DNA from: Cenococcum geophilum
Taxonomy: Eukaryota
Direction of reading: 5' to 3'
DNA: 64,000 nucleotides
Assembly (NCBI GenBank): GCA_050273025.1
Contig: CP158635.1
Coordinates: forward strand, 13,702,001-13,766,000
This document shows positions 1 through 64,000 of the stretch, one piece after another. The notes beneath the pieces were generated by a model. That model was not told the DNA's origin. It saw only the letters and a program-made list of their open reading frames with translations, and made no database searches. The position numbers were made by a program, and so were the translations under genes. Each line of letters opens with the position of its first letter. The stretch's first letter is position 1.

Positions 1-1292
1 TCCAGGATAATAATATACACAACTTTAACGAGACTAGCTTCTAGATGGGCGTTATTAGGTCTATGAAAGTGGTTACTAGCTTTGAGAGACGTACTCAACC
101 AGAGCTCATTTAGCCAGGCGATTGAGAGTAAGTTACTATTATTTAGAGTATCTACGCCGCGGGGTACGCAATCCTACCGTTTATTATCTATAAAGGGCGC
201 GTCTACATCTTTACGTGGTATAAAGAAGCTAGAATACCACACAATTGGAAACTCTCTGTCTTAAAAAACAGCTAGACCAATAACAAGCTTAAAGTTGCGT
301 GGTTAAAGCACTTTAACGCGTATACAAAGGATCAAATAGTAGGGTCTTAGAGGCTCCTTATTTTAGACGGTTATAAAAGCCACCAATCTTAAGATTTTAA
401 GGACTATTGCCTTAAAAATAGAATCCTTACGCTCTATATGCCCGCCTATTTATTATATATATTACAGCCTCTAGATATAGTCTGCTTTACGCCGTTAAAG
501 CTAAAGTACTCCTAGCGCGTTTAAGACTTAGCACGCTAGCGCGTCTTCTATATTAATAAGGAAGCCTTTTTACCAGTCTTTAAAGACGCGTTTTTTAACG
601 TGTTTACAATAGAGAACTATTAAAAGGCCTTTAAAGCGTCAGGTCTTATTCCACTAAACCCGTTAATGGTACTTAACCGTCTTAAAGTACGGTTATATAC
701 CCCACTAGCACCCCTACTACTAGAGACCCCCTAGCAGTTAAAGACTCCGTCTAATATGCTTAAGTTTAGATTACAGTTAAAGCTAGTAAAGAAATCCTTT
801 ACTAGATCGCCTATAACGGCCTAGTCTTGCTTTTAATAGCTTATTAAAGGTGCTAAACTAATACTGCACCAAAACGCGCTTTAAGAGTCACGGATTACTA
901 AGCTTAAAAAACAATTAGCAGTAATAACTAAGCGGAAGGGTTATAAAAGGAAGTATCTCCAGATAGGTAGCACCTTAGAGTTTGGTATAACAGCTAATCA
1001 AGTAGCTTCTAAAGCATTAGTGGCGGTTAAAAAGGCTTAAAGAGGTGGTGGTAGTAATAGTCAGGATAAGGCACTAGCGACTCAACGTCGCTATAGGAAG
1101 TGTGGCGAGACTAGGCATAATGCGCAAACATATTAAGAGGATAGAGAGCCTTCTTCTAAGTCTAAGGCGAGTACTTAGTATATATTTTCAAATAGTTCTA
1201 GTAGTAATAATAAGGATCCTATTACTTAAGTTGGTCATACTAAGAAATTATTAAACACTTAGTGATGTTAGACACTTGGTAATAAAATACGT
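1..1292 (+). mobile_element. pogo/Fot1 (Tc1-mariner superfamily) DNA transposon, 3' part, RIP-inactivated
   Basis: De-RIPped translation gives DDE_1 motifs NFDETGF, GWTNN, LLILDGHESH and HILQPLD, plus a C-terminal CxxCxxxGHNARTC knuckle. Ends ...AATACGT followed by TA at 1293-1294. Confidence 0.9.
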
Positions 1293-3100
1293 TAGGTTAT
1301 ATAGAACTTTAGTATTTCTTTAACCTAGCTAATTAAAGGGTTATATTATTTTAGTTATCCGTATCTAGGTATTACTTTATAATACTTTAGGGGTGTTATA
1401 AATAGGGAAACGTATTTAAGGTATTTGCCTATTTACAATTTTATAAGAGCGTAATACGTCAGTTTACTATATATTAAGGGTTTACTATTAAAGCCTTATA
1501 GGCCTTAGGGCTTATTAAGTTTCTTTAAATTTAAGCGTTAGGTTTTCGCGTAGTTTATATTAATAAAGCCTATACTAGTAGCTCTGCTATCTATTAGGAT
1601 TTATACCTTCTTCTATTTTCTAAATATTTAAATTTCGCTAAGTATATTAAAGGAGTTATATTATATATTAGCGCTAGAAAAGCCTAGATACTTATACTCT
1701 TCTACTTTTTATTTTAAGGCGCAACTTAGCCTTAGGACGATTTATTTTCCAAATTAACTAAAGGTGAGATGCTTTATAGCGACTAAGTATAGTTTATAGA
1801 ATAGGTATAATTTAAGGATTAGGGGGAACTACAGCGGACCCTTTTAAAAGGGTAAGTTTAATAATTCCTTTAAATATCCCTTTTTACTATATCTAAAGTA
1901 TTTTCTATTTACGGCTTAAGTTCTTTATTTATTAGCTCCTAAGGGTATATAGGATTAGGTAGCATTAAGGTCTATAGGGTTATATATAGGGCTTTTAGGT
2001 CTTAAAGACGGATCGCGCTTTAAGGTATATATTAGTTTTGTAGAGTTTTAAATATAAGATATAGTTAGCTTTAGAGAATAAATCTGCTTATTATATTAGA
2101 GGTCTTTATTAATTTATTAATATATTATAGTAAATTTGGGTAAGTCTTTTAGTAAATCCCTACCTACTAGCTAGGCTCTAATTTCGTCTAAAAGAGCTTA
2201 ATAAAGAGCGGCAACCCTAGCGGCTTTATTTTAATCTAGCTCACTAATAAAGCCTAAAAATTCCAAAAAGAAGCTAGTAAAGTCTCGGTTCTATTATTAT
2301 AAGTTTTTAAATTTAGTAATAGCTATATATTCGCGGCTAGCGTTATTATATATTTATTCTAGCAAAGAGATAAAGGTTTTAAAATTAACAAAGGTGCTAT
2401 TATGGAAGAATAGGTTTATAGTTTATATAGCATCTTTACTTAAATAAGACATTCTATAGCTAACTTTGCTACCTTTAGTAGGGTATTAGTTATAATTTAT
2501 TAAAAGTTTAAGGCGGAGCTTGGTTATAAAGGTTTGTAGGTTATTTTAATTTCTATTAAATATTAGAGGGTTAGGAAGCTTTTCGGATTTTATAATAAGT
2601 ATTAGATTTATTATAGATACGGATTAAACTACTATTACTAGTTTGGGGTTCGCGTTTAATGGGTTAGGCTTAGGCGTAGTTATTTTAATCTTATTTATAG
2701 AGGGTATTAATACTAGGGTCTCTAACGCGAGTACTTTAGCGTCGTGAAGTTCTTTATATATTACTTTAATTGATTGCTAATACTAGGCTTCTAGTATATC
2801 TTATTGCTGTTACGGCTCCGTAACGGATCTAGTTAGGGGGCTCGCTTAAGCCTTGGCATATGTATATAGACGTATCCTTTTCTACCTTCCACTCCTTATC
2901 TTAATATCTAGGTCTATAAACTACCAATTATATAGGCTTGCATACGTTCTACGGCGCTCTTGCCTTAATTAACTAAGTCGCTGTGATAATTGCTAGGCCA
3001 AGGCATCCGTAAAGGACTATTATATTATAGTTGTTCCCTAACTAGGTCCATAATAGTTAACGTAGCGGCTTTAAGTTCGTTTGCTATTTTAAGGGTATTA
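1293..3100 (-). mobile_element. Ty3/Gypsy copy G1a: gag and aspartic protease, RIP-degenerate
   Basis: Minus-strand translation gives gag (KSEKLPDPPMFDG, FENLRQ, PIDLDAT) and a protease LIDSRATS-like motif near 1590. Segment 1293-1660 recurs at 6932-7298. Confidence 0.8.
2808..3029. repeat. solo LTR (222 bp) inserted in G1a gag
   Basis: Termini TGTTACGG...TATTATA (RIP form of TGTCACA). Flanks ATTGC / GTTGT fit a RIP-mutated GTTGC 5-bp TSD. The gag frame resumes across it. Confidence 0.7.
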
Positions 3101-4030
3101 TACGCTAATTTACTTTATAATAGTTCCGTTAACTACTTTATTTAATTAGTAAAGTTATACGCGTTAATTAGTTAAATTCTCTTAATTATAAATCCTATTA
3201 TATTAATTTTAGGTTATAGTTTAAATTTAAGTTAAGGGTTTTATCCATAGGTTGCGTAAAACAGTATTACGCCTATTAATTTATTTCTTATATTATTTAG
3301 AGTAAACTTAGCTAAAGGTAGCCACTTTTCCCAGTTGTCTGATAGGTAGAAGTAGTATATTTATAGGTATTATTCTATAATCGCGTTTATAATTTCAGTT
3401 TAACCGTTTATCTTTAGATAAAATATAGTTAAAAGTTATATTTATATACTTAATTATTTATATAAGGCTTACTAGAAGTCTAAAATAAACTAGCTTCTAT
3501 AGTTAGATATTATTAAATTAGAAAGTCTATATAGCTTAAAGACGTACTTAATAAATATTTAGCTACTAATATTGTATTAATTAAGTCTATAGGAATTATA
3601 TATAATATTTTTATAAGACGGTTAATAACTACTATAACATTTATAAACTCATTACTATTAGGTAGGTTAACTACAAAGTTAATTAAAATATCTTACTATC
3701 TTTATATTAGAATTGGCAACGGTTAAAGTACTCTTTACTTCTTTATATAAGAGGTCTTCCTACGTATATATATTCTATATACTTAAACGTATTTTTATAT
3801 ATAGTTATATATTATAGGCCAGTAATATACTTATTAGATAATCTTATAGGTTTTTATATGGCTAGTATACCCTACTATAGGGGAATTGTATATAAATTCA
3901 AGTATTTTAAATTATAAGGGTTTGGAATTTGGGACCACTATTTTCTATTAATAGTATAACTAACTATTACGGATTTTGTATTTAGCGAGTATAATATCCT
4001 TATATTACCGTTTCCCTATTTAAATTACTT

Positions 4031-4115
4031 GGCCGTCGAAATCGGACTCTGCACCTGTACGTGGTGACGGCTACGAACCTGGTCTTCGAAGTTCAGATCC
4101 AGAGCCAACGCAGAG
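4031..4115 (+). ncRNA. HDV-like self-cleaving ribozyme (predicted)
   Basis: P1 GGCCGUC(4031-37)/GACGGCU(4066-72) with G.U at the cleavage site. P2 CUCUGC(4047-52)/GCAGAG(4110-15). P3 ACC/GGU, L3 UGUACGU, P1.1 GU(4057-58)/AC(4073-74), P4 4079-4102. J4/2 GCCAAC with putative catalytic C4105. Confidence 0.85.
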
Positions 4116-5056
4116 ACGTCGCACAGCGTGCGGACAGGACCTGGTGGTGGTTGTGGGCGTTAAGGGCGGTGGTGAAAAATTTTCGGATGGTGAGATCTTG
4201 AAGAACACTACTGTTGGCTCTCTACATACGACGACTACTACGCTGTTCTCCTATCCAGGGCACCTGTACGATCCAACATGGATGCACAGTATTCGATAAC
4301 ATCCCCCGACCCCCAGTAGAAAGCATCGACGACCTCACATCGACGAACAAACAAACGCGAACGAACGAACGAACGAGCAAATATACGGCCCCTCCTAACC
4401 CCCAGGGCGATCGCCCGCGGAGCATGTGGTCACTCGCCGTACTGCCGTAATACTACTGAAACTGGCAGCCGGATAACCCCGTACGGTTTTCCTTATCTCC
4501 TCTCGACGGAGTGGTGCCCTTAGAGAGGGCCTAGTGACTGGGGCCTAGGCACAAAAGATACTCAGATACACACACACACATCCCGCTTTCGTTTTCAGTA
4601 TTAGGATGGTAGAACGGATGAATCCCCCTTACGCCTTCGATAGGCCTTAGGGGGGGGGGGAGGCATGGCGTATATGGCAATAGCAATGGTCAACAAGAGA
4701 TGGCATATAGGGGGTGGTCAAGATACGGGACACAACTATAAGTATACGGCAATCGAACGGCAAGGCCTAGCTAGGACGTAGTAAACCCTAGCTTTGGATG
4801 AGCTAGAGAAGGAAGCAGTGGTTCCCAAGGAGTTCAAAACATCCAAGGAGGAGGACGTAGCTGTGGGCCCGCAGGGCCGCTGCTACGTGCAGGCATGGCA
4901 ATTCGGGGTTTTTCATCCTACTGAGGTGGCTCATAGGGTTTTTCCTCCCCCCCAATAGCAAGGGGTTTTTCCTGTCAATATTACTTTCCCCTTGTGTACG
5001 GAGTAGTCTGCGTGGGCCTAGATAGGATCCGTATCAGACGTTAATTAAAGAATCTA
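4031..5056 (+). mobile_element. non-autonomous non-LTR retroposon (SINE/SIDE-like), copy 1: 5' HDV-like ribozyme and LINE-like 3' tail
   Basis: 15-bp TSD CTATTTAAATTACTT at 4016-4030 and 5057-5071. Second copy at 15161-16175. Its 3' end GGAGTAGTCTGCGTGGGCC...GGATCC...GACGTTAA resembles the LINE 3' ends at ~46190-46240. Confidence 0.9.
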
Positions 5057-7298
5057 CTATTTAAATTACTTTTATTATATTTACTATTTAGGGGTTGTTC
5101 TTATATTTATGCTCTATTAATTTATTAATTTCTAATTTATTTCTATTAAGCTCCATATTTAAAAATATAGGGTGTAGTTTCTTAAAACTTTTAGGGGGTA
5201 GTAGAATTTATAATTAATTTATGATCCGTTTATTGGAGGCATTTATATATAAGTTCTATAATTGTTATATTAATAAGTTAGGCTTCTAATTAAGTTTGCT
5301 AGGTCGGTATATAATCTTAAAGTTAAATTATAAAAGGTATTTAGCCTAATAAATTTAGCGCTATATTAATTGCTTTATAGTTATAAAGTTCTATAGGTTT
5401 TTATAGTCCGTTAATACGTATATTAAAAATAGCAATCCTTTAAGTTCTAAATGCTATTATTTAAAGTATCTAATAATTATAAGCAGTTCCTTATTATATA
5501 TCTTATAGTTTAATTTAGTAGGGGTAAGTTTCCGGGAAAGAAAGGCTCCTAGGCGTAGCCCGCTGTTCTTATTATATTATAATAACACTCCTCCTAGTAT
5601 ATAATTAGATAAGTTTATTTTAACAATATATCTAAGGCCTAGATTAAAGTAGGTAAGAATTAAAGTAGTTATAAAATAATATTTTAGGTTATTAAAAAGC
5701 TTATTTATATTTAGTAGTCTACTTAAATCTTATATTCTTTCTTATTAAGTTTAATAATGGCTAAACAATTTTTAAGAAGTAATTAATAAATTAATAGTAG
5801 AAATTTGCAAATTCTAAAAATCCTTAGATGTTTTATATACTACTAGGACTTTCTTAGTTTATAATTATAGCAATTTTCTTAAAGTCTATTTTAATTCTAT
5901 TATAGAATATAATTAGGCCTAAGTATATAACTTTAGATATATAAAACTTATATTTCTTAATATCGCATTATAAGCCTGCGTTTTATAGGCATTTAAAGAC
6001 TATTTAGATATACTTCTAATACTTAAAAAGTAAAGATAAATAAATTAAGATATTATTAATATACGCAGTAATAAATATATTAAGGAATTTATAAAGTAAA
6101 TTATTAATATATTACTAAAACGTACTAGGACTATTATTTACACTAAATAGTATTACTAGGTATTTAAAAAGTCCCTATTATATACGGAAAGCTATATACT
6201 TCTTATCTCCTTTACAAATATAGATTTAATTAAAGATAGTAACTACGTTAAGCTTTATAAAGTATTATGCTTTTACTAAGTAGCTAAGCGTTTCTTAAAG
6301 CAAAGGAATTAAATATTAGTTTTAAATTATAATTATATTTAAGGCTTAATAATTAATACAGAACCTTATGCCTCCTTTAGGTTTCTTAATAAATAGTATA
6401 AATAAGGTAAATAGTAATTAACTAGGGTAAATAAATCCTTTCTTTAGGTGCTCTTTAAGGTATTATTGTATTATAAGCAGCTTTTCTTATAATATACCGT
6501 ATAATGGGCTAAACTTTAGTATTATACTAGGTTTAAGTTCTATTTTAAAATTATACTTAGCTTAATATAGGGGTAGTTAGTCTATAAATCGTTTCTTAAA
6601 TATATTAATTAGATTATAATATTTTTTAGGTATAAGAGGTTAGGGGTTAATATATTACTTTAGTTCTAACGCCTTCTTAATATTTTTTAGTGTTATAGTA
6701 AAGATTTTATAGTCTCGTTTTCTTATTAATAAATAAAAGGGTGCGGCCTATACTATATAAATTTTAAAAGGTTTTAATATATTATCTTCGCATTCTTTAC
6801 TATAATTAATAGTTATAACTTTATTATATTAGTTTAAGGTTTATAGTAAGGGCAATTTATATTATATTAAATTTAAATAGTTATATATATATTTATAAGG
6901 CAAGTGGTATTTTAAGTAATAACTTCGGTAATAGGTTATATAAAATTTTATTATTTCTTTAACCTAGCTAATTAAAGGGTTATATTATTTTAGCTATCCG
7001 TATCTAAGTATTACTTTATAATACTTTAAGGGTGTTATAAATAGGGAAATGTATTTAAGGTATTTGCCTATTTATATCTTTATAAGAGCGTAGTATATTA
7101 GTTTGCTATATATTAAAGGCTTACTATTAAAGCCTTATAGGCCTTAGGGCTTATTAAGTTTCTTTAAATTTAAGCGTTAAGTTTTTATGTAGTTTGTATT
7201 AATAAAGCCTATACTAGTAGCTCCGCTATTTATAAGAATTTATACTTCCTTCTATTTTCTAAGTATTTAAATTTCGCTAAGTATATTAAGGAAGTTAT

Positions 7299-7570
7299 CT
7301 GCCATATTCTGCTATATCCCGCCAAGTTTTACCAAATTCTGCTATATTCCGCCAAGTCCTACTAAATCCTACTAAGTTCTGCTAGGACCATAACCTAAAC
7401 CCTATTCCGCCCTATATATATATTAACTAAGCAACTAAGTTAACAATATATACCCTTTCTTCCCGTTTTCCTACCTTCTCTCTTTACGCAATGTCTTAAC
7501 CTCCTTATATAGTTTATATATATAGCTTAATAATATCTACCTTGCTATATATTACTGTCGCTTATATTTA
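7299..7570 (+). mobile_element. terminal fragment of an unclassified element with ~10-bp tandem subterminal repeats
   Basis: About eight repeats of the CTGCCATATT/CCGCCAAGTT type at 7299-7385 abruptly truncate G1b. They are followed by a TATA-like tract and a short degenerate ORF start. No partner end was found. Confidence 0.4.
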
Positions 7571-8221
7571 CTCCGTAACAGCTAGTAATTTTTAGGTATA
7601 CTATTAAACCTAAATAGTTGGACGCTATAGGCAATCTAAATTAGTGCATGCTTATATAATACGTATTACTTTAAATTATAAGCGTACTCCGCGTATAGAA
7701 GTAGCTTACACTAGTTATCTTACTAGTATATTTATAGGTAAGACTCCAGTTCCTAGTTCTAGCGTTCCGTTTACCTATCTATTTATAAATAGAAAACTAT
7801 ACTATAATAGTAGTCTATTTTTAAATAAAAGCATAGGTCCGACTAGTACTAGCTTATAAATATACTACCCCTATTAGTAATAATAGAGTACGGCTAATCT
7901 ACTTTAAGAAAGTCTTTCTCCTTCATTAGGTTAGTAAGCGCTTATATATTAATTATCTTATTAATAGGAAGGTATTGAATATACTTTAAAAACCTATTAA
8001 TAAGTATAAGGACCAAATTGTATATTTATCCTTAGCCATTTTTAGATAGCGGAAGATCTATAATAAAGTCTATGGCGTAATATTGCTATAGCTTACTAGC
8101 GGGGGGAACTAATTTAAGTAGACCCTATAGCTTATGCCTACGGATCTTATATGCTTAATACTTCTTTTAATAGCTAATATACTCCTTTACTTCCTACTTA
8201 AGCTTTAGCTAATAGTATTTA
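7571..8221 (-). pseudogene. Gypsy integrase fragment (a further family)
   Basis: De-RIPped minus-strand translation: YYWPKL...HKPWGLL...MDFVTDLP...VLVDRFSK...IVTDRGSVFTS...FHPQTDGQTERQN. Confidence 0.8.
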
Positions 8222-8641
8222 TATTACGGACCTTATATTAGCAGTAATACGACTACTAAGAAGAGATATAAACGGGTTGGTTAAGATAGTATAGAAGGCG
8301 CTAAAACCGATCAGGCTATAGGATAAGGGGTAGCTAAGTTACGTAGCTAGTTACGTTATAAGTTTAGAACGTAGGAATTTAGAAATATAGGAATATAGAA
8401 TATACCGACGTACTAATATATTAACATACTTAGCATATTTCTTAGGCGTAGTATTATATATTTAAAGGACTACAGTTCCTACTTAGATAGTTCTGTTCTT
8501 TATAGTAAATCTTAAAATATAATTGGAGTTAATCTATTAGGTAACTACTCCACCAGTTATATTATTATTATTAACTTACTAGTTACCTATATACTCAGCC
8601 CATTAATAAGTCTACCGTAGTACCTTATATACTTTATTACA
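8222..8641 (+). repeat. 5' LTR of G3 (420 bp)
   Basis: TATTACGG (RIP of TGTTACGG)...TTACA. Homologous to the reverse complement of the G2 LTRs and followed by the same leader and gag start. Confidence 0.8.
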
Positions 8642-10864
8642 CATTTACTACTAAGGTTATAGTATTAGCAAGTCAAGCAATATACTACTAAAAGCACTAA
8701 GCTCGGACCCCTAGAACTTAGTTAGCCCCTAAACTCGGCCACCTAACCAAAATTAAACCACTAACTTGTCAACCTACCTTCTTTATAACAAATTAATCAA
8801 TATAGACTAAAGTAAGTAGAACTTATAAATAACTATTATAGATTCTAAATTTAATGTTTATAAGTCTATACAAAAAGCAGTGCTTGCATATAGTGTCCCT
8901 TTAGCAATTTTAAGCAATAATTAAATGGCAGACTACTAAAACAATTTATATACCAATGCGAATAGTAACTAACTCCTATATAGTAGGCCTTCCTTGCCAA
9001 TTAGGTACTTAAATAGGATTTATAAAAAAAATAATAGCTTAAGTCTTTAGTTAAGGTAGTAATACTAAGCCCCTTAGTAAAATATAGGTAATTAGCTACT
9101 CTAAATAAAATCTTTATATAAATATTAGTTATATATTTACTACTACGTTAAACGCGTAATAAGAGGAGCTCTTGCTGCACCCGGCCTAAAAAGACTAAAA
9201 CCAACTAAAAGAACTCTAAAAAATACCTAGAGAATCTCCCTAAGATGTATATATCGCAGGGGAGGCACACGTTAAACGACGGTGGTTTGCACTCGCGCGC
9301 GTCCGCCAAACCTACGCCTAGTAATAGCCCTCTATAATAAGAATGGGTAAATACTATACTATAAAGTGGGAAGACCTCTATTAAAAAGGCATCTAATAAA
9401 ATATAAAGCCTATTAGACGCGTTTAGTATCCATAATTATAGGGGAGTAACTATTAGCTATAATAAACTAATATAGCTAGTAGAATGGCTCTACTAGCCTA
9501 GTAAACCTTAGGCGCCCCTTTAGTAAACCCTTAATTAAATCCTCTAATAGCTAAGCAAAATTAAAAACAAATAAAACCCTTTCCTACCGGCGAGCCGTAC
9601 CTAGGCCGCTGTAGCTGCACTTCTATAGCATAGGGAACCTACCCCCCTTAAGATAATAACTGGGTATATAATTATAATATAACCAAATATAGAAAAAGCA
9701 GAGGGGCTTAGGAAATAATTAGAAATAAAAGTTCTTATAGAGATTTGCAAAGAGGTTTATAATACTATTATAGTCTAACACCTTAGGAGTAAAGATATTA
9801 GAGTTACCCTAAAGGACTAATAGGTAAAGGGATAAGCTATAAGGGTAGGGGACAGGCTAGGAAAACGTATTAGCATAAAAGTGCTCTGTGAAAACTACCT
9901 AGTTAAAGTCCTAGTGGTCCCCCTAAGCTTTAGGGTAGAAAAGGAACGCTAGGCGGACAATATAGTAACTATATATAAGATAGTAAAACAAACGGAACAC
10001 CTTATACTAAGACTTAAGATTACCTAAATCTAATAGCTCTACTAGAAAAATTTAAACTAAGTATATAATAAAAATAATAAGAGGATATAAGGGTCGCTAG
10101 AGACTTGCTAGAGAGTCGCCGGTTAAATGTATAGCTCCCTTATTATTAGCATATATACACTAGGGGGGTTTTAATAAACTGACGGAAGGTATCTAATAAA
10201 AGGTAAAGCTAATTTTTTAGTGCTTATATATACGATTAGCTCGACCTTCCGGCAATTGGTTAAGTAGGGGTTTCGATAAAGAGCAATTCTTACCTCCCAC
10301 CAACTCGACGGTTCGATCAACTTGGCGCGCGGGATTAAAAGACATGGTGGCAAGGATCAACTGTGCGAAATTTGGAGTCGCTGGCTGCTGTTAACAAAAT
10401 AGGGGGCTGGTTTAAAGTTCTGATGAAAATATCCATTAAAACTTTTGATATTTACCAAGAATCGAATCTGACAGAAGGTCCTACTAACTATATACCGCTA
10501 GTGCGCGAAGATCGCCTCGATTTGAGTTGCATTACCTTCCGTTAGATACCTTTGTCAGATAATCTGTATTCTCTGTGGCGTAGGACGTGCACGAGTCACG
10601 TGCACGGGGCCTGTGCTTTGTAAATATCTTTATCTAAGCCCAGGGGCCCTAGGTCAACACACGATAAAGATCAATTAATCAATTAACCCATTTCATCAAT
10701 AAATAGCTCTATATAAGTTATCTAACAGTTATAAGCCCGGTCCGCCGACTTAAGAAGCTATTCAGCTATTACTTAATCATTTAAAGAAATTCTACCTCAT
10801 CGTCAGACTCTGACACCCCATCGTCACAAGACGACCCTAATCAAAATCCTACCTTAAATGTCAC

Positions 10865-10985
10865 AGGACGAGATTCCACGAGATTCCACGAGACTCCACC
10901 TTAATCGTTAAAGGACGATCCTGACGACAAGGACGATCCTGACGATAAAGACGATCCTGCGACAAGGACGATCCTGATGATGAAT
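10865..10985 (+). repeat. short tandem repeats in the C1 leader
   Basis: CGAGATTCCA x3 and GACGATCCTGACGACAAG-type unit x4. Confidence 0.8.
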
Positions 10986-13900
10986 TCCATCTTAATTCCC
11001 ATCTGCCTATTAGTCAAATGACTCCACCAACGTCGAGTTTGTTTACCACAATCATCCTTAATAAGCTAGAAGACTGGGAGTAATGGATCTAGCAACTATA
11101 AGCCCTTATAGACAAACGAATTTAGGCCCATGTTAACCCAGATAAGAAAGCACCTCAATAAGGCCTACTATAAGAACTACCCTATCCAGAAGTTATAGAT
11201 TTCAATAAGAATGTAACCTTATATGCATAGCTCTCAACGAATTAATAGAGGGCGTACGAGAACAGCAGACAATACTACGACTAGGATATAAAGTATTTCC
11301 TAAAACAAGAAGAGCACCTTTAAAAGATTCGCACCTAAATTACGTCCACAGTATTAATTTAGAAGAAGCTACTACTTAACCCTTCTCTTACAGTTAAGGA
11401 ATGGATATCTCGGTTAAAGGAGAATACAGAACCTACTTTATTATTTGTTAGAAAAAAGATACAACACCAGTACACGGAAGCTCTTAAGGGGTTTAAACAC
11501 TTATTAAAATTAAATTAGTAGTTAGATTAATAGGAACATATAATAGTACTAGGAGAGAAGTATAAGATCCCTTAAATATCTAATGGAATCTGGCTACAAG
11601 AATTAGCAGAGGTCGTTTAACCCTTTAGTAACGCCTACTATATAAAGTATATTACCAAGTTAAATAACCCTTAGAAGTTGAGATCTTCTAAATACTATAG
11701 AGTAGCAAAGGAGCTATAAGAAGGACTTAGAATACCCTTAAAAAAAGCCAATACTACTATAAGAGGGAGTACCTTTAATATAGACTTTACAGAGCAAGCT
11801 ATAATGGATTACTCTAATACTACTAAAGGTCTAGGGAAAAGAACCTTAGCATATACTAGACGCTTAAAGAGAGCCAGGTTACTAGTAGACGAGGAGATAT
11901 CCTATAAGAAGCTACTACCTGTGTGCTTAGCGTATAAGAAATAAGGACATTCCCTATAGGACTATTAGTATTTATTTAAAGATAAGAGACCCAAAGGAGT
12001 TATAATCGGAGATGCTCGCATTAAAAGGATACTAAAGAAGGTAGAAAAGAATAAGGATCTCACTAACTAAGTTATAAAGATTAGACTTAAAGAATAGGAA
12101 GATAAGGCTTAATAACAACAGGATAAGAGCAAGGAAGTTAAGATTAAGGAAGAAGCTAATGCGATATTCCTAGAATTGTATTATATAGGTTAAATCTATC
12201 CACTAAAGCTATTAACTATTCTTAACTTAGGAACCACTCTCTATATCTTTAATAACCTCTCTTGTTTTTATAACTTTAGGAAAGCTTTAAAACTTAAATA
12301 CATTATTACTGGCAGCTTAGAAGTGCCTATACTAGGCTACGGTAATATTACTATCTAAGTTACAAAACTAGACAAGAGTAAGGGAATCCTATACCTTAAG
12401 GACGTTGCCTTTTATACGGACTTCAATATAAATCTAGTATTGTTCCATCTACTTCAAAAATAAAAGTACTACTAGGACAATAAAAGAGAGAATAATCTTC
12501 TAGTTTAGAAGGATAACTCAGTCCTATATTAAATAGAAAAACGTTATAGATAACAGACTATTAAATATATCCGATTAGGAAGTCTATTAGCGTTTAATAT
12601 AAGCTAAATGCTACGCCAAAGGAAGCGCAGAGCATCGTTAAGAGACGCTTGTCTAGATTTAAAAGGAGATATACGTCTATAGCATTTGCGTCTAGGTTAT
12701 CCAGGACCTATAAGCCTTTATTATTTAGGTCTTAACGTCTTAGGAGTTAAGCTTTAAGGCCTAAAGACAATAGAATGTTAATATTACAGTCTCGCTAAAA
12801 TTAAGCATTAGGTCTTAAGAAGGTTCTTAAAATAGAAGATTAATAAACCCTATCTTAACCTTTATATTAACTGGACTAACCTTAAGGAAGCGCATACCGG
12901 ATTTGTACGAGTTATACTTATCTATAACACCTACTTAGGAAGATCCTTCCCGTATTTTATAACGACGCATAGTAAAGAAAAGGAGACACTATAAGTGCTT
13001 AAAGATTTTATCTAGTGGATTCGTCTAAGGTATAACCTTAAGGTTAACACTATTAGATTAGACAACAAGCTAGGGAGAAGAAGAACCCTTAAATAGCTAC
13101 GGACTTAAGGGATTACATTTAAGCCTTCGGCGCCATATACCTAAGCTTAAAACGGTACCGCCGAACGCTTAGGGGGTGTAATTATTAAGAGAGCACGAGT
13201 AATAAGAATTACTACTAATCTACTACATAATCTATAGAACGAGATAGTTAACTGTGTAGTCTACCTTCGAGATCGAACGCCACGGGAAAGCAATAGATGG
13301 AAATCGCTATATAAGAGGTTCTATACCTTCCTAGCTAATAGGAGACTAAGAAAACCACAACTAGCGTACCTAAAAGCCTACGGCTATAGGGCGTACGCGA
13401 TAATATCAGACGCCTAGCTAAAAAAGAAAAGGCTAAGCAAGCTAGATCCGCGAGCCTATATTAGCTATCTTATTAGCTATAACTCTACTAATATCTATAG
13501 GATCTGGATCCTATATAAGGGTATCGTTATCTCTATAAGGGACGCCATCTTTAACAAAAAGACGTTCTTTAATGGTAAGTAAACGGACATTTTAAAGGAC
13601 CTATACGCTAAATTAGATATATTAATTAAGAATATTTAACTACCTAATACCTAAACTAAGAACGAGGTCCTTCTGGAAGATGATAAAGAAGTATTTAAAC
13701 CGTCAATTTAAGAGGAAGACGACAATGTTGATAAGCTAGTTTAAGCCTTTAATAAGTTAGCAGATCTTAAGCTTGCAAGAGCTCTTAGAGATATATACTA
13801 TACACCACCTCTAACAGAAGAAGACGAAGAATCTCTATATGCCTTTTACGTTGAGTATCCTATAAAGTTAGATATATAAGGTACTAATTAAGACGTCGCT

Positions 13901-15160
13901 TATTAAGCAGGAGATGCGTTTAACACTTAGGGGGTGTCCAATAACTTAGTTAAAGACTCGTTTAAGGAAGCTAGTAATAATAGGTTTAAAGACTTTATTA
14001 CTAAAAGGATCACGTCAGCCTATTACGGCGCCTTCTTAGCAGGAAGGAAGTTTAACCTTAATAGTTAACTTAATAATAGCAAGCTGAAATTAGGCAGAAT
14101 ACGCAATGTTAGATTACATAGGAAGAACCTACCTCCGCTACCCTAGTTAATCCGGGACCTTAATACGCATCCTCTTTAAGATCAGTTTTAAGAAGCTTAA
14201 CGAGCCTATCTCCAATCTCATTATTAAATAAGGTCATTTTAAGAAATAGATAAAAAGCACGCAAAGGGATAGTAGGTCCTTAGCTTAATATAGGTATTCG
14301 TCTACAAGACGGACAAGTATAGATTTCTCCAGAAATATAAGGCACGCTTAGTAGTCTACGGAAATTAATAGGCCCCAGGAGACCTACCTATAAGAGCCAC
14401 TATATTAGCTAGTACGACCTTCCGAACCCTTATAGCGATCACTATAAAATTCAACCTAGAGACGACACAGATAAATACTATTAATGCGTTTGTCTATTGC
14501 GATCTTAACAAAGTTATTTATATAAAGCTACCGCTAGGGTTTAATAAAGGAAAGACAAACAAAGTACTGCGCTTAAGAAAAGCCCTATACGGACTACGAC
14601 GATCACTACTGTTATAGCAAAAGAATCTCACGAGCTTATTAAACGAATTGGGTTTTAAAGAAGTACCCTAAGAGCCGTATATCATGCTAAAAGGTAGAAT
14701 AGTTATCTTCTTCTACTTTAATAATATTATCTTCTACTACCGAAAGATAGATAAGAAGAAAGCTTAAGAAGTAATTAAGGAGCTGAGTAAGGAATACCAG
14801 ATAAGTACCCTTAGCGAGCTAAAATAGTTCTTAGGAATCTATATGCTACGTAATCGTAGCTAGAGGCTCCTATAGCTATCCCAAAAAGCCTATATTAAGA
14901 AAATAGCTAACTAGTATAAGATAGATCTCAGAGGGCGTCTTTTAAATACTCCTATGGCAGAATCGGAACTCCTCCCTACTAATCACTATATAATCCGTCC
15001 AACGCGTCCGTCCACCAATATAGACCTATTAGTCCGTCCTATATCCCTACCAGCTTCTACAATACTATATTAGAGAAAACTAGGTTTAGTACTCTATATA
15101 GCCACTATAACGCGTCCGGATATTGCCTTTGCAGTATTACGGCTAGTAAGGTTTAATTAG

Positions 15161-16175
15161 TAGTTCTTTAATTAACGTCTAATACGGATCCTATCTTGGC
15201 CCACGCAGACTACTCCGTCACAGGGGGGAAAACTTATAATTTACATAAAGAAAACCCTGCAGTTGGGGGAGGAAAAACCCTATAAGCAGCCTCAGTAGGA
15301 TAAAAAACCCCAATTTGCCATGTTTGCACGTAGCAGCGGCCCTACGGGCCTATTACACGTCCTCCTCCTTAGATGTTTTAAACTTCTTAGGAACCACTGC
15401 TTCCTTCTCTAGCTTATTAAAGCTAGGGTTTACTACGTCCCAGCTAGGCCTTGCTAATCGATTACTATGTCTTATTATCTCTTTATGTCCTATATCTTGC
15501 CCATCCCCTATATACTATCTCTTATATAGACCACTGCCATATATGCCTTGCCTCCCCCCCCCTAGAGTTATTAAAGGCGTAAGGGGGATTCATCCATTCT
15601 AACTACCGTAATACTAATAAGCGAGCGGGATATTGTGTATTTGGGTATCTTTTATGCCTAGGCCCCAGCTAGGCCCTCTCTAAGGGTTACTACTCCGTTG
15701 AAAGGAGATAGGGAAAACCGTAGGTCGCAATCCAAGCTGCTAGGTAGTATTTGGTAGTTAAAAACGGCGAGTAACTACATACTCCGCGGGCGACTGCCCT
15801 AGGGGTTAAGAGGGGCCGTATATTTGCTCGTTTGTTCGTTCGCTCGTATACTTGTTCGTCCGTCAATATAAGGTCGTTAATGCTTTCCATTAGGGGCTAG
15901 GGGATGCTTTTAAAAGCTGTTTATCCACGTTGGATTATATAGGTGCTTAGTAGGAGAACTAGTGGCTGTATTGTAAAGGGGTACCGTTAGTAGTGGTTTT
16001 CGAGATCTTACCATCCCATATAAAAACTTTTCACTACGCCCCACGACGCATATAACCACCAGGTCCTACTTACACGCGCTATACAACGTCTCTACGTTGG
16101 CTCTGGGTCTGAACTTCAAAGACCTAGGTTTGTAGCTGTCACCACGTACAGGTGCAGAATCCGTTTTCGACGGCC
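15161..16175 (-). mobile_element. ribozyme-headed SINE/SIDE-like retroposon, copy 2, inserted in C1 pol
   Basis: 16-bp TSD AGTAAGGTTTAATTAG at 15145-15160 and 16176-16191. Full-length reverse-complement homolog of 4031-5056. Confidence 0.9.
16090..16175 (-). ncRNA. HDV-like ribozyme, second copy (lightly mutated)
   Basis: GGCCGUC...UUCUGC ACC UGUACGU GGU GACAGCU AC...CCAAC GUAGAG. P2 changes keep pairing as G.U. One G>A mismatch in P1. Confidence 0.75.
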
Positions 16176-19072
16176 AGTAAGGTTTAATTAGGACCCAAGC
16201 TAAGAGCACTAACGAGCGGTAGATAGAGTTATCTAGTACCTATATAGTATAAGGAGCAGAGCAATCTACTATAGAGGAGATAAGGAACAAATAAACGGTA
16301 GAGGGAGAGATAAAGGAATACGTGACCAAGGACGAGACGACGGAGACGGTAGAAGTAAAGCGCAATTATTTATCTATGCTAGTAACGCATTATTTACAGA
16401 CAACTCCGTTAATAGAAAGAGCTTATAAGGATACATTATAAAGCTATTTAGGGGGCCGATCGCCTGGAGAGCAAATAAGTAGGATATAGTTATAACGTCG
16501 AGCACAGAAGCTAAGCTGTTAGCCCTATTACAGACAGCAAAGGAAGCTATCTTTATTAGTAGGCTGTTTAAAGTAATAATGTTATAACTAAATAAGCCCT
16601 TAATTATTAACTGCAATAACACCTAGACACTCTAACTAATTATAGAAGATACGGTAAAGCTAATTACGAAGCTCCAATACGTTAACATCTATTAATACTA
16701 GCTACGTTAGGAATACGCAAAGAGACGAGTACGATTTTAATAGATAGCGACAAAGGAGATGATTGCTAATGGACTTACGAAGGCCCTGCCTAAGTAGAGG
16801 TTTTAAAGCTTCATTAATATAATCGGGATAGTGGATATTAAGGAGCGGCTAAATAAGGAGAAGCAACTAAAGGACCTAAGGAAGAATATTAGAGCGAGAC
16901 GGAAGGATTTAGATAAGATTATGGTTTAATTAACGCATTAACGGACACAAGAAGGTGGTTAGCTTTAACCTTAAAAAGCTTAAAGCTAAGGGGGTGTATC
17001 AGATAATCTGTATTCTCTATGGCGTAAGATATGCACGAGTTACGTACACGGGGCCCGTGCTTTATAAATATCTTCATCTAAGCCCAGGGGCCCTAGGTCA
17101 ACACACGATAAAGATTAATCAATTAATTAACCCATTTTATCAATGAATAGCTCTATATAAGTTATCTAACACCTTCCGTCAGTTTATCAAAACCCCCCTA
17201 CTAGGAATGCAAAAACTCCTTATCTAAAAAGGTATTATTATAAATAGCCTTATATATAATACAAAACTCTATAACTATAGACTCCGCCTAAAATAATACT
17301 ATTGCTATATATAATAGGAACATACCTAATCTATATACGCAGTATAGGTGTGCTGCGGCCATTATATAGGCCCCTATAATACGAGACGCTGCTTAAATTA
17401 AGACTAAATAAAATATGTAAACTGTTACCGAAGCATATATAAGGCGTAAGAGAGAGAAAACTGCATTAAATATAGGAGATAAAAGGTAAGGGCTTAACAG
17501 CTACGGGAATAACTATATACTAGGTTATATAAATAAAAACAATAGGCAATAAGCTAAGGGGACGTAGGTGCCTTTTTAGCGTTTCCTACCTTTAATATTA
17601 GGGGGCTAGGCTAGCTATCCTAAGCCTTAATAGGCTAGAAGTGACGCCGCGTGATATTACTAGACTAAATAGGGATATAAGGTTTATAGGGGATATAAGG
17701 GAGAGGACGCCTTATAGGAAGACCCTTATAAACAGCTATAGCAAGCTTAAAACCAGGACAATTAAGAATTAGACTTAACGCGGCAAATATAATATTTATA
17801 GCTAACTTATAAAGGGTATATATCTAACTAGTAAGAATAGGGAAAGAACTAAAGGTAATAATAGATTTAGATATAGAAGTGCTGGTAGAAATACAAGATA
17901 TAGGAATAAAAAGCTCTATATAAAATAAGTAGTAACTAGGGTATAGATATAAGAGATAGAAGTTCTAAATATTCTAAAGAAAGTAGAAATAGAAGAGGCG
18001 AAGGACCCTCACTAGGGGTCCGCCACCTATTTATTATATAGTATAACTGCGGTAATATAAACCACTATCTTATAAGGCCCCTACTAGATAGTATAGACCT
18101 AGAGAAACACTATATCCTTACTATATAAGAGCCGTATTATAATACCTATATATAATTAATATACTGCCCCTAAGGATTCCAGCTCCTATATAAACTAAAA
18201 GTAGCTATACGCGTATGCTTTATAATTAGTAAGGCTATTAGCCTAACCTTATAGTTATAGTAGGCAGTTATAATAATCTAGATATATAGGGGACCGGTAT
18301 AAATTATTAATATATATAACCCTAGGGTTAAAGGGGTCCTATAAACAGAGAATATTATATTAATAATAAGCTTACTGGAAACTAAAGGTATAGAGTTTAT
18401 TCTATTAGAAGATATAAACCTCTACTACCTGTAGTAGGGGGGTATTTATATTACTGCTAATTATTAGGTAAAGTGCCTACTAAGAGCTATAAATATCTAA
18501 GGCCTTAAGCTAGCCACCCCCTTAGGAGTAATTATATGGTAATAAGGCACCGCTAGAAATATAATTAACCTCATATTTATAGATGAAGGCCTATACTAGA
18601 GACTTAAAAGGTATAACCCTAAAGAAAAATAAGCACTCGCTTTAGACTATATCCCTATTTAGATATAGCTAGATTTAGATATTAAGGCGTAACTAAATAG
18701 CAAAAGATATGTAATAAGAAAGCTTAAAATAGATAGCTTCCTTACTATAGTTAAATAACAACTTTAAACCCTAGAAGAAATCCACCCAATACTAAACAAG
18801 CGAGGCTTATTAGCTACCCCTAAGGAAACCAACTAAAGACTAGAAAAGATTTAGGCAGCAATTAAAAATAGGCTAAAAGAGTACTGCCTAGTCTTATAAC
18901 TAGGCCCCTATACGTAATATATATGGTCCGCATAATGCGCGGTTTTTATTACTAGCTAATAATAAGTAAAAAGGAAATATATAAGTAGCTATAACCCTAA
19001 AAATAAGAGATAATACAAAAATATAAGAAACTAGTTAAAGAATACCCTAAAAAAAGAAGTAAGGAATAACTA

Positions 19073-19499
19073 ACGTAATCTATAAGCCAGTAGTACCAAC
19101 GAGCGAGTGGTACCACTCTAAAAACTTACTAAAACCCCCAAAAATCGTTCTTTTAATATCTTAACAACGGCTTAATAATAAATTTAAAAATTTAAAATTA
19201 GACTCTTCCGCCTATTTTAAGACCTTTATTGAAGTTTTAAAGTAGTTTAATAAGTAATTCTTAAGATATAATAATTAGGCTTAAATTTAAAGGCTAAATC
19301 TTAATATACTAATAATGGCTAAACTAATTACTTTAAAACTTTAATAGAGGTCTTAAAATAGGTAAAAGAGTCTAATTTTGAATTTTTATAATTTATTATT
19401 AAGCCGTTATTAAGATATTAAAGAACAATTTTTGGGTTTTTTAGTAAGGTTTTAAGTAGTACCACTTGCTTATTGGTACCACTGGCTTATAGATTACGT
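19073..19499. mobile_element. pogo/Fot1-type foldback MITE (427 bp)
   Basis: ACGTAATC...GATTACGT termini with TA TSD. Inverted arms of about 175 bp cover most of the element. Confidence 0.9.
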
Positions 19500-19612
19500 T
19501 AAAGACAGTTTATAAATAAGCACACTTTTAACCCGAGCCTCCCCTATAATAAGGGCCTTTAGGCTATAGCAAAATATGTAAAGAAAAAGGTAGGGCGCCT
19601 AGTAGAAGATTT

Positions 19613-21719
19613 TTTTAATCCATTATATTATACTAAGTACAATACTGCGCATGCAGCCTTGGGCTATAGCGCTATAGTTCTATATACATAAATCCTTTCT
19701 AGGCAGCTTAATATATACTAGTAGCTATGTCCTAGTAGTTTATAAACCCCTAAATTAGGAGTTTATAGTTTCCTAGTAAAATACTAAGATACTATAACTA
19801 CTAGGAAATGAGAAAATGGTAAGAAAAACTATAAGAAATCCTAACCCCTGTCCCTATCCTTTTGTAATTTATTTTTATCCTTTTGCTCTCTAATATCTTT
19901 TTAAGAGCCTAGTAGGAGTTACCTCCTTCTAGAATCCTATCTGTTTTTATTCTTCCATAGATTCTTCTTTACATACTAGTTTAGCAGCTTTAAGAGTCTC
20001 GCAGTCTTTACTATTAGCAAAGTGTTTTTCTTTATAATTAATGCAAAGAGGGGTGGTATGCTAGCAAGGCTTGCCTATTATTATACAGGTAGAACAGGAA
20101 TAGTCTTTAGATAAATATACAGCCGCATAGTATTTATAGGCCCTAGTAGAGCACCTATCTCCTATATGGCCAAATTTTTGGCAGCTCGTATACTGCGTAG
20201 TAGGAGAGACTTTGAGGTATTTTACTACCTTAGTAGCTGTACCTGCAATTAATATCTCTTTTTGCTTAAGGATTTCTTGTCTTTTTTCTTCGTTCTTTAT
20301 AGTAAAAACTATAGAGCCAAATCTGGTCTATAGATTGTGTCTTTTTATACTAGATAAGATCTATTTAGGTAGTCCTTGTATCCTTATAGGATTAAAGGTC
20401 TCGATTTTTTCTTTTAGAAGCTTAGAGCCTCCTTCTCCTAAGAAAGGTAGGGTAGGAACCCTATGGGCTATAATTTAAGCCCAAGGTTCTAGTTTTTGTT
20501 CTCTTTAAAAGGTAAAGCAGTTATGCCAGATTTCTTTATATTTAACTAGGAAATCCGCATTATACTCTTCTATAGTTATAAGGAGAATATTTTATTTTCC
20601 TTTAGTTCTAGCTATGGGTGCTAAAACAGGTTTTTCTACTTGCAGTTTTAATGTAAATAGTTGATTGACTTTATTTCGTATAGAGAAGGTATCTAAAGGT
20701 TAGTTCCTTTGGTTTGTAATTAGGACTAGCTTTCTTTCTTATAGCTGCTTTTTCTTACTTTTAGTAGAAGTAAAAGGAGTAGGAAATGGTAATAAGGAAG
20801 GTAGAGAGGACAAAGTAGGGAGGCCCTTCTTTAGCCTCTCTGCGTAGGTTTCTTTAGTAGGGGCTACCTCCTTATAGAGAGCTCTTACTTCTTTAACTAG
20901 TCCTTTTAGAACATCGTTTGTCTTTTTTTTTTCCTTTTATAAAGGGGTTTTCTCCTACTAGGACACTATGTGTATAGTCCTCTAGCTGTTTAACTTATTC
21001 CTTTTTATTTATTTTTTCTTCTTCTTCTTCTTCTTCTAGCCCTTTATAGGCCTGGGTTAGGCTATCTAAAGCCTTTTATAGGTGTTGTTCTGGAGAAAGG
21101 GGAGTGAAAGATATACTATGTATACCAGCCGTAAAAGTCCTTATTTTAGTTGTCTTTTTTATAGGTTTTTAGTTTTCTTTTTTAGTAGAAGACTAAGGAT
21201 GTCCTCTTTTTTCTCCTGTCCTAAATAGGCTAGGGGAAGGAGAAGGGGTAAAAAAAGTGAGTGTAGATATAGACTTATTATCACTTATTTCTATAGGAGG
21301 TTTTTTTTTAGGCCTACCGGGCCTTGGCATTTTGTGTCTTATAAGGGGGTTTTCCTAGTTTTTACTATCCTTATACCCTTTTCTCCTTACTAATTCTACT
21401 AGAAGATTTCTGGGGAGATTAGGCTAAGAGGTAGTAGAGAAACTAGCCCCTATTTTGTAGTTTTAGTATTAGTAGTAGTGGTAGTAGGTTTAGTGTTCCT
21501 GTCCGTGCCTCGCTTATAAGCTAGGGCCACCCTTAGAGAAAATTTTCTATTGGGAAAAGGGGGTAAACCGATAAATAAATCCACCTCTAGCTCGCTAGGC
21601 AGTAGGAATTAGGTCTTGAAAGTTAGAAAATCGATTGTTTTTGATGGTAAGATGGGTATGCGTAAGTTTTGGAGTGTGGCGCTACCTTTTGGTAAGGTTA
21701 TATGTGTGGTAAAGGTTTT
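19613..21719 (-). mobile_element. ORF1-only non-LTR element (HAL1-like), copy 1
   Basis: TSD TAGAAGATTT at 19603-19612 and 21720-21729. A-tail seen as a T run at the left end. Single gag-like ORF 21330->19947 with Cys/His knuckles. Homolog at 60298-62441. Confidence 0.85.
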
Positions 21720-24518
21720 TAGAAGATTTATACCTACTATCACTACAAAGAGCAGGGGAATTATAGGCCACTAATAACAATAATAAGAAGGCAAAGATCT
21801 TTATAAAAAGGTTCTTCCTCTAACCGGCTTTAGTAGACCTTAGTAACATTACGAGGGAAATACTAGTAACTCGCTTACGGGTTAACAGCAATATAATAAT
21901 AGAGGAAATAGCTAAAACTATTAGCCGCCTTTTAAATAATATAGCACTAAAACTAAATAGGATTTTAAATAAGACCTTAAAGACCTATAGACTATTTATA
22001 GCACCTTAACTTATAGATATAGCTAGAGCATACTTTACTATAGGCTACTACTTATAACTTGGAAGATCTATAACAATAGTTATCCTATAAAAAGAAGGTA
22101 AAGCAGATTACTTAATCCCAGGAAGTTACCGCCCTATTACCTTAGAAAACACCCTTAATAAGATCTTAGAAAGAATAATAGTAGTCTATATAGTAGATAT
22201 AGCTAAGGAATACGCCCTACTACTATAAAGCTAAATAGGGGTAAGAAAGAACCGCTGAACACTATTAGCACTTACGCTACTTGCTGCCACTATTAAATCT
22301 ACATAGGCGATGCAAAGGGACTTTATAGTATTAATGCTTAGCCCAGATATTAGTAGTGCTTATAATAACGTACCCTATAAGCGTCTCCTATATATTCTTA
22401 GGGTAAAAGGCTTTCTAGAATAGATTATATAATTTATTTAAGGGTTTATAGGCTAAAGAGAAATATTACTGGTCTTTAGCGGATACTAGAGCCCCCCTAT
22501 TATAGTTATAACAGAAATACTATAAGGATTACCCCTCTGGCCTATACTCTTCCTTTTCTTTATAAGTAACCTGCTTAACTCCTTTAAGAAAGGGGCGACC
22601 TAGGGGATAGGCTTTATTAATAATATAAACCTAATTATATACGGGCTAATAGCTATAGAAAATTATAGAATACTATAGAAATCCTATAATACCTATATAG
22701 AATAGGCAAGACAATATAGAGTCTAATTCTTACTAGAGAAATACCAGCTAATCTATTTTATAAGAAAACGTAACCAATCTATAGATCTTTAGCATTTAAT
22801 TTATATCTAAGGCTTTAGGGGTTAACTAGTTTAGGGCCTAAGGGTATTAGGAGTATAGGTAGATAGTAAACTCTAATAGAGCGTATATACGGCGTAAGCG
22901 GCCTATAAGGGCTAAGCACAGTATATTATATTATTTAGGACCGTTAACTCTATATAGGGTCCTTACTTCTAGAGGTCACGCCTACTATATATAGTAGTTG
23001 TCCGGCTAACTATAATATATAGGTCTAGTATTTAGGCCATTAGAGAAACTAAGAAAGGCCCCCCTAAATCGCTCCTTAAACCACTTTAAAAGGTCTAAAT
23101 AGTCTACCTCTAAAGTATAATAAGTGGGTATAAGCAAACAGCTACAGCACTGCTTAGAAAGGAAGCTAATATTCCCCCCTATAACTATATATTAAAGCTA
23201 CTATAATATAAAGGGCGTAAAATAAACGTAACTCTAATATTATAAAGTATATTAAGATATGCCTAAATAAACTATAGAGGGATTTTAGGGTGCCCTATAG
23301 AAGAATAAACCAATAACCCTAAAATAAAAAAGATATATTAAAGAAATAGGTAAAGAAAGCAGAATAAGAATAGTGCTGCTTTAGGGCCTATGCCTATATA
23401 GAGAAAGAAGGGAGACGCGTAAGAGGCCAGTAAAGACGATAGTAAGAGAAAGAAAAGAGCTAAAGTAGAGTATAAAAGAACGCTAGGAAACTATCTACCA
23501 TAATATAATACTAGTTGGACTAACGCTAAAGAGGTAAATAGGAGTTAAAGGTATAGAGGCTAATTTAGGTAAGAGGAACCTAAGCCGTAATATAGTTAAT
23601 ACTATAGGGGGTAAATACTTAAGGGCTTTAAGAAGGCCTAATAAAGGCAAAAAATATAATAGCAACACTCTTAAAAATAAAAATAATAAGACTAAAAGAC
23701 TGGCTCTACGGGGTAGGCATTTTAGTAGGTAGCCTATAATACGAATATAGCTGGCCAATATAGACCCTAAAACACGTAATACTATTATACCCCTTATATA
23801 CTAACTAAAAAGTAATACTCTTAGTAGCTAGCATAGAGAACTATAATACACTACTCTTAATATAAAAAGGTCTTAAGGTGGTTACCTAGTAGCTTATTAG
23901 CTAAAATATGCTTAACTAGTTCTGGGTTATAAGGGAAATAGTAATAAAAGGTAAAGGGGCGAGGAATAGGCGCCTCCTAATAACTCTATAGTAGTAGAGT
24001 AAAGTTTATAATACTAGCGCGTTTATAGGCTTATTGTAGCAGCAGTGGTGTTTAAAAAGGTTAAAAAGTAAGGTAGTAGAGCACTATAGGTAACTCGTAA
24101 GCGCCGCGTAGGCGTTAAGTAGGCGAGTCCTAAAAGGCAGGGAGATAGATTATAAGGTTTTCTTAAGTAGAGTTTTCTCCCTATATATAAATAAGGAGTA
24201 ATCCGCGTGGGCCTAATAGGTATTTAAATTAGACTTTAAACAATAAATAATTATTAATTTATATAAAATTATATATGCCTAATTAATAGAATGTATATAA
24301 ATTAATAGGGTATAACTAAAGTAAATTTAAAAGTTTTATAGCCATTATAAAAGGGTGTAAGAAAGGTTAATATATAGGTAAAAAAAATACTTAAAATATA
24401 GACAAATTTAGAGTTATATTAAGCATATATATAAATTTAATTACAATAAGGTATATCTTTTAAAAAAAGTTTTCTATAAAGTCGTTTAATAATTATAAAT
24501 AGGTATTTATTATAAAGA

Positions 24519-25433
24519 GCCCAAACACACTAGCTAGGAAGCACTTTACCTATAAATAGTAGAAAAAGAAAAGGAAATATAAGAACTACTAGCTTACTAG
24601 GTAGAGACCCGGCGCTATACTAGTAAAGCGCTATAACGGCGATAGAGGATAGGAGGCTACTAGTATAGATAGAGATTTACTACACTAATTATAAGATAGG
24701 CGGATCTTAAATAGAAGTAACGATGGAAGGAAGCAGCGAAAACACAAGACGTAGCCATTTAGAATACCCTATAGTTAATACTAACTCTCCCCCTATATAA
24801 AGGACTGACGAAGGCAGAAGCTATAGCTGCCTTTCTACTACGGATGGAGATCTTAGGCCTAAATGCATGGCTAGTAAGCATCTACGTTCTAAATACTATA
24901 CCCTAATGCGTATGCGGATGGCCTGTCTAGTTAGTACGCCATATACTGCTATTTTAGAGCCACCGCTTAGTAAAGGACCAACTACTTACTAATATAGGTA
25001 TAAACGACATTACCTAGATGCTCTCTATAAGTAAGGGCTTATAGGTAGCAGCAAAATGGCTTATAGGCTAAGGAATCCTCTAGTAGTTCTAAATAGCACA
25101 TGAAATCCAATAGGAGGACACTAAAAAAATACGCCCTATTTTAGCCCTATAAGGACTAAACACCCCCGCCTAGCTATAGGCAGCTTACTAGCAAATCGCC
25201 AGACCCTCCCTTTACCCCCCCTAGATCTTCCAATATACCTAGGAAGTATAGTACGTAAGGCAGACTTAAAAGATACAAAGCTATACTAGCTGGGTAAAGG
25301 CGGAACGCGTAGGACCAGCTAAAAGGAAATACTTAGGTTTTTCCCCCTACGGGGGTTTTCCTATATAGAAAGGCAGCAGCCTATATGGACCTAAAAATGG
25401 ACTAAATCGGGCAATAAATAGAATTAATAATAA
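24519..25433 (+). mobile_element. 5'-truncated LINE of a second Tad1-like family
   Basis: 15-bp TSD TATTTATTATAAAGA at 24504-24518 and 25434-25448. ORF2 C-terminus (LYEGLTKAEA...LNAWL...CACGWPVQSVRHILLF). AAT-type tail. Confidence 0.85.
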
Positions 25434-28400
25434 TATTTATTATAAAGATAATATTTGCCCTTAGCTAGTTAATTTATTTTAAAGGAAAATACCCCTAATT
25501 AATATAAGTATACTAAGGTAAAGTATTTTATTAAATATATATAGCTTAAAAAAATAGTTAAATAGCTAATTGTATTATATTTAGTCAATTTAATAAATAA
25601 AAATTATACTTAAAACCATTTTTTTGTAATAAAGCTTAATTATATTTCTTTAATAGCTATATAAGCCATTATATAGTTAAGTTTTAATAAAATATACAAT
25701 ATACAATATATAGCTCCTTTTTAGCTACTTTATTTAATATAATAACCTTTAAATCTATTTTAAATATCCTCTATTAAGGTAAAATATTTTAAGTAAATTA
25801 TAAAGTATATATATCTTAGTAATATAGCTCTAATTAAGAAGTACTATTTTATTAAGTATTACTATAAGACCTAAAAAAGGCCCTATAATAAAAATAACCA
25901 ATTTTAGGCAGTATATCTTTAGTATTTATTTATAAAGTCTATATAAAGGCTTTAAATATTTTTAAGTAAAAAAGAGAGCTTTAATAAAAGGGTTAAGCTT
26001 TAAAAAAGCTAGTAGTAATTAATTTAATAATATAATGACCCTAAAGAAGCCGTATAATATATATTATACAGCTTAAGGTCTTTATAATAAGTATATACTA
26101 AATTAAAAGACTTAGTTACTTTTATAAAAAATAAGTTAATAATTTTAGAGGGTTATTATTAAGGCAGCATATATAGGCGCTTAAATATATAGCTTATAAT
26201 TACAACTTAAAGACCTTAAAAGCCTAAAATTATATAAATAAATAACGGTAGATCTAAATATAATACTAAAATATATAGTTTTAATTAATAAAGCTATAGT
26301 AGATATAAAGGGAAAAAAAGGCCAAAATAAGGGTAAAGGGGCTAAAATTAAAGCTTTAAAATACGCTAGATTAAACGCCCAAAGCTAATATACTAAATGG
26401 TATATAAGGGCAATTAATTAATTAAATTTTGTTAAGCGTAAATAGCTTCTAAAGTGGTGTGGCCGATTTGGTAGAGTAATTAAGTTTAGGAGGTAATAGA
26501 GTTCTAGGGGTCCGAGCTTAGTTATAACGCCGTTAATAGTAGCTACTACTTTAGGAATAAGTGGGGATACTAGTATATAGGATACTAACTTGCAGCTTAT
26601 TACGGTAGGTTAATTATAGGAAATAGTTAATTAATTAATAGATAATAATTAAATACTTAAAGAATGAATTAATGGAATTGGAGCAATAAAGGTTAAGTTA
26701 CTATTAGTTAAGCGATTATTAGGGGAGAAGTTAAAGCTTAAAGGGTTTTTAGTATAAATACGTTTTAAGGTAATATAAGAGGGTGTAAAACCCACTATAC
26801 TAATAGACTAAGTGGTCTATGCAGGATTATTCCTAATAGGAAGAGCACTTAAGTGGTTTAAATTTTACTTTACTAAGATATAAGAGTAAGGGAGTGCGAC
26901 TACTAACCTAGAAGTTAAGTATATATTCTTAAGTTAGAATAGGTTTGTAGACCGACTTATATAGATATTTAGAGACTTAAAAGCAATAACTATAGTAGAA
27001 AGAAGACTCTAAAATATAGTATAATAAACTTTAGCAATTAAGTATATAATATAGTTTTATACACTAGCTATATAAGTTAAGTGGGACAATAAGGCGCTTA
27101 TAGTATAGTATAAATAAGGACTTAAAGAGAAAGTCTAGAATATAATTATCTTAATAGAAGATATGGATATACTTAGGGATCTTATAGATTAAGTAATTAA
27201 GATTAATAATAGAGTTTATTAAAGAGAACAAACTAAAAAGGGATAAGATAGAGTTATATAGTTATATAAGGCGTAAAGTACGCAACGATATAGTTAGAAC
27301 TAGAAACTATAGTATAGCGTAGAGCTAATAGACCTAAGCGGTACTAAAGAATTTAAAACGTTAGGAAATTTTTTACTAGCATTTTATTTTACTTTTTTGC
27401 TATTTTAGCATTTTCTAGCATTTAGTAGCATTTCTAGCATTTAGTAGCATTTAGTAGCTAAATGCGGCATTTATAATTAAGTATTAGCATTTAGCTGCGA
27501 AATACGGCATTTATAACTAAGTACTAGCATTTAGCCGCTAAATGCGGCATTTATTATTAAGTCTTAGCATTTAGCTACTAAGTGCTAACTATAAGATTAC
27601 TAAGCATATATAAAAGTATAATTTTTATAATTTTTATATTTTATATAAATTTAATTAATATTAGTAAGCATGCATAAAAGTATAATTTTTATAAAATTAA
27701 TATATTTTATATTTTATATATACTTTATTAATATTAGTAAGTACATATAAGACTAACTGGAGCTCTTACTACACCCGGCCTAAAAAGACTAAAACTAACT
27801 AAAAAGAACCCTAAAAAACACCTAGAGAATCCCCCTAAGATATATACATTATAGGGGAGGCATACGTCAACCGACGGTGGCTCGCACTTACGCGTAACCG
27901 CCAGATCTACGCCTAATAATGGCCCTCTATAATAAAGACGGGCGAATACTACACTATAAAGCGGAAACACCTCTATTAAGAAGGCATCTAATAAAATATA
28001 AAGCCTATTAAACGCGTCTAGTATCTAAAATTATAGGGGAGTAACTATTAGCTATAACAAACTAATATAGCTAGTAAAATGGCTCCGCCAGTTTAGCGAA
28101 CCTTAGGCGCCCCTTTAGTAACCCCTTAATTAGATCCTCTAACGGCTAAGTAAAATTAAAAATAAATAAAACTCCCTCTTACCGGCGAACCGCATTTAGG
28201 CCGCTATAGCCGCGCTTCTATAGTATAGGGAACTTACCCCCCTTAAGATAATAACCGGGTATATAATTATAATATAACTAAATATAGAAAAAGTAAAGGG
28301 GCTTAGGGGATAATTAGAAATAGAAGTCTTTATAGAGATTTATAAAGAGGTTTATAATATAGTTATAGTTTAACACCTTAGGAGCGGAGATATTAGAGTT

Positions 28401-30287
28401 ACCCTAAAGGACTAATAGGTAAAGGAATAAGCTATAAGGGTAGGGGATAGGCTAGAAGAATGTATTGGCATAAAAGTGCTCTGTAAAGACTACCTAGTTA
28501 AAGTCCTAGCGGTTTCTATAAGCCTTAGGGTAGAAAAGGAACGCTAGGCGGGTAATACAGCAACTATATAGAAGATGGTAAAATATATAAAACGCTTTAT
28601 ACTAGGCCTTGAGATTACCTAAATCTAATAGCTTTAATAGGAAAATATAAACTAAGCAAATAATAAGAATAATAAGAGGACACGAGGGTTACTAGAGACT
28701 CGCTAGAGAGACGCCGGTCAAACGCATAGCTCCCTTATTATTAGTATATATACACTAAAAATACAAAAACTCCTTATCTAAAAAGGAATAATTATAAATA
28801 GCCTTATATATAACGTAAGGCTTTATAACTACAGACTACGCCTAGAATAATGCTACCGCTATATATAATAGGGATATACCTAATCTACATGCGCAGTATA
28901 GGTGTGCTACGGCTACTATATAGGCCCCCACGATATAAGATACTGCTTAAATTAAGACTAAATAAAATGTGTAAACTACCACTAAAGCATATATAAGGCG
29001 TAGGAGAGAGAAGACTATATTAAATATAGGAGGCGGAAGGTAAGGGCTTAACAGCTACGGGAATAACTATACGCTAGGTTATATAAATAGAAATAATAGG
29101 TAATAAGCTAGGGGGACGTAGGTGCCTTTCTAGCGTTTCCTACCTTTAATACTAGGGGGCTAGGCTAGCTATCCCAAGCCTTAACGGGCTAGAAGCGGCG
29201 CTATGTAATATTACTAGACTATATAGGGATATAAGGGAGAGGATGCCCTATAGGAAGACCCCTATAGACAGCTATAGTAAGCTTAAAACTAGGATAATTA
29301 AGAATTAGATTTAATATGGCAAATATATTATTTATAGCCGACCTATTAAGGGTATATAGCTAGCTAGTAAGAATAAGGGAGGAACTGGAGATAATAATAG
29401 ATTTAAATATAAAAGCGCTAGTAGGAATATAAAACACGGGAATAAAAAGCTCTATATAAAATAAGTAGTAACTAGGGTATAGATATAAAAGACTAAAGTT
29501 CTAAATATCCTAAAGAAAGTAAAAATAGAAAAAGTAAGAAATAAAGAAGAGGCGAAAAACTCTTGCCGGGGGTCCGCTACCTATTTATTATATAGTATAA
29601 CTATAGTAATACAAACTACCGTCTTATAAGGCCTTTACTAGACAGTCTAAACCTAAAGAAACACTATATTCTTACTATATAAGAGCCGTACTATAATACC
29701 TATATATAATTAATATACTACCCCTAAGGATTTTAGCTTCTATATAAACTAAATATAATAGAACTTTGTAGCAGGAACTACGGTAGGCTTGTTATTAGGC
29801 TAAGTATATAGGTAATGCAAGTATAGAAGTCAACAATGTAATAATAACTAGCAGAGTGGTTGCCTAATAGATTAACTCTAATTGTATTCTAAGAATTATT
29901 ATAAGGAAGGAACTATCTAGGTAGGGACTAAGGGTCCTTAAATACATAACCGTACTCCTATAAAATCCTTCTTATATATAATATATGTGTGCTCTATCTA
30001 CTCTATTACGGATTACGTAGATCCTATAAATTATATAAATTATATTATATAACCTTAGTTACTATTCCTCGTCATATAGCTCTACTGGCTCCATTTTAGA
30101 CTATACCTAAATTAACTAACTAGCTTCTTCTAACTCTTCTCTAAGTAGTTATAACATTATACTTAAAGCGTCCGTAACACTATCTCCCTCCTCTCTATCT
30201 TCGTCCTTAAAGATCCTAAACGTCTTTAAGTCGTTTACTAGAGGTATAATATCCGTCTAATTAATTTAGTTAATATTATTACTTATT

Positions 30288-30890
30288 ATACCTAAAGCAA
30301 TTTCTTCTTCCTTAACTGTTCGTCGTATTCGCACTATTGCTGCGATATTATCTCTTAGTAAGATTATACCATCTTTATATTCTCGCTATTTGGAAGAGGG
30401 ATTAGTTTGTATTGCGTTAGCAAACCTATCTTTATAATAACCGTCCTCTTACTTAGAGTGCACTAAAGCAAATATTCGTTTATTCTATAACGTTTACTTT
30501 GTCTCTAATGCTAAATATATATAACCTATTACTTTTAATAGTCGTCTAGTTCCCTAATTAATTTATTTTAGGGTCTTATATTTAATCTACTACTACGTAG
30601 CTAGATAATAAACTGTCTATTACTTTTACTAAATTGCGCAATTCTTGGGACGCTAAACGAGAGGCTGCTGATGCTTAGTAACGGGCCCTTAAGTCTCGTC
30701 TTATAGCGTCCACTCGGTTAATCCGTCTTAAGAAGGTACGTAAAAAGGTTCGTTCTAAAAAGTAGAAACTTATAGAATAGGGTCTACAGGAACTTAGTAA
30801 TAAAAAAACGGATTCTCTTTTAACTAAGAAGGAAACAGATCCGAGTAGTTTAGTAACTGCTCTTCTTAGGTCCCCCTTAGGTAACTTATT
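30288..30890 (+). pseudogene. antisense accessory gene of G2: Zn2Cys6-like cluster plus coiled coil, one intron (30517-30571)
   Basis: De-RIPped: MPKAISSSSTVRRIRTVAAILSLGEIMPSLCSRCLEEGLVCIALANPS..PSSCSECTKANVRSFCDVHFVSDAE|WSRIRSTATQLDDELS...AADAQQRALESRLAASTRLIRLEKVREKVRSEEQKLVEQGLQEL. One frameshift near 30435. End coordinate approximate. Confidence 0.6.
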
Positions 30891-33800
30891 TTTTAGCGAT
30901 TTTTTCTTATTAATACTACCTAACCTAATTTCTTCTAATACTCCTATACCTTTCCTATAGCATTTTTTAAATTTTCTAGTAGCTTCTAGGTAGTCTTAGT
31001 ATAGCCTATCCACTTTACCTTATACTATGTTTTATCGTCAATATCCTTATAATTAACAATCCTTAAAACTTGCTATTTGTCTTCTTTTTATCCTCTATAC
31101 GTGTCTGCCTTATAGACTGGTAGCTTAATATCCCTATATACTAGTTCTAGCATTACAATATGCTATATAGGGTAGATCTTCATTTTAGCTAGTAGGTTTA
31201 ACTTAAACGTAACCAGTAAAATTCTTTACTTAATTTTAAAAGGTCCTAGTCTAATATGGTCCAACTTCTTACTTAGTCGTCAACTCTTAAAATTTTTGTA
31301 TAGTAGCTACACTTTATCTCCCTCCTTAAGATCTAGTCCCTTAGATCTCTTAGCATTATAGTACCTTTTCATTCTCTGTTATACTATCTTTACTATTTCC
31401 GTAAGGTCTTTATAAAGATTTATTAATATCTCCATTCTTTGTTTAGCTATACTACTCGTTTTCTTCGCTTATTATAGTAATAACAATATCCTTAGCTTAT
31501 ATCTATAATTCGCCTTAAATAGTAATATGCCTATTCCTTCTTAAGGTGTTATATTATATGCAAACTATATAACTGGTAATAATAATACCCAATTATTCTG
31601 TGCGTAATTAATATAGTATCTTAGATACTGCTTTAGTGTCTAATTTAGTCTTTCCGTCTAACTGTCTGTCTGCGGATAATATATAGTAGAAGTTGCTGCT
31701 CTAACTCCTTATTCCGCTAAGAATACTTCCTAAAATACTGCTACGAATCTTAAATCTCTGTCCGATATAATCTTATTTAATGCTCTATGTTTTATAAATA
31801 CTTCCTTAATATAGATTCTAGCGATATCTTCTACTAATATCTCTTCTGTATATGCTATAAAGTATCCCTACTTTGTAAGCTTATCTACTATTACTAAGAT
31901 TGCGTTATAATCTTATCCGGTAATAGGATCTCTTAACTTTAGTAACTTAATAATAAAGTCCTATAATATAACCTCCTATAGTCTTTTAGGTGTTTTAATA
32001 GGTTATAGCCCTCTATACAGCTTATACCTCGTCAGTTTATTTCTTTAGTAATCTAGATATTCTTTTATACCTTTTCGCGCTAGTTCCTAGATTCTATTAA
32101 TAATATACTCCTCTTAAAGTCTTAACACTAAGCCTATGGCTCTGTTATATCCTTAAGTTATTCCCTTATAGAAATCTTCTATAAATTATTCTGCTATGCT
32201 TTTTAGGATATACGTTACTTCTTAATTCTTGTATATATCTATTTACGGATCTTCTAGTTATGCTTCTAGAATTCTTTATACCTAAAAGCTTCCTAGTGTT
32301 TTATAGACCTTACCTAACTCTTCTTAAGTTGCTATAATTTTTGGATAATTATATCTAATTAATCCATCTATATCTTTTCGCAATAAAGCCCCTAATAGCT
32401 TTTTATCGTTCTATAGTTTAGCCTTATAACTTAGAGCATCTACTCGTGTGTTATCTGTACCCTTAGTATATTAAATTTTAAAATAGTATTCTATAAGTAT
32501 CTCTGCCTATCTAACCTATCTTTAGTTAAGCTCCTTTATTATTAGGGATCCTATTAGGTTCTTATAATCCGTTTTAACTATAAATGGTTTTTCTATACCT
32601 TGTAAAAATACTCTCTATTCCTTTAATGCTGTAACTATACCTAATAACTCCTTATTATAGATGTCATAGTTTAACTCTAGTAGTATTATCTTCCAACTAT
32701 AGTATGCCACTAGGTGCTATCTATCTTAATATTTCTGCATAAAGCACGCCCCTAGTATATAGTCCAATATATCTGTTTCTACAACCGTCTCTAGTCCTAG
32801 TTAATAGATTTTTAAAACTAGCTCCTAGGTAAACAACTCTTTAACTTTCTTAAAGAGTTCCTACTATTCCTCTCCCCATGCCTATAGTTCTTCTTTTTTT
32901 GTTAATCGCGTAAATAGCTTAATATTCTTTAACCACTACGCTATAAACCTTCTATAGTAATTGCAAACCCCTAAAAACAATTTTAGCTATATAACGTTCT
33001 CTAGTTTTTACTAATTTACTATAGCCTTAATCTTCTTTAGATCTATACTAAGTTAGCCTAGTTTAATAATAAATCTAATAAAATCTGTCTTCCTAGTAAA
33101 GAACTCGCATTTTTTAATCGCTACTAGCATCCGTTCTTCTTATAGTCTCCTTAAGACCCATTTAACGTATTCCCTGTATTCTTCCTTAGTTATTAAGTAG
33201 ATAATAATATCGTTAAGATATACTATAACAAATTTATCCAAATATTCTTCTAATATATTGTTAATACGCTTCTGGAACGTTGCTGGTGCGTTTATAAGCC
33301 TAAATTGTATAACTAATGGTTTATATAGTCCTTCCTTTAACCTAAAGGCTGCCTTTTACCTATCGCCTTCTTTAATCCTAATCTAATAGTACGCCTATCT
33401 CAGATCTATCTTTATAAAGATTTATGCGTTACCTATCCTATCTTAGATTTTGCTAATTAAGGGTAAAGGATACCTATCCTTCCTAGTAATACTGTTTAAC
33501 TGTCTATAGTTAATATATAGCCTTAGTTTACCATTCTTTTTTAGTATAAATAGTACTAGATAACCTACTAATAACTATAATAGTCTAATGTATCCCTTTT
33601 ATAGGTTTTCCTAGATAAACTCTTTTAATACTTTATTTTCCTCTTTAGTAAGCTTATATATTAGAAAAAACCTTAAACTTATTTCTAGTTCTAATTCTAT
33701 CTTATAGTCCTATACTATATACTCTAATAGCTTCTCGCTCTTTAGTAACCATAGTTTTTTGCTATACTTATAGTATCTCTTTAATATGTAACTTAGTCCT

Positions 33801-34970
33801 TTCTCCGTTTCTTTATACGTTACTCCTACTTAGTACTATACTAATTTAGCTTATTATCGCATCTTATAGCGTTAAGTATCCCTAATATTAACCTAACCTA
33901 TAATCCAATTGATCTTTAGATTATATTCCTATAACTAAGGCATTCCTAATACTGCCTTATTGTTTCCCAATAGTAATATATTAAAAGACATCTTAATTTA
34001 TCTCCCTTTAATAGTTAACTAAATAGGTCCTGTTTTAAGATTAATAATCCCTCCTCTATAGGTTATTAGATCTCCTAAAATTGTCACTAATAGGTAAGGG
34101 TACTCCTTTTTCCTATATAGTAAACCTATCCTTTTAACTGCTGCTAGCGAGATATAGTTCCTTATTACTCCACTATCTATTAATGCCTTAAACTATTAAT
34201 CCTGCCACTTAATTTATAAATTTAGGTATTATCCTTAAATTCCTTTAAGGGTCTAAGGCTCTACTATTAGCTCCCTCTGGTCCTATAGGCCTCTACTTTT
34301 CCTAACTATTAGCTGCTTAATCCTATTTATACTTAGTCCAACTTAAGCTAATACTTAGTTCGCTTTTTATCTTTAATATACCATAAACACGTATTTTCCA
34401 GGCATTTCTACCACTATTATCCGTCTAGGCATTCTTCCGTAAGGAATCTTTCTGGTTAAAGTATTAAGTCGCCTAACTCCTAAACTTCTACTAGATGCTA
34501 GCTATGTATATACTTAGCATTCCTATACTTCTATTCGTCTATTATCTAATACATTCTTATAGGATACTTATAGTGCTTATCTTTTGGTGCTTTATATATA
34601 TTATACGCATCATCTATACATACGATCTATAATAGTGTATAATATACTTAGTGTCTTAGGTTAACTCTTAGCTCGTCTTTATCCTTAAGTTTAAACCTTT
34701 ATTATATTAATCTAAGTGTTATAACTTTATTCGCAGGTACTAAGATACATCTTTTATTTTTCTAGTCCTCTAAGCGCTCCTTTAGATCCTTTAATATTAT
34801 AATTAAGGCCCCTTTAATATAGTTTATGGCCTTTTCTATAATTAGGTAGTCTTAGATAACTTTTTCGTCTAGCTATATATAAAAATCTTCCTACTTATCA
34901 TTATGCCTTTGCCTATACCACTTTTAGTATAGCTACTAAAGTATATACGGCTTATCCATAAGAAAGTATC

Positions 34971-37900
34971 TGTCACGGAACCCCACCGCAGGGGCCTCCA
35001 TAGGAGAGCCCCGTGCTCTCGCGTACACCTCGCGTACAGCTTATATCAGCTACGCGTAGGTATATCACCTCCTTACGCCCTCGACCCTTACGATCGATCG
35101 CGTAACGTCTTATAGACTCCTTAAATACATACGTCTTATAGCCACTGCCCCCGTCCCATGACATTACGTTGCGCCTTTTTACCACCGATATCTAGCCTAC
35201 GACCAATTCTACGTCTTTGTAATACTATAGGCGCTGCTAGAAGCAGCGTGCCTACGAGTTACCTCACTTTATACTTCTAAGGAACCTATAATAGTAAGAC
35301 AATATTCCTTACTAGCCACTATATTAAACCTAAAGAACAATCCAATACCTATACTTAACCTGCGACGCCAATTAATCCCAGGAGAATTTAATTTATTAGC
35401 CCTAGCCTTAATCCCTAAGGAGATGGACACTAATAATGTCTTATCTTTTATTAACTATATAACTACGGACAAGTAAGCGGAAGGGCTATTACCTATTAAA
35501 ATTGAAATATAAGACGCCGAGACGTTTATAAAAATGGTAGCATAAGAACTCGATAAATACTACCGCCTTCTATAGAACTACTACCTAAAGCTTATATAAG
35601 CCAAGATGCGTATTACCTAAAATCACGATATTATCCAAGACCTATAAGCTTATAAGGCGCTCGCTAATAACACGCGTTAAGAAACTAAAGATAACCTCCG
35701 CGTATCTAAACGCGACGTTTAATAGTTAAAGAAGGCTAAGATTGCACTTATTGCTACAGTCACTAAAAGAGAAGGCATAATTAAATACCTATAATCTTAG
35801 CTTAATAAGCATATTTATAATAACGCTAGATACCTCTCTACTATATATAACGCTACTTAAGTCTTTACGCCCCCGGCAACTTTACCTACTTAATACTTAA
35901 TAGAGGGTTAGCGCTAAGCAGCCTTACCTAACGGGAACCCCTACTAAAGCGATAATAAAAGCTATAACAACCGAACCTAAGCTGCTACCGTAGGGTCTAA
36001 TATACGTTACCCTAATCCCCTAGTTTTTTAAGGAGACCGTAAAGAATATAGCCACTAGAAGATATAAATCTGTAAAAAACTAACTTAGAGCGCCTACCTT
36101 TTTCCTACGGAAGATACTAAGATTGGCTATATTATCGGGCGAATAAAGGGTATACTATTTAATAGACTCTTCGCCTAATAGAAGACCAATAGCCCCTAGA
36201 AGTAGCAGTCCTACTAAAAAGTCCTTAATAATCTTAACCTAATATACCGCGACTATAACCTACTGGCTACCAACCGAGCTAAACTATATGCCCTAAAGAT
36301 AAGCCCTACTAAATTATTTAATAAGTTCTATGTTAAATTCTAGGAATATACTAGAGCCCTCGCCCGAGATGATACTAAAGACTAGAAAGATCTCCTTAAA
36401 AAAGTTACTTATCGCCTTAGTTACGCAGCCGCCAGCTATAACTATAATAATGTTTATAATATGGTAGCAGCTATATAGAAGATTGAACAACGACTAAATT
36501 AGATTGCTACTGTAAACCCTTACCTAAAGACCTCCCTATAAAAGCCCTCCGGACCTACTAAACTACTAACGCCTACTACCCTAAGTAATACTACTGGTCC
36601 TAATATTAACCTTTCTATACTAACCTTCCTGTAAAAGCTACTAGATAGAGAACGCGAGCTACTCTAGAAGCTAAAGCGTTACTATAGATATTATTAAGAA
36701 GGCTGTTATAGCTATAGCCTAAACTACCTAATAGCTAGGTTTAGTAGCCGCCGCCTAATACCTAACCTAGTACCTTAAATACCAAATATGTTGCTATGTA
36801 CTACTACTGTATAAGACGAAGACGTAGTAATAGTAGTAGAGTCGGATACGGAAACGGAAAACGCTAAGTCCTAGCCCTAAGTTATAGGTTATAACGCCCT
36901 AATAATAAGGGGATCTATATATTGGCCTGCTTAATAAATAACTTAGTAAAGATAAATAGACGGAAACAGATAGTTTTACCCGTAATAGGAACTACTACTA
37001 AAAAATAATATAAAAGCCGTTCTATAATTAATTATAGAGCTATTAATAAATTTGTAGATATCTAATTTGTGCGTACTTATAACCTACCTACCTTACCCCT
37101 TACTAAAGCCCGCGCCCTATAACTCGCTAATGGTAGTTATACCGCATAGAAGATTACCTATATAGTATAACTCTACCTAGATATAAATGGGCACTAGGAA
37201 GAACTTTAGGCCTATATTATACCACTTGCTAACTACCCTATTATCCTTAGAATAAACTAGCTTGAATAATATAACCCCGCCATTAACTAGAAAAAGAGAG
37301 AAGTAACCTTTAACTCTAAATACTATAAAGAGACCTGCCTAGGATATGGCCTAGCCGCCTCTATCTACTCCCTAGGATACCAACCTAAGGAACCCCTTAT
37401 TACCCTACCTACGACTAACTACCACTATGTAAGTGCTGCGGCCTTTTACCGTATAGCATATAGGAAAGGCTAAACCGTTACCGCAGCCTTCTAATTACAA
37501 CTATATAAGCTTAATAAAGAATAGGACTACGTCCTTTATAGTAATAGGATAGACATAGTTAACCTTTTAGAAAACAATGCCCCCGTAGAACTCTATAGAC
37601 TTTTACCTTTAGACTTTAAGAAGTTTATAAAGCTTAAAAAAGGACTTACCAATAAGGAACTCCGTAAGCTCCTCTCTAAGAGGTACTATAACTTTATTAA
37701 CATATGCTTATAAAAGAGCGTAGATATACTCCCCCTATATTAACCTAATAACTATACTATTAATATTAAATAAGGAAAAACGCTACCCTATAAGAGACCC
37801 TACTTAATATTAAAAGACGAACTTCTAGTTGTTAAAAAATATATTAACGAGCACCTTAATAAAGGGTTTATTCGCCCCAGTATATCCCTAGCAGCCGCCC

Positions 37901-40900
37901 CTATTCTCCTTACTAAGAAGCCAGGAGGAGGTATTTAATTCTGCGTTAACTATAGAAAACTTAACGCTATTACAATTAAGAACTAATACCCCGTACCGCT
38001 TATATATAAGACTCTTAAGCGGCTTAGCTAAGCCAAAATCTATACTAAGCTTAATATTATCGCCGCCTTTAACTACCTCTAAATATAAGAAGGTAATAAA
38101 TAGAAAACCGCATTTATATCGCGCTTTAGCCAACTTAAATATACCGTTATGCCCTTTAGCGTATATAATGGCCCAGGTAACTTCTAAAGCTATATTAATA
38201 ACGCCTTATAGGACTACTTTAACGACTTCTACTCTACGTACCTAGACAATATACTTATTTATAATAATAACCCTTCTAAGTATACTAAGCACGTTTAAAA
38301 GGTCCTACAGCGCCTTAGGGACGCAGGACTTTATATCAATTTAAAGAAGTGCGAATTCTTAGTTATAGAAGTAAAATACCTTAGACTAATTATTACTACT
38401 AAGGGTGTCCGTATAGACCCCAAGAAGGTATATATAATTACTAAATAGTAAACCCCTAACTGCATTAAAGACGTATAAGCTTTCCTTAGTTTTGCTAACT
38501 TCTATTAAAAATTTATATACAACTTCTTGGGTATTATAGCACCACTTATAGTAATAATGTGAATAAAGGGCCTTTTCGCGAAAGGAAGAAAAATATATTT
38601 ACGTTTTATCTGGATACCTAAATACAAGAAGGCGTTCTAAGACCTTAAAGATGCTTTTACTAAAGCACCTATCCTAGCTTACTTTATACTAGGACAATAA
38701 CTCTATCTTAAAACTAACTCCTTAGACCACGTTAACGTAGGCGTCCTTTCCTAGATAGGTGACGACGGTTTTCTCCACCTAGTCGCATTCTATTCGTCTA
38801 AGCTTATATTATAAAAATATAACTATAAGATCTATAATAAAGAACTTTTTACAATTATATAAGCGTTTAAGGAATTCTAACTATAACTCTCCTTAGTAAA
38901 ACCTAACTAGCCAACTAAAGTCCTTACGGATTATTGCAACCTTAAGTACTTTATAACTATAAAATAGCTAAACTAATGCTAAGTACGCTAGAACGAGTTC
39001 CTCTTTAGTTTTAACTTTAAAATTATATATAGGCTAAGAGTATAAGGTACTAAGTCTAATAGCCTAACACGCCGCTTATAAGACCTTCCTTAGTCTAAAG
39101 ATAACCCCTATAACTAGTTCTAATAATAAACAATCCTAAAAGCACGGAATTTAGCCCTAGGTATGCTACCTATAATAAAGCTAACTATACCTTAGCTCCA
39201 CACTATAGAACTAAAATTACCTCCTAAAATTAATAAGCTTATTACTACGGTATATAACACCTCTATTAACCTATTACTGCATTAACTTATTGCCGTAAAG
39301 ACTGCTAGCGCCTATACGCTACCGACTAAACTCTAAAGCTTAGGCTAGATTAATATAGCAGCCTTAGAAGTAAAAGAGAATAGGCTCTATTATAGAGGCC
39401 GTCTATTTATCCCTAACTTAAAAAATCTATAACGGTAACTAATCTAAATGGCCTACAACCTCTAATTAAGCGGCCACTTAGGTAGAGGAGGAACCTATAA
39501 GCTTCTTAGCTAATACTACTTCTGGCCTAAAATAATAGACTTAGTTAAACGCTTTATAGGCGCCTGCTATAGTTATAAGCGCACTAAGGCCTTTAATATA
39601 AAGTATTAAGGACTACTATACCCTCTACTAGTACCTATATAACAATGGGCAGATATCGCTATAGATTTCGTTGTTAACCTACCACCCTATAAGCGATATG
39701 GCCGTACCTATAAGAATATCCTTATAATAATATACCAACTTATAAAAGAGCGCCACTACGTCCCAACTAAAGGCGTAGTCGTTAGCGATATTACTAACGC
39801 CTTCCTTCGCGAAATCTACTAATTATATAGGTTACCTAACTTAATTACGTCTAACTAAGGCATATAGTTTAGCTCTAATATATAGAGACGAATCTGCTAA
39901 CGCCTTAGCATCTCCATTAAGATGTCTATATCCTTCTACTATAAAACTGCTAAGCAACCAGAAAACGCTAATGCTAGCATAAAAGCGTACCTACGACAGG
40001 TAGTCGCCTATAGTTAAGATAACTGGGTGGATTACCTCCTACTAGGTAAATTCGCAGTGAATAACTATATCTTAACTACTACAGGACTTACCCTATTCTT
40101 CGCGAATAAGGGATATTACCCCTAATCTGGTATAGAACCACCAGAACCTATTAATAAAAAACTGCCATATAGAAAACGCCTTAAGATGTTACTTGCTAAC
40201 CAGCATACAGACTATATAAAAAATCTACTCAACTACTACAAGGGAGAAATGGCCTAGGCTTAAGTAAAGTAGGCCTACTTCGCCGACTATTATAAAACGC
40301 CACCACTAGAGATACGTGTTGGCGACTAGGTATAGCTAGATATACGTAATATCTCTACGCAGAGGCCTATCCCTTGCAACGTCAAAATGGGTCCTTAGGT
40401 TATCGATAAGAACCAACCAATTAAATTAGCTAGATTCGGTGCCTGTACTTAGAAATTTATAGGTTTTCCCGTATGGACCACTTACTCTGAGGACCCTGAC
40501 GTTGTAAGGGATAAAGTTACTTAATTATAAGAACCTCGGCCCCTACTTAATTAAACGAGTCATTGATAGGGAGCCGTATACGAGCTAGAGCTCCCGCCTA
40601 CCCTAGCCACCCGCGGGATATAGCCTATATTTCACCTATAGCTACTACACTTTTACTAGCCTAACCCCTTACTAGGGTAGACATAGCCTAAACCCCTACT
40701 AGTACTAATCTGAGATAAGAATAAAGACGAGAACCACGAGGAGTGGACTATTAAACGAATTATTAACTCTAAATACTTTAGCAAAGGTAGAGGACGACGG
40801 CTCTACTACAGAGCTATATACACAGGATTTAATATAAATTAGCCAGAATGGTAACTATAGGAAGACTTTAAAAATGTAAAGGATTTAATTAGCGACTTTT

Positions 40901-41457
40901 ACTACGCGAACCTATAGAAACTGGGCCTAAGTAGAGATTTTATACCTAATCCTTTATAGAAGCCCTTATAAAGTTAAACCGTTATACATTACCACGTAGG
41001 GGCAAATTGCTGTTAAATTGCCGTTAGATTGCAGAAAAGTGCGATTACGTGACTAGAATATTGTTAAGATGTCCAGGATCTTTAACCGGCGGTTAAAGTT
41101 ATCTAATTGGTCGGATTCTTAGATACTAAGCCTTATTATATAATGTTGTTTTAAGCCTTTAGCAATACCCCCCTTTCTTCTTTTCTATACCCTAAGTGTC
41201 CCTTTTATATATATATAGTAACCACAGCGTCGCCAGAGCTCCACCTCTATAGGAGGGGGGGTAGTGTTACGGAACCCTACCATAGGGGCCTCTATAGGAG
41301 AGCCCCGTGCTCTCGCGTATACCTCGCGTATAGCTTATATCAGCTACGCGTAGGTATATCACCTCCTTACGCCCTCGACCCTTACGATCGATCGCGTAAC
41401 GTCTTATAGACTCCTCAAATACATACGTCTTATAGCCACTACCCCCGTCCCGTAACA
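34971..41457 (+). mobile_element. Ty3/Gypsy chromovirus G4, full length, RIP-inactivated
   Basis: 193-bp LTRs 34971-35163 and 41265-41457, TSD GTATC, PPT AGGAGGGGGGG. gag ~35420-36880. RT (FCVDYRKLNA, YLDNILI), RNaseH, integrase, chromodomain ~40740-40930 (EEWTVERIVDS...WQPWEDF). Confidence 0.95.
40371..40510. mobile_element. 140-bp MITE with CCC...GGG termini
   Basis: 14-bp TIR CCCTTGCAACGTCA / TGACGTTGTAAGGG with 2-bp AT TSD. Removing it restores the integrase frame RP-I/M-KLLDYKNLGP. Confidence 0.85.
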
Positions 41458-44400
41458 GTATCTTCTTATTACTGCGTTATAACAGCCCTTAGTATATTAT
41501 TCTTTAAACCTAGTTAAAATCCCTAGATCCTCTTTATGTTCCAATTTAGTAAGCTACTTAGCTCTTAGTATACCTGCTCTAAGCCTATTAGTAATTCTTT
41601 ATACTAGTGCTCTATTCCTTATACGTCCTAATATACTAAATCTCTTATCTAGTTTCTGTTCTTACTATACGATAATTCTTTATCTAAACTCGTCCATAGT
41701 TTCTTTTAGCTTATATCTTGCGCTAAAATCCTTAAAGTCTTCTTGCTTCTTAATCTTAATATTAACTTTTTAATATTTAGGCCGAATACCGCGTTCTTCT
41801 AGTAAGTCCTCTAGGTCTATATATCTGTCTTTTAGTCTAATTGCTATTTATACTATAAATTCTCTAATCTACAAGGAAACTCCTTACTTCTTACTTATAG
41901 GTGTCCTAATTTATACTCCAAACTCTTAATCCCTTAGATTCTTTAATCCTAAGCTTATTTCTAACTTAAGCTTAGCCCCTACCTTAGTTTAACTAGGCTT
42001 ACTTAGTGTTCTTATCTCGTCTTAAGAGTCTTATGCCTGTAGGAAACTTCGTCCTAAGCTCATTTATATATCTTTAAACTAAGCTACCACTCTACTCTAT
42101 TGGTTATCGTCCGTTATAGGTCCTTAAGCTTACCTCATCTTATCTTAAGAATCTTAGTCGTCTCTTATCTCGTCTTAAGAATCTTAAGCCTTTGGCCTTT
42201 TGCCTTTATCAAGTACCGAAGTAATTCGTTATCCTACTTCTCTTACGTCTCGTAAAGCGATAGACATTGTGTCTAGTAAGGTCTTAATCCTAACTAATAT
42301 TCCCTATTCTATAGTAGAATTATCCTCTACCTTTAGTATAACATCTCGGAGGTCCGCGTGCTCCCAGTAAGCCGCCTTTATTACCTCGTCATCCTAAAAT
42401 ATTTCGCCTTCATCAAATTTATCGTCCTTAATATCCGGTCTGCGAACTAGTTTATTAGTTCCTCTATACTCTATAGGTTTTAGCTCCTATAGCTAATAGC
42501 TTACGCCATACTTAGCGTCTTTATAAATTTGGCATGCGCTATTATAACAAAACGCAAAACTTCTAATTAAACACTCTTTCGTTCCTCGTAGTATACTATT
42601 ATCCCTTTATACGTATATATTTCCTACTAGTCTAGTTCCCTTTATTATATAGTAACTCTAACTATCTTTATAATCCCTCGCGAAGTGACCCTATTTCCTA
42701 TAATTTATATAAGCTCCGTCTCTAAACCATTAACTTTATTATAGAGTCCGCCTAAATATCTTCTGCTACTAAGATCCCTAGTTTAGCCTTTACTCCTTAG
42801 TCCTATAATCACTAGATCCTTAACCTCTAGGTTTTTATAGTTTTTTACTCTATCTTTTATAGGCTTCTTTAGTACCACTTAGGTCCATTAGCTCTACGCT
42901 ATACCATATTTTTTAACTTAGCTTTAGTTGTTGCGTACTCTACGCCTTATATAACTATAGAACTCTATTTTAACCTCTCTTAGTTTGTTCCCTTTAGTAA
43001 ATCTAATTGTTGATCTTAATCGCTTAATCTATTAGTTCCCTTAGGGTATCCGCATCTTCTATTGGGATAATTACGTCCTAGACTTTAGCCTTAAGTCCTT
43101 ACTTATACTATACCATAAGCGCCCTATTATTCCATTTAACTTATATAGCTAGCGTCTAAAACTGCGTTATGTACTTAATTGCTAAAGTTCATTGCATAAT
43201 ATTTTAGAGTTTTCTTTCCGCCATAATTGTTAATTCCAGGTCTCTAAACATTTGCGTAAGTCGCTCTATAAACCCTTTCTAGCCTAAGAATATAAATCGC
43301 ATATCTTAGTTAATAGTTGTTATTCCATTCGTTTATGTTTCCGTAAGGTAAAATTTAAACCACTCTAGTGCTCTTCCTAACAGGAATAGTCCTGCGTAGG
43401 CTATTCGATCCATAGGTGTTAGTAGCTTTACCCCTTCTTATAAAACTTTAAAGTATATTTACATAAGAAATCCTTTAAGCTTTAACCTCTCTCCTAAAAA
43501 TCTCTTAATAGATAGTAACTTAACCTTTACTACTCCAATCCCATTAACCCTTTCTTCTAACGCTGCATTATTAGCTATTAACTGGTCAATTACCTCTTAT
43601 AACTGTCCGACCATTACAGGTTACTATAAGTCAGTGTCTACTATACTAGTGTCGTTTCCTAATCTCAAAGTAGTTGCCGCCGTCAATAGCGTTGTAATAG
43701 CTGCTTTTAGTGGCATATTATTCGACTTTTTATATTAATACTATAACCAGGTAGTAATTGTGTAACGGAACCTTATAGCAGGAACTACGGTAGACTCGTT
43801 ATTAGGCTAAGTATATAGGTAATGCAAGTATAGAAGTTAACAACGTAATAACAACTAGTAGAGTGGTTGCCCAATAGATTAACTCTAATTATATTCTAAG
43901 AATCACTATAAGGAAGGAACTATCTAGGTAGGGACTAAGGGTCCTTAAATACACAACCGTACTCCTATAAAATCCTTCTTGTACGTAATATACGTATACT
44001 CTATTTACTTTATTATAGATTACGCAGATCCCACAGATTATACAGATCATATTATATAACCTTAGTTACCATTCCTTATTATATAGCTCTACCGGCTCCA
44101 TTCTGGACCGTGCCTAAATTAACTAACTAGCTTCTTCTAACTCTTCTCTAAGTAGTTATAACATTGTACTTAAAGCGTCCGTAACACTAAAAGCAGCTAT
44201 ATACGTATACTTTATAATTAGTAAGGCTATTAGCTTATCCTTATAGTTATAGCAGGTAGCTAACCTAGATATTATAGTTATAATAATCTAGATATATAGG
44301 GGACCGGTATAAATTATTAATATATATAACCTTAGGGTTAAAGGGGTCCTATAAATAGAGAATATTATATTAGTAATAAGCTTACTAGAAACTAAAGGTA

Positions 44401-46708
44401 TAGAGTTTATCCTATTAGGAGATATAAACCTCTACTACCCGCGGTAGGGGGGTATCTATATTACTACTAATTAATAGGTAAAGTGCCTACTAAGAGCTAT
44501 AGACACCTAGGGCCTTAAGTTAGCTACCTTCTTAGGAGCAACTATATGGTAATAAGGAACCTTTAGAAGTATAATTAACCTTATATTTATAGATAAAGGC
44601 CTATACTAGAGACTTAAAAGGTATAACCCTAAAGAAGAATAAGCACTTATTTTAGACTATATCCCTATCTAAATATAGCTAGATTTAGATATTAAGGCGT
44701 AACTAAGTAGTAAAAGATATATAGAGTCTAATTCTTACTAAAGAAATACTAGCTAATCTACTTTATAAGAAAACGCAACTAATTTATAGATCTTAAGTAT
44801 ATAATTTACATTTAAGGCTTTAGGGGTTAACCAGTTTAGGGCCTAAGGGTATTAAGAGTATGGGTAGATAGTAAGCTCTAGTAGAGCGTATATGCGGTAT
44901 AAGCGGCCTATAAGGGCTAAGTATAGTATATTATATTATCTAGGATTATTAATTCTATATAGGGTCTATGCTTCCAAAGGTTACGCCTACTATATACAGC
45001 AGTTGTCCGGCTAACTATAATATATAGGTTTAGTATTTAGGCCATTAGAGAATCTAAGAAAGGCCCCCCTAAATTGCTCCTTAAACCACTCTAAAAGGTC
45101 CAAATAGCCTATCTTTAGAGTATAATAGGCGGATATAAGCGAACGGCCATAGTACTGCTTAAAAAGGAAGCCAATATTCCCCCCCTATAACTATATATTA
45201 AAGCCACTACAATATAAAAGGTATAAAATAAACGTAACTCTAATATTATAAAGTATATTAAGATACGCCTAAATAAACTATAGAGGGATTTTAGGGCGCC
45301 CTATAGAAGAATAAACCAATAACCCTAAAGTAGGGAAGACATATTAGAGAAATAAGTAAAGAAAGTAGAAGAAAAATAGTACTGCTTTAAGGCCTAGGCC
45401 TATATAAAGGAGAAAGGAAGACGCGTAAGAGGCTAGTAAAGATAATAGTAAGAAAGAGAAAGAAGCTAAAGTAGAGTATAAAAGAATGCTAGGAAACTAT
45501 CTACTATAATATAATACTGGCTAGACTAACGCTAGAGAGGTATATAGGAGTTAAAAGTATAGAGGCTAACTAAAGCAAGAGGAACCTAAGCTGTAGTATA
45601 GTTAACGCTATAGGGGGTAAATACTCTAGGGCTCTAAGAAGGCCTAATAAAGGTAGAAAATATAATAGTAATACTTTTAAGAATAGGAATAATAGGACTA
45701 AAAGACTAGCTCTACTAGGTAGGTGTCCTAGTAGGTAGCCTAAGATATAAATATAGTTGGCTAAAACAGATACTAAAACACGTAATACTATTATGCCCCT
45801 TATATACTAACCGAGAAGTAATACTCTTAGTAGCTGGCATAGAGAACTATAATACACTACTCTTAATATAAAAAGGCCTTAAGGCGGTTACCTAGTAGCT
45901 TATTAGCTAAAATATACTAAACTAGTTCTAGGTTGCAAAGAAAATAGTAATAAAGGGTGGGAGGGGCGAGCAACGGGCGCCCCCTAATAACTCTACAGTA
46001 GTAGAGTAAAGTTTATAATACTAGCGCGTCCGTAAGCTTATTACGGCAGCAGTAGTTCCTAAAAAGGTTAAAAAGTAAGGTAGTAAAGTACTATAGGTGA
46101 CTTATAGGCGCCTTATAGGCGAGTCCTAAAAGGCGGGGAGATAGATTATAGGGTTTTCTTAAATAGAGTTTTCTCCCTATATATATATAAGGAGTAGTCC
46201 GCGTAGGCCCAATAGGGATCCAAATTGGACGTTAAGCAATAAATAATAATAATATTAGTAAGTATATATAAAAGTATAATTTTAATAATTTTAAATACTT
46301 TATATTTTCTATATACTTTATTAATAAATATTAAAATTACTACCCCTAAAGCTTTGTATAAAGCTCTACGGACAAAGGCTTTATATAAGGCTTTACGCGA
46401 AACTCTATATACGGAGGCTCTGCGTTAGGTCTCAGCTATATTCTTAATAGCTTTTATACATACCTCTGCTAAGTATACCCCTATATAGCTACCTTATTTT
46501 TTACCTTTCCTTTCTTTTTTATATTTTTTTTTACCTAGGGAGGCACCAGAACGGCAGCTAGTAGAGGACCGTCGCTAGAACTAGACGACTATTGCTAAAT
46601 CTAGACGACCGTCGCGATTGCTAGATAACTACTGCTAGAGCTAGACAATAACTATTTAGATAGCTAGCTAGCAAATACTATAAATAATTCAATCAATTAA
46701 TTAAATTA

Positions 46709-46813
46709 AGGTAGTATAGATAGGTAGGTATAGGTAGGTAGGTAGGTAGATAGGTAGGTAGGCAGGTAGGTAGATAAGTAGGTAGGTAGATAGGTTAGTA
46801 AGTAGGTAGGTAG
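46709..46813. repeat. (AGGT)n microsatellite inside the TIR element
   Basis: Imperfect TAGG/AGGT tandem array. Confidence 0.9.
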
Positions 46814-48799
46814 AAAAGAACCGTCGCTATATTATATTAAATTATCTAAAATAATATAATTTATTTTGTACTAACCGCGTAAACTAAGCAAATACTATTA
46901 AATGCATAGGAAGAGCAACGTTTATTTATTGCTTAAAATAAATAAGATATATAAAATGCGCGAGAAGGGCATTATATATTAATTATGCATTAAGTACTAT
47001 TTGTCTAGATGGCTATAAATGCGCAATTAGCTGTACTATATTGTTAAATACGGCAGTATACCGCACCTAAGTCGATACTATGCGCTACACATTACAATGC
47101 GCGAAATGCGCATTTGGCCGCAATATGCTTCTAAATACTGCAAAAATGCTGGTAAATTTTTTCCTAACGAAGATGGAATAGGAAACTATAGAAATCTAAA
47201 GGTTAAGAATTAAGTAATTATAGAACTAAGGAGTAAAGGCCAAACTAGGGATCTTAGTAGTAGAAGATGTTTATGCGGACTCTATAATATAAAAAATGGC
47301 TTAAAAAAGAAGCTTATATAAACTATAGAAAATAGAGTTGTTTTACTAGAGACTATAGAGGTGATTAAGGAAACTACGTAGTAAAGGGAATAAGACTAGT
47401 AGACGATATATACGTATAGAGGGACGATAATATACTGCGAGGAACTAAAGAGTGTTTAATTAATAGTTTCGCGTTTTGCTATAATAATGTATGCTAAGTA
47501 TAGCGTAAGCTATTAGCTATAAGAGCCTAAGATAAGAGGACTCTGGGGTATAAGAGAGTTAGATAAAAAAAAAATAAGATTAACTCTATAAATTAGATTA
47601 GGACGAAGACAGTATATATAGCCAGTAGTTAGCGGAGAAAGTTCTTACGTACTAGTTTTATTGAGCAATAGAATCCAAGGATTAAGATAATTAAACTATT
47701 AGTAATAATTATAAGAGGAAATAAGCAACTAAGACTCTAATATTAGGATAAGGACCATTAACGAAATTATAAGTAAGACTTAGTAGTAGAATCGAAAAGT
47801 TAATACCTTAGTTAAAAAGTATAAAGGCTTTAACCTATTAGCAAGAAAGAAGCTAGACGAAAGTAACGAAGAGTTTAGGAAAAGAATCTTTATATAGTAA
47901 AAAGAGATACTAAAAGCAACAGACTATTTAGGGGAAAAATTACCTATATAAATGGTTACTAATAGGCCTAAGGCAGGCACGCTAAGAGCTAAATAGCTAA
48001 TTAAACTAAAAGAAGAAGAGGATATAGGAATCTTAACTAGATTTAAGGAATAATATATAAAGGGCTGTTATAATACAGTAATAAGAAGATACTTCCTTAT
48101 GGATAGACCGTATATACTTAAGGAACTGTATTAAAAGTGGTATAGGTAGCGATATAATAATACGTAGGAAGACTTTTATATATAGTTAAACGAACGAGTT
48201 ATTTAAGATTAACTAATTACGGAAAAAGGCATAAATTATATTAAAAGAGTCTTAATTATAATATTAAAAGATTTAGAAGAACGATTAAAGGATTAGAGAA
48301 GGAAATAACGCATCTTAGTACCTGCAAATAAGGTAGTAACATTTAGATTAGTGCGATAAAGGTTTAAACTTAAGGATAAGGATAAGCTAAGAGTTAACCT
48401 AAAGCACCTAGCGCATTATATATTAGTATAGATTATATATATAGATAATATATAGATAATATATATAAGAGTCTAAAAGAAAAGAATTTAAAGTACCCTA
48501 TAAGAATATATTAGGCGCCAGATAAGCAAAAATATAGGAATGCTAAGTATATATATATATGGCATCTAATAGAGGTCTAAAAGTTAAGAGACTTAATATT
48601 TTAATTAAAAAGATTCCTTACGAAAGAATGCTTAAATAGATAATAGTAGTAGGAATGCCTAAAGAATATGTGTCTATAGTATATTAAAAACAAAAAGTAA
48701 ATAAGGTATTAGCTAAAGAACGAGCCAAGTATAATAAAATTAAGTAGTTAATAGTTAGGAAAAGTAGAGGCCTATAGGACTAGAGGGAGCTAGTAGTAG

Positions 48800-51700
48800 T
48801 ATTGGTGTCACAGGGTAACTCACCAATACTACTCGAGTAGACACAGTAAATGTTAGTTGTAAAGCTTATTAATAGGAATAAGGAAAGGGGTGAGGAACTT
48901 AAGGTTCCTTACCACGCTAGGGCCACGTCAACACGTAACGGCAATATGCTTTATGCGACGGCAACTTACCTTATTCCCGACACTGGCAACTCTTCTTTTT
49001 ATGGTTGCTATATATATATATACAAACAGACAGTATACAACAATACCAGACAATATGTAACAAAACCAGACAATATATAACAAAACCAGACGATATATAA
49101 CAATACGGCAGTTGGCAGAATTTAGTAGATAACGCAAAGACGGGTGGGCCGCTAAGACGCTAGTAGTAAGCAAGCCAATAGCAATTTTCCATACCGGGCA
49201 TGGAAAATCCTAATTAGTTAGCAGAAGTCCACACCACCACCTAAATTAATTAGGCGCGGCGCTCTTGGCAAGGATCTAACCAATTAGACAACTTTAACCG
49301 GTAGTCGAAGTTCTATAAGATCTTAACTTCTCTAAATTTCCCTCTTAACCCAACCTTTAACTTATACATGTAGAGTATTTATATTAACAAACGTCTCTAG
49401 TGCCTTATTTAGGTTTGCCTTCGTTATCACATCTACTAGGTTATCTTAGCCATTAATCTATCGGATCTTAAAGAGTTTTTAACACTTATAGGACTGCCGA
49501 AGTGCTATAATATCGATTATAAGACGCTTCTCCTTTATAGTACTAAGCTTAACTAAACACTCGTAGAGGGAATATAAGTCGGTGCATACGATTATAGGGA
49601 TAGCGGGAAGTTCGAGCCGATCTATAATTATCTTAAGGGTAGTTCCAATTGCAATTGCTATATTAACTCCGCCGACCATTCCATATATCTCTAACGCTAG
49701 AACGCTTTAAGTAACGCGCTTACTCTTAGTTAAGCTTTAATAGATAAGGTTACCGTAGATCGTAAAGTTATTCTCTCTAGTAGATTTGTTCGCAATAATA
49801 ATCTTATATCCTAGCTAAGAGCTAAAATCTTTATTGTTTATAAACGATCCATTAACAAATACGAAGAGCTTGGCGGTAGGAAGGTTAATAGGCACATAGA
49901 GTAGTCCCCTGTTAAGATGGTTCATTTACTAGGAAAGACGCTTATTTAGGGCAAAAACGTTATCCTTAGTTGGTTCCTAGTGTTAAGCGGCAACAGAGAG
50001 ATTAAAGGAAGCCTTAGGTTAATAGATAGAAGCCATATAAGCTTCGCGAGCGCGTTACTCCACGTATCCTTACTTCGGAGAATTAACGTTAATAACGTTG
50101 ATCTTCTTGCCTTAACCCTTCTGGCGTAGAGCAATAGAGCCCTTGTTTAGGGAAAGGATACATCCGTTAAAAAGTAATAGTGTTACTAAGTTAAGTCTTT
50201 TCTTTGGCTTTGCTATAAGGTTTGCCTTTACTAGCTTATCTTCTTTAAGAGCTAAGAATTAGTCGTCTCCTAAGATAATTATATTATCCGTTTATATGCC
50301 GACGATTCTAAATAGAGTTCCTATAGTTATAATAAGGAAGCAGGGATTAAATATAGAAGTAGTTATTAAAAGCTTCTCCTTGTAGTGCTTGCTATAGGTA
50401 GCCCACCAATAAGTTCCTACCTCTGCGATTCCATATAATGGCTTAAGTACAACCATAATCGTATCCTCGGGATATTAGTGGCGAATTTGCTCTAGAAGGT
50501 ATGCTAGTATTAAGCGCTAAAGGCGCGTCTCTAATTGGGTATAGGCCTAAGTAATATCTTATAGGTAAACCGCCATCCCATTCTTCATTAAGGAGGGAGC
50601 TAGCGTAACAATGACTTATTAACTAGCTCGTTAAATCGTAGGGGATTACGTAAGGATTACTTCCTTACCATTATTATTATAACCTTAAATAACTAGCCTT
50701 AACTTCTTAAATGGGGTATTAGTAGCTTTGCCTTTAATCTCATTAACTATTCTTAACTTAAATATGCGGACTCCATCGAACTTAGTAGGGTCGTATTTCT
50801 CGAATTTAAAGACTCCTCTTATAATGAGACCGTTAATCTCCTGCTTGTCAGATGCTTGGAAAGGAGCTCCTAGAGTTATAATGCGGCCTTCCTTTTAGAG
50901 CTATTTTATAAGTTTAAAGTTAGCCTTCTCTTTAGCTGTTATAAAGGCTATCGATAGTTTATCTCCATTCTTAATAGCGGTAATAAATTGCTCTTCAAAA
51001 TTAATAAGATGTTAGCAATTTCGTAATCCCTTTAGGTAACCTCTACCGCGTCGTAGTTGCGGTACGTCTACTATAATTATATTAGAATCGCCTTCGCCTT
51101 CTAGAGTACATTAATTGTGGTTCTTCTCTAGGGTATCCTCTGGGGTATCCTGTAAAGGCTCAGAGCTATTATCCCTATAATAGGGCTTAACAACGGTTAA
51201 GCGGAATTAAGTAGGTCTATAGGGTATCTAAAGAGTGTAAGTTTAACTATTAATTGCAATAAGTTTATATGGGCCTAACCATCCTCCCTTTTCACGCCAT
51301 ACGCGTACCTCCGATTAGAGTGGCAGATTAAGCGTAGTTAAGGTATTTAGGCCATTTCTCATTCCTAGTACGTCGTTGACCTAACGCGTAGCGTAGAAAC
51401 ATCGCACCTCCTTCGTTGCCTTGTAAATAGCCTCAGCTCATTATATAATAGAGGGAAATAGTGGAGAATCGTTAGTTATTTAAGGGTAGGCGCCAAAGAC
51501 TAGCAACATAGGTACGAGCCCATCTAGGCCAGCGGTATCGTTAATAGCCTTAATAGCCATTTATAGGATAAGCTCTTCGCTAGCACCCTCTAGTTCTAAA
51601 AAAATAATCTTATATACGCGGCGTAATGGCGTATAATATCGTTCTACTTTTCCAATATTATTATGTGCCTTAACGGGGACTTCCTTAACCTTAATTGTTA

Positions 51701-54700
51701 TTGCCTTTACCTATTATCAAAACTCCATAGATAAGAAGTTCTTTCCTGCGTTGTAAACGATTTAATTAGGGGGTCCTAGGTAGACATCAATCTAGCATAA
51801 TTAAAAAGTATCCTATGCGTTCCTAGCTAACATATCTTTTAAAAAGCGTGCGGCTTAAAAGGAGGTTAAGAAGTTAACAACTTAGAGTACTAGCTTGCCG
51901 CTAAGATATATAACATCCATAATAATGCAGAAGTTAAAGTTGTAGTTGTCTTTAAGAGTAAACTTAAATCGGCTAGGGGACTTCTGGTTTATTTGGCAGT
52001 GGTAGCAGTACTTTATAAGATATTTAATTACCTTAACCTCGACTTTATGACCTGCTTACTAAAGGACCCTAAGCAATTGGTAAACAGATAGGTAGCTAAA
52101 ATGATGGTGTAGTTAACGTAACTCTAACTTAGTTAGGTGGCTCTAAGCAACGCTTCTTTCTAGCTATTAAAGGAGCAACTAAGGGTGACCCTACTTGCGT
52201 ACAACGGGCACCTAATTATCTCCCTAGACAAGTATATTTTTAAGGTTATTAAGCTTAACGCCTAATTTATCTATATCTCAGATGCAGAATAGAAACGGGG
52301 TATTCGCGGGAATAATATGGAAAGTGATATATCCTAACGGGGTTTAGACCTTAATTGTGCTAAGAGAGATCACAGTACCCTTGCTAAAGCAAATTGTATA
52401 TTAGCCTGCCGTTAATTAATTAATCTAAATAGAACTATTAAGCTGCTAAAGAGCTCGGACTTAAGGTTCTCCTACTATAGATACTTCTGCGGCTCTAGTA
52501 TCTGGTATAATACTATAAAAGACGTTTGCCAAGTATCTGTCGTTAAAGGAAAACGCGGAACTTTCCTTTAGCTTATTAAAGATATCTGACCTTATAACAG
52601 AATGGAGCGTAGATTGGTTATTAAGGATAGCAACGGTTTATGTGCTATTTACCTTACTATACTCGGTAAAGTATTGGTTAGGAGAGTAATCCTCAATTTC
52701 TATATCCATAAGGAGCTGTTTAGCCTCGTTAATCTCACCCTTAAGATCTTCTTCGCCTTTATATTAAACCAGGAAGCTTTAGAAGTAGGCTATAGTAACT
52801 TCTCAGTTTCCGACGTTTCGTGCGCTCTAGCGAAACTTATTATATACCTCCTTTTATCTATTAAGGGGGTGTCTAGTTAACCAGCAATTTAGCTTCTTAT
52901 AAACGTAGCATTTCTTCTGCTAATTGTTGCGAAATGAACCTCCACAAGGACCTCCACAATTGCTTTATAGTTAACGTTAATTGTACCCTCTACTATATCC
53001 CCTACCACGACTACTATATGTTTAATCAGTCCAGTTATAATCGTATTAGTCAGCCGGGTTAATCAAAGTAGGTTAGAGTTAGGCGTTAAATTGCTATACT
53101 TCTTAAAAGCGTAGGGCAGTACTAATAGAGAATTTTAATTAAGCATATATTCCTTTGTAAGTACTTGCAGGGTTAAAGAGAGCAAGGTTATATTCTTTAA
53201 CACCTTGGCATACGCTAATAACTTAATCGCGTAGGCTAAAGTCCTCTTAATATAATTCGGATAAACTACGTTAAATTATCTAGAGTTAATTAAAGAGCTT
53301 TTAAAGATAATTAAGTTAAGAGGCACCTGGGTTTATAGCAATAATTCTTAAGAAGGTAATCTCTCTCCACTCCAATATATACTGCTGCTTATTCTCCTCT
53401 ATTTTAAAGTGGTATCTTATTTCATATATTATTCGGTTAAAATTATATCCTTTTCCTACTAAACGATTATAGTAGAAGGTACTAGCTCGGCCCTTAAGCA
53501 TAACTAAATAAGTAATGTGGTATTAATTAGGTTCTAGTCCAACCTTCTAGTAACAGTTATAGAAGATACGTAACTTTAAATTAAAGATATTATACAGTTC
53601 TCCGCTAAACTTCTTCTCCTATTCTAAATAGAGCTTTATAAGCTCTGTAAGCATTTTTAAAGTGCCTCCAATTGGTGTTTGGCTGCATTATATTACAGGC
53701 TGTAATAGTAACATAGATCTAGTCGGCGGAGTTTAAAGGTTGTTGGACCGCGAAGCAAGGGGATCTTGCGCTTATTAGGGGTTGTTAATTAAGGCTGCGG
53801 GTTAAGCTGGTTAATATAGGGGAGTTAAAGACAGAGGTAAAGGCGATAGATATAGAACGTTAGAACTCGTGCCTAGAGCGATAGAGTTAGAACGCGTCTC
53901 TAGTGGTATATTACTTAGGTTCTATCGTAATTTAAGCTTCTTCATAGTACGTAGTTAGTGCTTAATCTCTTATAGAGTCTATTTATGCTCTTCCTTTACA
54001 TTAATAACGTGTTCCTAAATATTGTCCCTAATACTACCCCCATCTATAGGGACAAATACTCTATACTCCCGAAGGAAGTTACGGAAGTCCTATACAATAT
54101 CTTTATTTATAGGAACCCATGTTTCCTTTATCCATCTAATAAAGTCCTCCTTTATATAATACCATAGCGCGGTATTATCGTATTCGCTATCTTTATAGTG
54201 TTCCATGCGGTGTACTAAAAATCCATTTAGGTCCTATTGCTTAGCGGTTATAAAGTTGGTTACGGCTCTGTCCCATATCTCCGGGTTAATATCTTTCTTA
54301 TACTTCTTTAGATAGGTCAACGCTATAGTAGGTAGAATTAACGAGGTGTCATACGTTAAAGGTAGGCAGGATTTTCGGTTTTATAGTATCTTATAGGTTT
54401 ACTGTCTAAAGGTAGGCAATTTAAGATATTATTCGACGCGTTTTGGACGTCAACTTAGGACCTTAGGTTCAGTGACACTTCTAACCTAAAGTACTCAACC
54501 AAATCTTCGTAAACGTGATTGTTCTATATAATAGACGCAACTTGGTATCTCCTAGTACTCAGTAACGCTTCTGTTACTAGTTTTCCGCAAGTCTAAGGTA
54601 GCACAGTATCGCCGGGATCCATTCCATATAAGCGCATATGGCACCCCTACATAAGACTATCTCTTCTGTCAATAACCTAGCTGCTCTATAATTGACTGTG

Positions 54701-54901
54701 TATTTAACCACTAATTAGTGTTGGTATTATAGGGTAACTCACTAATGCTACTCGAGTAAACACAGTAAATGTTAGTTATAAAGCTTATTAATAGGAATGA
54801 GGAAAGGGGTAAGGAACTTAAGGTTCCTCACCACGCTAGGGCCACGTCGACACGTGACGGCAATATGCTTCATGCGATGGCAACTTGCCTCATTCCCGAC
54901 A
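48800..54901 (-). mobile_element. Ty1/Copia retrotransposon C2, GalEa-like, full length
   Basis: 183-bp LTRs 48800-48982 and 54719-54901, TSD AGTAG. Integrase precedes RT (KSRLVIQGY, KPLYGI, QTDD) and RNaseH (NPADVMTK). Palindrome CTAATTAG directly inside the 5' LTR in place of a tRNA PBS. Confidence 0.9.
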
Positions 54902-56643
54902 AGTAGAGTCTTAGACCCTTAAAAAAATTTAAGAATAATACCTAAATTTATAAATTAAATGGTAAAATTAACAGTTTAAAGAGCTAATAGATAGTGGAGT
55001 AATTAGAAACTATATTTTACTAATAATAGTAAAACGAATGGGACTACCTTATAGATAAAAGAAGTACCTATATTTACCAGTTACGATTTTAGGAGATTTA
55101 ATAGCCTATAAAGGAAGTATTATTAATCTTAAAATAAGGCTAATTTAAATAACTATTAAAGGGAGACAAATTAAGATATCTTTTAATATCCTACTATTAG
55201 AACGGGATAAGGCAGTACTAGAAATGCCTTAGTTATAGAAATATAATTTAAAGATTAATTAGGTTATAGGTTAGGTCAATATTAAAGATACCTAATAATA
55301 TAAGATATAATAATAAACTAAGTTAGAGCGATATATAAGGAGATAAAGTAAGGCTTAAGTTATATACTAAAGAGATACTATAAGTATGGCAAGAAGCTAT
55401 AGAGTTTAGAAAGTAAAAAGCTATTAGAGTATATAGTATAGGACTATAAGATAGAGCTAGAACTAGGAATAAGTTTAAAGTTCTTTCTAATCTATAAGCT
55501 AACGGAAGAAGAGTTAAGAGCACTTAAAGAGTTTGTCTAAGCAAACCTATAAAAAGGATATATTAGACCATTATAGTTATTAGTAGGATATCCAGTACTA
55601 TTCGTACTAAAGAAAAATGGAAAGCTTAGGCTATATACTAACTATAGATAGTTAAATAGCACCACTAGGAAGGATAGGTATCCTTTATTAATTAGCGAAA
55701 TTTAAGATAGAATAGGTAACGTATAAATCTTTATAAAGATAGATCTAAGATAGGCGTACTATTAGATTAGAATTAAAAAAGGCAATAAATAAAAGGCAGC
55801 CTTTTAGTCAAAGGAAGGACTATATAAACTATTAGTTATAAAATTCGTACTTATAAACGTACTAGTAACATTTTAAAAGCGAATTAATAGTGTGTTAAAA
55901 GAACACCTTAATAAATTTATTATAGTATATCTTAACGACATTATTATCTACTTAATAAGTAAGGAAGAATACGGAGAATACGTTAAATAGGTCTTAAAGA
56001 GAATATAGAAAGAATAGATGCTAGTAATAATTAAGAAATACGAGTTCCTTACTAGGAAGACCGATTTTGTTAGATTTATTATTAAACTAGGTTATATTAG
56101 TATAGACCTAAAGAAGATTAAAGCTATATAGTAAGTTAGTAAGAACTAAAGAATAAAATATAGTTAAGGTCGTTTCTAGGGTTTTATAACTACTACCAAA
56201 GGTTTATAGCATAGTAGTTAAAGAATATTAAACTATTTATAAGGCTTATAAAGAAAGAGGAACTATAGGTATAAGTAGATAAATAAAAAAAGTTGTTTAA
56301 AGAACTTAATAAGTTGTTTACCTAGGAACTAATCCTTAAGATCTATTAACTAGGACTAGAAAGGGTTATAAAAATAAATATATTAGACTTTACACTAGAA
56401 GCATATTTACTATAGAAGTATAGAAATACATAGCACTTAGTGACATACTATAGTTAGAAGATAACACTACTAGAACTAAACTACGACATTTATAATAAGG
56501 AGTTATTAGGTATAGTTACAGTACTTATAGAATAGAGAGTATTCTTATAAGGTATAGAGAAACTATTTATAGTTAAGACAGATTATAAGAACCTAATAGG
56601 GTTCCTAATACTAAAAGAACTTAATTAGAGATAGGTTAGATAG

Positions 56644-57236
56644 TATTATACCCAAGCCTAACCCACTTAACCATACAAACCACCAAAAAGGTAGCAGTAG
56701 TGTCTCGCGACTGGATGGGCTGCCGGTTGGAATGTCTTATAAGCTCTCCAACCTATACGTGACGTATAGGTAGCGCAAGGCATAACAACTGCACCCCCTC
56801 CTAGGGCGCATGTCCTCAGGCGCCTGGACTGCGACAAATGGCTAGCCTTTCGCCAGGTGGTCTTGGCTACGCAGCGCGCGAGCTGCCCGCAGCACCCTAG
56901 CTGCAATCACGAGGCGTCCCCGCTAGCACCCTAGCTAGCGTATTAAGCTTTCTATAAGGTGACCTCCAGTAAGCACGTGCGATACCCCGCACTAACTGCA
57001 GAGAGTATAGTCGCTTACGCTGTCCCGTACTCGTAAAATGCTCAACCCCGCACCGGATCGAACACTGACCTCCAGGTAGTTACGAGACACATTGTTATGC
57101 CTAAGCCTAACCCACTTGACCATACAAACCACCAAAAAGGTAGCAGCAGTGTCTCGCGACTGGATGGGCTGCCGGTTGGAATGTCTTATAAGCTCTCCAA
57201 CCTATACGTGACGTATAGGTAGCGCAAGGCATAATA
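56644..57236 (-). mobile_element. TRIM (miniature non-autonomous LTR retrotransposon, 593 bp)
   Basis: 144-bp LTRs 56644-56787 and 57093-57236, TSD GATAG. PPT (reverse complement of ACTGCACCCCCTCC) next to the left LTR. 305-bp non-coding interior. Confidence 0.92.
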
Positions 57237-60200
57237 GATAGGTAGAGATACTTATAGAATACTATTTTAAGATTTAGTATATTAAGGGCATTAAGAATAT
57301 AAAAGTAGACGCGCTAAGTAGAAAAGCTAAACTATAAAATAATAAGAAACTATTAGGGGCAATATTACGCAAAGACGAGGACGGATTAATTAGATATAAT
57401 TACCCTAAAATTATAGCGACTTAGAAATACAAGTTACTAGAAAGCAATTAGACTAAAAGAATTTAGGAAGTATAGAGCCAAGACGCGGACTTAAAGTAGT
57501 ACGAAAATTAAGATGTAACGTGTATGCCTAAGTAAACTGTAAAAGAATTTATTAAGGAATTTTATAAGGGAATAATATAGGGATATAATAGGGCCACGGG
57601 CTTAGTATTAAGACTCTAAAAAGAGTATATTATTAACGGAATCTAGGGCTTAGTAAGGGAAGTTATAAAGGAATGTTTAGATTGTTATAAAAAAAATAAG
57701 CTAATAAGGTATAAGCCGTATAGAAAGCTATAGCCTATTAAAAGACTAAAAAGACTATAGGAAGTTATATTATAGGACTTTATAGTAAAGCTACTAAAGT
57801 TAAAAAATCCTATTACTGGATAAGAATACGACGCAATCCTTATAATAGTAGATAAGTTAACTAAGTAGGGCTATTTTATAGCATATATAGAAGAAATCTC
57901 AGCGGAAGATATAGCTAAAATCTATATTAAAGAAGTGTTTATAAGACACGGAGTATTAAGTAAAATTATATTAGATAGAGATCTAAGATTCGTAGTAGTA
58001 TTTTAGGAGGTATTCTTAGCGGAATAAGGGGTTTAAGTAGTAACTTTTAATATATATTATCTGTAGACGGACGGATAAACAGAAAGGTTAAACTAGATAC
58101 TAAAGCAGTATCTATAATATTATATTAATTATAAATAAAACAATTAGGTATTATTACTACTAATTACGCTATTTATATACAATATAACACTATAGAAAGG
58201 TATAGAGATGTTACCATTTTAGGTAAATTATGGATATAAGCTTAAAATATTGTTATTACTATAATAAGTAAAGAAAATAAGTAAAATAGTAAAGCAGAGA
58301 ATGGAAACTCTAATAAATCTTTATAAAGACCTCTATTTTATAACAAAATTAATATTAAAAAAATAAAAAGGTACTACAATACTAAGAGATCTAAGGGGCT
58401 AGATCTAAAGGAGGGGAATAATTATTATTTATTGCTTAACGTCCGATTTAGATCCCTATTAGGCCTACGCAGACTACTCCTTATATATATATATAAAGAA
58501 AACTCTATTTAAGAAAACCCCGTAATTTATCTCTCTGCCTTTTAGGACTCGCCTATAAGGCGCCTATAAGGCGCCTACAAATCACCTATAGTGCTCTACT
58601 ACCTTACTTTTTAACCTTTTTAGGAACCACTGCTGCCGTAATAAGCCTATGGACGTGCTAGTATTATAAACTTTACTTTACCACTATAGAGTTATTAGGG
58701 GGCGCCCGTTGCTCCCCCCCCCCTACCCTTTATTACTATTTCCTTTGTAACCTAGAACTAGTTTAGTATATTTTAGCTAATAAGCCACTAAGTAACTGCC
58801 TTAAGGCCTTTTTATATTAAGAGTAGTGTATTATAGTTCTCTATACTAGCTACTAAGAGTATTACTACTTAGTTAGTGTGTAAGGGGTATAATAGTATTA
58901 TATATTTTAGTGTCTATCTTAGCCAGCTATATTTATATCTTAGGCTACCTACTAAGATACCTACCTAGTAAAGCTAGTCTTTTAGTCCTATTATTCCTAT
59001 TCTTAAGAGTACTACTATTATATTTTCTGCCTTTATTAGGCCTTCTTAGAGCCCTAGAGTATTTACCCCCTATAGCATTAACTATACTACGGCTTAGGTT
59101 CCTCTTACCTTAGTTAGCCTCTATATCTTTAACTCCTATATACCTCTCTAGCGTTAGTTTAGCCAGTATTATATTACGGTAAATAGTTTTCTAGCGTTTT
59201 TTTATACTCTACTTTAGCTCCTTTTTTTTCTTACTATTATCTTTACTAGCCTCTTACGCGTTTTCCTTTCTTCTTTATATAGGCCTGGGCCCTAAAGTAG
59301 TACTATTTTTCTTTTACTTTTTTTACCTGTTTCTCTAATATGTCTTCCCTACTTTAGGGTTATTAGTTTGTTCTCCTATAGGGCGCCCTAAGGTCCCTCT
59401 ATAGTTTATTTAGGCGTATCTTAATATACTTTATAATATTAGAGTTGCGTTTATTTTACGCCCTTTATATTATAGCGGCTTTAATATATAGTTATAGAGG
59501 GGAAATATTAGCTTCCTTTTTAAGTAGTGCTATAGCCGTTTGCTTATATCCGCCTATTATACTTTAAAGGTAGGCTATTTAAACCTTTTAGAGTGGTTTA
59601 AGGAGCAATTTAGGGGGGCCTTTTTAGATTCTCTAATGGCCTAAATACTGGACCTATATATTATAGTTAGCCGGATAACTGCTATATATAGTAGGCGTGA
59701 CCTCTAAAAGCATAGACCCTATATAGAATTAACGATCCTAGATAATATAATATACTATACTTAGCCCTTATAGGCTACTTACGCCGTATATACGCTCCAC
59801 TAGAGCTTGCTATCTACCTATACTCCTAATACCTTTAGGCCCTAAACTAGTTAACCCCTAAAGCCTTAAATATAAATTATGTGCTAAAGATCTATAAATT
59901 AGTTGCATTTTCTTATAAAGTAGATTAGCTAGTATTTCTTTAGTAAGAATTAGACTTTATATCGTCTTGCCTATTTTATATAGGTATTATAAGCTTTCTC
60001 TAATGTTCTATAATTCTCTACGGCTATTAGCCCGTATGTAATTAGGTTTATATTATTAATAAAGCCTATTTCTTAGGTCGCCCCTTTTTTAAAGGAGTTA
60101 AGTAGGTTGCTTATAAAGAAAAGAAAGAGTATAGGCAAGAGGGGTAATCTTTATAGTATTCCTGTTACAACTGTAATAGGGGGGCTTTAGTATCCGCTAA

Positions 60201-60297
60201 AGACTAATAATATTTCTTTTTAACCTATAAACCCTTAAATAAACTATATAATCTATTCTAGGAAGCCTTTTACCCTAAGGATATATAGGAGACGCTT

Positions 60298-62441
60298 GAC
60301 CTTCACCGCACATGCAACCTTACCAAAAGGTAGCGCCACACTTCAAAACTTACGCATACCCATCTTACCATCAAAAACAATTGATTTTCCAACTTTTAAG
60401 ACTTAATTCCTACTGCCTAGCGAGCTAGAGGTGGATTTATTTGTTGTTTTACCCCCTTTCCCCTAACAGAAAATTCTTCTTAGGGGTGGTCCTAGCTTAT
60501 AAGCGAGGCACAGACAGGAACACCAAAACCAAATACCAAAACCACGAAATATAGAGGCTAGATTTTCTACTAGCTTTTAGCCTAATCTCCCCAGAAATCT
60601 TCTAGTAGGATTAGTAAGGAGAAAGGGTATAAGGATAGTAAAACTAGGAACCCCTATATAAGATATAAAATGCTAAGGCCTAATAGGTCTAAAAAAAAAC
60701 CTCCTATAGAAATAAGTGATGAAGGCTCTACATCTACTTGTTCCCCCCCTTCTCCTTCTCCTAGCCTAATTAGGGCAGGAGAAAAAAGAAGATATCCTTA
60801 GTCTTCTCCTGAAAAAGAAAACCAAAAACCCGTAAAAAAGATAACAAAACTAATAACTACTACGGATAATACGGATGATATACCCTCCTATTCCTTTTCT
60901 CCAGGACAACATCTAAGCTTCGCTTTAGAAAGCCTAACTCAGGCCTATAAAGGGCTAGAAGAAGAAGAAGAAGAAGAAGAAGGAGAAGGAATAAAAGAAT
61001 AAGTTGAACAGCTAGTGTACTATACACGAAGTATCCTATTAGGAAAAAATCCCTTTACACAAGAAGAAGAAGAAGAAGAAGAAAAAAAAAGAGAAAAAGA
61101 GAAGACAAACGATGTCCTAAAAGGACTAGTAGAAGAAGTAAGAGCTCTCCGTAAGGAGGTGGCTCCTATTAAAGAAACCTACGCAGAGAGGCTAAAGAAG
61201 GGCCTTCCTTCTTCTCCATCCTCACTACCTCCCTCATTAATACCATCTCCTACCCCTTCTACTTCTACTAGAAGTAAGAAAAAGCAGCTATAAGAAAGGA
61301 AGCTAGTCTTAATTATAGACGAAAAGAACTAACCTCTAAATACCTTCTCTATACGAAACAAAGTTAATTAACTATTTGCATCAAAATTGCAAGTAAAAAA
61401 GCCAGTTTTAGTATCTATAGCTAGAACAAAAGGAAAACAAAATATTCTCCTTATAACTACAGAAGAGTATAATGCAGATTTCTTGGTCAAATATAGGGAG
61501 ATCTGGCATAACTGCTTTACCTTTTAAAGAGAACAAAAACTAGAACTATGGGTTCAAATTATAGCCCACGGGGTTCCTACCCTACCTTTCCTAGGAGAAG
61601 GGGGCTCTAAGCTCCTAAAGGAAGAAATCGAGACCTTTAATCCTATAAGGATATAAGGACTACCTAGATAGATCTTATCTAGTGTAAAAAGACACGATCC
61701 ACAGACCAGATTTAGCTCTATAGTTTTTACTATAGAGAATAAAGAAAAAAGATAAGAAATCCTTAAGCAAAAAGAGATATTAATTGCAGGTACAGCTATT
61801 AAGGTAGTAAAATACCTCGAAGTCTCTCCTACTACGCAGTGTACGAGCTGCCAAAAATTTGGCCATATAGGAGACAGGTGCTCTACTAGGGCCTGCAGAT
61901 ACTATGCGGCTGCATATTTATCTAAAGACCATTCCTGTTCTACCTGTATAATAACAGGCAAGCCTTGCCAGCATACCACCCCTCTTTACATTAATTGTAA
62001 AGAAAAACACTTTACTAATAGTAAAGACTGCAAGACTCTTAAAGCAGCTAAGCTAGTACGCGAAGAAGATTCTATGGAAGAATAAAACAGATAGGATTCT
62101 AGAAGGAGGCAACTCCTACTAGGCTCTTAAAAAGATATTAGAGAGTAAAAAGACAGAAATAAATTGCAAAAGGATAGGGATAGGGGTTAGGATTTCTTAT
62201 AGTTTTTCTTACCATCTTCTCATTCCCTAGTAGTTGTAGTATCTTAGTATTTTACTAGGAAACTATAAACTCCTAATTTAGGGGTTTATAAACTACTAGG
62301 ATATAGCTACTAGTATATATTAAGCTGCCTAGAAAGGATTTATGTATATAGAACTATAGCGCCATAGCCCAAGGCTGCATGCGTAGTATTGTACGTAGTA
62401 TAATACAATGGATATATAAAAAAATAAAAATAAAAATAAAA
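60298..62441 (+). mobile_element. ORF1-only non-LTR element (HAL1-like), copy 2
   Basis: 13-bp TSD ATAGGAGACGCTT at 60285-60297 and 62442-62454. (TAAAAA)n tail. Single ORF 60670-62085. Confidence 0.88.
60670..62085 (+). pseudogene. LINE ORF1/gag-like nucleic-acid-binding protein, RIP-disrupted
   Basis: MPRPxRPKKK...poly-E coiled coil...TQCTSCQKFGHIGDRC STRACRYCAAAHLSKDHSC...CINCKEKHFANSKDC. Includes the ORF-track fragment 61015-61293. Confidence 0.85.
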
Positions 62442-63171
62442 ATAGGAGACGCTTATAAGGTACGTTATTATAGGCGCCGCTAATATTTAGGCTGAGTATT
62501 AATACTATAAAGTCCCTTCGTATTACCTATGCGGATTTAATAGTAATAGCGAGTAGCGTAAGTACTAATAGTGTTAAGCGGTTCTTTCTTGCCCCTATTT
62601 AGCTATATAGTAGTAGGTTATATTTCTTAGCTATATCTACTATATGGTCCGCTATTACCTTTTCTAAGATCTTACTAAGGGTATTTTTTAAGATAATAGG
62701 GCGGTAGCTTCCTGGGATTAAGTAATCTACTTTACCTTCTTTCTATAGAATAACCGTTATTATAGATCTTCTAAGTCGCAGGTAGTAGCCTACGGTAAAG
62801 TATACCCTAGCTATATCTATAAGCTAGGGTGCTATAAGTGGTTTATAGGGTTTTAAGGCCTTATTTAGAATCCTATTTAGTCCTAGTGCTATATTATTAA
62901 AAAGGCGGCTAATAGTTCTGGCCATTTCCTTTATTATTATATCGCTGTTAACTCTTAGGCGAGTTACTAGTGTTTTACCTATAATATTACTAAGGTCTAC
63001 TAGAGCTAGTTAGGGGGAAAACCTTTTTATAAGGATCTTTGCCTTCTTATCGTTGTTATTAGTAGCCTATAATTCCCCTACTCTTTATAGGGGTAGTAGG
63101 TATAAGTCTTCTACTAGGCGCCCTACCTTTTTCTTTACCTATTTTATTATAGCCTAAAGGCCCTTATTATA

Positions 63172-64000
63172 ATAATAATTCATTACTTAACGTCCGATTC
63201 AGATCCCTATTAGGCCTACACGGACTACTCCTTATATATATATGGGGAGAAAACTCTATTTAAGAAAACCCCGTAATCTATCTTCTTGCCTTTTAGGACT
63301 CGCCTATAAAGCGCCTGCAAGTCACCTATGGTGCTCCTACTACCTTACTTTTTAACCTCCTTAGGAACCACTGCTGCCGTAATAAGCCTACGGACGCGCT
63401 AGTATTGTAAACTTTACTCTACTACTATAGAGTTATTAGGGGGCGCCCGTTACTTACCCCCCTACCCTTTATTACTATTTCCTTTACAACCTAGAACTGG
63501 TTTAGTATATTTTAGTTAATAAGCTACTAGGTAACCGCCTTAAGGCCTTTTTATATTAAGAGTAGTGTTTTATAGTTCTCTATGCTAGCTACTAGAAGTA
63601 TTACTTCTTAGTTAGTGCGTAAGGGGCATAATAGTATTATATGTTTAGGTGTCTGTCTTAACCAGCCATATTTATATCTTAGGCTACCTACTAAGACACC
63701 TACCTAGTGGAGCCAGTCTTTTAGTCCTATTATTCCTGTTCTTAAGAGTATTGCTATTATATTTTCTGCCTTTATTAGGCCTTCTTAGAGCCCTAGAGTG
63801 TTTACCCCCTATAGCGTTAACTATGCTACGGCTTAGGTTCCTCTTGCCTTAGTTAGCCTCTATACACCTCTCTAGCGTTAGTTTAGCCAGTATTACATTA
63901 TAGTAAATAGTTTCCCGGCGTTCTTTTATGCTCTACTTTAGCTCCTTTCTCTTTCTTACTATTATCTTTACTGGCCTCTTACGCGTCTCCCTTCCTCCTC
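63172..64000 (-). mobile_element. Tad1-like LINE copy D, 3' end (continues beyond the window)
   Basis: Near-identical to 58421-59270. Confidence 0.9.

Follow-up and report, generated by a model that had tools for sequence, protein, structure and literature searches.

A non-coding retroposon in Cenococcum geophilum with a predicted HDV-like ribozyme head and a LINE-like tail, probably copied in trans

Introduction

This locus raises the question of how an element of about 1 kb with no credible reading frame could be copied and dispersed, and what sets its two ends. A first-pass annotation of the window (the whole stretch of DNA that was analysed, 64,000 nucleotides) had described it as a SINE- or SIDE-like parasite with a ribozyme head, a non-coding body and a tail like that of a Tad1 LINE. 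The answer that we consider probable is that this element, here called F1, is a non-coding retroposon with an HDV-like ribozyme head and a LINE-mimicking 3' end, copied in trans by a LINE or a relative of it.

Results

Copies of F1 and their coding capacity

F1 is a real non-autonomous, non-coding non-LTR retroposon of about 1.02 kb. The 64-kb window holds two copies, A and B, 77.7% identical over 1052 aligned columns. Both were delimited by BLAST and target-site duplications (TSDs), copy A also by base composition and copy B by alignment with copy A. Direct reading, checked by script, bears out the distinct TSDs that had been claimed for them, of 15 bp (A) and 16 bp (B):

4031..5056, + strand: copy A of F1, a non-autonomous retroposon
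4016..4030, + strand: left TSD of copy A, CTATTTAAATTACTT, 15 bp
5057..5071, + strand: right TSD of copy A, the same 15-mer as the left one
15161..16175, - strand: copy B of F1
16176..16191, - strand: TSD at the 5' side of copy B, CTAATTAAACCTTACT, 16 bp
15145..15160, - strand: TSD at the 3' side of copy B, 16 bp

The 3' border of copy A can be placed only to within 3 nt, since CTA is read in the (CTA)n tail and in the TSD alike. A metagenome scan added five further full-length copies, making seven in this sample (two in the window and five metagenome loci), and each of the seven has its own, differing TSD (15, 16, 13, 15, 14, 11 and 14 bp). One DNA run contained 17 contigs with dissimilar upstream flanks that stop at 4031, together with one contig carrying an empty-site-like joint from 4030 to 5094. 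Many variant F1 contigs were also present in one DNA run (5813 contigs placed).

No stop-to-stop reading frame of at least 120 codons was found in the whole window, and the longest in copy A has 88 codons, in agreement with the earlier claim that no credible one exists. The claimed lack of a tRNA or 5S head likewise held: ARAGORN returned no tRNA over 3900-5200, and Rfam (E<=10, 3500-5600) gave two matches, both outside the element and unrelated. F1 is thus a SINE in the broad sense (non-coding, with LINE-type TSDs, a LINE-shared 3' end and dispersed copies), and the feature of the strict sense, a tRNA, 5S or 7SL head with an internal Pol III promoter, was found neither by ARAGORN nor by Rfam. 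Known fungal SINEs are tRNA- or 5S-related in the cited excerpt of PMC5063351, which is the point in favour of a tRNA, 5S or 7SL RNA origin of F1 as an ordinary Pol III SINE. This origin, or a pair of copies made by DNA duplication, is nevertheless extremely improbable, given the searches above, a length of 1.02 kb that is long for a Pol III SINE, and, against duplication, the differing TSDs of seven full-length copies and the many variant contigs.

Conservation is uneven along the element. F1 is best conserved over its first 100 nt, which have one transversion column and one gap column, whereas positions 101-300 have 8-14 transversion columns per 50 nt. The body, delimited by its longest reading frame (88 codons), column counts and reads, is where transversion and indel columns cluster; reads over it show many variants and swapped-out stretches, and at about 4340-4370 it carries an (ACGA)n-like run:

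4116..4809, + strand: non-coding body, variable among copies

Copy A has 52-53% GC and is without RIP mutation in surrounding DNA of 24% GC, and is therefore a recent insertion. Transitions, for the most part C>T and G>A in a RIP-like pattern, make up about two-thirds of the differences between copy B and copy A.

The head of F1 fits an HDV-like fold

The ribozyme head of the first-pass annotation finds support at the level of a model: nucleotides 1-85 of F1 fit an HDV-like nested double pseudoknot, with cleavage predicted at base 1 of the element. Its parts, placed with an HDV-like model of copy A, are:

4031..4115, + strand: predicted HDV-like self-cleaving ribozyme, cut 5' of G4031 (from descriptor, pairing, and covariation with the relatives F2 and F3)
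4031-4037/4066-4072, + strand: P1, 7 bp, with a G4031.U4072 wobble (G1.U42)
4038-4046, + strand: J1/2
4047-4052/4110-4115, + strand: P2
4053-4055/4063-4065, + strand: P3
4056-4062, + strand: L3, 7 nt
4057-4058/4073-4074, + strand: P1.1
4079-4085/4095-4102, + strand: P4
4103-4109, + strand: J4/2, with the candidate catalytic C4105 (or C4106), then AA

The catalytic cytosine motif of J4/2 is C-N-R-A and lies just ahead of the 3' strand of P2. At the level of sequence and structure, F1 has a P1 helix that starts from G1, the nested double pseudoknot and the J4/2 cytosine, and it departs from the canonical ribozyme in three respects: an additional C that separates the CCAA of J4/2 from P2, a P1.1 made of G-C and U-A, and a bulge in P4. 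We infer that such a head would cleave itself.

An HDV-like descriptor run over both strands of the window matched the head at 4031 and nothing else. Over 2,434,592 scanned bases it matched eight sites, three at base 1 of F1 copies, one at base 1 of F2 and four in AT-rich DNA; it had not been tuned on F2, which it found independently. Block-wise dinucleotide shuffling, repeated twelve times, yielded 3.0 matches on average (range 0-6), and none of the 36 shuffled matches had a GC content above 0.46, the real heads having 0.58. All nine F1 heads and all four F2 heads start at the predicted cleavage base, beside unrelated flanks. Among six distinct F1 rows, 97.3% of pair cells are formed, against 27-44% for slid partners. 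Covariation within F1 is uninformative, with too little diversity (324 of 500 shuffles score at least as high as observed). The nested minimum-free-energy fold of nucleotides 1-88 does not stand out from shuffles (z=0.19; in 108 of 200 the fold is as good or better) and lacks P1, by a method that does not handle pseudoknots. In copy B, a G>A at ribozyme position 39 disrupts P1; this copy has no descriptor match but is matched by the covariance model at 112.8 bits.

Two related heads, F2 and F3

The fold recurs in a related family, F2 (P1 of 7 bp with a G.U), and in a single related sequence, F3 (L063:10698-10815; P1 of 7 bp opening with G-C instead of G.U). A covariance model built from F1 only matched F3 at 40.7 bits (E=9e-7) and, with filters off, the F2 head of locus L044 at 18.9 bits (E=0.007). 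The F2 heads of L050 and L052 reached 11.8 and 10 bits in the filters-off search, within noise, so that only L044 stood clear of it, and with default filters both covariance models (R1 and R2) missed F2. In Rfam, the best match on the F2 head over 4227 families was HDV_ribozyme (RF00094), at 24.3 bits and E=1, far under the gathering score of 50 bits; it covers all 89 model positions and starts two bases ahead of base 1 of the element. There was no Rfam match for F1 at E<=10 or for the F3 locus at E<=5, and none of the three reaches the gathering score of the curated model for the HDV-like class.

All pair cells of P1, P2, P3 and P1.1 are standard pairs in F1, F2 and F3, and both sides change in 12 of the 18 pairs (5 of 7 in P1, 3 of 6 in P2, 2 of 3 in P3 and 2 of 2 in P1.1), in a hand-made, structure-guided alignment that was tabulated by script; an alignment by MAFFT shifts F2 by one base. 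J4/2 reads AGCCAAC in F1, GGCCAA in F2 and AGCTAAC in F3, with one additional base ahead of P2 in F1 and F3. Neither a LINE tail nor a second full copy was found for F3. The F2 body has 1815 nt and a constant end base, and in all five copies it is joined to LINE pieces that start at different positions (5197, 5041, 4059, 3262 and 4865), which is the MINE-type arrangement of a constant 5' RNA with LINE pieces of differing length. At locus L020, partial F2 bodies are chained head-to-tail.

F1 ends like a LINE, and with a fixed junction

The 3' end of F1 was compared with the LINE by alignment with four LINE 3' ends, block statistics, BLAST, an RNAalifold consensus and the downstream strings of the seven full-length copies:

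4810..5056, + strand: tail resembling the LINE 3' UTR
5006..5039, + strand: 3'-terminal stem-loop common to F1 and the LINE
5050..5056, + strand: terminal GAAT(CTA)n

Three blocks of the tail match the LINE 3' UTR (4814-4832, about 4930-4945 and 5000-5049). By BLAST, the final 48-58 nt of F1 are 80-84% identical to LINE 3' ends at 63234-63178, 58483-58436 and 46188-46235, a degree of divergence at which the true partner of F1 may be a related LINE; a fourth end, at 24256, aligns with the same tail. The match of the last 50 nt or so to the resident LINE is thus substantiated. The second block, AGCAGTGGTTCCYAAGGAG, also proved real in the LINE 3' region, with its coordinate there (63358-63376) off by one: allowing up to three mismatches, it occurs five times in the window, at 4814, 15383, 46048, 58616 and 63357, where 0.02 matches are expected, and five were reached in none of 100 shuffles.

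The stem-loop consists of an outer stem (5006-5010/5035-5039) and an inner stem (5013-5019/5024-5031). Two of its 12 consensus pairs differ between F1 and the LINE and F2 tails by compensatory C-G to U-A changes. Over 131 tails the stem position reads C/G in 94, T/A in 16, C/A in 9 and T/G in 3, with 9 without a call. The terminal repeat is (CTA)n in F1, in a number that differs by copy from 1 to at least 5, versus (AAT)n or (ATT)n in the LINE.

These features bear on whether F1 could be a set of one-off, MINE-like chimeras made by template switching between a cellular non-coding RNA and LINE cDNA, and so no self-propagating family. The sister family F2 behaves in this way in all five copies, and the partial-body chain at L020 points in the same direction. 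For F1, however, the body-tail junction is identical in all seven full-length copies, and the tail, with compensatory changes in its stem, has moved away from the LINE sequence as a single unit. F1 is thus copied in its entirety, and we judge the chimera explanation very unlikely.

The resident LINE has the shared 3' end without the head

BLAST of the full-length LINE (L061:842-6386) against the window located four copies:

9166..24273, + strand: full-length LINE copy, RIP-mutated, split by nested insertions; pieces 9166-10164 (LINE 2-1001), 17200-19071 (996-2903), 19508-19610 (2911-3013) and 21720-24273 (3006-5545)
27760..46255, + strand: second LINE copy, interrupted and internally deleted; pieces 27760-29753 (LINE 2-2013), 44186-44719 (2008-2541) and 44719-46255 (4000-5536)
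58421..63171, - strand: 5'-truncated LINE copy, split by a 2.1-kb repeat; pieces 63171-62442 (LINE 2948-3677) and 60297-58421 (3665-5530)
63168..63999, - strand: 3' part of a further LINE copy (LINE 4689-5535), the match reaching 1 base short of the window end

Copy B of F1 sits within the insertion that separates the first two pieces of the full-length copy, whose RT domain lies at about 22100-22772 (Pfam RVT_1, E=3.6e-8). The metagenome scan yielded 11 full-length copies of this 5.5-kb LINE, all with one single 5' end, and LINE copies form a classic 5'-truncation ladder. All 11 are RIP-inactivated, with 698-1064 RIP-type changes each, and the RIP-corrected consensus retains stop codons. An intact ORF2 relative, P0001 (1026 aa), is 88% identical to that consensus. 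Both APE (Exo_endo_phos) and RVT_1 are present in P0001, P0002, P0004 and P0005, and RVT_1 alone was detected in the RIP-mutated copies. APE together with RT is one feature of the Tad1 clade, and an RNase H domain after the RT is another. The latter domain was found in none of the four intact relatives at E<=0.01, nor among the precomputed domains of 33 matches; membership of the LINE in that clade, to which the first-pass annotation had likened it, is unproven, its relatives having APE and RT and no RNase H match.

At the LINE 5' end, identical in the 11 full-length copies, the descriptor found no HDV-like fold even with a relaxed P1, the covariance models found no ribozyme, and Rfam found none in the two LINE copies scanned. 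The 5' end is no more similar to the heads than are shuffled sequences (the observed scores are equalled or exceeded in 90, 135 and 119 of 300 shuffles). F1 is therefore not an internal-deletion derivative (SIDE) of this LINE: with the one LINE family sampled it shares the 3' end and not the 5' end. Thus the parallel with R2 SIDEs that the first-pass annotation had drawn stands in function and fails by origin. Two other resemblances were considered and dropped. A similarity of the LINE 5' UTR to the region after the ribozyme did not go beyond shuffles, and a supposed LINE head at 19545-19608 was wrong, being internal LINE sequence beside the inserted 2.1-kb repeat.

F1 might still be a true SIDE of another, unsampled autonomous LINE with the same ribozyme head and tail. 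It would suit this origin that the F1 tail has diverged from the sampled LINE and has another terminal repeat, that about 1.2 Mb of this organism's DNA was sampled, all of it selected via one tail motif, and that R2 SIDEs arose via internal deletion (as described in the excerpt of PMC3414825). The search that had been suggested for an autonomous LINE with the same head came back empty, as covariance searches over 1.19 Mb found no head adjoining LINE coding sequence. All examined T/A-type tails belong to F1 copies or fragments, and the sampled LINE 5' end is unrelated to the heads. We consider such a deletion origin unlikely.

F1 is transcribed

Raw stranded reads of library X24 favour one orientation about 100-fold over the other (for example 4431.8 versus 28.6 at 4167-4214). 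In most stranded libraries such a majority orientation is that of the sense RNA, and F1 transcripts are thus apparently abundant and sense-strand. There is a sharp 5' edge, where 395 molecules end at 4043, that is at +13 and not at +1, with a neighbouring depth of 965. The position of this pile-up, at +13 rather than +1, may reflect library chemistry. Most X24 reads (8494 of 11650) are 90-95% alike, and therefore come from related copies, in an organism that is labelled differently, so that the empty X24 flanks are no evidence of clean 5' ends. Contigs from RNA libraries X1 and X3 cover the element and not its flanks, and the flanks are high-copy in DNA run X19.

Abundant, apparently sense RNA from copies that sit in AT-rich, RIP-mutated DNA suggests that F1 has a promoter of its own. 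F1 could then be a LINE-dependent retroposon with a non-catalytic head, whose conserved first 85-170 nt act as internal promoter or protective structure and whose transcription starts at G1. The unremarkable energy of the nested fold and the missing Rfam match of F1 also agree with a head of this kind. What a promoter leaves unexplained are the compensatory changes in four helices across three lineages, the Rfam HDV model as best match on F2, and a descriptor that matches exactly base 1 in two families, and we hold a non-catalytic head to be improbable. L1Tc and NARTc of trypanosomes have a promoter and a ribozyme in one and the same first 77 nt (excerpts of PMC3383444 and PMC3185411), so a head may have both roles.

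Discussion

The reading that we favour, a ribozyme-headed retroposon copied in trans, would proceed in four steps. A transcript that contains F1 would be made, either from an F1 promoter or by read-through that begins outside the element. Its first 85 nt would fold as an HDV-like nested double pseudoknot and cut just 5' of G1, leaving a unit-length 5' end. The 3' stem-loop and short (CTA)n would mimic the 3' UTR of the resident 5.5-kb LINE, which encodes an APE endonuclease and an RT, and this LINE or a close relative would copy the RNA in trans by target-primed reverse transcription, generating the 11-16 bp TSDs.

The predicted ribozyme is found on the parasites only, and not on the LINE presumed to copy them, so the head was not inherited from it. 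On the model, it appears to be an independent module that turns any transcript into a template of defined length. A broader view, which we put forward tentatively and hold to be somewhat less likely than its opposite, is that of a fungal lineage of ribozyme-capped non-coding RNAs, without an autonomous element of its own, that exploits one APE-type LINE in two ways. F2 would enter through a template switch to LINE cDNA and so form MINE-like chimeras whose junctions vary, and F1, with its fixed LINE-like 3' stem-loop, would spread as a unit. If this holds, the ribozyme would join Pol III promoters and inherited LINE 5' ends as a third type of SINE head and provide a precise 5' end for any read-through transcript, and the WEIRD RNA of the Magnaporthe MINE would be predicted to begin with a similar ribozyme. 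F1 is abundant and transcribed, and one copy escaped RIP, which makes the family a candidate for insertional mutagenesis that is still under way in a fungal genome rich in repeats. The heads of F1, F2 and F3 would be a source of new natural HDV-like ribozyme sequences, as predicted here.

The catalytic cytosine of genomic HDV is C75, and the candidate in F1 is nucleotide 75 or 76, at a similar length; the sequence similarity of F1 and F2 to the HDV model is too low for the Rfam gathering score. In the excerpts that describe them, HDV and HDV-like ribozymes (RF00094, PMC6765202) have the same topology of P1, P1.1, P2, P3 and P4 and the same G1.U wobble as the F1 model, and share its 7-nt L3 and the C-N-A-A motif in J4/2 (PMC6765202).

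The literature searched contained no description of a ribozyme-headed retroposon in a fungus, one query having been swamped by a broad term. A fungal HDV-like ribozyme may have been named drz-Tatr, a term that a literature search did not find in any paper. Retroposons with a ribozyme head are known from insects (R2 with its SIDEs), from other metazoans and from trypanosomes (PMC3414825, PMC6765202, PMC3185411). The excerpt of PMC6765202 places ribozyme-bearing LINEs and SINEs in metazoans, treats trypanosomes separately and does not mention fungi.

The R2 SIDEs of Drosophila, as presented in the excerpt of PMC3414825, are non-coding and non-autonomous like F1. Their 5' end is set by a self-cleaving ribozyme on a co-transcript, as that of F1 would be by its predicted ribozyme, and their 3' end is a sequence bound by the LINE protein that starts target-primed reverse transcription, to which the F1 tail may be likened. 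By contrast, R2 SIDEs are internal deletions of R2 that share its ribozyme, whereas the presumed LINE of F1 has none; they are also site-specific in 28S rDNA with a restriction-like endonuclease, whereas F1 would have an APE-type partner and has dispersed AT-rich targets and 11-16 bp TSDs. NARTc and L1Tc, with their Pr77 hallmark, offer a second non-autonomous element that opens with an HDV-like ribozyme, of about 77-85 nt with the F1 prediction included (excerpts of PMC3185411, PMC3383444 and PMC4035085), and have abundant RNA and a stretch that may also promote transcription (PMC3185411, PMC3383444). L1Tc and NARTc are nearly identical over their first 77 nt (PMC3185411), whereas the F1-type head was found on non-coding elements only, and in a fungal host.

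The sister family F2 would tie ribozyme heads to the MINE/WEIRD chimeras of the rice blast fungus, for which an explanation has long been lacking, and provides a testable idea of such RNAs. Mg-SINE has a tRNA-type head, and eel UnaL2/UnaSINE1 is a LINE/SINE pair of the stringent type. The MINE (WEIRD-MGL) of Magnaporthe grisea, in the excerpt of PMC2104539, joins a highly expressed fungal non-coding RNA to a LINE 3' part, at about 1-2 kb as here, with flanking repeats of 10-20 bp and junctions that vary as in F2; Mg-SINE mimics the MGL 3' end as F1 mimics the LINE (PMC2104539). That excerpt gives EF585235-EF585237 as accessions, mentions no ribozyme for WEIRD and describes variable junctions, whereas F1 has a fixed junction and its own tail (PMC2104539). 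Stringent-type LINE/SINE pairs, as the excerpt of PMC5135761 has them, resemble F1 and its LINE in a common 3' stem-loop with a short terminal repeat, the stem being kept by compensatory changes; such SINEs have Pol III (tRNA) heads, whereas F1 has a ribozyme-like head and a length of 1 kb (PMC5135761).

F1 is almost certainly a retroposon family

The two window copies of F1, a non-coding family of about 1.02 kb, each carry a direct repeat of their own, as the first-pass annotation had proposed:

4031-5056, plus strand: F1 copy A
4016-4030 and 5057-5071: 15-bp TSD peculiar to copy A
16175-15161, minus strand: F1 copy B
16191-16176 and 15160-15145: 16-bp TSD peculiar to copy B

Copy A is a 52% GC island within 24% GC DNA, and copy B shows 77.7% identity to it, with transitions, for the most part C>T and G>A, making up about two-thirds of the differences. 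The proposed lack of a credible ORF and of a tRNA or 5S head was borne out: there is no stop-to-stop ORF of at least 120 codons across the whole 64-kb window (the longest in copy A has 88 codons), ARAGORN detected no tRNA, and Rfam gave no match within the element at E<=10. Scanning metagenome contigs for a tail motif common to F1 and the resident LINE yielded at least 124 loci with at least 131 tail occurrences and, among the matches listed, 5 further full-length F1 copies. Across the window and these matches the TSDs, of 11-16 bp, differ in 7/7 full-length copies, and all seven terminate in GAAT(CTA)n with variable n. In a DNA run (contig set X19), 17 unlike upstream flanks terminate at 4031; one empty-site-like contig, in which 4030 is followed, after 23 other letters, by 5094, represents a paralogous 'empty' site. 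F1 is a real and active-looking non-autonomous family, and its reading as a retroposon is near certain. The flanks of copy A (3831-4030 and 5057-5256) are a high-copy repeat in X19, with a summed depth of 64,000-140,000, and are silent in RNA libraries.

The tail is shared with the resident LINE

The final ~250 nt of F1 are a diverged LINE 3' UTR. The last 48-58 nt show 80-84% identity to the 3' ends of three LINE copies in the window, that of a fourth being also alignable, and a block at 4814-4832 is present in both F1 copies and three LINE tails (5 matches vs 0.02 expected). Both likenesses had been noticed at first pass, and that observation is right in each detail checked. Six tails fold into a consensus stem-loop of 12 pairs (copy A 5006-5039) with both-sided change in 2 pairs, U-A in F1 vs C-G in the LINE and in the related family F2. 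At the outer covarying position, the 131 tails listed divide into C/G 94, T/A 16, C/A 9, T/G 3 and 9 unresolved, so that the covariation is a single compensated between-family difference plus RIP noise and not many independent events. The terminal repeat is (CTA)n in F1 vs (AAT)n or (ATT)n in the LINE. By its sequence, the F1 tail has the architecture of a putative parasite mimicking an RT-binding LINE 3' end, with the sampled LINE or a relative as candidate partner.

Most other tail-motif loci among the matches listed are LINE. Coverage per 500-nt bin from the tail, among the same matches, falls as 81, 48, 40, 33, 26, 23, 19, 17, 15, 13 and 11, a classic 5'-truncation ladder, and 11 copies extend to one and the same 5' end, ~5.5 kb from the tail. 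All full-length copies listed are heavily RIP-mutated (698-1064 changes of the C>T or G>A type vs 30-79 others), and with X at stop codons RT is the sole domain found in them. The intact relative P0001 (1026 aa), with 74% identity to a RIP-mutated query and 88% to the RIP-corrected consensus, has an APE endonuclease and RT; no RNase H was matched in P0001 and three further relatives. The Tad1 label originally given to the LINE is not supported.

Mapped against the full-length LINE, the window contains four LINE copies; nested insertions split two of these, and copy B sits within one of the insertions. The insertions, at 10165-17199 (7 kb) and 29754-44185 (14.4 kb), each split a LINE copy and are possibly LTR elements. 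LINE copies carry 13-19% RIP-type transitions, and the window looks like a RIP-mutated repeat compartment. Outside copy A, the sole stretch above 50% GC, it is repeat-rich with 21-44% GC per kb. A 2.1-kb repeat at 19611-21719 and 60298-62441, opposite in orientation to the LINE, is inserted in two LINE copies at about LINE 3010 and about 3670. Its far strand, read through stops, has a mostly open frame containing CCHC-like zinc-knuckle motifs and a run rich in E and K; the repeat has no Pfam match at E<=0.01 and may be an ORF1/gag-like element. A tandem array of (TAGG)n-like units, with a period of 8 nt, occupies 46723-46826, just past a LINE 3' end.

The head is a predicted HDV-like ribozyme

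Nucleotides 1-85 of F1 could be fitted by hand to an HDV-like nested double pseudoknot.

Elements of the predicted fold (F1 numbering, manual fit)
P1: 1-7/36-42, with a G1.U42 wobble
P2: 17-22/80-85
P3: 23-25/33-35, abutting P1
L3: 7 nt
P1.1: 27-28/43-44
P4: 49-55/65-72
J4/2: AGCCAAC

A topology descriptor, written for and tuned on F1, matched only one site in the window, both strands considered, at base 4031. Across 2,434,592 bases (window plus loci listed, both strands) it found 8 sites: the first bases of 3 F1 copies, 4 places in AT-rich DNA, and the first base of a GC-rich F2 element, distinct from F1, in locus L044. Twelve block-wise dinucleotide shuffles gave a mean of 3.0 matches (range 0-6), and since 0/36 shuffled matches exceed a GC of 0.46, the AT-rich sites are background and the 4 terminal ones are not. 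Because of the tuning, the F2 match alone counts as independent evidence. For the F2 head, HDV_ribozyme ranked top of 4227 Rfam families, aligned end to end from two bases before the element, at 24.3 bits (E=1) vs a gathering score of 50. With F1 as its sole input, a covariance model recovered a third relative, F3 (40.7 bits, E=9e-7), and, with filters off, the L044 head (18.9 bits, E=0.007); the other two F2 heads scored within noise. In pairwise head alignments of F1, F2 and F3 the observed score was reached by 2, 0 and 0 of 300 shuffles, so the heads are homologous. Our structure-guided comparison shows standard pairs in all cells of P1, P2, P3 and P1.1, with both-sided changes at 5/7, 3/6, 2/3 and 2/2 positions, respectively. 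The predicted cleavage base is the start of 9/9 F1 and 4/4 F2 heads in the window and matches listed, beside unrelated flanks; therefore, the reverse-transcribed RNA template started exactly there. With RIP-type transitions set aside, the first 100 nt are the most conserved segment of F1. In the F3 head (L063:10698-10815, plus strand) P4 is long and the first pair is G-C; neither a LINE tail nor a second full copy was found for F3.

Several results run contrary to the prediction or are neutral towards it. Rfam gave no match to the F1 head at E<=10, P1 is missing from its nested MFE fold, which is unexceptional (z=0.19), covariation inside F1 is nil, and MAFFT did not reproduce our cross-family register. 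Moreover, the F1 head has one additional base preceding P2 and a bulged P4, and F3 opens with G-C. On the comparative evidence, the reading of the F1 head as a putative HDV-like ribozyme is well supported.

F1 is transcribed

At least half of the sampled F1 words were present in 20 runs from 16 studies; 13 of the runs are recorded as RNA. Four data sets were mapped to F1: raw reads of a stranded RNA run, contigs of two RNA libraries and a set of DNA contigs. The raw run placed 11,650 reads on F1, 8494 of them only 90-95% alike, with a strand bias of ~100-fold (e.g. 4431.8 vs 28.6); in most stranded libraries the dominant orientation is that of sense RNA. Depth increases over the first ~200 nt and declines over the last ~170 nt, as expected of a unit-length RNA, and 395 fragment ends fall at 4043, where neighbouring depth is 965. 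We infer that F1 RNAs begin uniformly at +1 or close to it, the last dozen bases being lost during library making. RNA-library contigs cover F1 and not its flanks, which are high-copy repeats in the DNA run, so the signal stems from RNA rather than from DNA contamination. A variant without 196 nt at 4426-4623 occurs in RNA-library contigs (X1, n=3; X3, n=1), and the raw reads show a dominant expressed subfamily in which the sequence from about 4438 to about 4616 is replaced.

Origin of the head and the F2 junctions

The first-pass annotation had likened the element to the R2 SIDEs of insects and proposed looking for a LINE with the same ribozyme head. For the sampled LINE a SIDE origin is not supported. 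The 5' end that the 11 full-length copies listed have in common lacks the HDV-like fold, even with relaxed P1; Rfam found no ribozyme in either of two loci scanned that carry the LINE; covariance models had no match at the LINE 5' end; and its similarity to the heads, reached by 90, 135 and 119 of 300 shuffles, is no better than controls. As the LINE 5' end lacks the head, F1 is not an internal-deletion derivative of the sampled LINE. A head-bearing LINE may lie outside the ~1.2 Mb sampled, all of which was chosen via one tail motif.

F2 has a 1815-nt non-coding body with a ribozyme-like head, and copies were found as follows:

L044:2920-5074, minus strand
L050:7721-10060, plus strand
L050: about 3343-5192, minus strand
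L052: from 6005 onward
L025

In 5/5 copies listed the body ends at a constant base, joined to LINE pieces that start at LINE 5197, 5041, 4059, 3262 and 4865; one copy has a 13-bp TSD. At L020:11971-15051, partial bodies are chained head-to-tail, each ending at body position 1815. This is the pattern of Magnaporthe grisea MINE, a constant body with LINE pieces of variable length: in MINE the highly expressed non-coding RNA WEIRD, 1.1 kb and full-length, is fused to variably truncated MGL LINE copies, which is ascribed to template switching in reverse transcription (PMC2104539).

Comparison with known systems

In its passages on the subject, a 2019 review assigns ribozyme-bearing LINEs and SINEs to metazoans, treating trypanosomes separately, and names for fungi only the VS ribozyme and Penelope-like elements (PMC6765202). 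In the literature searched, we found no case of a ribozyme-headed retroposon in fungi. F1 stands outside the strict SINE class because it is without a small-RNA head. With a head that the sampled LINE lacks, it is also no SIDE of that LINE. Nor is it a MINE-type chimera, since its junction is fixed in 7/7 copies (window plus matches listed), the tail having evolved as part of the unit. Within fungi F1 resembles Mg-SINE/MGL and MINE, with stringent LINE/SINE pairs it has in common a 3' stem-loop present in both partners, and it is like the R2 SIDEs and NARTc/L1Tc in combining a 5' end defined by a (predicted) ribozyme with a borrowed 3' end.

Follow-up and report, generated by a model that had tools for sequence, protein, structure and literature searches.

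Structure of the Gypsy element G2 and its antisense gene relic

The whole 64,000-nt stretch of Cenococcum geophilum contig CP158635.1 that was analysed (positions 13,702,001 to 13,766,000 of the forward strand; herein the window) carried on its minus strand the Gypsy element G2, whose components are collected in Table 1. G2 displayed the set of features of chromodomain-bearing Ty3/Gypsy elements: an LTR pair with TG..CA-type ends (90.3% identity across 422 nt in self-BLAST), a target duplication, a polypurine tract (PPT), and a pol ending with integrase SH3 plus chromodomain; a foreign element was nested inside it, between about 35000 and 41400. A gene relic was found on the plus strand opposite pol, behind the chromodomain and some 110 nt inward of the 3′ LTR boundary, a position that in this complete element falls after the pol domains and before the 3′ LTR. 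The initial annotation had read an antisense frame in this interval, and the Pfam domains on the minus strand together with the frames on the plus strand bore this out. Self-BLAST detected no second copy of 30183-31313 within the window.

Table 1. Positions of G2, its components, and the antisense gene relic in the window
Feature	Position	Strand	Basis or remarks
Target duplication TTTAG (minus strand), 3′ side of G2	29749-29753		Read directly
Gypsy element G2	29754-44186	minus	LTR pair plus 5-bp target duplication
3′ LTR of G2	29754..30179	minus	Start TGTTACGG at 30179; ends read directly
Polypurine tract	30180..30206	minus	Adjoins 3′ LTR upstream; direct reading
RIP-degraded pol of G2	30065..34351	minus	tblastn with L003 pol ORF residues 1-1419, 59.7% identity
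Relic of ~290-codon C-terminal pol frame	within 30065..34351	minus	Spans the antisense gene and enters the LTR
Exon 1 of antisense gene relic	30288..30516	plus	Start ATA (ATG in relatives), basic N-terminus, six-Cys module
Six-Cys module C-x2-C-x6-C-x13-C-x2-C-x8-C	30378..30488	plus	Intact homologues
Spliceosomal intron, 55 nt, phase 1	30517..30571	plus	Donor ATATAT 30517-22, CTAAT 30554-58, acceptor TAG 30569-71
Exon 2 of antisense gene relic	30572..30960	plus	Predicted helix to about 30815, Ser/Pro/acidic tail, conserved C-terminal motif, stop TAG 30958-60
Integrase SH3 plus chromodomain of G2	about 30920-31320	minus	Pfam SH3_Tf2-1 E 2.1e-6, Chromo E 0.065
5′ LTR of G2	43761..44186	minus	Self-BLAST, tblastn, direct reading
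Target duplication TTTAG (minus strand), 5′ side of G2	44187-44191		Read directly

The relic held about 205 codons (about 200 to 210 residues in intact relatives), and the protein had the order basic N-terminus, six-Cys module, long alpha-helix, and Ser/Pro/acidic tail with a conserved end motif. Its initially annotated start at 30288 was upheld: this position read ATA in the window, and across 83 copies it read ATG in 13 and ATA in 69. The end initially set at 30890 had to be moved, the coding sequence continuing 70 nt further to the terminal TAG at 30958-30960 (common to the window and the intact relatives L002 and L003), and the last ~40 nt of exon 2 overlapped the end of the chromodomain on the opposite strand.

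The coding sequence in the window contained eight internal stops (30435, 30438, 30583, 30598, 30676, 30679, 30763, and 30778), all of them TAA/TAG. Six of the eight faced CAA, CAG, or TGG in L002; stop 30435 faced CGG in both L002 and L003, and stop 30598 faced AAG and AGG in L002 and L003, respectively. RIP, initially held responsible for these stops, was supported by an excess of C>T plus G>A changes: (i) the window differed from L002 at 220 positions, of which 133 were C>T or G>A and 26 were reverse transitions, and (ii) it differed from L003 at 196 positions, with 136 and 19 in the same two classes, respectively. The six Cys codons read in order TAT, TAT, TGT, TAC, TGC, and TAT, in agreement with the initial count of two intact and four TAY codons. 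The window copy had no start codon, no donor GT, and four of its six cysteines missing, plus the eight stops, all of this via transitions and with no frameshift; this copy of the gene is dead and does nothing now.

Homologues of the antisense gene

Exon 2, read with X at its stops, gave 10 phmmer matches at E ≤ 1e-3 (best 1.7e-13), and a profile search returned 98 proteins at E ≤ 1e-3 from 8000 scored candidates. The database protein P0101 matched the window by tblastn (E 3.2e-20) in two segments whose frames were offset by +1 across the intron, its residues 37-101 matching 30321-30518. The other copies of the gene were taken from metagenome contigs, with the window's own genome outside the comparison: 75 metagenome loci held copies, 66 of them from a single metagenome set, and therefore many of these copies were paralogues in one genome. 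L002 and L003 (GC 0.52-0.54) harbored uninterrupted spliced ORFs, and the opposite-strand pol end lay no more than 120 nt from the end of the gene in 82 of 83 copies. L001, L008, and P0101 were only about 50% identical to L002/L003 and retained the six cysteines, the intron site, the C-terminal motif, and the layout; the helix core RLEKVREKVRSKE was almost invariant among the relatives. These intact relatives and their conserved frame supported the initial annotation in its reading of a Gypsy family that carries an antisense, intron-containing six-Cys gene, with the window holding a copy killed by RIP. Longer forms of 420 to 2000 aa were not found at E ≤ 1 in the protein search with profile A5, which is weak evidence against fused forms.

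All six cysteines were present in P0056, P0101, L001, L002, L003, and L008, and the intact proteins P0056, P0101, L002, and L003 matched exactly the spacing that had been reconstructed from the window (Table 1). Across the 83 aligned copies, the six codons were TGY or TAY only, with TGY in 32, 49, 41, 41, 72, and 51 of the 83, respectively.

The intron initially proposed to join the two parts in frame was found with its donor, CTAAT, and TAG as described, and spliced-type ORFs matched its junction. Among 84 sequences, 82 shared an intron length of 55 nt, and the divergent L001 had 64 nt. The intron took the form GT...AG wherever RIP had spared it: of 83 copies, 26 carried GT at the donor and 57 carried AT (second base T in 83/83), and the acceptor was TAG in 79/83. 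The T that closes exon 1 (30516) opened a Trp codon interrupted by the intron and completed by GG (30572-73), which agreed with the 'AEW|S' junction of P0056, P0101, P0003, and P0005. The database ORFs related to this junction in the following ways: (i) P0056, P0101, P0003, and P0005, from RNA or DNA contigs, were without exactly the 55-nt intron; (ii) P0102 to P0108 continued into the intron via Cys or Tyr (T|GT or T|AT); and (iii) P0012 and P0006 came out of the intron ('VVG|S'). The intron was retained in 83/83 aligned genomic copies, which fits the earlier proposal that an intron survives retrotransposition when it is antisense to the genomic RNA.

A look for the splice junction in RNA reads, as the initial annotation had suggested, did not recover the 30516>30572 joint in the reads or contigs of the four runs searched, and one contig from an RNA library crossed 30404-30618 unspliced. 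RNA run X21 yielded 87 reads on the window (none at 99% alike and one at 95-99%), mostly located at the LTR and 30840-31010; the 30516>30572 joint was absent among the 15 joints listed of 29 in this run, which provided no expression evidence for the window copy.

Could Cys6-like spacing and an intron be read into any RIPped DNA rich in Tyr codons and TAA/TAG? Such a chance pattern would agree with the single copy in the window and with the raw plus-strand frames, which had no Pfam match even at E ≤ 10 when read with X. It was refuted by the independent intact homologues that matched residue by residue at the E values given above (down to 1.7e-13 and 3.2e-20), by the six positions being TGY or TAY in 83/83 copies, and by the intact spliced ORFs, and its probability is next to nil.

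Coding on the two strands

In L002 and L003, no stop interrupted the pol frame over the full length of the antisense gene or onward into the LTR, and the frame was likewise open in the visible parts of L008 and, apart from one indel, in L001. This openness in four unRIPped copies was unexpected. The gene region was no free spacer in the intact copies, a point absent from the first reading, and because the opposite pol frame was also open, an open antisense frame alone proves nothing.

The distribution of substitutions was compared between the two frames. The differences between L002 and L003 fell at plus-frame codon positions 1/2/3 as (i) 8/2/25 in exon 1 and (ii) 11/14/37 in exon 2, plus position 3 being minus position 2. 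Plus-frame synonymous differences made up 28/35 in exon 1 and 34/62 in exon 2, and minus-frame synonymous differences made up 19/35 and 12/62, respectively. For the transversion-polymorphic columns of 84 sequences, exon 1 gave 19/8/43 at plus positions 1/2/3, and exon 2 gave 33/33/58. The L002/L003 substitutions concentrated at the plus-frame wobble position, and therefore the antisense frame was the selected one; this frame is under purifying selection.

These data bear on a view in which only the sense strand matters, the region simply extending pol at its C-terminus and the antisense ORF arising as a by-product of codon composition. The open pol frame in L002, L003, L008 (visible parts), and L001 (save one indel) is what this view expects, and other antisense ORFs of at least 100 aa were present elsewhere in the same elements. 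It is nevertheless very improbable: in exon 2, 37 of the 62 differences hit minus position 2 and just 12 were minus-synonymous; the minus frame exhibited no wobble excess in the intron (5/4/2) or the tail (9/9/13); the ORFs lacking exactly 55 nt would frameshift pol; and the six cysteines were invariant.

In the pol frame, the PPT was read as an acidic run, EDEDEEE in intact copies, and the run was kept in L001, L002, L003, and L008. The pol-frame acidic tail EDEDEEE..GVTD was rejected as a conserved protein motif, since it coincided with the PPT plus the first LTR bases.

Domain affinity and predicted structure

The initial annotation had likened the protein to Gal4-type Zn2Cys6 regulators and had named the Zn_clus profile (PF00172) as a HMMER check. 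The six cysteines followed by a long helix stood as points of likeness, but the profile score did not reach the cut-off of 21 bits: the best of eight members scored 17.0 bits (E 0.0063), and P0056 scored 13.6 bits (E 0.075). Zn_clus matched 6/8 members at E ≤ 10, mainly through the first Cys triad, on profile positions 18-37. DUF3716 (PF12511), a fungal Cys-rich domain of unknown function, matched 4/8 members (best E 0.0006), and against exon 1 of L002 it scored 18.6 bits (E 0.0017; cut-off 22 bits) over profile positions 4-59 of 59.

The Zn(2)Cys(6) spacing per PROSITE is C-x2-C-x6-C-x(5-12)-C-x2-C-x(6-8)-C; the antisense protein had all six cysteines and a 13-residue linker, one residue beyond this range. 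Compared to Zn(2)Cys(6) proteins of Gal4 and PPR1 type, it shared the two C-x2-C-x6/8-C halves near the N-terminus with a long helix after them, and its first half aligned to PPR1 ('PSCxRCAK') and, in the Pfam profile, to the second half. It differed in its sub-cut-off score and longer linker, in the scarcity of basic residues from the second Cys to the third, and in having no large regulatory domain within a total of about 200 aa.

AF2 modelled residues 98-199 of P0101 as one helix (pLDDT 95-99); for the Cys module, its pLDDT was about 50-70 within the full-length protein and averaged 48.7 once the module was folded alone. The helix was rich in E, A, R, and K. The heptad-rich helix of the initial annotation was kept as a long predicted helix but not in its heptad pattern: 1876 of 2000 shuffles reached its best a/d occupancy. 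With a periodicity no better than that of shuffles, it may be a lone charged helix that does not dimerise as a coiled coil. Foldseek with the full AF2 model returned nothing at E ≤ 0.001 (four rows at E > 6). Two PDB matches were rejected as evidence, namely the sequence match of P0056 to PPR1 (E 0.56) and the best profile match with A5, a C2H2 finger (E 0.28). The nearest ESM Atlas cluster (score 0.92; a lead only) was an Ascomycota one of ~200 aa that bore the name 'Zn(2)-C6 fungal-type domain-containing protein'; another cluster, in which 28% of the members carried DUF3716, scored only 0.78.

The sub-threshold likeness to fungal host-type domains, together with that Ascomycota cluster as a lead, would suit a host gene for a small protein (DUF3716-like or Zn-cluster-like) that was captured in an ancestral element and hitch-hikes in the element with no role in its life cycle. 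A useless gene would be expected to decay in active copies, whereas this one was under purifying selection between element lineages and was kept, with its intron position and layout, in lineages whose proteins were ~50% identical; a mere passenger is accordingly improbable, if less so than a by-product of pol.

Comparison with known systems

In plants, LTR retrotransposons with extra genes in antisense have been on record for more than 20 years, and we know of no such gene with a known function. These genes are already known as a kind, and brtn has been the fungal case since 2011, when Zhao et al. reportedly gave the first report of a backwards extra gene in a fungal element. For plant Ty3/Gypsy elements (Grande, RIRE2, Retand, and PvRetro13), PMC7264820 describes additional ORFs in antisense orientation that sit in the stretch from pol to the 3′ LTR, are conserved within a family like other retrotransposon proteins, and are of unknown function. 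These ORFs had the same position and orientation as the G2 gene, and they differed in belonging to another kingdom, while the G2 family added the Cys6 module and one conserved small intron. To our knowledge, they have no sequence likeness to the G2-family gene.

The published summaries of brtn present it as an additional antisense gene that Boty-like Ty3/Gypsy elements carry in Botrytis cinerea and Sclerotinia (Zhao et al. 2011, Virology 417:248; PMC7264820, PMC8365987). Compared by these descriptions only, brtn and the G2 gene shared a fungal chromodomain Gypsy host, an extra gene on the opposite strand in the interval from pol to 3′ LTR, and presence in most copies of the family. It is possible, albeit rather doubtful, that the G2 gene belongs to the brtn family of the Boty-like elements, in which case just a further host and a dead copy would be new. 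The identical layout in the accounts cited argues for this identity, and a Monilinia transcript mentioned as matching both truncated Pol and BRTN (PMC5987419) would fit the overlap of pol and antisense gene; against it, the 98 + 10 relatives found included no NCBI source and no brtn name. A literature match to 'brtn' in PMC9409477 was discarded, being an author's name.

Two further systems were compared. (i) DUF3716 is reported, in the part of PMC8232023 that covers it, from two genes of REP9, a class II transposon of Zymoseptoria tritici; the antisense protein was likewise transposon-borne and matched nearly the full profile below cut-off, and REP9 differed as a DNA transposon for which that part describes no antisense or intron arrangement. 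(ii) A likeness to HBZ of HTLV-1 would be one of mechanism on paper only: an antisense, LTR-started, spliced mRNA and a small protein with a long helix. The differences were that HTLV-1 is a human retrovirus and that HBZ is a bZIP and not a Cys6 protein, with no homology to the antisense protein. HBZ itself is translated from a spliced antisense mRNA that starts in the 3′ LTR, and this small nuclear bZIP protein exerts feedback on transcription of the element. The literature search found no report of a zinc-linked antisense ORF in fungal Gypsy elements.

Proposed nature of the antisense gene

The window is best explained, with a probability of roughly 0.85, as holding a RIP-inactivated copy of an accessory gene of a chromodomain-bearing Ty3/Gypsy family, antisense to gag-pol. 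What its protein does we purely infer. The gene would be transcribed from a start in or adjoining the 3′ LTR; the spliced-type ORF P0101 continued on its upstream side into sequence complementary to the PPT and LTR end, which agrees with such a start and with the 3′ LTR promoter suggested initially. The intron would be removed from the antisense RNA only and, because splicing would take place on that RNA alone, would never be lost via retrotransposition of the sense genomic RNA. The six cysteines would bind zinc, and the protein may work in the nucleus to affect how its own element is expressed or silenced, as a putative feedback regulator of the kind that HBZ gives HTLV-1.

A wider joint reading combines about 620 nt of two-strand coding with an HBZ-like, LTR-driven feedback regulator related to transposon-borne DUF3716 proteins; we consider it unlikely as a whole, though well above the passenger alternative. 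Under it, the gene would be embedded in a ~290-codon continuation of pol that has no stop across exons and intron and stays open into the 3′ LTR; selection would act on the protein of one strand and just on the openness of the other, the residues of the pol continuation evolving freely; and the antisense regulator would be shared by a broad range of Ascomycete Gypsy elements. A possible reason for the openness is that pol translation ending near the LTR may leave the genomic RNA no long untranslated, decay-marking tail.

With the window's copy dead, the practical meaning for the window itself is small. The G2-family gene does pose a concrete question, that of two-strand coding at the end of pol, and it offers several handles: over 100 sequences from the environment, two or more genomic copies that are intact, six cysteines that do not vary, a nearly invariant helix motif, a fixed 55-nt intron, and a clear signature of purifying selection. 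These handles make direct tests possible of zinc binding, localisation, LTR binding, and effect on transcription or silencing. The relic, though ruined by RIP, was correctly readable from its letters alone.

Antisense gene in the G2 element family

The element family of G2 (a chromodomain-bearing Ty3/Gypsy element) has a real, selected, and intron-bearing antisense gene, of which the window holds a dead copy. G2 lay within AT-rich, RIP-type degraded DNA (GC 0.21–0.44 in most 1-kb bins); both its LTRs began with TGTTACGG (minus strand) and were flanked by the identical five bases TTTAG. Since the LTRs, pol, and integrase SH3 domain were all located on the minus strand, the plus-strand frames ran antisense to the element, as the initial annotation had stated.

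Coordinates of G2, its antisense gene, and the pol frame (window positions unless a metagenome locus, L, is named)
Feature	Position	Strand	Evidence or remark
LTRs of G2	29754–30179 and 43761–44186	-	self-BLAST, 90.3% identity over 422 nt
Polypurine tract of G2	30180–30206	-	adjoins 3' LTR
pol of G2	34351–30065	-	alignment to intact L003 pol, 59.7% identity
gag of G2	34971–34270 and 43659–41413	-	alignment
Integrase SH3 of G2		-	Pfam E 2.1e-6
Chromodomain of G2		-	Pfam E 0.065, weak
Antisense exon 1, intron, exon 2	30288–30516, 30517–30571, 30572–30960	+	
Antisense exons, L002	4034–4274 and 4330–4718		
Antisense exons, L003	258–498 and 554–906		
Relic of pol continuation	30065–30920	-	
pol frame with continuation, L003	29–4291	-	
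pol frame with continuation, L002	3784–7512	-	
pol frame with continuation, L008	1–3642 and 6917–7411	-	parts of stretch visible
pol frame with continuation, L001	733–1940	-	

The anatomy proposed in the initial annotation was correct except for the 3' end and a heptad claim (see below). The gene read in plus frame 1 from 30288 and in plus frame 2 after 30572; the intron signals ATATAT, CTAAT, and TAG were found where they had been placed, and excision of the intron joined T and GG into a Trp codon, shifting frame 1 to frame 2. All eight internal stops were TAA or TAG, and two of the six Cys codons were intact (TAT, TAT, TGT, TAC, TGC, and TAT). The 3' end, previously set at 30890, was moved to 30960, because relatives aligned over their full length with a C-terminal motif and stop common to all. 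The window copy displayed 220 differences from the unRIPped locus L002 (133 C>T or G>A versus 26 reverse transitions) and 196 from L003 (136 versus 19). Its sole length difference from most copies was one extra codon at 30821–30823, so the damage came from RIP-type transitions rather than frameshifts, and this copy is dead.

Relatives in protein databases and metagenomes

Exon 2, with X at stops, matched 10 proteins at E≤1e-3 (best 1.7e-13, among 1.84 billion representatives), and searching again with the N-terminal portion also gave 10. A profile of the exon 2 matches recovered 98 proteins at E≤1e-3 among 8000 candidates scored; every one came from metagenome data of JGI or ENA, and no Pfam domain is recorded for any of them. 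Judged by these sequence matches, the antisense frame is more than a chance pattern. The spacing C-x2-C-x6-C-x13-C-x2-C-x8-C was intact in the database relatives P0056 and P0101, identical to that reconstructed earlier from the Tyr codons of the window.

A scan of metagenome contigs identified 75 loci with relatives (66 from one metagenome set, the others from five), in which 96 copies of the gene were detected with P0101 as tblastn query; 13 that failed to cover the intron site were excluded, and the remaining 83 were aligned with the window (84 sequences). Among these 83, the start codon was ATG in 13, ATA in 69, and other in 1, and Cys codons 1 to 6 were TGY in 32, 49, 41, 41, 72, and 51, the remainder being all TAY. 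The intact copies L002 and L003 had GC of 0.52–0.54, GT...AG introns, and zero internal stops once the 55 nt were removed. L001 and L008, more distant elements near P0101, retained all six Cys, with the intron site unchanged.

Intron and splicing

The intron was 55 nt long in 82 of the 84 sequences, 64 nt in L001, and 127 nt in one. Across the 83 copies, the donor began with G in 26 cases and with A in 57, its second base was invariably T, and the acceptor was TAG in 79 and TAA in 4. Database ORFs fell into two classes: (i) P0056, P0101, P0003, and P0005, continuous over the junction as 'AEW|S', and (ii) P0102–P0108, which continued into the intron, plus P0012 and P0006, which emerged from it. 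In L001 and L008, the frame entered the intron from 'DAE' or 'DNE' via a Cys codon (T|GT). ORFs lacking exactly 55 nt would be the product expected of spliced antisense RNA. No splice joint was present in the RNA runs examined, and one RNA-library contig covered 30404–30618 unspliced. Splicing is therefore strongly suggested, by ORFs whose contigs may be RNA or DNA. P0101 extended upstream into the complement of the polypurine tract and LTR start, consistent with transcription beginning within the 3' LTR. P0065 was a junction variant ('AE-CTFHVR-S' versus 'AEW-SRVQ-S' in spliced forms), one residue longer and with the 55-nt intron absent; it may derive from an alternative splice site or be a deletion variant.

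The encoded protein

The antisense protein (~200–210 residues) was composed of a basic N-terminus, a six-Cys module, a long helix, a Ser/Pro/acidic tail, and a conserved end, whose final dozen codons overlapped the end of the chromodomain on the opposite strand. The helix was predicted at residues 98–199 of P0101 (AF2, pLDDT 95–99) with a nearly invariant core; the heptad-rich character once ascribed to it was not borne out, no significant heptad pattern being found. Zn_clus matched six of eight members, all at ≤17.0 bits (cut-off 21) and chiefly as the first Cys triad against the latter half of the Pfam model. DUF3716 matched four of eight over nearly the whole profile, with E down to 0.0006 and 18.6 bits (cut-off 22). 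ESM Atlas neighbours, taken as leads only, were Ascomycota clusters of ~200 aa, including one named Zn(2)-C6 domain protein (score 0.92) and one bearing DUF3716 (score 0.78). PDB sequence searches, Foldseek, and AF2 on the Cys module alone gave nothing usable. With profile scores below cut-off and no usable structure match, the earlier term 'Zn2Cys6-like' holds for the Cys spacing and not as a family assignment.

Selection on the two strands

Selection was tested in both frames, because the pol frame was also open over the antisense gene. The 55-nt intron alters the phase relation of the strands: plus and minus wobble positions coincide in exon 1, while plus wobble equals minus second position in exon 2. 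Between L002 and L003, differences at plus positions 1/2/3 were 8/2/25 in exon 1 (35 in total) and 11/14/37 in exon 2 (62 in total), of which 28/35 and 34/62 were synonymous in the plus frame versus 19/35 and 12/62 in the minus frame. Transversion-polymorphic columns across the 84 sequences agreed with this, at 19/8/43 in exon 1 and 33/33/58 in exon 2. The minus frame lacked any wobble excess, both within the intron (5/4/2) and along the tail that precedes the start of the antisense gene (9/9/13; 26/26/32; 29/25/30). By these distributions, purifying selection acts on the antisense protein and not on the sequence read in the continued pol frame.

In L003 and L002, pol did not end at the chromodomain; the frame continued for ~290 codons via both exons and the intron and terminated ~40 codons inside the LTR, a similar 3' LTR position being seen in L001, L002, and L003. 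An acidic run conserved in this continuation corresponded to the polypurine tract plus the first bases of the LTR. When synonymous codons of the antisense gene were permuted 5000 times, a pol frame without stops across both exons survived in 0.12% of permutations for L002 and 0.2% for L003, and stops in other non-coding frames about equalled the permutation expectation; the exon tests of L001 and L008 taken alone were not significant (P 0.18–1.0). From the antisense start to the pol stop, 71–82 codons carried no stop (base shuffles, P 0.007–0.013 in each of L001, L002, L003, and L008), the four copies not being four independent trials because L002 and L003 are close relatives. One indel near 1316–1338 of L001 disrupted the frames of both strands together. 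By these tests, the pol frame is free of stops beyond chance, yet without amino-acid constraint.

Comparison with known systems

Zhao 2011 reportedly dealt with brtn of Boty-like elements. The G2 family and brtn, compared by layout alone, share an antisense gene between pol and the 3' LTR. Published accounts that cite this work place brtn there in Boty-like elements of Botrytis and Sclerotinia and mention comparable antisense ORFs of unknown function in plant elements (PMC7264820, PMC8365987, PMC4227169); others describe a Monilinia transcript matching truncated Pol and BRTN alike (PMC5987419) and DUF3716 genes also borne by a Zymoseptoria DNA transposon (PMC8232023). The antisense gene is a further case of a known type of retrotransposon accessory gene; the open pol frame over it, real but unexplained, is the sole feature that finds no place among the accounts consulted.

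Surroundings of G2

A different Gypsy-type element (35000–41400, plus strand) was nested within the gag-pol of G2, with pol-like matches at 37648–40395 (26–32% identity to L003 pol). A second pol of G2's family (54903–58434, plus strand; 53–57% identity to L003 pol residues 30–1015) was truncated ahead of the chromodomain and therefore had no antisense gene. Pieces of this family's gag were located at 26515–27357 and 47168–48790. The sole GC-rich island amid the RIPped DNA (4001–5000, GC 0.52) had stop-to-stop frames of 76–91 codons, non-coding in appearance. RNA reads of run X21 on the LTR (29814–29984 and 30099–30212) were partial, <95% alike, and had long loose unrelated ends; their probable source is read-through transcription or further copies of the LTR. 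Many metagenome contigs, including L005, L010, L011, L017, L034, L035, L037, L047, L048, and L050, carried two or more element copies in either orientation within 14 kb, and the family accumulates in RIPped repeat nests resembling that of the window.
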